From Phoronis australis (Eukaryota; Animalia; Phoronida): a DNA stretch of 64,000 bases. This document shows, one piece after another, positions 1-64,000 of the stretch (positions within the stretch are counted from its first letter, which is position 1; every line of letters starts with the position of its first letter). The notes beneath the pieces were generated by a model, which saw only the letters and a program-made list of their open reading frames with translations, did no database searches and was not told the DNA's origin. The stretch lies in contig NMRA01000017.1 of assembly GCA_002633005.1 (NCBI GenBank), positions 268,260 to 332,259 on the forward strand, written 5' to 3'. The position numbers and the translations under genes were made by a program.

Positions 1-310
1 AAAGTGACCAAACTCTAGGCATGTGTGACCCTATCCCCCGTTGCATAAAATTTAAGAGTCAAAGCACACTAGGCCGTCTCCCCCGTGGCAAAAACTATAA
101 GTCTCAAATAACAGGAGAACCTCTTCCCCTCGGCATTAACACTCAAAGCACAAGCTATCCTCTCCCCCGTGGCAGAAGTGATCAGACTCGAAGCACAGGT
201 GACTTACTCAACCATAGCAGAAGTACTGCGTCTCAAAGCACAGGTGACCCTCTCCTCCATGTCAAAAGTGATATCGCACAAAGCACGTATAACCCTCTCT
301 GTATCGGTCC
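1..310 (+). repeat. Degenerate ~45-bp (15-aa) coding tandem repeat
   Basis: Successive units IKFKSQSTLGRLPRG / KNYKSQITGEPLPLG / INTQSTSYPLPRG / RSDQTRSTGDLLNHS / RSTASQSTGDPLLHV / KSDIAQSTYNPLCIG, with the recurring DNA motif CAAAGCAC...CTCTCCCCCG. Confidence 0.75.
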
Positions 311-1571
311 TGAGGAACAACGAACACACACTGTCAGAAGTTGCAGCTCATCAAACGCAGGTGATCGTCTCTATACTGATCTTGGACAAGTTCATTCTGA
401 CAAAGCACACAACAAAGAGAACTGGTTCTTCAAACCAGTTGCCACTGAGTGGGTCGCTCGCAGACTACTGGCAGCAGTGAATGGCAATACCAGAAATATC
501 TTGAAAGTGCCAGGAGCCACCAAAAGACTGTGCGTGTCTTCCGGTAATCGTAATTGGGAGTGGATTGAAGTTGCATTGAATGCAAAGCCTCAACGTCGGG
601 TGAGCAGTGCCGAAACCAGTGCCACCACATTGCACAATTCCTTCAATACAATGATTGATAGGAAGGTCAACTACATGAAACCACACGAGAGCTTGTACGC
701 CAGACAGTTTATTTACCTAGGTCAGTTGTGGGCAGGCGTAAACAATTTTAGGCTTCCAGAATCGTTGAGTGGCAGGAAGAGAGATTTTTGCTTTGATGAA
801 GACCAAAAATGTTTTGCGGAAAAACGAATCAATCTCACTGTTAACAATCTCATTGCTATGGCCGAACACAGCGTGTACTCATCCGAGCGGCTTGAACAGT
901 CTCGCATCGAGTTGATTGATTTTTGCTGTTGTGCAGTCAGCTCTTTAAGTGAATTGCTGCCCCAGACCTCAACGACGGACTCAGTGGGAGATAGCCAGAA
1001 TGCCAGGAGAATGCAGAGAGCCCGGTCAGCCAAACACAGACAGGTGAGCAAGGTTAAACAGACAAATGTTGATTCAATGCTGACCGCTATTGCCAACAGC
1101 GACAAGGAGAGTCTGGTCATTGACCATTTTGTCTCTCAATCTTCTCTTGAACCTGATGGGCGAAGTCTGTGCCAGAATAGTAAATGGAACAACTCCAGGT
1201 GTGAGCTTGAAAATCGAGTCACATTACTGTATGATACTGATAAGACTGCAAAACAGTTGCGCCAAACCCAGCTGGCGAAAACCAATCGACCGCCACAGCA
1301 ACGGGAACATCGACATGCCGATAAAAATACGAGCGACAACCACAGGGTGGCAAACGTTCCGACTGGGAAGTCTATTAGGAAACGTAAACGACGAAGTCCA
1401 GAGCAGTTTGGTGGCAAAACGGGCAAACATCGTGGGAGGGTTTGTGTAGATACTGCACGTCCAACATTTTCGGGCGTCACTTTGTTGGACAGTACCGGCC
1501 GACGCACGACAGGGGTGAAACACAACTCTTCCGACGACCCAACTTGGATGTTTGTGGAGAGACGCAAAGTG
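3..1571 (+). CDS. Large 5'-truncated coding exon of an unknown S/T/R/K-rich protein with degenerate 15-aa N-terminal repeats (ORF continues unspliced to 1793)
   Basis: The frame is open from position 3 (SDQTLG before M at 21) to the stop at 1793, far longer than any other ORF here. A candidate phase-0 donor GTG|GTGAGC lies at 1571/1572, after which the sequence becomes T-rich and intron-like. No recognisable domain. Confidence 0.6.
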
Positions 1572-2977
1572 GTGAGCGAAATTTGTGTCTTCCTAAAACA
1601 ACGAGTATTTCGTGGCATATATTTTACCATAGCTTTTATTTCAACAAGCGGGATTTTGACAAATTGTTATGCTACAGAAATAATAGTTAAGGTATTTTGC
1701 TTTTGTCCTAGTATTGATTGGCATGTGTATTTCATGGAATTGATGCTCAGTCGTTCAATTTCTACGTGTATCTGCGAAGACAGCGTTTTGTGAATTCTGA
1801 CGTTGGCTGTCTTGAGTTCATAGTATTCCCAAGAACCTGCAGGCTTAATCACTGCTTGTCGTCTATTGTAATCAGACTAATGAGCTAAAAAGTAAGAAAA
1901 TGAAAATTCTCTAATTGTAAACAAAACAATGGGTATGTTAAAGCTTTTACAAGATTGTATAATACACCAAGTAGGCTTAACTCTTGCACTACTTTCCAAT
2001 ATTACTAGGAAATTTCTCAAAATGTTTATTTTTTTCAGTCGCTTTCTCCAAATTCGGCTACCGTGGGAAGTACTCGCCATAGAATCGTGATGGCAAAGAG
2101 ACCAAATGTTTACAGAATGACAGTTTGGTGTAGATTTAAATTGTATGGCCAGATGAGAATTGGTGGATTTTATATTTATTTCGGTAGATTATTATTTTTA
2201 AGTTATTTTCATAAAAGTCTTAGTGGCAGCTAATTTTAGAGATGTCAGATTTTTGCTCAGTATTTTGCACCTGTTTCATGATTCTTTTTTATTTTGCTTA
2301 CACCAAAATCTTAAGCTTTACCAGCCGAGATTCATGCTTTAGCGTAAATGTACCAATATCCTTACCTCGTGCAGTACATATAATACTACAGACTGAGATA
2401 ATTCATCTTCAGATTTCAAAAGACACCGATGTCGGTAACAGCAGAATTTTATTCTCAGTGTAAATTACATGTTTATAATTATTTTTAATGCATATGCATA
2501 GCATCGATTTGGTATCGTGTTGTATTTTTGTTAAAATGGTATGTGTGCCAGATGACGTACAATAAATAAATTTTAGTTTTAATTTGGTGTTGTTTTTCAT
2601 GCTGCTGCAGAAGCCATTTTCCGATTTATCGGCAAAATAATAAAATACTGTATGTTCTTAGATAGCGATTGGTTAGTGGACAACGTTCATCGGTATTGGG
2701 ATTTCCCATATCTTTGCAACCATCACGCCATCAACATTATCACATTTTTGTGCCGTCAGATATTCCAGCAGAAGGAAGTTGCGTTTTGTCCCTGTCATGT
2801 CTGCGTCTTGCATAGCAGAATTTGAAATGGGATCAAGCGATAACCGCTGTCGTGCACCCAAAACGCTAAATTGCTGCATGTCCAATGTTCAAAATTGGGA
2901 ATTTCAGTAAATTGAATGCATTATCGATTCTCCAATGAAAGGGAATAGTACAGCAATACAAAAAACAAATGCTGATA

Positions 2978-3222
2978 GGCTTAAGAATATGACGTGGTTG
3001 GTTTTAGTTTGTGTATTTTTTGAAAATTGAAGTATGTTTAGAGTTATCCGTATTTTCAAAAAGAAGTTCATACCACATGAAATGGGGTGAGATCTTTTAT
3101 CCCAGCGTCATTTGATGCTGCCAGAAATGAGTCGGTGTCCTTTTTTCTTCAAACAGTGAGACGCAAGTTTCAAAATGAGTAAAACACAAACCAAAAACAA
3201 CTACGTTATTTTATCCTAAGCA
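2978..3222. mobile_element. Degenerate MITE-like element with ~55-bp imperfect terminal inverted repeats
   Basis: Left GCTTAAGAATATGACGTGGTTGGTTTTAGTTTGTGT..TTTTGAAAA pairs with the reverse complement of right TTTTCAAAATGAGTAAAACACAAACCAAAAACAACTACGTTATTTTATCCTAAGC. Confidence 0.5.
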
Positions 3223-3853
3223 ACGCTATCGTAAACATGTAAATTAATTCAATGGCAAACAGTATACAGGATATACGCAGGGTTAAAGGTAAAATATTTT
3301 TGTGCAGTTTAAATGTGACAGCTAAATGTTGAATTCTTAATCAAAGCACTTCCCGCTTTAAAAACATTTAGCACCCTAACTGACATTTTTGAAATGAAAC
3401 CCTAGTCACAGGCAGTGCGCACAATCGCCATTTTCAATTTTGCAACTTAATTAAAAGGTTGGCAAACCCCAAGTGTTTTCTATAGTCTTTGATGATTCTG
3501 ATGTTCTTGTTAGTAACTGAAATAGAATCCTACAACGGAGAAAAATAGGTAGACGGTGAATAACATAAATTTGCCGAGCTAATTTTGAACAGAAAACACG
3601 TCGCGCGTGAAACTCGACCGTTGTATTGCCACAAAACCTTTTTTAAATGACTTAAAAGTCGGAAAATGGACCACCTTGCACCCTGTAGAAAGAAATTGGG
3701 TAAGAAAATGAAAATGAATGTTAAGAAGTCGAAAGAATATCACATGTATGTTTTTAAAAGTATATTAGTGCCGCCATTTTACAATATCTAACTGACTATT
3801 TCTTGTACTGAATTAAAAAGTATCTATACCTATGTTACGATGGCTTTTCTCAC

Positions 3854-3936
3854 GGTCGGGTGCCCGTAGATTCAACTTCCATCCAAGTGGAGAAATCTAC
3901 CTCCTTGCTACAGTTTGCCATGGACAACAACTGCTT
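3854..3936 (-). CDS. Candidate minus-strand exon containing a start codon (MANCSKEVDFSTWMEVESTGTR+CC)
   Basis: Long polypyrimidine acceptor on the minus strand (TTTTTTGTTTGTTTGTTCTTTTTTGCTTTCAAAG|), ATG at 3921-3919 (tccATGG), donor CC|GTGAGA at 3854/3853. Only one frame is open. Confidence 0.5.
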
Positions 3937-4557
3937 CTTTGAAAGCAAAAAAGAACAAACAAACAAAAAACAGTAGGACGCTTCCCAATTTGGAGATTTT
4001 AACAACCATCTTCTCTTGACCAATTTCGTGTTTGAGGTAACTTTATCACAGCACTGTTCGGAAAAGGGTCTCCCTTTCTTCTCAGCAAATGGGCCACTTT
4101 TATTTTGATATCTTTCTGGACCAATTTGCACTATTGTTATCTGGCATGGGTTGCTGCAAATAGCGAAAGTTGTTTCTTTGCTAAAATGGGATAAAAATTA
4201 ATATTTCAATTCTTCACATATGGAATCTTCATCGTCACCATTCTGACAATAAGACGGTGTCGGGAAGGCGATTTCGGCACTAATTTCACAAAAAATTATG
4301 CGTGGGACATTTTTCTGCTCGCCAGTTAATATCAAATTTTATTTTTCCCACCTAATTTCCGCCACTAAAACACAATTTAGAAATTGGTGTTCGACTTGAC
4401 TATATCTTTCCAACATAATTAAATGGAAGGAACTGAGGTACAGTCTTGTAACGGGTAAAAGCGCAGAAACAAAGAAGTGGACGACACCACCGATTTCACA
4501 ATTGTTGCATCAGGTGCCAGAACTTTGCAATCATTCAGTAGAACTATCGTATGCACA

Positions 4558-4808
4558 GGCGTCCTCAGCTTCTGATCGTCTCCAATACACTACATATACT
4601 ACAAGGTATGACACTCGGGACTAGGAATTTCACGGGTGCTTAACTTCAGCCGTCCATGTCAAGCACAAAACTCAGTAAATTTACACAAAACAGGGGTTCA
4701 ACAAACCATGAACAATTGTTCCTTCTTCTGATACCATGTACGGTGTCCTGCTCCCACGAGTTCGCAATAAATTCGCGATCAAAGGACAAAAATCTTCCCC
4801 AAAAGCCG
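4558..4808 (+). repeat. Interspersed repeat, copy 1 (homologous to 19309-19561)
   Basis: Colinear ~250-bp similarity: GGCGTCCTCAGCT..GATCGTC.CCAATA.ACTACATAT ... TAAATTTACACAAAAC.GGGTTCAACAAACCATGA ... ACGGTGTCCTGCTCC ... AAAAGCC. Confidence 0.85.
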
Positions 4809-5479
4809 ATGCGTACTCAGCCTGGATCACTAGACTATATTTTGGCTGGGGATGCAGCTGGATAATTAGGGAATGCACCCATTTAGAATGTGGACTGGAA
4901 AATAAGAACCCACTTAAAATGAGCTTCCATGAAAAAAATCACTCGTTAATTACATTTTATTCTACGCTTTTGCATGGGTTAATTTTAGAAACCCAACACT
5001 TTCGTAGGAATTGTTGGACAGCTGTTTTTTTAACCCGTTGTTCTGAAATAGTCAAAATTGAGCCCATCTTTTGCAACCAACAAATAATATTAAAAATCCT
5101 TCTGCCTATGTCAGATTTTTGTTGTTGGAAAAGGGAACTGTTTGTAGAGTTTCGAAATTCCGAAGTGAAGCTTTTTACTTGCAAGGTTTGCAAGTAGGTA
5201 ATCACATTAGGGAGTACACCCTTTCGTAAGAAAGCTGGTTAGCGGCACGTTCCTTATAGGTCAATAGTCTTCTGCGGCAGTGCCCCCCCCCGAACGTAGG
5301 CATGAGCTCATGGCAAATGACTTTATTTAAAACTTAGGTTAAAATAAATTCTTACGTGGCTCACTCACTGCCACACTGACGAAATTCCAGAATGAACTTG
5401 ATGCTGCTGTGCCTCAAGAACTAGCGAAGGGAATTACGTGTAAAAAATCTTTGTAAATCTGACTAAAGGGGGTTTTCCA

Positions 5480-5685
5480 AGGGAGCAGTGGGGTATCCCA
5501 TGTTTGGGATGACGTCACAAATTTACTTGAACATGCGCAGACCAACACGTTGACAAGTGATGCTGAGGCATTCCAAGAACTTGTGAACTTTTGAAAGCGT
5601 ACCGACTTCAATCCGACGTCGGTTTCTTACTCACGTGATATGTTCGAGTACTGGGCATATTTTGAAGCATACTAGCTCTACTACA
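5480..5685. promoter_or_regulatory. Candidate bidirectional promoter (CRE, E-box, NRF1-like half site)
   Basis: TGACGTCA at 5510-5517, CATGCGCA at 5532-5539, palindrome CCGACGTCGG at 5613-5622, TCACGTGA at 5631-5638. Minus-strand donors at 5356/5355, 5369/5368 and 5635/5634 lie on one side and a + strand ATG exon at 5686 on the other. Confidence 0.5.
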
Positions 5686-5797
5686 ATGGGGCACGTGTTT
5701 GGACGGTGTGTGAACAAAAAGAAACCTTTAATGGACAGAGGATCCCCTGGCAGTCGAAGAACAGAAAGTTCGTCTTCCAATGATAATGTTTCAAACA
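5686..5797 (+). CDS. First coding exon MGHVFGRCVNKKKPLMDRGSPGSRRTESSSSNDNVSN (+1 nt), with a putative N-acylation signal
   Basis: acaATGG Kozak context; 37 codons + 1 nt; donor ACA|GTGAGT; Gly2, Cys8 and a KKK basic patch. Confidence 0.65.
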
Positions 5798-8051
5798 GTG
5801 AGTGTTTACAGTGTTGGCTTGTGTTGTGTTCTGATTATATGTTATTGCACGTTTTATACTAGCGTGTGTTGTTGACGAAGCTTATCTCCACTTTCCTTCT
5901 TTACAGTACCACTCGTAAATTAGATTTAGACACTTGACACGTGAGTTGAGTTAAAACTCTTTTCTTGATGTACACAAACAATACTTAATAGTATAGTGTA
6001 GGCCTACAATGCGTGCGGCATAGTAGCCCACGTCTAGTAGGCCTAAGCATTCCGTGTGTGCTAGTCGGATTGCCAAAAGCTAGGACCAATATGTTATTAC
6101 TATCAACCAAAAATAACTGGGACCTGTTGAGTTTACATACATGAATGCGTATGTGATGAATGACTGTGCTATGAATACAGCATTGTTGTATGAGTAAGCT
6201 TGCAAACACTTAAGCGACTGTCGGTAGTAACAACAGTTTGATATTGACTGCTAACAAGTGATCATTCAGGTGTAACATTGTATTTGTAGCTGCCCTCTAT
6301 ATTGGAGCAAAGTATGGTAATACCATATGGTATGTAGTTACCCTGTAACACCAGCTGATATCAGAAGAACCAACTTAAAGATGCTGAATGACACTCTTAA
6401 TAATTTCTTACTTGATTCACATGTCCATTTTGTTGAGATTTTGAAAATATCTTTGGACAGCACTGACTTGCATAGTACCCCTTGGTGAAATCATTACTAA
6501 GTGTGACCTGGAATGATACAACTCAGTTTGCCAGTCATGTGGAGAAATTTTACCTTTTACTCCTTTGAAGTTTGTGAAACTGAATCTGAATTGCCTAGAG
6601 CCTTCTTGAATATTTGAGCAGACCAGGGTACATACTCTTTGTAGCCTTGATACTATGTTGCTGATTACAAAAAACAGATACATATTGTTTAAATTAGACT
6701 CTTGAACATAGGAGTATCTCTCATTGACAATACTGGTATATTTGCAAAAAACTAGAACCATTGGACAAGAATGTGTTCAACTTGTGATTACTGTTCAGAT
6801 TTCTGCTTTTTAAATGCAACAATTGCATCATTTTATTGTGATTGACATTAAATTTACTGTAGTCATGTGTCCGATGGGCTCAGAACTGTGTTGTGGTAAA
6901 TCTTCCCATAAAAATCACAAATTATGGCACACAAATGGAATTTTATTTTACGAAGTCAGTTAGTTAATGGCTTCATTAATGCTGTACAGATGTTATAAAA
7001 CTGAATTTTTTCAATTTTCCTTGCATTAAAGTAACCAGCTTATGCAAGTTGGAAAAATGTGAATTTTGGTTATTTTTGTTTGGAAAGAATTAGTGTACTA
7101 TTCGTTATATCCCCAGCTCTTACAACCCAAGACGATGTAAGTACCGAAATTGAACTCTGAACTGTGGGGTTAACTTATCTCTGTAATTATACTTATAACT
7201 CACCATGAAATGAGCTACCCTGAAGGCATAGTGTTTTATTGGGTGACGTGACGTTTCACTACACTCACTGACAGGAATACAACTACTATGCACTCAACTC
7301 ATCATATTGTAATAAAATTTCTTCAGTTTGGGGCACAATATGGTAGACAGTTAAAATTTAATTTTGTCAAATTTCTCAAAACAAAAAACTTTTCAGGAAA
7401 ATATACTATGCTTTTAACATGGTTTGTATGGAGCACCAAACAACACATGGTAAAATTTTGAGCATTTGAAATACTTTGGTAAGCTATGAAAAATAAGAAA
7501 TGTGACAATTTTATCAATTTTTAATCCAAAATTGAAGAATTGTTACTGTAGTTGTGGTTGGTTTCTTTTGTTTAAAAACTGTTCTTTTTTGCTAGCAACG
7601 AATCTGATTTCATCCAATGCTCACAGACGGGCTTCATCTTGTCAATACTGTTACTGTAGTTTGCAAGTTATGATGTGTTTTGCCAAACTGTTCAAAAGCC
7701 GCACACCAACGTTCCTGCAAAGATCTTAATCACCTATTGTGAGGTAGGCCTCTTATGGGGTTTGTTGTCAATGGAGTGCCAAAAACAACTGCGTTGCCAG
7801 TTTTGATTAATTTTGTTGTGTATTTCAGCAATAAAGTCATATTTTGATACTATGCATTTATTGAAAGTCACACTCTGCTCCTATGGGGCCCTTGCACATG
7901 TATTTATCTCAAAACACTTGCATCAGGTACGTTATTTGCATTTTGCTTCACCTACACCAACTTGCCGTTCACTAACACATAACTCTTGTTGCATTGTGTG
8001 AGATCGTGAAAGTGACTTTAGCTCGCTCCAGTCGCAACTCACAGTGGACTC

Positions 8052-8097
8052 GCTGAGGTGACCAAGATGGCTGAGGTGACCTAGGTGGCTGAGGTGA
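8052..8097 (+). repeat. 18-bp tandem repeat (~2.5 copies)
   Basis: GCTGAGGTGACCAAGATG / GCTGAGGTGACCTAGGTG / GCTGAGGTGA. Confidence 0.8.
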
Positions 8098-8447
8098 AAC
8101 ATAATTTCATTTATTCTTTCACCTTCATGTTGCTATGCTGCCGTTTCCCTCACAAGGCCCATCCAAATAAAGAAAAAAACAAAAACAAAAACTGCCTCCA
8201 TAAGAAAAAAGGTGTCCCTGACTGGCCTATAGCATCATAGAGCCGCCTCTGCAAATTACCAAAAAGGCGAGCTCTGAAACGTCGCTGCATGAAATCTATC
8301 CACCACATCCCGTGCTTCACGTACGAACTGTAGGTAGAACTGACTTTTCTCTCTAAAATGCTACCCTGGTGTTATTCTACTGACTAAGGGGTTATTTGTT
8401 ATGCCCTGCTTCATTCTATGTTACTGGCCCTAATAGGATCTTCCCAG

Positions 8448-8482
8448 ATTACACAGCGATGGAACTTTCCTTTGTCCCGGAG
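8448..8482 (+). CDS. Candidate small internal exon (phase 1 to 0; YTAMELSFVPE)
   Basis: Acceptor TCTTCCCAG| and strong donor GAG|GTAAGA. The phase fits between the 5686 and 13573 exons. An alternative acceptor at 8436/8437 is possible. Confidence 0.4.
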
Positions 8483-8559
8483 GTAAGAAAGCTCCTTGTT
8501 TTCATTGACTTAGTTTTGGAATGTCGGCACATTTTCACAGGTCATGTCGGATACTGTCG

Positions 8560-9260
8560 AGATATATGACCTTGGAAATGTTCCTGATTTCAACGGTTTA
8601 AAATTCCCGGAATTGAAAGGCATCTTCAGGAAAAGGGATTCTCTTTGGTTCAAAATTAAAACCCAGTGGACTTACTTTATCCACATGCTCCACATTTTCT
8701 TTGATTGATGTTGGCAAGGCAAAAAACTTTACATCAGACACCCATGGATATTTGCTCCTAAATATCTGAATGTATTGAGCAGTTTGTAAGTCTCTCAGCT
8801 TGGGACTGTTGTGAGGTCACTCCCTTACACCAGAAAAATCAGTTTCAACCTTGGTATATATTTCTTTAAGTCTAGATGTTGATCTGTATTGTTGGCAATT
8901 GTGGTCTCTGTAATGTGATATCATAGCTGATCTGTAATCTGACAATAAGTGAATATGAACACAAATACAAGTGTAAGGTGTAGTTACCTGATCCATAATG
9001 TCAATATTTAGTCAACACTCATGGGTTGTTGGTCTTAAGAAACAGGTGAATTGGACTCACTATTTTCACAATAGATTTGTGGGATTATAATGAAGTGAGA
9101 AGTATCTACTGGGTCCAGTGTTGTTCTTTAAGTGGTTAATAGGGGCCCTGACTTGGTGCCTGTATTATTGTAGACATGTGAACTTCAAAAGTGGGCCTGA
9201 GGTCAGAGGTTAACATCTGTTTCCCAATAGTTGATATGTTGTTGTAGCTAGTAGTCTATT
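8560..9260 (-). mobile_element. Decayed non-LTR retrotransposon (CR1/L2-like) RT fragment
   Basis: Minus-strand GTKSGPLL near 9162-9136 resembles the LINE RT motif PQGTKLGPLL. VDKVSPLG near 8685-8662 resembles the downstream KxLG motif. Many stops and frameshifts; boundaries approximate. Confidence 0.4.
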
Positions 9261-9794
9261 TGTCTAAGCATCTATGAAAGCATTTCATGTAATTATTTCC
9301 CCTGTGCTGTAGTGAGCGCAGGATACTGTCATTGCAGCCAACCTTCATACGTTATGGTCTGCACGCACATTCTCTCATTATATCTCATGTATATTATTCT
9401 ATTCTAATGTGTTGTATACAAAAGCGTTCTCTATTCATCGACACATGAATTTCTATTGAATTGCTTGTTCACCAAAATTCTCTATTTACCAACACATGTA
9501 TTCCCTTATAAACTCTCGTATGGCACATTCTGCTTGTAAAGCAAACTTGAATGTGACCCGTTCCCTTGCAAAAGGGTGTCATCTCCAACCCTTGTGAAAA
9601 GATGTGATCTCCAACAAAATTCCTTTTGATAAGGTGCTTTTTCTGATAAAATTCCTAAAGAGGGTTAACTGTGGGAGTTTGAAATTCTGCACCAGGTTTC
9701 TTTTACAATCTATTGAAATTTATAAATGGATTTTAATATTATCAATATTTTGGAAATTTTGTTACTGATGTTGTCTGACAATGTTGACAACATG

Positions 9795-10110
9795 GTATCT
9801 CTTCCTTGTGTTGCAGGATTATTGAGGTATCTGTTCGTTGTGTTGCAGGATTGTTGAGGTATCTTTTCGTTGTGTTGCACGATTGTTGTGATATCTCTTC
9901 GTTGTGTTGCAGGATTGTTGTGATATCTCTTCGTTGTGTTGCAGGATTGTTGAAGTATCTCTTCGTTGTGTTGCAGGATTGTTGTGATATCTCTTCGTTG
10001 TGGTTGCAGGATTGTTGTGATATCTCTTCGTTTTGTTGCAGGATTGTTGTGATATCTCTTCGTTGTGTTGCAGGATTGTTGAGGTATCTCATTGTGTTGC
10101 AGGATTATTG
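9795..10110 (+). repeat. 32-bp minisatellite, ~10 copies
   Basis: Unit TGCAGGATTGTTGTGATATCTCTTCGTTGTGT. It accounts for the repetitive ORFs 9742-10092 and 9806-10111. Confidence 0.95.
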
Positions 10111-10986
10111 AGTTAAAATTCTGCTGTCCAAGAAATTTTAGGTTTATGAAAGTAATTGCTCACAAAAAGTACCATTTCTGTCATGTCTTAACTGTTTATT
10201 TGTAGAAATAAAGACCAAAAGTAATAAATCTGGTACTGGCATTGAATAATATCACATCGTGAGAGGTTGGAGAAACAATTGCGGTGGTTTGAACACCTCA
10301 AGACAGAAGTTTTCGGATACTTCAAAGCTGAAAAATGCATTTTACCGAAAATTGTGACCTCGCAGAATTCAATACGAGATGGTCCCCTGTGGTTCTCTTA
10401 TGTACCTAGTGATGCTAAAACTTAAGATTCATTAGTGAGTGAGTGACTGTTGAGAACTATGTCACTACAATTACTTGTAAATGTTACTGATGGATGAATG
10501 AATGTACGAAAAAAAGACCTTGTGCAAAACGTGCATTTCAATCATGTGTTTACCCGTGGAAGTCACACACCAACACAAGTGACATCTGTAGGTATCAGTA
10601 GACACTGCACAGCTAAGAAAAGATGCAAGGGTAATTCTTCACCTATTCAGCACACAATATGGACGAAAAGTGAAATTCTATTTTGTTAAATTTCTTTACA
10701 AAAATATAGATGAAGAAAATTTTAGTCTAGTACTATGTAGATGTCATGAAACAGCAATTGGTCAAGTTTCCATTATGTACAGCAAATGCAAAGTTATCAG
10801 CCGTTAAAAGATCAATTTTGGCTATTATTTTGAGCAAAATAAGTGGAGAAATCCGTAAGGTTGTATGAGACAATTATTGGAGCAAAACCTTACAAACATT
10901 TTCTTACTATTAACAGATACCACTCTTTACATGAGTGAGTGTTTTAATTTTCTAACTACACCCCAATCAAAGTATGGTTGAGTGCA

Positions 10987-11026
10987 CCCCCCCCCCNNNN
11001 NNNNNNNNNNCCCCCCCCCCCCCCCC
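10987..11026. other. Poly-C tract spanning an assembly gap (N run 10997-11010)
   Basis: C run, 14 N, C run. Confidence 0.95.
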
Positions 11027-11279
11027 GGGCTGCAATTGCACTGAGTTGTATTATACATACAGTTGTATGTAACCCTGAATACAAACAAAGTTGTACCGGT
11101 TTCCCTATAAATGGTGTGTGATACATATTGTACTCGAATAGGGTTGTCTGGGTTTACACAGCAATAAAACTGTCAAAAATAAACTGCTGTGCATGAGGAG
11201 AAACATTTAACTTGTGAGAAAAGACTTACATTAATTGCAATTACAAAAGAATGTGGATAATGAAAATGCCTTGTTTTGT

Positions 11280-12000
11280 AATGGAATGTTGTCTCTAGTT
11301 TCTCCAAGCGTTACATGTGCCATCTGATGCACTAGACATTCCAAGTATATATTTTTGCCAAGCTTAGAATCTAAATTCCGCTAATCTTTTCTTTTCGACA
11401 TCTCAACTAAAATCTATACTGAATGCTCATTATATGCATCTGTAAGAAAATGATACTTGGCCCTGAGAATGTCGCCCTGGTACAACTACCAGTGATTAAT
11501 TTCTGTCTGTTTGAAGGGACTAGCTGAAAAAAGCCCGACTGTAAGCTTAATGATCAAATCTCATGTCAGCACGTCACTTGATGTTGGGAGTCCACTGAAG
11601 GAGATGTTTGTGACAAGGGAATAAATAGTTGTCGTACTCAGCACACTGGTGGATGTAGAGGTGGGGGGAGGGGTTTCAGAACTTTTATAATGCTGGTCTT
11701 TTGGTAATCGTGGTCGACCCTCGCAACATCCAAGATTCACTAGTACAGTCATGTCTGGTGTAATGAGTTGTTTCAACTCCCTAACCATTGTCTCAGTTCA
11801 GTGGTGCATGGCATCTATAGTTACTGTTTAACATACACGTAAGTACAATAAGTTCAGGAACTCTGAATCAAGATTGTTATCATTCCAAAGCTGTATGTTG
11901 GTCCCAGGTGAGTTTTAAGTTTCTGTAGGACCTTGAAAATGTCCATGTTTGGCTAATTTCTTGGTGAAGTGAAATTGTTTGTTTGGGACCAGTTTCTGGG
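11280..12000 (-). mobile_element. Decayed LINE ORF2 C-terminal fragment
   Basis: Minus-strand KLTWDQHT near 11917-11894 resembles the LxWxxHI motif. The downstream ETPPP resembles ExxxPPL of post-RT regions. Likely continues the RT fragment at 14175-14560. Confidence 0.35.
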
Positions 12001-12059
12001 AGTGTGATTGTATCCATAAACTAAAGACCTACGAAGCACACATACCCATACTGCATCAA

Positions 12060-12530
12060 TTTAACATATGGTACAAGCTCTGAGGTGTATGCCTCTTACC
12101 ACATGTGAGTGACTAGAAAATAAAATCCAGGACATGTTTGCCTTTGACATTATTGAACTAGTTTAAGCACCAACACCATGGGCATCCCCTTAAGCTGGTA
12201 TTCCTGTGAGGTTGAGAGACGATATTTGTTTTTGTGTCAATATTCGTAGGCAGAAAATACGGCAGTCATTCGGTCGCATCATCTGATCCCTGCATTTGGT
12301 AGCATTATTCATGCCATAAACGGCAGTGCTGGACTTGCAAAGTTGCTTTCATCAAATTGAGTTGAATGAAGAATTTCATGGTGTAACATTTACTTGTCAT
12401 TTAAAAATCTTTAGATACAGGCATTTGATTATGGGCATAAGCTCCGTGCCGAAAAATTTCCAACATATTCTCCATCAGACTTCTGCATGTATCCAGGAAG
12501 TGCAGAATTTGTAGAAATACATTAGTATAA
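12060..12530 (+). mobile_element. Gypsy/Ty3 LTR-retrotransposon reverse transcriptase relic
   Basis: Motifs DIIE, PTPWASP, LDLQSCFHQIEL and FRYRHLIMGISSVPKNFQ match Gypsy RT motifs (LDLxxxFHQIxL, YRYxRLxMGxxxAPxxFQ). In-frame stops and frameshifts. Confidence 0.85.
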
Positions 12531-13572
12531 CGCCACCGGGGCAGATATGGGTTTGGTTAGAGTGCTTAACTGGTGGACAGAGGTCCTACAGTGAACATTG
12601 ATTAGTGCTTCAGTTGAAATAGCGACCACGACACTTAGGGACACCTAGGGGTAATCACCATCGGTGAACCTTGACTGGCGGGCGACCTGAATGTGACTTG
12701 GTCACAGTAGCACCATGCAGTGACCCATTTCTGTCATGAGAATTTCTAGAAGCCTATTGGTTACGGTATGGTGGATTTGCTTGCATAGGCAAAAAAGGCG
12801 TTGTCCGGCCACCATCGAGTAATCGGCTTTAAGCCCGCAATAATGGCGAGCGTTCTATGATGTCATAAGCATTGTGGCTGGCTTCACTCTCATGTTCTTC
12901 ATCCTGTTTCATTTAGTGAGCACTTTCATTTGGAACATTGAATGTTTTACTTTTGCATTATGGGCTCTCAAAAATTTCGCTTTTACGATTTTTATGTAAA
13001 AAATTATAAGTTGCATGAAACGGAAACACAGTGATATCTTAGAAAACTGTTAAGCAGTTTTGAGATTTCATCCCGAACACATGTGACCCAATTAATGACA
13101 GATTGATATAAAGTTCAAAATGAAAGTCTATAGGCCAGAAAATATGTAATATAACCATTACCCAAATATCACTTTTCAAAACAAAGTGAGTTGTTTAACT
13201 TGCTGTTTGCCTGAAGATGAACATGTGCAAACGCTATCAATCACTTTTTGTCAGGTCTATTTTTTACCACTGGTACTGGTGTTGGTCTGGTGTACACTCT
13301 GTTTGGCTTTGGCTGTTTTGTTTTACCAGAGAAAGCTGATTATCTACACAGTTTGATGATTCTTCAAGCTAAGTAGATTTTGAAGACATAAGCATAGTTT
13401 CATTTTGTGCAACTGGCACTGCCCTCTGGTGGATATGGATGGTGACAGCTTCGATTATGACTGTGAGTTTACCCAGGTCATTTCTTAGTTTGCTTGCATA
13501 TATGTAATAGTCCTGTAGTCTTTACGTTGTAGTCCTGTCTTAAAGACCAACAAGTGTGTGCTTTTGTTATAG

Positions 13573-13695
13573 AGTGTTAGGGACGTGATACAAAGAAGAA
13601 ATCCACGTTCACCGTACTTGCAGGGAAGCCAGACTGGTGAATTCGATCTAGGAACTATAAGAGCCAAGAAGACCCTAGCTCGGTTGAACTGGAAG
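13573..13695 (+). CDS. Candidate internal exon (phase 0 to 0; SVRDVIQRRNPRSPYLQGSQTGEFDLGTIRAKKTLARLNWK)
   Basis: Acceptor GCTTTTGTTATAG|, 41 open codons with purine-rich exon-like composition, weak donor AAG|GTCAAT. Confidence 0.4.
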
Positions 13696-14052
13696 GTCAA
13701 TCAAGTTGAATCTTTCTGTGTTACTTAGCAAAGGTTGAACTTGGATGAGCGTCATCATCTTCATCGTGTGTATAATAACAGAATAATTAGATGACATCTA
13801 GTATACATGTTGAGAAAGTTTATTTTGAAAATAAGTTTGGACAAATAAAGATTGTGGTGAATGTGAGCATTAAATGGTGTAACGTGATTGTTGATGGCTA
13901 TTATAGCTGGACATCATCACCTGTAACCACTGATCAGGTGTTGTTAATACTGTGCATGAAAGCTACCAATTGAACACTGCCTGCAGTTTGCTCTCATGTG
14001 CTTAGTGTACAGCTCAATCCATGTTCTGTCATAAGACTCCATGTAGTTGGCT

Positions 14053-14171
14053 CTCCCATCCTCCCGCCTCCCCCTCTCCATCCCCTCTCCTCCACCACTC
14101 CCTCCTCTCCATCCCCTCCCCTCCCCCTCTCTNCCCTCCCTCTCTCCCTCCCCTCCACTCCCCCTCTCTCC
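14053..14171. repeat. C/T-rich low-complexity tract
   Basis: About 120 bp of mostly C and T in CCCCTC/CTCC runs. It accounts for the P/S/L-rich and G/E/R-rich ORFs here. Confidence 0.9.
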
Positions 14172-14174
14172 AAG

Positions 14175-14560
14175 GTAGTAAGCGGCTCATCATTAACCCC
14201 TACACCTGCAGGGTTTCGCACAAGACTTGACATGTCATAGGCAGTGTTCAGGTTGATAGTTCGGAGATGTGATTTCTGAATGTAGTTGCTAAATGTGAAA
14301 TATGGCTGTAATATGACTAGGGTCCTATTTGCACAGTTGCGGATAATTTTTAACAAGACTACAGAAGGGTTTTCATAAGTCAGAGACCTGGGCGTCTTGA
14401 GTTTTTGGTAACTTAGAAGAAACCACCGTGACACGTCAAAGGAAATAAATCTAATGTCTGCTTGTGGCCCTCCATTGAGTTGATGTTAAGATTTCATTTA
14501 GCTCCTAGTCTTCCCTTCCCATATATGGATGCAAGGATAATTTTAGGAGTGCATCGCAGA
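14175..14560 (-). mobile_element. Decayed LINE RT N-terminal fragment
   Basis: Minus-strand IILASIYGKG, YENPSVVLLKIIRNCANR and INLNTAYD resemble the IxPIxKxK, YRPISLLxxxxKxxExxxxNR and DLxKAYD motifs. Confidence 0.4.
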
Positions 14561-15189
14561 ATTAACCATTTTATTGATGCACTGTGATTCTTTTTGCTCA
14601 GACTATCTGGCATATTTAAATTGTAATGACAATCATGCCTCATTTTGTCTCAATGCATGGTTGATGCATAGTTGTGTTCAGATCAGATTCTAACGCATAA
14701 GAAGAACAGATCAAAACCATTCTCTATTACCAAATCAACAATCTCGATGTCAGTGAAGGGGTGGGAATTGTGAGAATGCATATGCCAAATGTCAATTTTC
14801 AAGGTTTTTACAAAAACTCAAATGCAGTAGACATAGACGAGAAGCATAACCCACTGGTGTAGAGACAAAGTTTGGTCTAAATAAAAAATTCCAAGTGACC
14901 TAACGAAGCAAAACTGCCCTCTCTTCCCAATACTGTCGCAGAAGTGGTTTTATAGGCCTACTGTAGCCTATAGTCAGAACTAATGAAATATGGCGAAAGT
15001 CACACGAGGTTTGCAATCTGGCCACAGCACAATGTGCTTGTCAATCACCAGATACTCTGCGATGAGCTGCTAGGGATGTATGATTGATGTCGTTCACTGA
15101 CTGCAATATTTGATGAAGTGTGATATGCAGTGCTGCTGCATTGTAGGATGAATTGTTTTTGTTATTCCACGTGTTTATCTGCTCTCAAG

Positions 15190-15232
15190 TCACTGATGAA
15201 AGGACTCAAAGACCTTCCTTCCAACTCAAAAG
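15190..15232 (+). CDS. Candidate internal exon (phase 0 to 1; SLMKGLKDLPSNSK+G)
   Basis: Acceptor TTTATCTGCTCTCAAG| and donor AAG|GTGGGG. Continues the 13573 exon in frame (LARLNWK-SLMKGLKDL). Confidence 0.4.
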
Positions 15233-18200
15233 GTGGGGCTGTCGTCCTGTACACATGAGCACTTCAGGCAAATCAATGTATTCTCTTTCCGTCTCGCAAA
15301 ACTGTTCAGAATTTCTGTACAATTCCAAAATGGAATCTAGCGATTTACCACTTTCTATCATCAATATGGTTTTGAGCAATGACAGGTCATTGTCAGACTT
15401 CTTCCATCATAAGTCAACAATTTTGTAATTAGGGAATGTGAAAACTAAAGCTGCTGACATTTAAGAAGTATTGATACCACCCTTCTAAAATGTGGACATG
15501 AAATACATACATACAAGAGTTAGCCTTGTGTGTATTTGTATTTAACAGACAAGACTTGATAGCAAACCAATGGCACCTTTTGTCAATGGAGCATGGGACA
15601 CACCACGTTTTCAAAATGGTCTAAATACCTGGAAGTGAATTTTGATCATATATCATGGAGCCGAATTTCCCCAAGATCAACAAGAAAGCGGGTTCTTTGA
15701 TATCGATATTTTGCTGGTATTTTCTTACTTCTTGTGGCAATGTAACGGTACTACTAAGTTGAGTCGTCAAAGATTGAGTGTGGCCTCATGGTGGTGGTGC
15801 CCCTTCCTTACTCACTGAGTCTTTCTATGGATAGAACAAACAAAGACTCTAAGTAACTGGTGCAGTGATGGATGAATGCGGTGCATGTTGGTTTTGTGAA
15901 TACTTAGTTACTGATGTAGAAAATACTGAGACTTCTTTTTCCCTCAACTTTGATATATTTGTATTCAAGATTTTTTTTCTAAATTGTCTACGGTGTAATA
16001 GTTGAAAAAGGTGGGAGTTTTGCTTAAAACCAGAAGGGCAATAGTAATGATAATGTTGAGAACATGTGATGGCAATAATAACAAGAACAATAATAACAGT
16101 AATATTTAGTTATAATAATTTTAACCATGACGGGCATTTTTTACATAGTGATGGCCCGTAGCAATGTATTTTGTATTGCTCATAAGATTCCCAATATCAA
16201 TCTCTATTTCTAAATGTTTATTGCAAATAGTCATAGTTTTCAATGACAGCTGTGAATTTTCTTGCTCCACAATATTGATGTAGCAGTTCAGTAGAATCAT
16301 AGTGTATGTGGTCCGCTGATACACTGGAGTGTAACATTGATAGTTACACTCAAGCGGAGTTTTCATAGTTTTATTGCATTGATTTTTCACTTTCTGTACC
16401 TCAGTGTATTAATAGTGATAGTGGGTAATCCTTACATAACTGTTGTACAAAAGTCATCAGTCAAATCCTATTCAGGTCGTGTGATTACTTGGTGAGTGAG
16501 TATTAATGAACTCTGTTAAATCAATCACTATTGTTTCAAATTAGACTTAATTTACATACATTCGGGAACCCACATAGGAATCAATAACGTCAAGTTGATT
16601 ATTGCTGGAACGCCTCATTAAATCTGGTGATGGTTTGTTTGCTGCATGCACATTGTATCAGGTAAGAGACAGCTTTCTATCTGTGATTACATTATAAAGT
16701 AACATTCAATTAAGAGAATGTGAGACTTAACACATTCGCTAGTACTCTTCATCTATGCAGGTAGGTCAGCTTCAATAATGATTGTCAGGTATGTGCGTTT
16801 ACGTCAAAGTTTTGGCGAAGAGTAAATCGCCATATGAAAATGTAAATGTGACTTTGGCTCAGAAGACAGTGTCAGGTGACCATCATCCACATGTTAAAGA
16901 TATGGCAGATTGTTAGAATCTGTTTTGTGGCCTAGTTTAGGGAATGTCTTTAGTGGTGTGCTCTTGAGTAAAAAGTTGTGGTTCAGATGGGCAGTTGGCC
17001 CAGAACAAGATGGCGACCACAACTCACATTACATCAAAAAAGTAGACAAAACGTTCATCATATTTCTCAAATTTTGGATTATGTATTTTGTATCAACAGA
17101 GTCTAAAAACAGACATGGCAGTTGGCAGTTAATAAAATTGTTGGGAAATTAATCGCCAATGCAACATTTCCAATTGTCCCCGTAGTGTGTAACATCAAAG
17201 TGAATGTTTACCTGACATACATTCTCTTTGAAATCAAACCATTGGTTGTGCAAAACAGGCACAATTTCAATGCGAACCAAAGCTGTTTTACCCAACGTTT
17301 CCGTAAGAGGTGTATAGGTACACCTTCTCCGATCTCGAGTTCAAAGAATTTGTCGTAAGACTTGTTGCCGATGCGAAAAGTGAATAAGCACTCTCTAATG
17401 GACACATGCATTTGAGTATCTAAGTATGCAACTTGAAATAGGAGAAATACATGCTGAAAAACTACCAGTGACTATTCTGGGACTGGCCTGTTATAGTATT
17501 GTCATCAGTCATTGAAGATGCTAAGTTAGATAAATCTGAGTGCAAGCCCCCTTGTAGTCCAAATTTTGCAAGTCGTACAGTTAAAAAACATTGTTCAAAA
17601 AGACAGAAGCATTGTGTGCCATACGCGAATGCGTTATTGATGCACGGTAATTCTTTAATTTGGGATGGCTAGTTTTGCCTTTTCTAAAATTTGGTACAAC
17701 TCTGGCCTTGGGCACAGTAATTTTTTGTTTCATTGTGACAGTCCCAAATTAGAGGACTTTTCCATATGTTGTATAGAAAGCGTTTAAGGTCCAATTTGGG
17801 CTGATGAAAGTCATTAGTCTTTTTTAATTGACTGTAATGTGCAAAAGATATGTAATTGATTACTGTATCATCAGGCTAGAGATATCATATCCAACCATCC
17901 GTGTACATAGTTAGTGTGAGTGGTTACTGGCTGTCAAGAAAGATATGGTAAATATTATTTTTTGTGTTTCATTTCCTTGTTTTCATTGGATTTCACTTGA
18001 CTTGATACCCCCTCTATTATTTTAAATGTTTATGGGACTGGGTGACTATGATAACCTGTTGTATTTTGCATACCTGTAGCAACTAATTCTTAATCCTAGG
18101 CTCCTGCCTCTATTGTTGTTCAGTGGAACTCCTAGGCTAATTCCTTATCTCTGTGATTGCTTGGTCACTTTAGTTAGAAGCACAACATTTAACAATGATG

Positions 18201-19308
18201 TGAATATGAAGTAGGTTGAAAATTGCGAAATGTTTTTATGAATCAGTTCCATGTCCAAAATGATCCAGCGTAAATAACTCAACCATATTCAGTAAGTATG
18301 GTGAGGTGGTGTTGGAGATTAACATTGCATGATGTGGGCTATTTGAGCCACCAAGGTTCGTCGTTAGTTCAAAGGTCACCTATTTGCAGAATCTTTTGTT
18401 TTCCCATTTACTAGTTGTCAATGAGTTTAACTGTACTTTGTTTAGCGTAGATGATGTTCAAATAGCATTGCTGTTTAGTTCCTGCTATACATGATCATAG
18501 TTAGGAACATGCAAATATTTCTTTAAGTATTTACAAACATCCCAGCTCAAACTTCTCCCTCATTGGTTAGTTTTGTATTTGGCGTGCATTCTGATTGGTT
18601 GAATGGGTTCACTTGCAAGTTATATGTAACATTTTATACAATCACACCAGAAGCTTTCAATACATCATACCTAATACATGAGCATTTCTCTCTACGAACT
18701 ACCTCGTGGGTTTTCCTTAGTATAATAAAACCCACACCAGTCTTCCCAAGCCTTCACTGGCTCATCACTAAGTTTTGCCCATCGTCCTCAATAGGATGTT
18801 TTCCTGCTAATTAGTAGACAAATAGGGTACTAAAACTATATCAATATCTTCCATAATACACGTGTAACCAGTCAATTGTGCGTCTCATTCAAATGAAATC
18901 CAACAGCTTAGCAAATACATTAGGCTTCAGTATTTACTCACTATTTAGCAGTTGGCTATCTCTTTCAAGTTTGGCTTCCCTGTCAGTTCAGCTTTGTTTG
19001 CAAAAAGTGTTGCTTGTCGGAGAATATTTCATGCCGTATTCACTTGTGCCTCCGACAGCTTTTCTCATGGTGTGATTATTCTACGATTAAGCTTTTACTC
19101 CATCAGACATGAACGTAAGTAAAATGTTCTTTTTTTTCAAAAGCTTTTGATTGGTGCCTTCTTTAACAATAAGGTTGAGATGCATTGTGGAGTTAAAATG
19201 GAAACTGATATCTCCATTTGAAAATGGGCATTGTCAGTCAAAATTGTTATTGCATGTGCCTGGCCCTCAAAAAGTGTTATTGATAAGATAGGGTCTTGTT
19301 TAACTCAG

Positions 19309-19561
19309 AGGCGTCCTCAGCTGATCGTCCCCAATATACTACATATGGTAATACTACAAGATATGACACTCGACACTAGAAATTCCACCGTGTCTTCGAT
19401 TCAGCCGTCCATATCAAACTCATAACTCAATAAATTTACACAAAACGGGTTCAACAAACCATGAGAAATTTTTATTTCTTATAATACCATTCACGGTGTC
19501 CTGCTCCAGCGAGTTCTCAAGAAATTCGCTGTGAAAGCATAAAAACATTCCCAAAAAGCCC
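19309..19561 (+). repeat. Interspersed repeat, copy 2 (homologous to 4558-4808)
   Basis: Colinear similarity to 4558-4808. Confidence 0.85.
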
Positions 19562-21709
19562 AAACACACTTTGCACTTTGTCGGTTCGAGGTCAAGAACG
19601 GTACGGTAAAGTCACGATGTCGATAGCGCCGTCCATCCGTAATTCATCAGTAATTTCCGTACCGTTGATACAGCTGATGATATCTTTCAAGAAATTTTTG
19701 TCAGACAGCTCAATATAAGTGGAGTCAATGTGACGGACCTATGTGACAGGCATACCCTCTGAATTTCTAGTATTAAACTGTTTGTTGTGACTAAGATATC
19801 GACTCAAAATGATTCAAGCTTTTGCAGTACTTAAGCTATATTGGTTTTTTGCTACTAATTCAATGTTTTTAACTAAAATGTATCGATTGATCTTTAGCAC
19901 AAAATCATCACAGGTAGGCCTATGCTAGGAATATACTCTAGGATTTTAACTTTTCAACGCATTTAATTAAAGATATAAAAAACCAACTAAAATCTTCACT
20001 TCCTTTTGAAGACGGTAATCCATATAGGTGGAAATTAGAGTGATAATCATGCTGTATTTGACGGCTATTAGTTATCAGGAAAACCTGTTTTCATGCTTTA
20101 AATAGAATAATAATTCAAAAGCAATAAGTAAATATGACTGTCAAAATAGAAAATCTGAAATAAAGTTAAAAACATTACTAATAACTGTCATAAAAACATG
20201 TTTTAATTAATTGTTTTTTAAATTAAAACTCGCCGTTAGCTTGCACAAAATTATTCTCTGGACCATACCGTTGACGGTTCTGATGCTTGCTGTGTAAGGG
20301 ACAATAATGGTGATGTTTTAAAAGTATTAGTACCAGGACTTCAGTATCTTCCTAAAACAAAGTGTGAAGCATGGTTTAGTAGACAGCATCGACTTTTGGC
20401 ATTCATATTTTGATTGAAATCACCTGTGCTGTCTTCCAGTGTGAAAACAAGACATGTTTTAATCAATTGCATTTAGGATTATGATTAAGGAATATGTAGA
20501 GCTAACTTATCAGATGTTGGTTTCTATTTAGTGATTAGCGTAATTAGGTTTTCATCCAGCTCTAACTCATGCCTTCTTTTCAAATTGAAAGAGAGGCTTT
20601 AAATATTACCACATCACAGTACGCACAAGTACAATTATGAATTTCTTGATCTACGATGGCATTTTTTTAGTTTCAAACGATATTCGGGCAGGTATTTATT
20701 CTTCTCCCAGTTGAATATGTCCTTCCGTTGTCTCCAACAATTTCCTCTATTGTTTCTAATCGCCGATTAAATCTCCTCAAAGCTCAGCAGAAAAAAATCA
20801 TCTAATTCTTAAAAAGATTGAGGGATCAAAAATATATACATGCTATAAACATTCCCACAAATAAGATTGGCCCAAACCCCGCCTATCAGGGTAAACGGTG
20901 GGGTTTGGCAGATTGAACTAGACCGTATTTATCCACCTTGGCTGAGTCGCGCTCGGCTCACGCTCAAAGGGATGCCGCCAAGCTGCTCTATTCATCGAGT
21001 CACGAGCGAGGATAATTGGCTTCGCTCATGTGGATATGATCAGCTGATTACAGTCTAGCGTAGCAGACTGTACTTTTTATGGAGAGAGTTTTACATAGTT
21101 TTTACTGTAATATTTGAAAAGAGGAGCGAAAACAAATATGAGTACAACTTTGAATTTTTCAAATCGGCCCAGGATAAGAGATTTTGCAACACAGCAACAC
21201 TCAAGATTACTTTCATTCGGCACACACGAATACAAAAATATAGGACCCAAGTTATTCAAATTTTGGAATACATGCATTGCAATATTCAAAATACGTTTAT
21301 TATGAATCTTACAGCTGTAAAACGACGTCGTTTAATTTCATTGTGTTCATTCATTGTCATTCGTCAAATCGCAAATTTCCTAGAGTGATCTGCAGCGTGC
21401 GCGTATGTATATAAAACACGTGATTGTTATGTTTCTTAAGTACGAACAGTAAGAAACTTAAGCATGGGTTGTTATTAACAGGGACACAATAAAACGAATT
21501 TGGATTTTTGACTATAGTCTTGATACAGCAAGCTGGCTGACCACTGCGTCAGCGTTAGACCCAGAAATTTCACACAGCCCGGGTAGTTCACCTCGTCACC
21601 ACGTCCCCAACATGTATATCGAGCCTTGGACTATTAATGTTTTACTCCACGGTAGAGCTAACGACCGTTGGCCTGTGCAGACAAAATCTGTGAGTTAAGC
21701 GGCACTCAC

Positions 21710-21790
21710 CTTGCACGTTGCAGCTGTTCAAGTGAAAAGCAATCTAGTAAACGCCATTTTATTGCATAATTGAAACAAAAAAGTCGGTCG
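21710..21790 (-). other. Candidate non-coding first exon on the minus strand
   Basis: Consensus donor CAAG|GTGAGT at 21710/21709. Contains AAAATGGCG (YY1-like, typical just downstream of a TSS); that ATG stops after 9 codons. 5' end uncertain. Confidence 0.45.
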
Positions 21791-21870
21791 TTGATGACTC
21801 GCACACGCACTCACTCTCATACGCAGACGAACTTCAAAACAAACGTCACGTGACAACAACATGTGTGTTC
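21780..21870. promoter_or_regulatory. Candidate bidirectional promoter with palindromic GTCACGTGAC (USF/MiT-TFE CLEAR-type E-box)
   Basis: GTCACGTGAC at 21845-21854 within a locally CpG-rich stretch, flanked by outward-facing splice donors at 21709 (-) and 21976 (+). Confidence 0.55.
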
Positions 21871-21975
21871 ATCTAGAGATTTTTCTCGTGTTGTGGGGTA
21901 CGATGTAGTGCAGATTTGGACTTAATCGCAATTAATCTGGACTCCACATGAACTTTGAAAATTGTAAAACATAAG
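21860..21975 (+). other. Candidate non-coding first exon on the + strand (contains uORF MNFENCKT*)
   Basis: Donor AAG|GTAATT at 21975/21976, ~120 nt downstream of the E-box. 5' end uncertain. Confidence 0.4.
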
Positions 21976-24900
21976 GTAATTTGTTGAGTCGAAACTATAT
22001 TTTTATTCAAGAAAGTTTTCCTATTAACTATCGTGATTCAGCGACATATCAGTCGGCAAGTTTTCGCCCTGGGATTTCAGCACAATTTTTTGAAAAATGA
22101 TCGTAATTTAACAACGGAGTAGAAAGACTGTCATAGGCTACAAATATGTCACAGAGCGTAAATTTGATGAATCCTAGCTTCCGATTTTATCTGTTTCGGA
22201 AACGGGGGTTTCAACTGCCTTAGGCTGCAATAAGGGTCCCCTCCTGGTGAAATGAATTTTTCTAAGCCTTTATTAGAGCCAATACAGTATACAGCTTTCC
22301 ACCAAGGCTAGGTGATGCTACAACATTATTCTTTGTTGCATTAGTTAACTGGTCTTGGCTCATTATCATTTTATGTCCTGGTCATCCATTCAGCCAGAAG
22401 TAGTTCCATAGGTGGCTTATCAGCCAATTATTCACGCATGCTGACTCACAATAGAAGCCCAATAAGAGTGAAGGTGGATAAATGCAGTGTTCCTACAGTT
22501 TCTTGCAGTAGTGGATGTGTTCATGACATGTAAGATGAGACAATGTAATCATTTGCTCTGAATCATTTCATACAAGCCACCCAATGACCCAATACACTAA
22601 AAAACACAAAAGGGGTGTGACAATATTGCCCAATAAAGTAGGTGACAGGATCCTTAAAAATGCCCAGTATCGACATTTTCAACACAAAACACAGTATAGC
22701 TGGTCAGAGCAGAAATAACATGTTGATTCCAGCGCAACAGCAACTTGACATGTATTCCTTTAGGTTTATTGTTATTTATACTCTAGAGTACGTTAGGAAT
22801 TCTTTTGTATGACTGTTTTTGCATCTTGAATTCCCCAAAAGCTTTCTTTTCAAACTCGGGGTACCAACAGATAAACAATAAGTTCATTAAATTAGCATTT
22901 TGTTTTATTTACATTGTATAATGTGGGCCAACTGTCCGATTTTAATAAGTTGAATTCTACTAAGAATAACTAGATGACATTGTAAACTATAACTTTTCTG
23001 CAAATACTTTTGAAATTGAAAAATCCAATGCATTTAGTTAAAATCTGAAGCAACTTCTTCACATGATTTTAAATCTGCCTTTGTAATATTTTATTATTTT
23101 AAAGTTCTTAGGTGTGTGATACATTTGATCTTCTGAAGTTTAGAAAGTAAAAATATGACCTAAGGTTACTTTCATTGTTATTTCTTGGGTGTGATGGACG
23201 TACGTGACGGACGTACAAATTTGGTGTACGTCTATCATGCAGTTTCTGACTTAACGAATAATCCCTGGAATCTAAAATTTTGGTCAATAGTATTGAGTAA
23301 CAAATTAAAAGATAATCTGAATTTATTTTAAATTTGATTGAAAACTTTTAACGTAATTAAACTTTTTAACACTTTTTTGTGATGGACGTGCAACACCACG
23401 ATATCCAGGAGTTGATCTTTGACCCTTAGAAGTGGAAGATGTGCCAAAGTTGAAATGTTGTTTTTTATAAAGTTTGGGGTTCATGTGATTGTACAAATTT
23501 GATAGCATAGTGAACTACCCATAATTAGCTTTTTATGAAAATAATTAGCAAGACATTTGAAACTCGAGCTAATTTTTTTAGGATCAAGTGACCCCCAAAA
23601 ATGGGTCCATTTAGGCAAACAATTGAAAGTTATAGGACAGTCAAATATAGGTCCTGAAACTAAGAGAGAATGAGCTTTCAGATAAGACCAGAAATGTTAG
23701 TGTAGCCACAATTTTAATGTTTTTATCTCGAGGTTGACCTTTTCCCCGGAATTGCCCATGGGCAAATTCCTTTCTTGCTGGGTATAATCAGAGAACATTT
23801 TCAACAATTGTGAAAAAATGTCAACAATTAATGCATCACTTATAAGGTCTCATTGATAGCTTTCAAAGCGTGTATCAACTTGTCTTTTCTCATTGCTTGC
23901 TGAATTTCAATGAAGCTTGGCAAAGAACTAGTTGACTACAATATGCCAGCAGCAGTCGATTTTTGTCTGGATCAGTCAACTGCAGCATCCCCCCAGGCGT
24001 ATTTGGTCTTGACAAGCCTGATTTTTGCAGCCGTATTGTTTAAGGAGAAGAGCGTTTAGGGAGCAGAGCGTTCCGATAATATCTGAAGAAACAATTGAGG
24101 GGTTTCAGTGAAACTTAAGACAGAGGTATGTGGCGGCAATGGGCATTGCGCTGTCACCACTCGATTTTGGAACAGTTTAAGGTTCTGCAGTGGCCATTTT
24201 GTCAAGTTGTCCTATTGGTGTTATTTGCCCAATATCTCATTAAGTTCTGGTCTGATCATGATGAAATTTGGTACAAAGAGAATTCAGCATGCTTAGTGCA
24301 GCTTTGAGCGGTGCATAATTCAAGATGTGTTCTGCCATCTTGAATTTCACCAACTTCCATCTCCTGCACATGACAGCTTATATGATCATGCACTTTATCA
24401 ATCTTAATGTTTTCTGGGACATTGGTTTGTTCCTGGTATTATTTTATGGATGCAGGGCCAAACTCAAGGTTAACTGAGCTTGAAGGTCAAGTTGAACTGA
24501 AATAAATTCATCCTCTTTTGTCAGACAAAATGTTAAATGTATGAGAAATGCTTAATCAAAAACTTTGATTTCTTTTGTGATCCTATAATATTGAGGATAT
24601 GGGATAGCTAAATCCTAGAATTTTATATTCTCTGGAAATGTTAGGATATTCAGATAGTCTATACATGTATATGTAGGCTGTTTTCTCATGCTGTTTGTTG
24701 GCCTGTGATCACAGTCTTCATCTGTTCAAATACTGCGTTCATGATGACAATATTGAGGGTCCTTCATAAATATTAAACTTATTCAATTTATGTGTGCATT
24801 CTTGCTTGGTTACACTGGTGAGTTATTCAATTAACTTGATTACCTAATTCAAGTTCAGTAGCCATAAATGTAGAAAGATTATTGGAATTGCACTTGTTTG

Positions 24901-27599
24901 GACATAGATTTATACATCTGTAGTTTTAATGTACAGGTATTAAATGACGGGTGCACACCTAGACACTATCCATGCCTGCTTGTCTGTCACCACCTTCAAC
25001 ATCTACCAGTGTGCCAACTGTAACAAAACACCCCTGCTTCTCTCTTGTAATAGTCTGTGCAGGACAGGCCAGCACGGTACCGTAACAATTGCCTCGTTGC
25101 TGCTTACCTGTCTTTATGCAGTGTAGCCGTTTCTACAGTATGTAACGCCAAGTAGAGCTTGTGGTGCAACATACTATTGAAGTGCCCAGTCTCACTACAG
25201 AGCTGTCAACTTTCCATTCAAAGTTCAGCCGTTACATTTATTTTTTGTGGTGTATGTTAGTGGGTAGCGTCTGGCTTCCAAAGCAGCATCTGAAGGTATG
25301 CTCAGAGCATGTGACATTGGCATCCATTGGGTGGCATTTGGTCGATGGATCTTTCGCCCACAGTGGTGTAACCAAGCTTATTTTGTTATGATTCTTGATT
25401 CATTTCAACAAAAAATTAGATTAATCAATGTTGCAGGGTTCACCATGGGGCTATTGGGCCAGAAACAAGACTACCATCCTTAAGTTTGTCGTTTTTGATT
25501 GTATGAACCTCAACCTTTCCTATACCTCAACCTTTCCTATATAGTCTTGAACAGATGAATTTTTAACCAATTAAGCCTGAAACAGTACAAAAAGCGATGC
25601 AATGTTGTAAAGAATGAGTGGTAGGCCTTTTGCAACAAATATATAAAATATTAAAAACCTTCAATAGATTTGTGTTGTTGAAAAATATAGCCTTTTAAAG
25701 AATTTCAAATTATCAAAGTGAACCTTTTGTTGAGAAAGGTGTCAGAAAAGGCATCTTGTAGTTGGGAACCTGGTCCTGTAAAAGTTACCCTTCTTGTATT
25801 TGTCTTCAATGGGAGTACCCCCCCCCCCTGCATAGTGGTGGTTGCATGTTGCATTGGACACCTTCAGGTATCAGTTGCTGGAAAGTACACAATGTTGTTA
25901 CATGTTGGGGTGACTGAACAAGAGAGAGTTAAAGAGGAGAGGATGGAAATACATAGCTGATCAATCCTTACATGATTATGGTTTGTACTCCAAGTGATGA
26001 TATCTTGTAACCTTTATCTATTTCATGTATCTTGTAGTGCAGTGTGTGTGCGTGCGTGCGTGCGTGTAGACTACCTGGTGCGGTCATGCTTGGTTTTATG
26101 CAAGCTTTCTTCTGAAGCATAAAATCTCACTAATATTGGCCAAAGTTGTTGCTCTTGTATGTTTCAAAAGCTAACATTTGTTTGAACGCCCGCATTTTCT
26201 CAAAACCTACCCTGTTGGTAGCTATAATATGAAACTTATCTTTAATGAAACTTGAAAAGTAAAAAATCAATTGATCTCCGTACTGGGTTCGAAATTGTTA
26301 AGATTTTACCCTGTCCTTTTAATCACATATTTTGCTGCACATGGCTTTATAATTCTACATTTTAGTGCATTCTAACACCTTCATATTTTACTGTGACCTT
26401 TTAATGCAAATTTTTCTGTCACTTTAAAACCCCCTTTTTCACATGTCCTTACAATCCCGCGTTTTAACATGTTTTTATAATTGCACATTTTACCACGACC
26501 TCATAGTTGCCTATGTCTCATGTTCTGTGTTTCGTGCACTGTGATATGCTTCTCGTTTATTTACAGTCCATCTTTCGATTGGTTGGAAATACCGGTACCA
26601 GTTAAACATTTCAATTGGTTGATGTTGAAAAATGCACAAGAATGCTGCTCCATCTATTGAGGAATGCCTGTGCTGCTAGCAGTCCACAGGTTTGTGCTTT
26701 TGGCACACTCAAGTTACAAGGCCTGATACAAAATAACAGAATAATTCACTACACTATGACATACCGGGTATTTCCAAACCAAGACATGTGTACTATGTCC
26801 ACTCACAGAGTTCTGCATATCATTCGGCATCCTATCACATGACCACTCTCACCTATAGGTAGAGGGAATACACCTTTGTGAAGTTGTAAGATGCTAGGAG
26901 GTGTTTCCCATAAAGACATGCTGTCCACTCAGGTGGATGTGGTCTTCGTTGGGTATTTTGGAATTCTGTGCCCGGTTGCATGAAGAAGTTTCAATAGGGC
27001 TCTAAAATTGTGATGAAAATTTAAGGAACATAGCCGAGTCCCTTTTGGGACTGTTTCATACAACTGGGCAACGGTATCGTGTCATTTCGGGAAATGAAAA
27101 GAAGTAGTAGTATTGTGTCGGTGTGGATTTTGATTGTGAAAAAGAGCTCCCTGTGTTAAGATCATTCCTGTCTACTCTTTGGTCATTTTTTGTCGGAAGA
27201 TTTTATGGTAAGCCTCCTTCATCTATGGATTTGTGTGCGTGCTCGGGTGTGTGTAATTTCAGTCATTGGGAAAGAGTGTACTCCCCGACTTAAACTGACT
27301 TTACAACTGGATCCTCTCAAAATAGGTGGAGTGAAGTGCTGAGTTGCCCAACCTATCTGCTTTGCGAAAGATGTAATCATGAAAGATTCTAGTACGCCAT
27401 CTGGTGTTTAATTGTGAGAACCAGTGGTTGCACCAAGAGAGTGGGAAAGGTAATGGCAGTTGTGTTGGAGATGGGACCCTTTTATTTGACTTAAGTGGGC
27501 ATGGCACCTTGAGCACCCCCTTATTGCACGTGTGGTTTAACTTTTTTAACTCTTGCTTGTAATTGTAGTCATGCTTGTCATGATTTTGGATCTTTGTTA

Positions 27600-27624
27600 A
27601 CATCACTGCTTCTCTTCTCCACAG
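27600..27624 (+). other. Strong splice acceptor (exon starting 27625)
   Basis: CACTGCTTCTCTTCTCCACAG|GGATACC with upstream GTTAAC. All three downstream frames stop within 28 codons, so the exon is probably UTR or terminal. Confidence 0.5.
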
Positions 27625-28598
27625 GGATACCATGGTGTCGCCATGACGATGTTACCTAACTGCACTGTCCCTGCTCCAGTAGAAGGATTATTAACCTCCG
27701 TTCTTTGAAGACTTGTGTTTAAACTCACATGCTTGAGTGCACCTCTCTCTCTAACATGCTTGTACAACCACCCGTGACTGAATGCATGTGACTTGGAAGA
27801 CTTGGATTTACTTGTCTATGTGATATTGGTGTCAGCTAGCTTCAAAGGATGTTTACTTGAAACTTTTTTGAGAATCAAGACTTATTGACTTAACATGTGC
27901 ATTTGTCATCATTGTGTGTACTAATTTGGACTGTTGAATTCTGTTGCATCAATAGATCTGACAGTTGTCTATAAATTGGCTGCATAGCACTGTCAAAGGC
28001 CTCAGTGCGGTGATAATCTAACAAATAGTCTGTTGCTAGCTAATAGTCACACAAATATCTGTTTCTTAGAGAATCATTTTATCGCAAATAACCTCCAAGT
28101 AATTATAAATTTTCATGAGACTGGATGGAAAGTATGTTTACATCTGCATCACGCATCTTCCGACATCTGCGTTTTGAACGTCATGCTTAGAAAACATTTA
28201 CTGTGGTGGATTGACGGTGGATTAAAAAGAATCGTTTCTATAACTGGACTACAGGACATTCATCTAACGACCAAAAAAGCTTAATATTTGCAAAAGAAGT
28301 CAATAGAAACCATTTGCAGATGATTAAGACATTTCGCGACGGTTAATTTGTGAAGTGTACATTAATCCAGATTAGCGTGTCTGTGATTTGATAACAAGCT
28401 TCTTACAAACACAATTCACTGGTTCTCACCTGGGCTAAAGCAGCCAGTTTCGTGACTTTTGAAAGATTCACTCTTCAGCTGTTAATTGGAAAGCTAACAA
28501 CAAGTACTTGAGGAGCTGTGAACACTTGACAGTGCTTTTCTATGGAAGGGATGGACTGACAAAGCTTTTCTCCTTCTGTCTCCACTCCTGCTGTCACC

Positions 28599-28677
28599 AT
28601 GAACAGCGTCTTAGGAAGAAAGATTTATGGAAAGTGCTGCTTGACTGACTTTCTGATTCACTGCTTTTGCTCTCAAT
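28599..28677 (+). CDS. Alternative first coding exon, Cys-rich (MNSVLGRKIYGKCCLTDFLIHCFCSQ +1 nt)
   Basis: caccATG Kozak context, 26 codons + 1 nt, donor AAT|GTGAGT (phase 1). Confidence 0.55.
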
Positions 28678-31600
28678 GTGAGTAGTGTTATTGATAGTTA
28701 ATTGGTGTATTTACTCTTTGATGTCTCAGGCTGTGTGCATTTGAAGTGTGGTTGAGCATGGTTGTGTGTCTCAGGCCTGGGTCTCTACTGTTGGCTGGTT
28801 TATGTTGACCTGTCATGAAACAAGAATTGGTCATTTTCATAATATATGCGCAACAATTGTTACAGTTGCTCTGAAGTACTCCCTATGATGAAGGATTCGT
28901 TTTGTCTGAGCGCAAATGCCTGTCATAATTCTTACTCAAGTTGTGTCCAGAGGGCACTTAAACTAACCAAAGGTACAACTGGAGCAACATGGGACCCGTC
29001 CACAATCCCGTGGCACAAATGGTGTCAAGGGAGTGGAGGAGGGCGGAAATTACTTTGTGCAAGATATTCTTGTAGGTTTGGTATCAACATAACTGCTGGA
29101 GGTCATGGAAAGAATGTTTTAAGATATATTCCTCACATTTCTGTTATTTTATTTTGTTTAATGTGAAATTAATTAATTTGGTGCGAGATTTGCAAATGTT
29201 GTAAACTTAGCGTTTGGAAAAACTCATTTGTGCAAGCACCTAGCTGATAATTACTTGCACCTTGCTCCAGTTTGCTGTCCACAAGGACACATGAAGTGGG
29301 GCAAGTTGAACTACCCTAAACGTAATAAGTGAGGGGTTAGTTGTTTCCCCTGTGTCAAGTTGTGCTACTTTAACTTTTGTCCACATGGTTATTGAACTGG
29401 CGCAAGTTACACTCGGGACAGCTTTGGCTTGTTGGACACTGTTGCATTCAGAGTTCCCTGTGTTGTTGCTTCGCTGTTAAATAAACCTCTTTACTCTGCA
29501 GTAATCTCGCACTGTTAACTTCGATCCAAGACCTAAGTCAGGTGTTCCCATTGACCAAAACTTTGCTAACACCGAATCTTTGGAGCCAGTAGTCACTTGT
29601 TCATGGCCATTTATCTGATGCATGATCAGATAAAAGGGTAACAACATTTTTCAGAGTTTTTCCAAAAGTACTAGCAGTCTGAGTATCAATGGTTCGTTTC
29701 ATAGCAATACAACCTTTTCAGTGACTTTTTTATTAGAATGTTATGAATATTTTTAATATATAGTAATTCTGGAAATGTGTGTTCAAATACTGTGCCATCT
29801 TTTTCATATAATTCACAACAGCTTCCATCAAATATATATCAAGAGTGACTTGATGTTGGCAGCAAATCTCTTTTAATGCCAGTGATTCATTCAACAGCAT
29901 CAAGAGCGAACTTAATTAACGCATCTTGCTCAATTAGTTTGAGCCAATTAACATAAACTCATGTTTTAATTGGGATTTTGTTGACTTGCTACTTTAGTGA
30001 AGAATGAAATTCAAATATTGAATGTCGGACAGAAGCTCAGCACTAATACACACATTTTTATGCCATGATTGAAATAATCAATAAAGATTACGCGTTATTT
30101 CCATTTTAAAACCTACGGAGATCTCTAGGAAAGTGCTGGCAACTGTCAGCTCTTTCCTTGACTCGGTTAATCTCAAATAGCAGTCATGTTGGGTTGAAAA
30201 ACTGCTCGTCTAAAATAGTTGATGCCCACCGTATTGACGTAATGCCTTTTGTATTCTGCCACATGATCTTTTGTAATTAGATGCAGACATCTGTGTTCAT
30301 TTGCTTTGTGTTTATAAGGGCAATAACCTACCCCACGTATTGTCAAAAACTTGATTAAATGTAAAAATCCTTCAATTTGGGACAAGAGATTTTCATTTTT
30401 TAATTTTTTAGATTCTTGTTGCATGTGTGCGTGTTGTTAGTTGAAAGTGCACAAACTGCGATGAAAGTTAAAAGAAAAAGAACATTTCCTGAAAAGTCCA
30501 TATCTCATCATGTTCCTTACTGAGGTTAGATACGATTTCTATGTTTAAGATTATAAATCAAACAAAGGATAAAGACACAGTGACGTTCCTTGGGAAGTTG
30601 ATGTTTTTAACACTAGAGCATGGTTTACTGCTTGCTCATTAATTTTTAGATTATTTCAATTTTTTTGTCTTCAAATATCGTGTTGTAACTTCAGAATGGT
30701 GTTCTGTCTCCGGCACAAACACTAACAGACTGGTCATAGTTGAGCTTATTTATATAATGCTCTATTTCAGATTGTATCCACAAAATTTTTTGTATGGCCA
30801 CCTTTATAATGTTTACGGTACCAGGTGAGGACTGTAATTGTAGGTTAAACTGTTGAAAAAGCAGTGTATGTTCAAAACCCTTTTTTCCACCTCTTGCGTT
30901 TTGTGTGATTGTTGTTGAAGTCCGACTTTCATGGTGTAGCTCAGTTAAACATCAAACATATATCGCTGTGGTGATTGATGTTAGTTAAATTTTGCAATTT
31001 ACCTACTTAATATGCAAGCACTTGTCATTTAACCTATATTAGCTACAATTTGATATATCACTATGGTGATTAGAACCACATGGGGCTTGCCTTCCCTGTC
31101 ATACATGAGCACTTGGTGAAATAGAATTTTACAGAGAGAGGGGAGAGAGGGAGAATGAGGAAGGATTAATTTTGGTCCTTTTGAGTGTGTTAACTTTAGT
31201 ACCATCTTAAATTTAGACCGGTTTAAATCACCTTTTACATTGGGTCTAAAATTCTTTTCTTTAGGTAAGAATGTTAGTCCGGTGTTTTAAATTTGCAGGG
31301 CAAATGGCCCTTAATGAGATGAGATTAAACAAATTTGTAAAAGGGAGATGAGAATTCTCTAAGAAATAGTAGACTAAATTAACAGCAATAATATGTCTGA
31401 ATCTTAAGGATATTTAGATATGTGAGCTTTACTGATAGTAATAAAAATTTGAAAATTTACAAAATTGGTCATTGTTTGGACACTATAAGTTTCATTGTAT
31501 GATGTGTTTTGTCAAAAGCTCAAGGTCTACTGCTTTTGCTTGAAATCGGGTGCAAGATGGCGCTTTGGTGGCCATTGTTTGATTGTTCACTATACCTAGA

Positions 31601-31799
31601 GGGCTATTAGTAATATAGTATTTGACTTGCCATTCTGGAATTATTCGAGATTTTTCAAAGACTGGTCTTTGATTAATTTCGCATGCGATATCTCTAGCGT
31701 CCCTTGACAGATCTCTCTGCAGTTAGGGTTTTACGTATATCTCGTCAAGGGGTTTATGAAATGTATCTGATTTACCGTTCTCGACTTTAACATTTATTG

Positions 31800-31920
31800 T
31801 TATAATGAGTAATAGTCTGATATAACGTGCCTGCATTTTGAGAACTAGTTTTCTCCACTAAATAACACCACCAAACTGGTTATCAAAATACAGGCACATA
31901 TCGGACTATTGCCGTTATAA
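31800..31920. mobile_element. Small hairpin MITE
   Basis: TTATAATGAGTAATAGTCTGATATAACGTGCCTGCATTTTGAGAACTAGTTT pairs with AAACTGGTTATCAAAATACAGGCACATATCGGACTATTGCCGTTATAA. Confidence 0.7.
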
Positions 31921-31968
31921 TGACTTGTATTATTGACTGATTCCTCTCTGCTCTTTTGTTGGTCTTAA

Positions 31969-33296
31969 AGACGAAAGCAACCTTTTTTCATGTCACTTTT
32001 AGCAAAAACAAGGTTCGTTGATTATCCCAGACACATTTTTCACTTAATTACAGCTTTTCGTAATTTGATTAATTTCTCGTGCTCCACTCAGGAAGTGACG
32101 TTTTGGGAGGCAAGAGTTTCGCGCCAATTTCTTTTCATTATGGTGTGACTGTGAGAGCTGTCGACTCAGTCATTGTTCTACCTCGGTTGTGATAAGTTCG
32201 GTCGTCATTTGCTTTTGTTTACAAGTCAGTCAACATGCCACGCTGTTGCTGCGTGCCGGGATGTACTCATTATCGTCTCACACGGGCTTTGGGTACCTTG
32301 CGTCGCTTTCCGAAGGATGACACACTTCGCCGTACTTGGCTAGCTCGTTCATGTGAAGAACGCAGCGCTACCCGTTTACGCAACGTACAAAACCGTGGAG
32401 GGTTATCGATTGTGTGGCAAGCATTTTCTGCCGTCAGATTATGACAGATATGTACGCTGAATTGATGAAGGTCCCTGCGAAACAACGCCTGAAGAAGGGT
32501 ACCATACCGTCGCTGTTGATTCCCGGCAGTGCCCCGTCGCCAACCCCGAGAAGTGCGTTTTTGAAGCGAGAAGCCTCGCGAGCTGTAGCCACTATATACA
32601 GTTACTGGAGGCACTTCATCTGCTGTCACCCGTGCTTCCGAACGTACCCCATTGCGTGCAATTCCGGGAACTAGCAGTGATTCGCCCTGTGCTGTTGTCT
32701 CTAGCCCAGAGCCTGTAAGCAGCCCTGCAGCGATGTTGAGTAGTGGGAGTGAATACAGGCCCAGTTCGACACCCAGTGAAGAGGACATTTCGTCATCCAA
32801 TGAACAGATCGGTGAGCCCAAGTTTGATAAGTTTATTGTGGACTTGTATTGGAGCTATTTGGAAGGTGCAAGGTGTGTGGTGAGGGAGTCACATGGCGGG
32901 ATGTAAGTAGTTTGGGTACTCATATCACCCTTCAGTGGGAGTGTGTCGCGGGACACTCGGGCAAGTGGGACAGTTCTTTGTCTGTACGTGAGACGATAAT
33001 GAGTACACCCCAGTACGCAGCAACAGCGTGGCATGTTGACTGACTCGTAAGCAAAAGCAAATGACGACCGAACTTATCACAACCGAGGTCGAACAATGAC
33101 AGACTCGACTGCTCTCAGTCAGACTATATGAAAAGAAATGGCGTGAAATTCTTGCCTCCCAAAACGTCACTTCCGGAGTAGACGACGAGTAATTGATTAA
33201 ATTACGAAAAGCAGTAAATAAGTGAAAAATGTGTCTGGGATAATCAACGAACATTAATTTTGCTAAAAATGACATGAAAAAAGGTTGCCTTCGCCT
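31969..33296 (+). mobile_element. Kolobok-like DNA transposon deletion derivative with a THAP-domain transposase remnant
   Basis: TTAA flanks both sides (31965-31968, 33297-33300). Termini AGACGAAAGCAACC ... GGTTGCCTTCGCCT (5'-RR..YY-3'). Inverted arms ~31969-32286 and ~32985-33296. Internal THAP-type sequence. Confidence 0.85.
32235..32985 (+). pseudogene. Frameshifted, truncated THAP-domain transposase
   Basis: MPRCCCVPGCT...RFPKDDTLRRTW...CGKHF...RLKKGTIPSL (THAP C2CH zinc finger with an AVPT-like end). Then an acidic linker (EYRPSSTPSEEDIS), KFIV and CKVC...G...LQWECVAGHSGKWDSS, split across frames. Confidence 0.8.
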
Positions 33297-34729
33297 TTAA
33301 TGGTGTGCACGCTATGGGTTAAATTTTTGTCCGATCAACATGAAACTTAAAAGAAACGCGTATCTTTGTGAAAAGGTCGTGACCAATTATCTTCGAGCAA
33401 AACCTAATGCAAAATGGCTGGTGACAGTTACTTTTTGAGTTATCTCCGCCCTTTGATGTATTCTCCAGAGTTTTAGTGTGTAGATCGGTCTCGTTATGGG
33501 CTGTCTGGATTATGCCATCTGTTTTTTACTGCAACTAATCATTCTCAGGTTATTTGAGATTTTCTGATTTGATGACTGTTCCTTTGTTAACTGATGCCAT
33601 TTTGTTGGTTTACTGTACCATGCGGCGATGCTTTTTGATCATTTTTGTCATCGTTAATCATCATCTTGTAATCATTGTTTTTCAGTTACTGCATAAGGCT
33701 TTGTTTCTTATTATCAGTTTTATCATCCATCATCATCGTCCCGAATCATGGTCATCATTTTCGTTTATGTCGCCAAATGCTTTCTCCTTTGAGAGCGTTT
33801 TCAGTTTGCAGTTGATAATCCTGTAACTTTTCTTGGTACGATTTCATGCGTATTTGTCATCTAATTGACCTGAAATTTGCTCGGAATATCTATTATATTC
33901 CTCCCCCGGGGCCTATTGATTTTGGTGAGAATAAGGCTTAAGACAGTGTAATTATCAGGCATTTGTTTTTCCTGGTAGGGACCACGACTGAGATTTGACT
34001 GACCTAGTTAAGTACATGTAGGACCCTCAAGAGAATGCCCAAATTTGGCTAACTTCATAATATCATATCTCAGAAATGTCTGATCGGAATCATCTGTAAC
34101 TTTTAAATCTATGCTTCATTAGTTGTTCTCAGAAACACTGCTGGGATTTTTTTTAAAATGAACACTTTTGCATCAGGGGCTTTGAAAAATATGAGTTGAA
34201 TGCTTTTCATTAAACTAATAAAAATTTACATCAAACTAAAAATGAAATGATAATTTAGAAAAATTTGTCAGGATATTTGAAATTTCATACCAAGTAATAA
34301 TTTTTTGCGGCGAAGTCATACACGGTAACTCACATGTAAACATCAATGTGGTGGCCAGTGATAAAAGATCAAGTATAGGTGAAGAGTGCACTGTTGTGAG
34401 ACCGAAATTTTATTTGTTTTCTTTGAAAAATCACTGGTGTTTTTCCCTACCACTTTGGATCAGTGACAGTTTGCTCCCCAACTGAATTTATGAAATACAC
34501 ACTGTGGCTTGCTGCGGCAGAATATTTGCATCAGTTTCAAGTTAAGGTGATAAAGAAATGTCATCAGTTTAGAAAAGTTTTCCTCTAATTTACTACCTAT
34601 TGCTGAAATTTGACATATGATTAAATCTCATCAATTTTGAACAAAGATAATTTCCAAAGCTGCTTTTTTCTCATATTTCAATGTCTTTTGACATTATTGT
34701 GAATAGCCACTAACAGTTTTTTTAAAATA

Positions 34730-35041
34730 TTGTCTGTGGCTATGGTACAGAACTTGATCATTGTCTGTCTGTGGCTATGGTACAGAACTTAATCACTGTG
34801 TGTCTGTGGCTATGGTACAGAACTTGATCATTGTCTGTCTGTGGCTGTGGTACAGAACTTCATCATTGTCTGTCTGTGGCTATGCTACAGAACGTGATCA
34901 TTGTCTGTCTGTGGCTATGGTACAGAACTTGATCATTGTGTGTCTGTGGCTATGGTACAGAACGTGATCATTGTGTGTCTGTGGCTATGGTACAGAACTT
35001 GATCATTGGCTGAATGTGGCTATGGTACAGAATGTGATCAT
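34730..35041 (+). repeat. 35-bp minisatellite, ~9 copies
   Basis: Unit TGTCTGTGGCTATGGTACAGAACTTGATCATTGTC with period 35 (34741, 34776, 34811...). Confidence 0.95.
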
Positions 35042-35110
35042 AAGTGAGCATTATGTTGCTGCACAGTAGCTTTTATGAAGTTAATGAGAAAATAAAATCT
35101 CACTTGTCTG

Positions 35111-36112
35111 CAGGGCTTCATCCAGAATTTCGAAAATAAGGTGCCCAATATGGGGTTCCCAATATTCCATGGCGTCCATACGCATGTTGCCCCCCCACTA
35201 CATTTCACCAGTAATCCCCTCCACACCTGCACAGTTTTTACAAAAAATTCATGGACCAAGGCTTTTACATCTAAGTTTACAAAAACAGCTCCCCTGTAGT
35301 GAACTTTTTATTAAAAGCAGTGCATGGACCAAAACAATTATGTCTAAATTTAAGAAAACAGCCAAGTAGCTTACCTAACAAATATTACAGATATTGGTTG
35401 AACAATGAGTGCACTATGTTTTTGGTGATCTCAAGTCAAATTGCTGTTCTAAAGTTTAACATATAATCTTAACGATGTTTTATACTCAATGAGTCATCAA
35501 AACTGCAGTTACTAGCACAAGAAAAATGCATAGAAAATGTGTGGTTTATATTTTGGCAAAACAGGTGTCACTGCTACTCCATGTTAAAACATTAAAACGC
35601 ACATTGAAAAGTGTGAAACACGCTCAAACTCAAAAATTTTAAATGGACATATTCTTGTGGCACAATATGATGTTAACCTAATGACATTTATTTTGCTTTT
35701 GGTGTTTTTAATAAAAGTTGAAAAACATGAAACTACAGCTCTGAAACACCAGTTTGGAGTTAACCAATGTCCCTACCGCTGTATAAAGTACTGAATTACA
35801 GTATGTAAAAAGACCACTGAAAGCAGACTACCTATACTGGTAGACACTGAACAGCTAATGATTGACTTGTCTTCTCAGTAGTTTGAACATTGCAACATGT
35901 TATATACAGTGTATATTTCTTTCAGACTTGAAAGGGCCAACATTTCTCTCTTAAACTTTCATTAACTTCCTGTCCTAGTAATCTTGTCCAAATTGGAGAA
36001 ATTCTGATTGACAGTGGGTGCCCAAATGATACATTGGTTGTCCTTGCTGGGCATCCACATAAGTATTAGAGCGTCCAATGGATGCCCACGACCTATGCTG
36101 CATGAAGGCCTG
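35111..36112. mobile_element. Non-autonomous hAT-type DNA transposon (~1.0 kb)
   Basis: TIRs CAGGGCTTCATCCAG / CTGCATGAAGGCCTG and a perfect 8-bp TSD CTTGTCTG (35103-35110, 36113-36120). Subterminal GGG(T/C)GCCC/GGCATCC motifs. A right-end fragment recurs near 52943-53024. Confidence 0.85.
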
Positions 36113-36261
36113 CTTGTCTGCCATCTTGTGTCCTAAACTGATGACATTTTTTCGTACCTACATGACGAAGACAGTTAGTGCTGATTGCAGGAGGCTGAAA
36201 ACTGAAATTTTTCTATATTTTGATATTTTATATTTCTATGTTATTCTGGATCGATAAGTTG

Positions 36262-36377
36262 GAGTAAGTTGTTACAAGTGGGGTAAGTTGCACTAGTTTA
36301 AATAGCGTCCACACCGCTTCCAAACCTAGCGACAACTTGTTCAAAGAGTAACTTGTTCTATGGTAAGTCTGTGTGTT
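36262..36377 (+). repeat. Interspersed repeat, homologous to 63013-63127
   Basis: Shared GTAAGTT..ACAAGTG.GG.AAGTTGCACTA.TTTAAATAG.GTC.ACAC...CAAACCTAGCGACAAC...GAGTAACTTGTTCTA.GGTAAGTCTGTGTGT. Confidence 0.85.
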
Positions 36378-38773
36378 GGGTAATGAAGATATAGTGTTTC
36401 ATTGGCACTGTTTGATACACCTTATTCGTACAGTTACCATTTAAAAAAGTGAGCCTCTTTTTAAGTTTTAAAAGCATTGCATTCTACGCTTAATCACGGC
36501 GCAAAGCGTCATTTTTTTCGCGCGTGTCTCGTTATATTACATTTATATGTATATTTTATATAAGTGCATTGTTTTTAAACCTAAAAAGATACTCGCTACT
36601 AATATCGCGACTGCATAAATAATGTCTATTGTGGAAAAATACCAGTATTCCCAGTCTAGTATACTTAAGTTGACTCTTGCAGACAAGTCCATCACATTGA
36701 CCCTAATTGACCACACGTTGATCTTAATTGACCATTCAGGTAGTTGTCCACCCAGGACAATATTGTGTTTAATGTACTCACTCCACTTTAGCCCGAGCTG
36801 TTATCTCGGACTAAAATGTCACACATTTCGTGGTGTGGGGACAGGAAATTTAATTTTAATTTAGGTCTAATTACTAATTTATGTCTAATTACTAATCGTT
36901 GTGATGTTTCTGATATTGATGTAACAGTTATATTCATAACACTTTAAAAGTACACTTCATATACTAATTGGCACTTGAACCTGGTGGAGTTAGTTTGGAA
37001 ATGAATTTTAACGATTTTAGTTGTTATGAAGAAGTTGTGTTATAACTTTAAGCAGTTTGCAGTGAAGATGTCTAGCATAATCACACTTACTGAAACAGAC
37101 ATATCCTTTGCATTGATTACTGCCTAAAACCATCTTTACACCCAAGTTGTCAACACCCGGTGTTGGTGAATGGACTAGTTGTTGTAACTATTAAAGAAGA
37201 GCACTACATTGACAGGTCAGAAATGGTGAACAGTCGAAATGGTTCATTTAGCCAAAATAACACCAATAAGTTCCAGAATCTGACCACAATATAACCGTAC
37301 AAAACACGAAGTGTTAACTTGCCTTATTTCACGACTTATTTTTTGTAAGCACATATCTTAGCCAAGTCGAATCATTTGATATTTCGCCATTGTGTAATAA
37401 TTGCCAAAATTTTCATTTTTCAAGGACAGATTACTTTGCTATAAATATCAAAAACTACCAATTTATGTTTTTTGTGCATAGCACAAACCATGGTAGTAAT
37501 AGTCAACCTTTAACTTTATTTGTTTGACGAAATTTGACAAAATAGACTTTCACTTGTCGGCCATATTGTATGCTTATTAAGAAAAGCATTACCGCTCTTG
37601 TCGTCTTTATGGAAATGTGGATTAGTGCCGTGGTCTATCATCAGTTTAGGACACAATATGGCTGACAAATGAATGTTTTATTTTTTATTTTTCGTGACGG
37701 AGAAGTAGCACCAACCTACCGCTTTAAGATTTTCAAGTTTTATACCATAGGTACCAGCGTACAAAGTTTTGAGAAAGTGTGGGAATTCACAACAATGTCA
37801 GAAGCCTTTAAAATTGTTAATTTTGGCAATTATCATGCGCGCACCCAGCCTTCAATATGGGGCGGGCTCGAATTTCTGTCGATGTGAACGGGGTGCTACC
37901 TTCAAAACTGTGAACTCTGCGTCTGCGTCTCTTTAGTGTACTTTTGCCTCATTTTCTCAGAGTTTTTGTTACTCTGAGGCGGACCTTTTTGCCCACTTCG
38001 CCAAATGGGGAGGGGTGCGCGCGTGATTATGTTACAAATGTTTTGTGCAAACATTCTAAGTACAGTGTTGAAGAGGAGTGACAAGGTATGCAGACCCTTT
38101 CATTGTCTCAAGTTTTGGTGAACTTTCGTAATAAGTTGTGAAGTTTCAACCACATTAAATCTGGGCTTTGTATCGCAAAATAGATTAAATTTAAGCCATT
38201 TACCAATATAAAATTGGTCTCATCTTCATCACTCAGTTTACAAGTGGTCTCTGGACTCAAGCCATTAAGTCATAAAATTTCAAATCACATTGCGACACAA
38301 AATTTCAAGCAATAAAAAAGCCTGTTCTTTCAAAGCTCTGAAAGCCTCTCAAATTTGACTGTAGAAGAGTTTGAGACCAATTTTGTAATAGTAAGTGTCC
38401 TGATTGACTAATACTGGATCACTGACAACCAATCTTGGTTTTAACTGAGCAGAGGTTAATGTATAAAGACTTATGTGTGAAAAAAGTTAGTCGAAACCTG
38501 TCATTTTTCAGTACACGACAAATGTTTGTACCAATAATTTCCACAAACTCAATGGCCACTTGCTTAACCTTGAGATAGCTTGAATGAACTTGGAATTCCA
38601 TGTTCATTGTAGTATTTGAAGTTTACTCAGGACCAATACAATCTCAGAGCCATGACATAACTTGATCTGACACATGGTATGTATAAATTATTCATCTTAG
38701 CGCGTGCTGTCAAATGTTGAGAAAATGTTCAACCGTTCATCTGGAATTCAAGTTCAGAATGATATGCTTGGTT

Positions 38774-38873
38774 AAAATGTGTTTCCTAAATACAAATAAT
38801 ATTTCTTGTATCAGCTAGTCAAAATGTGTTTCCTTAATACAAATAGTATTCCTAGTATCAGCTAGTTGAAAAT
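38774..38873 (+). repeat. 47-bp tandem duplication
   Basis: AAAATGTGTTTCCT.AATACAAATA.TATT.CT.GTATCAGCTAGT occurs twice. Confidence 0.85.
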
Positions 38874-39452
38874 AACCAAAACATTTGTTGTTCAAAAAAA
38901 GTAAAAATTTTTCAGGTATTTCATACAAATTTGGCTTGCAGTGAAGTCAGTGGTGAATGGCCACAGCAGAGGTAAAAATTTTAATCTTCAATGTATGTGT
39001 TTCCATGGTTATACGCTGGAAAGGGTTGAATTTTGCTGTAAATTGGTTGCACAAGCCTGTATTAATCTACACTATAGTGTCATATGGAAAATGATGAACA
39101 TTGTATTGAACAGGTTTTCATTTAGCTGTGACTTGAACAAATTACAGAGGCAATGAAAGCACCATGTTATAAAGTAGTTCCTTTCTGCTTTTGGGAAAAT
39201 GAGAAACAGCGATAGTTTACTCTAGAGTGCAGGATATCATATACACAGGGGTTATGGCAATGACCTATTGTGTCTCCAAAGACATTTCAATAGCAACATA
39301 TCCGTTTTGAGTTTCAAGGTGAGTTCACTCCAGTGGGAACAGAATATCAGGCACACATAGTCATAATCATGAAGTGTGTTCATTGATGCCTGTGAAAATT
39401 GACCTGAATTTTTTTAAAAGTACATTCCATAATGACATTTTGTTACAGTTAA

Positions 39453-39621
39453 ATTCTAATGAAACTATTGTATTATATTCAAGGCTATAGTAATTCTAAT
39501 GAAACTTTCTGTTGTATTATATTCAAGGCTGCAATAATTCTAATGAAACTTTTTATTGTATTATATTCAAGGCTATAGCAATTCTAATGAAACTTTCTAT
39601 TGTATTATATTCAAGGCTATA
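39453..39621 (+). repeat. ~44-bp tandem repeat, 4 copies
   Basis: Unit AATTCTAATGAAACTTTCTATTGTATTATATTCAAGGCTATAG(C/T). Confidence 0.9.
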
Positions 39622-40699
39622 AGCATCCTATTTTCATTCTGGCTCCCTCATTTATTTTGATAAGCATGTTTTAAATATAGATCTGCTCACTGTTTCTTCT
39701 GTTGTGTAGTGAAAGAGATGTTGGACAAACTAACTTCTCAATACATTTCTTTATTAATACTTTCTACTATGAGAACCAAGTTTATTGTTTCAGAAGGTTT
39801 GACATTATGGATAGATTATGTTTCTCAAGTTACCAGACTGTGTTGGTGAGGACACCTGCTGGAGGCAACGTGAACTAAGTGACTGGTTGGCTGTAGTGAT
39901 AAGACATGGATGATCTACTGTAACTAGACTGATGTCTTGCGTAATGATAATGAACAAATATGTGCTGCATTATTATAATCAATATATCTATATCAATACA
40001 GGTATGTTAATAGATAAACAAAAAATAAATAATAAGCCCTTACCCTTGCAATAATAAGTTACATTTGTTAGTGTGGTGGTCGATTTGGTAACTTGCAGCT
40101 CGCCAATGTAATTTGTATCAGTTTATTTTTATCGTACTTCTTCTGGTAACAATTTCCCTAACTTAACTTTTTACTAGGAATAGTATTTCAGAAGCCAAAC
40201 AGTTTGAAAAATCACCAGTTTTAGTTCAGGGCATATCAATTAATTTTACCCAGTGTTTGACTGTCATGAAGTCATAGGTATGCAATAAGTGCTATGGTCC
40301 ACATAACGTGCACAATTTCCTGATGAGCGCCAACGGGACTTGTACAAAAATTGTGACCAAGTACAAGGTGCTTTGAAACGGGCAGAGTTTGTTATGCAAA
40401 TAATAATTCGCCTGCAATTTGCTTCCGATTTTAACTTTTTCCAAATGCAATATATTTGTTCCGCAATTATGGTTATTTTCTGAAATCAGTTCATCAGCTG
40501 ATCTTCGGCGTACACATTTAAGTACACGCTGAAACTACAACAAGAAGTTAGGACATGGGATCGATATTTTGTGGCAAAAACTAGGAGGGCCCAACCGTAA
40601 CGCATGCACAAACCACGGGTTCTGTGTCTTCTTACCCCTAAACCCACCACAAACTGTGAACATTTGCCAGAGGCTCATTTCATTCATTCAGTCTGCTTC

Positions 40700-41060
40700 A
40701 GGCAAATACGTACTCACAACATGGTGACTGTCGACACTGAAAATGCATCATACAACTTCAGGTTCATGTTTGTAGACATAGGAGCACGAGGTCATGGTGG
40801 AAATTTTCGTGTTAATGCAAATCAAGTCAGAAAAGCACTGGGCACCGATTCACCTCAACTTGCCAGAACCAAAGAAGTTCATGGTATACACAGAACATGA
40901 CGCATTCCCCATTGAAATCTCACTGCATCCTCATGGTTTCATTAAACCCCATCTTTCTGAAGGCCTACAAATAGTGTATAGTGCCTTCAACAAAAAAATA
41001 CCACTACTGATATTTCCATAGAAACACTGTAGACAAAGAAAGAATCCCATGTTTTGGCAA
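40700..41060 (+). mobile_element. PIF/Harbinger (HARBI1-like) DDE transposase relic
   Basis: NASYNFRFMFVDIGARG..GG, then LNLPEP...HDAFPI, match the Harbinger transposase motifs DAxYxFxxVDxGxxG and LPxP...GDxAFPL. Frameshifted. Confidence 0.7.
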
Positions 41061-41471
41061 CTTTATCCAAATCTTGCGATTCATATTGATGCCCATTTCA
41101 ATACTGGTTCTTTATATGCATTATTGAAATGCTTGTTATATGGCGATGAATTAAGCTTCTTTGCTTGTAATCCTTGTTTCTAATGAATTGAAAATAAAGT
41201 GAGTTTGTTTCTAATGGCAATTAGTTGCTTGTGTTCTCAGCTAAACCCTTCACTTTTACTTATTGACTACCTTTGAAATTGTATTTTTGTATACATATGT
41301 CATCAAATCTAGGAAATCTTATTTATACATGACATATGTCACCTGCATATTTAAATACGATGTCAGTGATGTGTGAAAACTCTTATTTTCTCTGCCTAAT
41401 CACACCTGTACAGCTAGTTTATGCTGGACACTCACCTGTCGTTACTCAGATAAATCCCTGTTGAGTACGAA

Positions 41472-41697
41472 ATGTTTTCATCGTTTTCAAATTTGTCTTC
41501 TGACAAGACACTTAGGAGTTTTGGAGACCTGTGCCAGATTGGATCGTTACGACCGTCGCCGTCTGCATGTCGTCGTGCTATCACCCCACAGCTTCAACGG
41601 AGAAATTTGAATCAACTGCAAGTGCCAGTTTGTTTGGGAAAGACTGGACTAACATATGGTAGCAGGAGTCAACTTTTAAATGCTGGAGTGAATAACA
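41472..41697 (+). CDS. Alternative first coding exon, paralogue A (MFSSFSNLSSDKTLRSFGDL...AGVNN +1 nt)
   Basis: gaaATG, 75 codons + 1 nt, donor AACA|GTGAGA. 19 of the first 27 aa are identical to the 45123 exon, many with synonymous codon changes. Confidence 0.8.
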
Positions 41698-43090
41698 GTG
41701 AGAACTTCAACTGTTTCATTGTTTCATTTTGTTCTTGTACTTGATATTGTTATTAAGATTGTCTGGTAATATGGGTGGATTTTCTTGACCTGCTGAGGTG
41801 TTTATGTGCATTGTGTTCTATGGTTTGAGTGCCTGCTGTAGTCCAATGCATTTCTTAATGAGTTAACATGAGAGATAAAACCAGACCAACTATCCACCAG
41901 CTGCCCATGAAGGGGTCGTATCATCATCATTTACTTTGTTTCCTTGATATCATTATCAGTCTTAAGTGATAATTGATCTCAAAACAGGTTCACTTTCAGC
42001 AATAAATGGATAAACCTAACACTAAACACAGCCCTCTTACTCCTGCCTGTGTGTATCCTTTGAAACAGCTATTTACAAAAAGCGTCAGCAAAGCACCAGC
42101 AAGGATGGCCCTTGTAACTTCACACAACTGGCGTTTTTTGCAAGTAGCATTCAGGAAAAGAAGACAGCTAGCATTCTTGCCAGGTTGTGAATAGGGTTAA
42201 TCTGGTGTGTTATGACAAATAGGTTAAGGGTCATGTACAAGGCTGATGTCGTGACAGCTGGTTCTGAGGAACAGTACCTTGAATGGAACTAATTTGCATG
42301 GGCATGAGGTCGAAGGGTACACTGAGATGTGTTAATGATGTGTTAATGATGTATTTTCATGGGTGCGTGCTCATAACTATGCTAATGTATATCAGGAACT
42401 AAACGACAGTGCTTTTTGAATGGTATGCATGCTAAACCAAAGTGCATTGGTATTCAATGACAACTTGTAAATATGAAAACAAAAAAATCAGCAAATAGGT
42501 GCACTATTGATGTACCTTGAAGGCTCACATAATCCACATCATGCACTGTTATTTCCTAACACCACGTCACGATACTTACTGGATACGGTTGGTTGATTTA
42601 TGGCGAACCATTTTCAACACAAAACTTAAAAACATTTGGCAATTTTCAACCTAATTCATATTCACATCGTCGCTATATGTTGTGTTTCTAACTAACCTAA
42701 CCAAATAAAATAATAGCAGGCGGTCTGATACACGTTGTACCAGATGTGCGCAGGCCTTGCATGTGGGCCCATTGCACTGATCACCTGGAAATATTTTTAT
42801 GCTTTATTGATATATGGTTAAAACTAACCTAACCAAGCAATCACAGAGATATATAAGGAATTAATGTGCAAGTTCCACTTAAAGTGGCGTTACTGAACAG
42901 CACAGATTTGGGACATTAAATTTTTGTGAATGTTGCATGAACGCGCCAGAGTGCGATTCTTTTGTAGTCCAGGATCGTCAAAACATTGAATATAGGGTAT
43001 TGCAAATTCTTCAAAAAAACCTCTGGTTGACAAAAGTGTCCAGTAAGAGCCAGCACATGTGGTAACAAATGTCTTTTGACTGTAGTTATG

Positions 43091-43230
43091 AGTAGCGGAT
43101 TTAGAGGGGGACAAGGGGGCCATGGCCTCAGATTCCATTTGTCAGTTCAAGGGTCAAATGTCTGATGGGCAAAATACTGGCTAATACTCTGCTCTGGCCC
43201 CCCTAACTCAAAATCCTGGCTCCGCCATTG
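43091..43230. mobile_element. Short MITE (CAGTGGCGG...CCGCCACTG-type ends)
   Basis: AGTAGCGGATTTAGAGGGGG ... AAATCCTGGCTCCGCCATTG, with GTTATG on both flanks. A related element lies at 61667-61977. Confidence 0.65.
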
Positions 43231-43895
43231 GTTATGATACATTAAGAGGGGAGTAGACTTCCTGTGTTTTACTTATCATGCAGTAACAGGTGATATGTTT
43301 GTTTGTTTTGCAATGTTCAGTGGTATACAATGAGCGTGCTGAGATATTGGCTCATCTTTGTTTGTGCACGATATAATTTCCTTTGTTTTTATTCCAAGCT
43401 TGTGAACATGTATCCCATCCTACAATAATATTATGGCGAATTGCCAAACTGCTTTTATTCTTGCATTTTTAAGTGATTGATTTCCTGGGAAATTCAGAGT
43501 GACGTTTGCAATTTTGAAAAAAGCACATTTTTTGTGTCATAAAATGTTAATCTCTAACATCTGCCAAACAACAGTGAGAGTGTGGAGGTCATACCTGCTT
43601 GACCCAATTTCAAGTTATGATATACAATCTAAGGTTATGTTGACCTCAACTCTAATTAAGTCAAATATTGAGAAAACTTTGCTTTGTCATCCATTAGAAG
43701 TATATATTTTCTGAAAGGAGAAAGATTGAGGATTCTAAAATATCCTTCTTATTGCTGTTTCTTTAATATATTGTCATGTGACCGTGTTTTTTAAGGTAAC
43801 TGAACCTAATGTTAAGTAGGTTGTACTTATGTCCAAATATCTTAAACTCCGGTAGCGCAAACCCCTTCAAAGTATATATTAACTGAAAGGTGAAT

Positions 43896-44313
43896 ACATT
43901 CCCTAACAAAATTTATTAATCTAATTTATTTTTCTTTATTTTTTAAAAGATATGTATTTTTGGTAATTTTTTTGTCTTTAAACAGATTTTAAGAATATTG
44001 TTACTTCAGTCATATTGGTCTTTTGTCAACACGTTGATAAGGCATTTTCGAGGGAACCGTGTCTCAGATTTTTGAACTATTCTTCGTTTATGAAGGCTTC
44101 GTTCTGAAAAATTAGAAACCTACTTCAAAAATCTGAGACACGGTTCCCTCGAAAATGCCGTTATTAATGTGTTGACAAAAGACCAATATGGTTCAAGAAA
44201 TATTATTTTTGAAATCTATGTTCGAAGTCAAACAATTTTTGTTACTAAAAATACATATCTTGTGGTAAAATAAAAACACGTAAATCAGAATTATAATTTT
44301 TTTAGGGAAATGT
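43896..44313. mobile_element. Fold-back palindromic element (~420 bp)
   Basis: Perfect 36-bp inverted core (44041-44076 vs 44124-44159), near-perfect arms 44011-44076 / 44124-44190, and diverged outer arms out to ACATTCCCTAA / TTAGGGAAATGT. Confidence 0.85.
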
Positions 44314-44784
44314 GGTAAATAAGTGTCTGTTATGATGGTGATAGCATCTATCCATTTTGGGATGGATTTGACGTATTGTGCGCCACCTAGTGTCTATTTT
44401 TTGATAATTGCAAACATTCCTAGGATCACACTGTAGTTTGCGTTGATGTTGCTGTGGTTGGTGCATTTCAACGCTCTGCATTGCTCTTGTATAGAATTTT
44501 GAAAAACACTGAAAATCTCAATGCTTTTAACCTTCATCCACATCACATGTGAAGTGACTGAAGGTGGCGCTGAATGTTACCTACCAAATACTATATAACC
44601 TGGTATCAACATTGTAATGGCCCACGCATTGCTTTAAATCAGGTCATCATTGCATTGCTTCAAACTGGTATCAATTTCATGAAAGTGAACAGCAGTCCAG
44701 TCAGTCCTCTGTTTTATCACATTTAATTGGCATCTTTCTGGTGTAGTTTAACTCCCAAATCGTAACTTTTTGAATTTTTAACTT

Positions 44785-44957
44785 TAGGGTCAGTGCAGAT
44801 GGATACGACGAGCTGATAGCTTTTCCCAGGATGTGAGAATACGACAACAATTGCTCTCTCAGTTGTTCTTGGTCTTGTCATTTTACCTGTTAGACCAGCT
44901 ATGGTTCACTTGAGACGGTCAGTTCAGCTCTCATCTGTCCATCTGCACTGGCCCTTA
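44785..44957. mobile_element. MITE-like element with ~32-bp TIRs
   Basis: TAGGGTCAGTGCAGATGGATACGACGAGCTGA pairs with TCAGCTCTCATCTGTCCATCTGCACTGGCCCTTA. Confidence 0.7.
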
Positions 44958-45122
44958 TAATTTTCCCGAGTATTCTAGATAAAAATGCAGCTTTAATGTA
45001 CACATGATGTTGGAGGTCAGCGAATTAATTTTGCACAAGATGTCGGAAAATTGATGAATCTGTTCAAACAACCAGCATGTGTTGTTGTACGTGACTAGTA
45101 ATTACACATACTTGTTTGGAAA

Positions 45123-45324
45123 ATGTTTGCATCAGCGTCAAGCCTCTCCTCTGATAAATCACTCAGGAGTTTGGGTGATCTTATGCGAACAGGGTCGTTG
45201 CGTCAGTTGCCAATTGACTTGCGGAGGTATGCAATAACCCCACAGGTGACCCGCAGAAAAGAAGTAAAATTGGGCAAGAGGGTGAAGCCACTGCAGTCAC
45301 ACCTTAGACAGCAAAGTAATAACA
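45123..45324 (+). CDS. Alternative first coding exon, paralogue B (MFASASSLSSDKSLRSLGDL...QQSNN +1 nt)
   Basis: aaaATG, 67 codons + 1 nt, donor AACA|GTAAGC. Protein-level homology to the 41472 exon, including AITPQxxRR and terminal NN. Confidence 0.8.
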
Positions 45325-45470
45325 GTAAGCAGTGATTACTGGTCTTTGTAAAGTCAAATGAATGTTGTACCTAGGAGGATCTGGATGTTTCTGGTGTTTG
45401 TAACAGTAACAGAAAGATCTTGGTGTTATAGCTTGGAGGTGATGTTTGGTAATGGTGTTGTGCTGATGTG

Positions 45471-46110
45471 TAGTGCAAGGACTAGCTAGGCTTGTTGGAG
45501 TTTAATGCAAGTATTAGCTAGGCTTGTTCATGTTTACTACAAGAACTAGCTAGGCTTGCTCATGTTTAGTACAAGGACTAGCTAGGCTTGCTCATGTTCA
45601 GTACAAGGACTAGCTAGGCTTGTTCATGTTTAGTGCAAGGACTAGCTAGGCTTGCTCATGTTTGGTACAAGGACTAGCTAGTGTTTAGTACAAGGACTAG
45701 CTAGGCTTGTTCATGTTTAGTACAAGGACTAGCTAGGCTTGTTCATGTTTGGTACAAGGACTAGCTAGGCTTGTTCATGTTTAGTGCAAGGACTAGTTAG
45801 GCTTGCTCATGTTTAGAACAAGAACTAGCTATGCTTGCTCATGTTTATTACAAGGATTAGGTAGGCTTGTTCATGCTTAGTACAAGGACTAGCTAGGCTT
45901 GTTCATGTTTAGAACAAGAACTAGCTATGCTTGCTCATGTTTATTACAAGGATTAGGTAGGCTTGTTCATGTTTAGTACAAGGACTAGCTAGGCTTGCTC
46001 ATGTTTAGTACAAGAACTGGCAAGGCTTGCTCATATTTAGTGGTAGGATTAGCTAAGCTTACTTGTATTTAGTACAAGGACTAACTAGTCTTACTCAAGT
46101 TTAGTGGAAG
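45471..46110 (+). repeat. 32-bp minisatellite, ~20 copies
   Basis: Unit TAGTACAAGGACTAGCTAGGCTTG(T/C)TCATGTT with an internal palindrome CTAGCTAG; decays at both ends. Confidence 0.95.
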
Positions 46111-49100
46111 TACTATGCCTTTTTTGACCGTTAGCTTACCTGTCGAATTGCGATTAGTTGTTGAAGTTCTTTTTAATATTCACATGTCCTTTTTAATGTG
46201 TATAGATAAATCTCTTTAGTAAGAATTTTATTCGTTCTAACTTTGTATTCAGCAGTGAGTTAAAAAGTTAGTTAAAAATGCCATTACACTACCTGGAGTT
46301 AAATCTCAGTTGATCTTCATTGGTTTTCAAATTCTCTTAAAGTTGTGAATGTCAGCAATTTCTCAAAACATTGTCTTATGGTAGCCATGGTATATAATGT
46401 GATAATGCAGTAATTTGTTGTCTATGGAAAATAGGAAAAAATGAATTTACACCTTTCTGCCATATTGTGTGTGACTTCATAGTGTTTTATAAACAATTAC
46501 AGTGGATTTTTTCTCTAGACAAAAATAAGACTTGGACCAAGGGAGAGCACTTTTTTATAGTGAAAAAATTCAAGTTGTTCTCTAAGAAATTTTAATGTAT
46601 TTGTGAATTACCAGTCACTTAGTCACATGGGCACTTTTCTTGAGTTAAGGTTTTTATATAGTAGTGTAGATATTTGGGTAAATGAATACACAGACTGGCT
46701 TGTCATTCTGATCCTACATCACCCATGTTCTGAGCCTGAAAGGTAATATTAGTTGGACTACCTTTGTGCCATTTTCTTATGCGCATCAATTTGGGAAACT
46801 CTGGTACAAATCTGAGACTTCAAACAAGAATATGTTCAGTTCGTGGGGATAAATTTTCGGTTGAAGCGGTCAGTGAACTTCATTCAGTGCATGATTTTAT
46901 TGCATGTTATCTCTGTGTCTCAGGATACAAAAACGGTTCCTCTGTAAAAATGTGCAAAAACCATGGTTTTCAATTTAGATGGCATGCTGCATGGGGTATT
47001 TACACATTTTTTACCAGGTTTCTCTGAGGAGCTCCTTTTTTGGTGTTGATGTTGAATTTTACACAGCTGTGCAGATAGGCTAAATGAATGTTAAACGAAA
47101 TATTAATATAGCTCTAACACTCTTCGTTGTTGTCATGTGGTGATCTGAAGGACTTGATGGACAGACTAAATAGTGGTCAGTTGTCCAGCGTGCGTGCATG
47201 ATGACCAAGGTCCCCCTTTAATGAACACCGATGTAACTGAACAGTGCTCTGGTTATACTGTTAACCCTCTTTGGTTAGTTATCAGTTCAATCACAGTTAG
47301 CAGCCATTTGTCATAATATACCGGTAATCAATAGAGTGTCTCTTCATTAATTGTGAGTCTTTGAGAAAGTACTTGTAGCAATTTCAGAAAGTAGTTGTAG
47401 TAATATTTTCATCATGATTGTGATACGACGAATCATGAAATTTAACTTCTTAATTAATTTAGTTACATTTTTTTAAATTTCCATCATTGTGACATGTCAC
47501 TCCTTGTAAAATCACCTGCCAGACACTTCATTTAAACATGCGAGGCCTCTTGCGCACTTCCCCCAGTTGATTGTCCTTAGATCTCTGGTCTATATTTGCA
47601 AGCCCTGGTTGATTGAGCGTGTGTAATATCTACAACATTTGCTGTTGATATAACATTAAAATCCATTTGAGGAATGGAGCCTGAAATTTTAACTGCACCA
47701 AACACACACATACTGGGTAACAGACATTATGACATGTTAAATAAAACATGTTAACTCTGCCTTGACACACACTGCTCCCCCTGGCTGTCTGTTTGTTCAT
47801 GCACTTAGCTAATTGTTGTGAGTCATTAAGCTGGAAAGTCAAAATAGTAGTTAAAACATGACCTCTTAATGTGTGATTATTTCAGCATTATTTGAAACCC
47901 TTTATATTTCCTGCAATGATTGTGTGACTGTAATAATCGAGCTCTGGCTCTTGTGCTGCACTGGATTTGTTAATATGTCAACTTGTAAATAGTCTGGGCT
48001 TGTATAGTTAACTGTTGAATGTGTGGCTAAGTGAGTTGTGTAAAGAGCATTTATTCCTAGTATAGACATCTAGGGTCAGGATGGAAACTACCAGAAACTA
48101 GGTATGTCTATTACAGCATTGGCATTGTGTCTTGTTTTTGATAATGGAGGCTTGAGTCTTTGGTTAACGTTTACTGGTTTAAATAGTGTGAGGTTTTGTA
48201 AAAACTGTCATCCTCACGTGTCCCTGTCTCGTGGAGGTTTGCAAACATTTTTAGATAAAGTGATCGGCTTGGATACAAACTTCAACTGCTCTTGTCTCTT
48301 GGCAAAACATTCTACAAATGTCAACTAGACTATTGAATACATTGGTCTACAAAACATTCTACCAATATCAACTCGCCAATACACTGGTTTACGAAAAAGT
48401 AAATCTGTAAACTTAAAGGTAAATGAATTACCTATAAATCATGACATTAGACAATGTATATCTGTCGAAGTGCTCTCAATAGGATTCAAGTTGGTGAGAA
48501 TAACACAACACTGTCAGTTTCAAGGTTCAGCTCAGTCTCAAAGAGGAGGCTACCATCTTCTGTACTAAAACTGTTGTCAATAATTTAAAGTTGCATTTCG
48601 ACCTGTCTTGCTGGCTAAAACAAAGAAAACAAATTAGGCCTTCACTCTCATAGAACCGGTATCAACGTTTTCCTTATCATGACAGGACTTGTTTACGGTT
48701 ATCAAGAACATATAAACTTGCAACAGGTCAAAAACACATCGACGATCATTGATTTTGTTTGGCTTGGCTGACCTTGATATTCATAAATGACTCGCAGGAA
48801 CTTCCTGTCAAAAGTAGGCCAGTCACGTGGCACAACCGCATGACAATGGCTATTTCGCGTGAGTGCTCCGCTGATTGCTATCCATAAAGTCAAAAATTAA
48901 TTTCTACAGCATTTTTATTGGCATGAAAAATCTGCATTAGCTGAGTTTAATTCTTTAATTTTGTGATTATTTGTCAAAATGCACACCTTTGCTGATCCCA
49001 GTATACATGCCTCTTTCACAAATCATCTGAGGGTGTCATATCTACTCCCTATCCTGCTTTTGAAACCAAAAAAAAATTGAATTATCTGTCAATAGTTTGT

Positions 49101-51572
49101 ATGTTTTGGCTCTTCATACTTAGGTAATAATAGTCTTTGAGACTTTCAGTGATGTTGTATCTTTCACTATGAGCAACAACCCTGCCCTCTGTTGTCCATT
49201 ACGTTGAACGAAGGTCACCATTTTCAGTTCATGGTTTGTTATTTAGAAGTTATTTAAAATCAAGTAGCTTCACTATTTGATCAACTTAGGTGAGGTTTGA
49301 TTTTTGCTCAAAGTAAATGTTAATTATTTCCTGTAATCCGGTTGATAAGTCTTAAATTTGTAGATAAACCAATGCCTGTGTTCAAGCCAAGTGCTTTGCT
49401 AGACCAGCCTAATGGTTGTGTATTAATGTTTTTGTAGCTCTGCTTCCAGTTTGTAGTCTGTTCCATCAGTCTTGCACAAGATGTGGAGTTCAATATTATG
49501 CACAAATCTCATGTTAACGAACTCTGATGTCTTCCAAAACTCCGTTTCTTTAGAAAGGTTGCGTAAGTGCAAATTATGCAGTAGTCATCTGATACAGTCT
49601 AAACATTTCTGTGCATTAAGCGAAAATCTCCTGGTCTTGGTACTTGTAACTTTTCAGCATTTGTGCGTAGAGGCCGGTGATAGAAATAAGAGCCTCACTC
49701 TCATCTCCCCCCGTTATGTACACTAGTTAATCCAGTCATTTTTCAAAATTATACGAGAATTCTCATGTTTGACGCACAATATAGCGGAAGAAAGAGGAAT
49801 TCTATTTTGTCAAATTTCTGCACAAAAATAAAGATTACCGTATTTAGAAAATTTCAGTCTCTTACAAATTTGGTTTGTATACTGTGTAGATTTCATATAG
49901 CAACATTAGTTTCCTTTCTTTCCAACGTTTGAAAATTGGAAAATGGCAATTTTGGGAACTATTTTTGAGTGAAATAATTGGACAATTACCGAATCTTTAA
50001 AGAAAGACGTCTTAGAAAGAAAAGACCTCACTGTCTAGTTATTCATCACCAATTATACATAACCATACCATGCAATTCATTGACTTGTTTTTTGTTATTT
50101 CTCAAACTAAAGCTATATTCTTTTTTTCAAAAAAATTGTTTCCTCTGTTTAAAACGGCATTAAACCCACCTTACGTCACAAAACTTATTTTTTGATTCAG
50201 AAATCGGTCTCAAACTATTCCTTAGTCTCGTCTGAGCATGGAACGAGATATGACCAATTTTGTTGCAGCAAGTGGCCTAATCAGAAATCTGCATCTTGGA
50301 CGGAACGGGTTTATTATCACTTTAAGATGGTTTAAAATGCAAATAGAATTGTGGCCGCTTACTCTTATCAAATTACGGAAAAATTCTTCAATTTGGTACA
50401 AAAATAATAGTAGTAAAATTGCCGTATCTTTATTTTTCTGATGGTTACATGTTGTTGCAAAATGCTCAAAATCTTAGCAAATTCTGTTTGGTAATAGCTT
50501 CACCATACTAACTGCTCTAAAAGCAAAGTAAATTTTACTAAATAGTTATTTTTGTTGAGGATATGACAAAATGAAATTTCAGCAAACAGAAGAATCTTTG
50601 TTATGCTTCAAAGTTTCCCTTACTATATGGAACTTTGTTTCTGTTTCATTAACAAGAACATTCAAACCTTCAGCACTTTTACCAGTGCTGCCATGCCCAG
50701 TGAACAAAAACTCAAAAACGATGCACTTTACAAAGGGTCAAACTGGTACATAGGCAACATAATAAACTGACTTGTTTATTAAGTTTGTGTAGCCTACTGA
50801 CTGGCCCTTTATAAAACTTTGGCTAACAGAAAGTGGTGTTCATTTGGGCTGAAACAAATTACCACTTCCCAATTATCCTTAGAACAGGCTAATGGTTTAT
50901 GACTTTCTAATACTGGGCGTGTTGAAGAACATCTGATTATGATGTGCTGAGAATCACACCCTGAAATTTACAAGTATTGTGTGCTGAAGGAGTAGTATCT
51001 ATGTTTAAAACTTTGGTTGCAAGAGGCGTTCTTATTTTTGACGACATGACATCTCTTAATGTATAGTTTGAGGCTTAGGTTAAGAATTATCCCTCTTGGA
51101 AAGGATGGTGTTTCTGATTTAAAATCCTAGGAAAAGGTGACTTTTTTGGCATCTCAACAACTGGGTCCCTTTTCCGTTCTCTATTGTTAGGTGTCCTAAT
51201 TTTTCTGTTGTACACCCCTCCTGCCAAAATATAGTCATTGATCTTACCATGTAACAAGATGTGTTGTGTACCCAGGCTATTATCTTCTGACCACTCACAA
51301 GTATTACTGTACAGGCGCTGTGGGATCACAGTTCATGACGTGCTACAAGGAGGTTCATGTCAGAAGACAATACAGGTCGTTGTGCTTGAAGTGAGCCATG
51401 CTCAGACTCTATAGCACACGCACACAACATACACACACACTCAGTGTACAGTGGTGGATGTGGTTTTATAAACCATCTCTGTCTGACTGGTATGCTTTAC
51501 AGCTAATGTGTCATAAGACAGTAAACCGCTGGAGAAGTAGGATTGCTACAGTCTGTTCCTCAATGGGCATTG

Positions 51573-51672
51573 ATGGTTGACACAGGCTCAGCTTCAGGGT
51601 TGGACATCGTCAAAAGGAGTTTTCTTCTGGCCATGAAGACAATGAGGAGTTTATTCAACAGTGGAAAGAAAA
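51573..51672 (+). CDS. Alternative first coding exon (MVDTGSASGLDIVKRSFLLAMKTMRSLFNSGKK +1 nt)
   Basis: First in-frame ATG after TAA at 51522, 33 codons + 1 nt, donor AAA|GTGAGT (phase 1). A second frame (…KEFSSGHEDNEEFIQQWKE, phase 2) is also open. Confidence 0.55.
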
Positions 51673-51949
51673 GTGAGTAAGGATTAGTATACTCCACACT
51701 CAATGATTACTGTCTCGCATTCAATATACAGGTCTGCTGCATGCATCTCTGTAGTTAAATTTTTTTGTGATCGTTAAATACTGTTAGTTGTCAATCAAAT
51801 TTAAATGTGCTCTTTCCGACACCATGTAGCTGTTTGCCTGTTGGATTTCATTAATTAAGGTGCCGAGTAAATTGTTTTGCCTTGGAGTGATGCCATGCGT
51901 AGCATTATAATCAAGTTTCTCAAACTAGGGAATCCTCCTGAGCTGAATT

Positions 51950-51965
51950 TGTGTGTATGTGTGTG

Positions 51966-52003
<38 letters not shown>

Positions 52004-52004
52004 C
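51950..52004. repeat. (TG)n/(CG)n alternating purine-pyrimidine microsatellite
   Basis: TGTGTGTATGTGTGTGAGTGTG...GTGCGCGCGCGTGTGTGC. Confidence 0.9.
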
Positions 52005-54630
52005 CCGCTGGTCCTTTAATCCTTTAATATTGGATTCACCGTGGTCGTGTGGGTAACGCGGTAAGATCACAAGAGTGACACGTCCTCACTACCATATGTT
52101 AGGTCTACTGACTGATTCCTGACCATCCTTCCATATGGTTATTTCTTTTGAGTTTAATTGGTGAGATCAGGCAAATCTTTGCAAGATATCGCCTTGCATA
52201 ATAAGCACAGGAGGGGGAAACAACACAGCTACAGCACTCATGAACATAGTTCCTCACTTAATTTACCACTTAGGTACTGTGGATATTTTCTGTGACTAGA
52301 CACGTCTTGTAAACGTCATGTTTAACACCCATGCATACGAAAATCTTCAAAGTAATTAGTGCTTGGCAAACCTTTTAGTTAACTAAATCAGTGTACAGCA
52401 TTTACAGAATATTTTTGTGTTATGAGCAAAAAATGCCTTAAAATTTATTGTGAGAGGTTCAGTCTGCAGTTTAGCCCTGACATTTAAATGGAATGCAGTT
52501 TTATAAGGTACGACTGGATAGAGGTATGTCTTTGAGTCTTCTGAACTGTGTAAGAGGAATGTCTTGCCAAACTATCATCTTCATCCATGTTTTGTTGTCA
52601 GTTCCATTGTTTTCCTTTTATCGTGTTTCTAGGGATTGGAGCACTAGAGTCCTATTTTTCAAGTGGTGGGGGGGGTGGGGGGTTGGGGATGCATTCCTAA
52701 AGTTACCCCTGAAACTGATTCAGTGTTTGTACTTTGTTGTGTTACCTTGCTGAGTGANGTTTAGACCAAGATGGCTTTTACAATGCTGTCAATCAACTGT
52801 CAAAATAGCAACAATGCATATACTTTGTATATGCATTGTATATTTCTTCCTGCTTTGAAAAAAGAGCCCCCACTGTGAGCCTTCAGAGGCTTCCTAGTAT
52901 TCATTACAATGTGTGAGTCCAAACTTGAAAGGTTCCTATAGACAGTGGGCATCCAAATGATGCATTGGGCATCCTTGCCAGGGCCTCCAGATTAGTGCTA
53001 GGAGGTACCCTGCATATAGGCCTGCGCTGCTGTATCTCCTGAACCCCTTGCAGAATCTCAATTACGTTTGGCAGCTGTTATCCTACGAAGCTGACGATAG
53101 ATGATGATGAGTTTTGGACCGATCCTACTACCGCTGTGCCTCCTAGTGTCAATTTTAATTATTACGTTTCCATCTGTCATCGGAATGCATTTTCACAAAA
53201 TTTGGCAATTAGGTTTCTATTAACGAGACCACTATGTCTTTCCATTTTTGTGTGGATTTGTTATATTTTGCACCACTTGGTTTCCATTTTTTATTATTTT
53301 CTCATTTGTTTTTGTCATCCATCTCTGTCAGCCAAACTACTCAAAAGATCATGAAAATTGACAGATGCGTTCCTGATGAGATCAAGGGCTGACCTTTATG
53401 TTTGTAGAGGTCCTGCTACTGTGGTGCTTCTTAGTGATTTTGTTTTTATTTTTTTGCTCCACAGGTATAATTTCGTAACCCTTTGGCAATTTCAATGATA
53501 CCTATGAGCACTTTGCAGCCTACCGTTAGTGTTGCAGTTGAGCGTACTTTTCCAAACTTTGCGCTGCTCTTGTGATAATACATTTTAAGATTTTGCTGTT
53601 AAGATCTGTAAATGCGACTAATGGTAAAGCTATGTTGCTGGTAATTACCTTAGTAACATGCAACACTCTGCATGTGGTCTGTCACTATAATGAACATACC
53701 AGTAGAAATATCTGAGGTGATGAAACAATAGAGATGAAAGACACATCTGTGTCTAACTGTCTTTTAGTACTTTTTGAAAGTAATTGACCTTGAGGCAAGG
53801 TATTAGAAAGTTGATATGCAAAACACGGAGGTTAAGATGCACCTTTTTTACTGCAAGTTGCAATGACATAATGTTTCAAATTTAACATAATGCTGGGTTG
53901 GTACAGCTCATGGCCAGCATTACCTCACAGAGGCTGAAAAGGTGCAATATGTGCCTACTGTGGGGTGTTGATGAAACAACACAGGGCATATCTCCATGTT
54001 GACTATTGCATGGTGTTCTATGTCTTTGCTGCTTGTGTTGAACCAGTATATATTCATATATCTTCATATACACAAGACAAACCAGTGTTTTTGGATTAAA
54101 CCATAATTGACTTGTACGCAGTGGCAGATAGGGATGAGACTTTATTGACAATGAATCGTTGACAACACTTAGCACCATCATGTTCATCCTTTATGTGATT
54201 GATAGCAAACTTACTAAGCTGTATGCTTGACTTCTGTTAAATAGTTGTGTGCGTCATTATTTTCCGTCCACTTTCTACTGCAAATTTCTCAATTGTTAGT
54301 ATCACTGTAATCTGCATGAGCATATGTAGTAAAGTGATATAGAGCATTAGAATCTTCAGTGAAAGCCAGACACACTGCCAACTGAGCCTGTCCAGTGGGC
54401 ATATGTTACTGTTTCAACCCTAATCAACTGTAAATTTCTGGAGTCAAGTATTTCTATGTTCACTATTCACCAGTAATTTAGGCCCAGTTGTTCACTGGTG
54501 TTTTAAGGCTGTCTCCACTGTCAGTAAGCATGGGCTCTCAATAAGTGTTGGCGTCTAAATCCCTTGCTGGACTTTGTTGGGGCTGTGGGCTATATTTGCA
54601 CAAAATGCCTTACTGGAAAATATCCTTCCA

Positions 54631-54811
54631 CAATTGACCTATTGCCAGGATTTTGAGTGACGGCTTAACTGACCATTCAGAACGCCTCATTATTGATTCA
54701 TCTTCTTTTCCAAGCCGCCATTTTACCCGACAAACAACACGTTGCCGGGTACAACTTATTGTTTGTTAGTCGACATTGCGCAAGGGGGCGGAGCTTGCGA
54801 TAGGTCAATTG
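54631..54811. mobile_element. MITE with AATTGACCTAT termini
   Basis: CAATTGACCTATTGCCAG ... CTTGCGATAGGTCAATTG. Contains GCCGCCATTTT and GGGGGCGGAG motifs. Confidence 0.7.
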
Positions 54812-57800
54812 TTTTAAGGTTTGCTGAGTGTGCTGGAGCCAAGCAACTAACTCTCTTGGTTAAAAGTGACTTTTAGCAATTTTTAGGTTATGTTTTTGTG
54901 TGCCACCAGATGTCACTAATGTCTTGTCATCACTAATGGTCTTAGTTCCATGCATGAACGAATTTTTGATGTGTACACATTTTCGAATTTGCAGTTTTAA
55001 TGTTGGCCAACCACAGTTAACTGAGTCGCTGGTGGTTTGTATGTTCTCTTTGTAAGGAATATTACAAGACTGGTTTTATGAGAGTGAAAGGCCTTATTCA
55101 ATTTTCATTTTTAGCCACCTAATTGTGTCAAAATATAACATTAAGGTCACTGTCTACCTTTGTTACCAAAGATTTGATTTTTTAAAATAACTTTTGATCT
55201 ATTAATAGCAGACCCGTAGAAATGTATGTTTTTAAAGTCATTGAGTATCACAGAATTTTATTGTGTGCATTTTTTATAAGAAATTACAATTTTTCACGGA
55301 GATGGCCACATTTTTCGCTCGAAACTTGCAAATTCTGTTTCTTTGTTCCATTAGGTACAATATGGTGTCTGGGATTTCCTCTGAAGGCCTCTGTGCCTAT
55401 GAAATCCGCTGTCAAAAATCAAGATGTCAACATTTTTGAAAAATGGAAGTCTTGATTTTTGACATTCGATTTCTCGGGCTCAAAGGTCTTAAAAGAAAAT
55501 TTCAGATGTTTTTGTAGTTAATAGAACAAAGGAAAGAAATTGCAAATTTTACGCAAAAAAACGATTTTGTGATCTCCCTGAAAAATTGTGGTTGTTTACA
55601 AAAAATACAGTCACTGAACATTGTTTTCATGCACAAAATAAGATTCTCCTATTCCCAAGGATTTTAAAATGGCATGGCTTCAGGATTAGACCTTAATTGA
55701 CAGACAAGAACTACATGAAAATCCCTAGGCACATAAATTGTCATCTTATTAACATATATCTACATGGCAGCCAATATAGTTTTACATTAATAACACTTGT
55801 TTTCTGACTTCTGCAGCAACTTTTGCACAATTAATAAATAAATCAAATAGATGCTGGAATGCCGTGCAGTTTCCCACGGATAAGAATATAAAATAGTAAC
55901 AATAGTAAAAGTAAACTTCGGTAGACAATTTCTTTAAATCCTTTTAAGTGGCTGTTAAACAGGTGTGTAAAGTTTCCAAAGGTTATTGTTGTGGTTTTGA
56001 GTGCTAGTGGGGATGACACACAGGTGTGTATCCTCAAAGTTGCTTTGTTGTTCTACATAGTTAAGTTCAAAATAGTGCTGCACCTCTGACTATTAGTTTC
56101 AGACTGTCTTTACCTTGTCTCTATCTATCACGATTTGCTCTCACATGCATTGTGTGTGTAACGCTGACGTTTCCGTTGCGAACAACATTTACATTTGAAG
56201 ATGAACTAGCATATCCTTATAATAGTTTCGCTTTACACACACAATCAGTCATGATGGGCGGTTATGCTAATTAGACAATGAAAATGTATGTGGAACATTG
56301 ATCTCTTGCAGTTTTTGATTGCATTTACGGTATGTACACTTGTTGGTGGTCATCTTTTGAGAAATTAAGAAAGCTGTCCTTTTTTATTCAAAATCTTCTT
56401 TTCCCGATAACAATTCTTAAGCCTCATTATTACATTAAAGCTGCGCTATCTATTTGTGTTGCCAAAGGGAACATTGAAGTCAACAGTGACATGAGAAAAC
56501 ACTTCAGAGTTAATTGGGGTTGACCATCCCTAAAATAGTGATTTAGTGAATGGCTCCTGTACACATTGCTTGTTATTTGAGTTGGCGCCTTCAAGTTGCT
56601 GAACAAGATCGGAAGAACATGGTCGATGAAAATTTTCTGATTGAAACACAAATTTCTGAACAAAAGTAACCTTTCAGGAAAATGTTCTTTGCTTCTGGCG
56701 TGGTTTGTACGGCTTGGCTAATGCTAAACAACATTCTTTAAAATTTTGATCATTTGCAAGAATGTGGCAAGCGTCTGAAAAATAGAAATGTGGCAATTAT
56801 AGCAATTAGTTTTGTCCATAACTGAAGAATTTTTACTGTAATGTTTTTAAACGCCAAAGTGCTTCTTTTAAGAATAAAACATTGACAGCAAAACAAGGCC
56901 AAAATGTAGTTTTAATGGATGTAAATATGAAACTTTGCCAAAACTGAAGTTTGGTTAATCTTATGTCCTAAATTCCTAAAAGAATCCTGTATTTAGTAAG
57001 GAATACAAAATCTGGAAACTCACATTTCTGGTAACAAGGGGAGATTCTTCACAAAAATTGCCCAGAAGAGAATTTGAGATTCCTGTGTTGTACAATTTCG
57101 AAACTCTTCGGTAAAATATGACCAATTTCAGCAAAAATAATTGCCCCCTTTTCATTTTTCAAGGATTTTTGACTGTGTTGTAAATTAACAGTATATTTCA
57201 TAGTATAGTCTGGTGTAACTATGGCCCAGAATTTCGGGGCCGACAAATCGTTATGGTTTCAGCCATGTTCTGCGTACCTTTAGGTCTAAAAAGTGCTTCT
57301 TAAGTATAGACTTTAAGATGTTGCGGATTTTCAGCATTTGCTTCTCTTTAAAAACTAGCTGAAACAAAAACACCTTCAAAGTTACTGAAGATTGGGACAG
57401 AAAAAACTGGTAAATGATGAGAATCTGATAGCTGAGAGCACAAAATCTTATCTATAACATGTGTCGTAATTACCATTGTATAATGTAATTTGCATTTTGG
57501 TCTTTTTGTGACTGATTGACCAAGGAAAAACGTTCTTGCTTGGCAATGCCTGTGACTAGAGCTGGTTACGGAAATATAATTCTATCGTAGTTTGGAATAT
57601 TACGAGGCCGATTTATGAAAGTAAAAGACCTAATTTCATTTTTAGTCAGCTAAACAAGGTGAAATACTGCTGCTAAACTATGAAGGGTTATTCACTGTCT
57701 CATCTGGAGATTTAGTCACTGTTAACATGTAACTTGAGCAATATCAGTATTTATCAAGAGTCTAGCTTAGAATTTTGTCTATGTCATTACAAAAAAAGCT

Positions 57801-59905
57801 TTCTCCAGTCAGTGATTCATCAAAAACTGCTGACAATATTGCCCTCAAGAATTGTTCTAAATGCCAGAGAATGACTTAATCAGGTCTGTGTTTTAACATT
57901 CTAACACTGGTCTTTAAAATGTGTAGAGTACAGATGCACGAAATTTATCGGATGTAGCAGATTCTACTGTCTGTTGTCACCGCAGTGAATTGCATATTTT
58001 TGTTCCGATTTTGTATGAAAATATTTTGCCAAAGTTTGATGAAAGTAATTGCCAAAATTGGATGAAAGTAATTTCCAAAATTGATTTTTTCCACTTTTCA
58101 TAAGACATTTAACATGTTTATATGAATGTCAGTCTCTGAGAACAGTGTCTGGTAGCAGCTATGGTAGAGAACTTGAGAATGACAAAGGATTTATTTGGTG
58201 CTATTTACGTTTTATTAAAAATGAAACAAGATTTCACTTGTCTGTGTTATTGTTGCCCGGTAAGTTGGTGACAATTTCAAGTTGGTTCAAGAAGCACAGA
58301 AGTGGGGTTGTGTAATTCTATTGTACAATGCCATCTATTGGTGATGGTTAAAACTAAACTGGCATAAATCTGTTATTTTACAGGATTGGCAAACTAAGAA
58401 CTGTCAAAATGAGTCACAATAATGCAAAGTTGTGTTTTCTTCATATTATCAATGGTTACGTATTCTTTGTTACTTGTGCAGATTTACCTTTTTCAAATTC
58501 AATTAATAATAGAATTTTAAAAGCCCTTAACTCATAATAATATATTTTTCTGAAACTAGACGTGGAGGTCATCTGAATACAATTCTCAACACCCTCATAC
58601 TTGAGGTCATGGGACCAGACGTTGTTATGGTATAAAACTTTCTTTGAAAGGTAAATTGATCAGGAATAGTCCTTCGACCAGAATTTTTCAAACTTCTGGT
58701 ATTCTAATATATAATCAGAGTCTTGCGTAAATATCCTCTCTAGCACTTTCCGCTGTAAATAGTCGAAGCTTTTAATTCAAAGAATATGTATCCAATGTTT
58801 ACTACACGAAGCATACATGTAGTAGTGGTCGAAAGAAAACATAGATTTTATTGTTGCAAAAATTGAGCTTGGAAACTAAAAGAACTATCATTATGAGATC
58901 ATTTTGTGATGAAATATACCTTGGGTATTATTTGCAGCAACTTTTTGAAGTTTGGGTAGGGTCGACTTGAGCACCGTGACTCCAATCTCGGACTCTGTTG
59001 ATAACTACACCTGAACTTTTATTCTCATTAAAAATTCCTACTATAGTTTTGTGCTGCCTATCAAAGTATAGATACACTTAAAAACTTCTAAACGATACTT
59101 GTAGACTGCTGATTCTCATAGAATGTGATCGCAAAGATGGGAGTAAACCTAAAATAGGACTTTGCATTGTAATATAAATCTAGCCCCACTCTTGATTTCA
59201 TTGACCCATCGCACATGAACAAACCTGGCATGTTTCTAGTAACTGCTTTGGTTTTAAGTAGAAAAAAACCATTGAAACAACTACCATAGTGTCTAAAGCA
59301 CTTTCTACAATAAATTCTCCAAAATTGGATGAAATGTGGGTTGCAGTATTTTTGCATTGGCGTGATAACTTTTTTCCGCATTTCCGATTCCGTAATGTAT
59401 TGCGCAAAAGTTGCGGCAAAGGGACCTTGCGTGATCAGGCCTAAACACATTGTTTACCATGACATAACCACGTTACGACCAGTCACATACAATGGGTGTT
59501 GGCCAGTCTAGCTGCTGGTCATCCACCAACTGAAAGGTAAAGAGTTAGTCTTACCTGTGCCAACAATACAAACAGGTGAAACTTTCCAAGCTCCACCTAG
59601 GTAGTTAAATGGCTTTATTCATACAAAGTCTCTGCAATCACCCCAGGTCTATAATGACAACTTGAGTTATTGCATCATTTAGATTATGTCTCTTCAGTCT
59701 ATCTTAGTTCTCATTTGCAGGTAGTTAGTAATCATTTTAAGCCCTGGACTTTTCACTGGGCAGTTTGCACTAAGGTTTCTCGCCTAGAGCGTACTTTGTT
59801 TTTGCTTACGTCCAAATTGACCATGTCTTTTGGATTTTTTCAAGCATTTAAAAAAGGTCAGTGATATTTATTATTTGAGAGGTCTGTTTGACCCTTCAGT
59901 TTGCA

Positions 59906-60072
59906 TGGTTTGATGTTAGCTATGCAGTTATTACAACTTTCAGCTGTTATTCAGAAATGTCTGGTTTGTTGCTAGTTGTGCAGTGTTCACAACTTTCAGC
60001 TGTCGTTCAAAAATGTCTGGTTTGGTGTTAGATTTGCAGTTTTCACAACTTTCAGCTATGTCATTTAAAAAT
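59906..60072 (+). repeat. ~57-bp tandem repeat, ~3 copies
   Basis: Repeated TGGTTTG.TG.TAG..TGCAG...ACAACTTTCAGCT....TCA.AAATGTC. Confidence 0.8.
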
Positions 60073-61666
60073 ATATTATCATTCAGTCTCTGTATTGCCT
60101 GCCAACATGTCAACTCAAGACTTTGTGTTTTTGTAGGCTACTATGTGCACTCTGTCCATTTACCTCACATCATGTGAAGTCAAAAGATGTTGTATTGCAC
60201 TGACGCAAGTTTAGTTCATTTCACTTGCTTGCTGCCTGTATCTACACAAGACTGTTAACATGTATTTTGCTTCTGCAGAAATTTGGTGGTAGTTACTAGA
60301 ACTTTAAAAAGGTTTCGAGTACTTCCGACTAGTAATTTCATTTTGACATTTGTAGTTCTTGTACATTGTGTTATTATTGATAGGAATTTTATCAGATAAA
60401 TGTAAACAGATCGTCACCTTAGACAAGCAAAATAGGCCAAAACAGCAGTAAAAATAAGCGTTTTTTAAAAATCACACTGCTACCTAGTGATAGAATTTGA
60501 AACTTTTACTTACAAATGTCTGTGTCGCTTTGATAGACAAGTGACAAATTCAGGTTTAAATCTGTTTCAACTGAACGTGTATGAGAAGGGCTGCAATATC
60601 GGGAATAATTTCGGGATCGTGTTCTATGTCATTGGTACAAAAATAATTTCATTGACGCACTCCAATTGCATGACTCGGTCCAATAGGCCCTTTAAAATTG
60701 GAAGCAAAAAGGGACAAAAACTAACATGGCCCATAGGTCCTGCAAATTGGCTCATAGACCTTATACCATTTGGGTCTATTCGCCGTTACCCAGGTTTTTC
60801 TAAAATGAGCTGTGAATATTGAGCTCAAAATTGTGTTATTATATGTTCATTGAGACGTGCACGAGGACAAAAATTGGCCATCAATCAACAGTTACCTGGT
60901 AATTGGACTTTTAATTTAAACTCCTAAATTGCTTATTATTGATCAATTGCAGATTTCTAATATTTCTATACAAAGTTCTATTCAAAATTGAATGTGAAGT
61001 TCATTTTTTGTGAAGTTTATTTTTTGTAAAGTTCATGGAGTGTTGGCCCCTTTCAGATTTTAATCTTAAACATTGTCTATGTTAAATCAGACTGAAAACC
61101 ATGTTAATCTGGTTACACTGACAAGTTAAAGACAATCTTTGGGCTTCATTTTCGTTAAAAATCAGTATGAAAACCAGCTTTATTAAAATATATTCTCTAA
61201 TGATGTCTAGTCAGCATGGCGTAATACGCTTTGGGGTTTAAAAACCAACAGAGTACATTTCACCCTGTTGGTGACGCCTGAGTCGTCCAAGTGTCCCAGA
61301 AGAGGAGTTGTACATTGTGCTGAAAGACGTAAGTCTCGTTATGTCCATTATCCTGCAAGCTGTCTATGTCTCTACTGGATGCACAGAGACACCTAGCAGT
61401 AATATGGAGTACTATATTAGACAAGGCACAACCTTTCAAGTGCACTACTGATACAAATATACATCCTTTGAAGTGGTTCAATCCATGCTGTTTTTACGGA
61501 TGTTGCCTTACAAAGTAATTGTATTAATTCCATTTCATTATTTGGATGTTTTACAGAAATCGTTAGCATGGTGTTGTACAAATAGTTGGAGCAGGGCCAC
61601 TGAAGTCCCTACTGTCATGTGGCCACATGCCACTCCGTCGCCAGCTATTGATTCCAACATCCGGCT

Positions 61667-61977
61667 CAGGGACGGATCCAGGATTTTGGGGGGCCAGGGT
61701 ACATGAATAACCAGAATTTCGCCTCATGGGCGCACCCAACCTAAAATGTAGGGATCTTTGGGATCTCGAATTTTTGGGTTTGTGGACCTTATTACTAAAA
61801 AAATCACACACAAACAGGGTTTGTTCAAGGCCTATGCATTGCGCATTCGTACCCCGAGCCCTCCTGGTTGCGCGCATATGCTAGTCAGCAATTTACATCC
61901 CAAACTGCCAGAATTGTAGGAATTGTAGGGGGGCCATGGTGGCCCCTTTGGCCCCCCTCCCCCTAAATCTGCCACTG
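61667..61977. mobile_element. MITE related to 43091-43230
   Basis: CAGGGACGGATCCAGGATTTTGGGGGG ... GGCCCCCCTCCCCCTAAATCTGCCACTG; shares GGGGGCCATGG with the 43.1-kb element. Confidence 0.6.
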
Positions 61978-63012
61978 CTGCTGTGTGCAATTTCTTCTCA
62001 GCTGTTCCAGAATACCGTCCTTGGCCATGGATGTGATCTGAAAGGAAGTCCCGACTTTATAGAATTGCATTAACGTTCATGGATGTTTTGAATGAAAGTA
62101 AAAAAACATTATTTTCAATTTTTGTAACTCAGTAAACTGAATCCAGTGTGGCTGAGGCCTCCACCTGAGAACCACCTGGTAGTGGCCAATGAAGTTATTG
62201 TCTACTTAGGCAAACTATTACACTTACCATATTGGTACTCAGCCATCAGTGATCATGACAGAAACCTGTTCAGGTAAAAAGGATAAGATTGCAAAGATGA
62301 CAGTGTGCAATGTTTGAAATGTTTCCGTTGAGTCATCATTTTACTGAATGAGACTCTTTGATGATACCCACCTTTGAAGAACCACACAGTGCTGATTAGG
62401 TTGAGTTGAAATCACAAACTTCATGCTAGAATCAATCAAGATAGCAGCAGTGAATCAGTGAACTCTATTCTGTACATGGTGTTAGTGCGGGAGCAGTAAA
62501 GTCTCACCAACTTCAGACAAAAATATTTGTAATTTTTCAGAGGTTACTAACTTTCTAATGAATACCCACTAATTCTGATGACATCATCTATATGGTGGCG
62601 ATGATATAGAACTTTGAAATCTTAAAGCATATATTGATTATTACCGATGCTTCGTGAAAAAATTAAGAATTCTGCCTTCTGCCGATTTGTGGCGAGATTT
62701 TATTATAATTAGGCACCGTAATGTGCCGTATGAAACACAAAATGATGAACCAATATAATGGTTCTCAAAACTGCTCTTGCATCATGGGCATTTGACTGGT
62801 CGTGCAGTAGTACAGTAGTCATTGAAAAAGTTGCCGTACAAATTCCTGTCTTTGTCTAAGTTATATTTAAAGCCCATAACTAAATGAGACGTAAAATAAT
62901 GTTAAGTAGTAGAAAAACGGCTGAAAATTGCTTTTCTTGAAATCTCGGTACTGATTAGAAGAGGTGCAAGTTGCCCTAGAAGAAGTTACCCTACCTCTAT
63001 ATGATGGAATAC

Positions 63013-63127
63013 GGTAAGTTGTCACAAGTGAGGCAAGTTGCACTAATTTAAATAGTGTCTACACAGCCTTCAAACCTAGCGACAACCCCTTCCAGGAGTA
63101 ACTTGTTCTAGGGTAAGTCTGTGTGTG
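63013..63127 (+). repeat. Interspersed repeat, homologous to 36262-36377
   Basis: Colinear similarity to 36262-36377. Confidence 0.85.
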
Positions 63128-64000
63128 GACTGGTACTTAAGCTGGATAGTAAGGCAAGCAGGGCATTAACCTAGGCGAACACAATACTGTACATAGTAGT
63201 CATGCAGTCTCAGACCAGCTAACAAATACACTGTTTTACAGGTTTCATGACCTGTCAAAGTTGATTGACATTTGGTCATGATTATTATGCAATCAACCCC
63301 TGGAGACTCATGCACATTTTAATTTCCATTCCCTTGTAAATTTATTAATAAGATTTCAGACAATATAAGCTGTTAGAATTTGGTTTTTGTCCAGAAAATA
63401 CATGTTACACAGAGTTGGTCATAAATTAGCAAAAGTAGACTACAATTTTCTCTCATTTATAATGAACTTCTTGATGGCCTCCTCAGCTTGAATTTGTGAC
63501 ACCTGTGGTACTTTATTGGGGTTTGATTTGACCAGTGTGTTGCTTTGGAACAAAGATCACATTCTCAACTTAAGAAAGTTAAACTTATGAAATGGCTGAT
63601 CTTCATAAAAACTGACAATTTTGTCTTGAAAGAAGAAAATTCTTAAAATGACAGTTCACTGTTGATTGGCTATCAATGTCGAACTCGTAACCGAAGCACT
63701 TTGGGGTTTACAAAATGTTACCACGCTCATCCAATCTTGAATTGTTGTTGAATGAACCGGCATGTCAAGTCACAGGTAATGTGTACATGCACGATTTTCG
63801 AAATCATAATTTTAGAATTCTCCAACTCTAGCAGACTTTGTAGTGTTTTATTGAGTCATTGAAGGTTTCAATCACGGTGTTTTTGCTGGTTGCGGCAATC
63901 AAATTTTATCGAGGAAATGTAATATTGCCAGATAATTTCATACGTTTATATATATCGTTTGTTATTTATCATTGACAAAATGCAAATTTAACTCATACTT

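What the first reader, a model, noticed from the sequence alone, without database searches (positions are those of the whole stretch)
28599..51672. Array of alternative phase-1 N-terminal exons, possibly a cassette of interchangeable targeting/regulatory leaders for one downstream protein
Seen: four short ATG-initiated + strand exons (28599-28677, 41472-41697, 45123-45324, 51573-51672), plus 5686-5797 further upstream. Each has length 3n+1 and ends at a good GTRAG donor, and I found no shared downstream exon in the window. The peptides differ in chemistry: Cys-cluster (CC..CFC), Ser/Arg-rich paralogue pair, basic amphipathic-looking helix (IVKRSFLLAMKTMRSLF), and Gly2/Cys/KKK. Established: alternative first exons joined to a common body occur in PRKACB, ABL1, PDE10A, PFKFB, KCNIP and FGF13, and often set subcellular localisation. 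Inference: these are mutually exclusive first exons of one signalling gene whose body lies beyond 64 kb. Because the 28599 exon ends in T, the shared exon cannot begin with AA, AG or GA.
Basis: partly seen in the sequence, partly recalled or inferred. Interest (0 to 1): 0.8.

Follow-up and report, generated by a model that had tools for sequence, protein, structure and literature searches.

The report
Swappable first exons, partner gene unknown
Four short start exons spread over 23 kb of an invertebrate genome each sit where RNA reads come from one strand only, and they likely splice one at a time onto a shared gene body outside the window to give one protein different, possibly membrane-targeting, front ends, a familiar design whose gene here could not be identified.

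Summary
The four ATG-to-phase-1-donor exons (and 5686-5797) are at the stated coordinates. That pattern alone is barely above chance (13 on + against 7.5±2.8 simulated). Other evidence favours real first exons. All 4 exon bins carry RNA reads of one orientation only, among 9 such bins of 60 (p about 3e-4, threshold chosen afterwards). Two chance look-alikes lie in empty bins. The paralogues 41472/45123 show purifying selection (pS 0.70, pN 0.25). Every ATG has an in-frame stop 6-33 codons upstream and no strong in-frame acceptor. A sixth candidate is 15148-15232. No shared exon was found up to 64000. The decisive proof is missing: no junction read from any donor was displayed, depth is only a few reads, 5686 and 15148 were not tested with RNA, and no homologue names the gene. 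Most likely these are alternative first exons of one + strand gene whose body lies beyond the window; targeting roles are inferred from motifs only. The design is well known (C. elegans kin-1, PRKACB, KChIPs), and this scan has noted similar arrays in other genomes (81 notes match the words). Ordinary, not yet proven.

The parts
5686..5797 (+). Candidate first coding exon, 37 aa + 1 nt, Met-Gly start, Cys8, KKK; predicted N-myristoylation/palmitoylation leader
   Evidence: Sequence; A at -3, in-frame stop 33 codons upstream, no strong acceptor. Not covered by the RNA lays.
15148..15232 (+). Sixth candidate first exon, 28 aa + 1 nt, three Cys near the N-terminus and an amphipathic stretch; donor AAG|GTGGGG
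   Evidence: hydrophobic moment 0.74, reached by 1 of 1000 shuffles (one of six peptides tested); stop 8 codons upstream. Not covered by the RNA lays.
28599..28677 (+). First coding exon, 26 aa + 1 nt, four Cys (predicted palmitoylation cluster); transcribed leader of about 270 nt or more upstream
   Evidence: One-orientation reads in X1 and X3, none in X2; X3 reads at 28329-28498 and none in the next bin; X1 reads continue into the intron. Good start context, stop 13 codons upstream.
41472..41697 (+). First coding exon, 75 aa + 1 nt, Ser/Arg-rich, paralogue of 45123; an acceptor-like AG at 41449 may mean that a non-coding exon precedes it
   Evidence: One-orientation reads in X3 only; pS 0.70 vs pN 0.25 against 45123; stop 6 codons upstream; acceptor-like site.
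45123..45324 (+). First coding exon, 67 aa + 1 nt, basic and Ser/Arg-rich, paralogue of 41472
   Evidence: One-orientation reads in X2 and X3, with 3 X3 and 2 X2 reads at 45274 inside the exon.
51573..51672 (+). First coding exon, 33 aa + 1 nt, basic/hydrophobic; the most downstream candidate
   Evidence: One-orientation reads in X1 and X3; stop 16 codons upstream, weak -3 context.
51673..64000 (+). Likely intron running on beyond the window towards the shared exon
   Evidence: No bin downstream of 52109 holds first-mate-minus reads only; no phase-1-entry exon with a donor found; T>A and G>C skew persists to the end.

Best explanation
The window likely holds the long 5' region of one + strand gene in which at least four, possibly six, separately promoted first exons would each splice in phase 1 onto a shared exon beyond position 64000, giving one protein several interchangeable N-termini. 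Shown: exon anatomy, one-orientation RNA reads over the bins of four exons, coding-type constraint on the duplicated pair. Inferred: separate promoters, splicing, one common acceptor, mutual exclusivity (it follows from each exon carrying its own start behind an in-frame stop). Predicted from motifs only: the leaders would set membrane attachment or regulation of a cytosolic protein (Gly2 plus Cys, Cys clusters, basic amphipathic or Ser/Arg-rich segments), as in C. elegans kin-1 or the KChIPs. The array grew at least once by old duplication of a first exon (41472/45123).
For: 4 of 4 exon bins have reads of the first-mate-minus orientation only, among 9 such bins of 60 (hypergeometric p 2.6e-4; X3 alone 6 of 60, p 3e-5). 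Three of the other five such bins adjoin an exon bin. Only 1 bin is purely of the other orientation (binomial p 0.011). Two other phase-1 look-alikes (33846, 49481) lie in bins with zero depth. Paralogue pair: 18 of 29 identical residues use different codons, pS 0.70 vs pN 0.25 (Fisher p 3e-6), flanks unalignable. All six have an in-frame stop 6-33 codons upstream; the only strong acceptor after the stop lies inside 41472 and is phase 0; five of six have a purine at -3. No joint among 28677, 41697 and 45324 is listed. Strand skew typical of a long + strand intron from 8 kb to the end. Use differs among the three samples.
Against: No junction read from any donor was seen: 645 and 140 loose-end rows and 5 joints were not displayed. 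Depth is low (268-1933 bases per exon bin and run), bins are about 570-600 nt wide, and nascent intronic RNA has the same orientation. X1 reads run on past the 28677 donor to about 29.4-30 kb. The purity threshold was chosen after seeing the tables, and the two lays used different likeness cut-offs (90, 97). Library strandedness is not on record. The raw phase-1 count is only about 2 SD above chance. 5686 and 15148 have no RNA test. No homologue of any leader was found.
Confidence: 0.7

Rival explanations
1. The exons are real first exons but do not all feed one acceptor: for example the 41472/45123 pair goes through its own second exon or belongs to another gene, or 5686 and 15148 belong to a different transcript.
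For: The leaders are unrelated apart from one pair. Two-tier N-termini exist (Cav beta exons 1a/1b versus exon 2, PMC3972191 passages). No acceptor was seen for any donor.
Against: All six share phase 1 and strand, and no coding exon or gene body lies between them, so separate genes would have to be nested inside each other's first introns.
Confidence: 0.15
2. Only the duplicated pair is protein-coding; the others are chance ATG-to-GT frames inside non-coding, unspliced or nascent + strand RNA.
For: About 7 such frames per strand are expected by chance. X1 reads cross the 28677 donor. No conservation evidence for 5686, 15148, 28599 or 51573. 51573 has a weak start context and an overlapping upstream ATG.
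Against: X3 has reads in all four exon bins and none in the bins directly after 28599 and 51573; other look-alike frames have no reads.
Confidence: 0.11
3. They are internal cassette exons of one gene whose ATGs are incidental.
For: Acceptor-like AGs lie upstream of 41472 (41449) and 45123 (44893, 44978).
Against: In-frame stops lie between those AGs and the ATGs; no strong phase-1 acceptor follows the stop in any of the six. X3 reads cover about 270 nt upstream of 28599, across the in-frame stop.
Confidence: 0.04

Closest known systems
C. elegans kin-1 (PKA catalytic subunit; PMC9692727 passages)
   Same: One invertebrate gene with six alternative 5' exons giving unrelated N-termini, of which N'1 is myristoylated and N'3/N'4 are not.
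   Different: Here the body is unseen, and no Met-Gly-Asn exon of the conserved C-alpha1 type lies in the window.
Vertebrate PRKACB/PRKACA (PMC6143667 and PMC3625193 passages)
   Same: Alternative 5' exons of very different length (a few to 62 residues) on a constant core; one long leader with a predicted amphipathic helix.
   Different: No sequence link was tested or found. The phase of intron 1 was not in the passages read (phase 1 is recalled).
KChIP (KCNIP) and DPP6/DPP10 N-terminal variants (PMC3973911 passages)
   Same: Several start sites give cytoplasmic, myristoylated, palmitoylated or transmembrane N-termini that set localisation.
   Different: No transmembrane-type leader is apparent among the six; no EF-hand exon is in the window.
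Multiple-variable-first-exon clusters: UGT1, protocadherin, plectin, NOS1 (PMC1885805 passages)
   Same: Tandem first exons spliced to constant exons, with growth by exon duplication.
   Different: UGT1 and protocadherin variable exons are large paralogous domains; here they are 26-75 aa and only one pair is paralogous.

Membership tests
Gene with alternative coding first exons | Each exon has its own start codon behind an in-frame stop, with no in-frame acceptor | tested here: met
   (6 of 6 with a stop 6-33 codons upstream; one phase-0 acceptor inside 41472 only).
Gene with alternative coding first exons | Exons are transcribed on one strand | tested here: met
Gene with alternative coding first exons | Donors share one intron phase | tested here: met
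Gene with alternative coding first exons | All donors splice to one acceptor | tested here: inconclusive
   No donor row among the displayed loose ends or joints; 645 and 140 rows hidden.
Gene with alternative coding first exons | Separate promoters / transcription starts | not testable with these tools
   No CAGE or long reads; no begin pile-up listed near the exons (table 6).
PKA catalytic subunit (kin-1/PRKACB type) | Canonical first exon starting Met-Gly-Asn (conserved to Hydra and sponge, PMC6143667) | tested here: inconclusive
   0 of 52 Met-Gly starts on + begin MGN; such an exon could lie outside the window.
PKA catalytic subunit (kin-1/PRKACB type) | Kinase core exons downstream | not testable with these tools
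   No genome held; no shared exon in the window.
KChIP / neuronal calcium sensor | EF-hand core exons downstream | not testable with these tools
   Body outside the window.
UGT1/protocadherin-type variable-exon cluster | Many large paralogous variable exons each encoding a domain | tested here: not met
   Exons encode 26-75 aa; 1 of 15 pairs is paralogous; no Pfam family.

The most novel reading that the evidence does not exclude
A conserved signalling enzyme in this invertebrate has gained a lineage-specific panel of six promoter-linked leaders, one pair born by duplication and kept under selection, that together cover myristoylation, Cys-cluster palmitoylation, an amphipathic helix and Ser/Arg-rich regulation, so that promoter choice alone routes one catalytic body to different membranes in different tissues.
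Probability: 0.3. Interest if true: 0.45.

Novelty: new member of a known kind. Interest (0 to 1): 0.25.

Why it matters
If true, it adds an unannotated case of promoter-selected N-terminal diversity in an invertebrate, with a visible birth of a new leader by exon duplication. It would matter more once the gene is named: a six-leader kinase, phosphodiesterase or channel regulator would be a tidy model of how localisation signals are gained. As it stands the architecture is common (3,296 human genes with distinct alternative first exons were examined in PMC2923625, abstract) and the gene is unknown.

Tried and rejected
No own genome is held, so the region beyond 64 kb could not be read. No RNA holder listed for 41400-51300; the runs laid were same-species additions. 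Protein searches: 45123 leader against longer proteins, 0 of 101 candidates at E 10; 41472 against 1.84 billion representatives, 2 hits, both low-complexity repeat proteins judged chance; 28599 frame, 0 of 1 candidate; the 517-aa stretch of the 5' ORF, 0 of 6896. Metagenome scans: 0 of 422 and 0 of 595 pattern matches confirmed. Atlas: nothing usable. Pfam: 18 stretches, only THAP at 32229 passes its cut-off. Earlier findings by place near, relatives and sequence: none; one word look-up was empty. An apparent likeness of the 15148 and 51573 peptides was rejected (335 of 1000 shuffles). No RRxS/KKxS-type site is in any leader. Phase-1 look-alikes at 33846 and 49481 were rejected (zero depth); 32733 and 42937 lie in both-orientation repeat bins; 10746, 10865 and 14021 are untested. 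Five paper searches listed no paper that identifies this locus; without a gene name this is no test of whether it is in print. No supplements were read.

Full report
Setting. The window is eukaryote-like DNA of about 38% GC with many short repeats. No genome is held for it. An earlier AI note on the same genome calls it likely a mollusc (e1-10581269); I did not test that.

Observation. The four exons and 5686-5797 are as described: ATG start, no stop, length 3n+1, GTRAG donor. The pattern alone is weak. ATG-to-GTRAG frames of 70 nt or more number 9, 13 and 9 in phases 0, 1, 2 on + and 6, 3, 7 on -, against about 7±2.8 per phase in 100 Markov simulations; the phase-1 excess is z about 2.0.

Are they exons? 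Three raw RNA-seq runs of the same species label (X1-X3, about 18-19% of each read) were laid on 46150-64000 at likeness 90 (with contig set X4) and on 28300-45440 at likeness 97. Most reads come from repeats and lie in both orientations. Of 60 bins, 9 have reads of the first-mate-minus orientation only (summed depth 0.2 or more) and 1 of the other orientation only. All 4 exon bins are among the 9 (p 2.6e-4; in X3 alone 4 of 6, p 3e-5). In most stranded libraries that orientation means + strand RNA (tool note); strandedness is not on record. The threshold was set after seeing the tables. Three of the other five bins adjoin an exon bin (28872, 44316, 50918). Bases laid in the exon bins for X1/X2/X3 were 1047/0/1933 (28599), 0/0/429 (41472), 0/487/498 (45123) and 268/0/775 (51573): a few reads each, hinting at sample-dependent use but too few to prove it. 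Look-alike frames at 33846 and 49481 lie in empty bins. X4 had no depth in the 51573 bin. Against a clean picture, X1 reads continue past the 28677 donor (depth 1.32, then 0.48), whereas X3 drops to zero.

Are they coding? For the pair, yes by inference: over 44 aligned codons, 29 residues are identical, 18 of them with different codons; differences by codon position are 9, 11, 28; pS 0.70 vs pN 0.25 (p 3e-6); 300-nt flanks do not align. This is an old duplication kept under selection. For the other four there is no conservation evidence.

Are they first exons? Each ATG has an in-frame stop 6-33 codons upstream, five of six have a purine at -3, and the only strong acceptor after such a stop is a phase-0 site inside 41472. 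X3 reads cover 28329-28498, upstream of and across the frame's stop region, so 28599 has a transcribed leader; it holds short upstream ATGs. 41472 and 45123 have acceptor-like AGs upstream of their stops, so they may be preceded by non-coding exons.

Do they share a body? Not shown. No joint among the three donors is listed and none from 51672 among the 15 displayed (5 hidden); joints between the two laid stretches could not be seen. The loose-end rows at the donors were not displayed (645 and 140 rows hidden). No phase-1-entry exon with a donor was found downstream of 51700 (acceptors with 11 or more pyrimidines of 15 and 90 nt or more open), and no bin there holds first-mate-minus reads only. 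T>A and G>C skew runs from 8 kb to the end, and AATAAA is half as frequent on + as on - (41 vs 82, largely explained by the skew). This fits one long + strand 5' region whose next exon lies beyond the window. Any shared exon cannot begin AA, AG or GA.

Which gene? Unknown. All homology routes were blank (Pfam). No Met-Gly-Asn exon of the PKA C-alpha1 type is among 52 Met-Gly starts on +, which neither supports nor excludes PKA.

Mechanism. Likely each exon has its own promoter and splices to one phase-1 acceptor, so that promoter choice picks the N-terminus. All six leaders are net basic (+2 to +10). 5686 has Gly2 and a Cys; 15148 and 28599 have 3-4 Cys; 15148 has a significant amphipathic moment, 51573 does not. 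That Gly2 and Cys clusters are lipidation signals is established knowledge (PMC3973911 and PMC6143667 passages); that these leaders are lipidated is only predicted.

Comparison. It works like C. elegans kin-1, with six 5' exons that differ in myristoylation (PMC9692727 passages), PRKACB and the KChIPs. It is not a UGT1/protocadherin-type cluster (PMC1885805 passages). Molluscan Cav beta also has alternative N-termini, which did not change channel kinetics (PMC3972191 passages), a warning that leaders need not alter function. Alternative first exons are common (PMC2923625 abstract). A word look-up in this scan's notes gave 81 findings in at least 32 genomes, 8 shown; these are unchecked AI notes and not support.

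Verdict. Observation confirmed; interpretation probably right (0.7) but its key step is unseen; a new member of a known kind; interest 0.25.

Noticed in passing
window 3-1793 (+): A 596-codon stop-free frame open at the window's start (longest in 500 shuffles 262), about 45% GC, with short N-terminal repeats and a basic stretch; no Pfam, protein or Atlas match. It may be the last exon of an upstream gene, a large alternative exon or a transposon ORF.
   Followed up: partly
window 31965-33300: Element with 317-bp terminal inverted repeats (90% alike) and a THAP domain at 32229-32441 (E 1.7e-5); RNA reads in both orientations with many differences suggest a multi-copy DNA transposon family. No target-site duplication seen in 12-nt flanks.
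   Followed up: partly
window 44316-44887 (+): Reads of one orientation in X1 and X2, with a GAT|GTGAGA donor-like site at 44832 and no phase-1 ATG frame; possibly a non-coding first exon or the leader of 45123.
   Followed up: partly
window 50918-51513 (+): One-orientation reads in X2 only, with a donor-like site at 51390; possibly a non-coding exon upstream of 51573.
   Followed up: partly
window 47938-48533 and 38596-39167: Low one-orientation read depth (X3; X1 and X2) with no assigned exon.
   Followed up: no
window 28542-28559 and 51563-51580: Short upstream ORFs: one ends 39 nt before ATG 28599 in the same frame, one overlaps ATG 51573 out of frame; they could dampen translation.
   Followed up: no
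window 58161-58259 (+): ATG frame ending in a Cys-rich stretch at a very strong donor (CCG|GTAAGT) but in phase 0; reads there differ at 3-4 places within 11 nt, so they likely come from another copy.
   Followed up: partly
window 43899-44309, 55266-55609; 45466-46105, 9796-10112, 34731-35041: Two long palindromic (MITE-like) elements and three minisatellites of 32-35 nt period.
   Followed up: no
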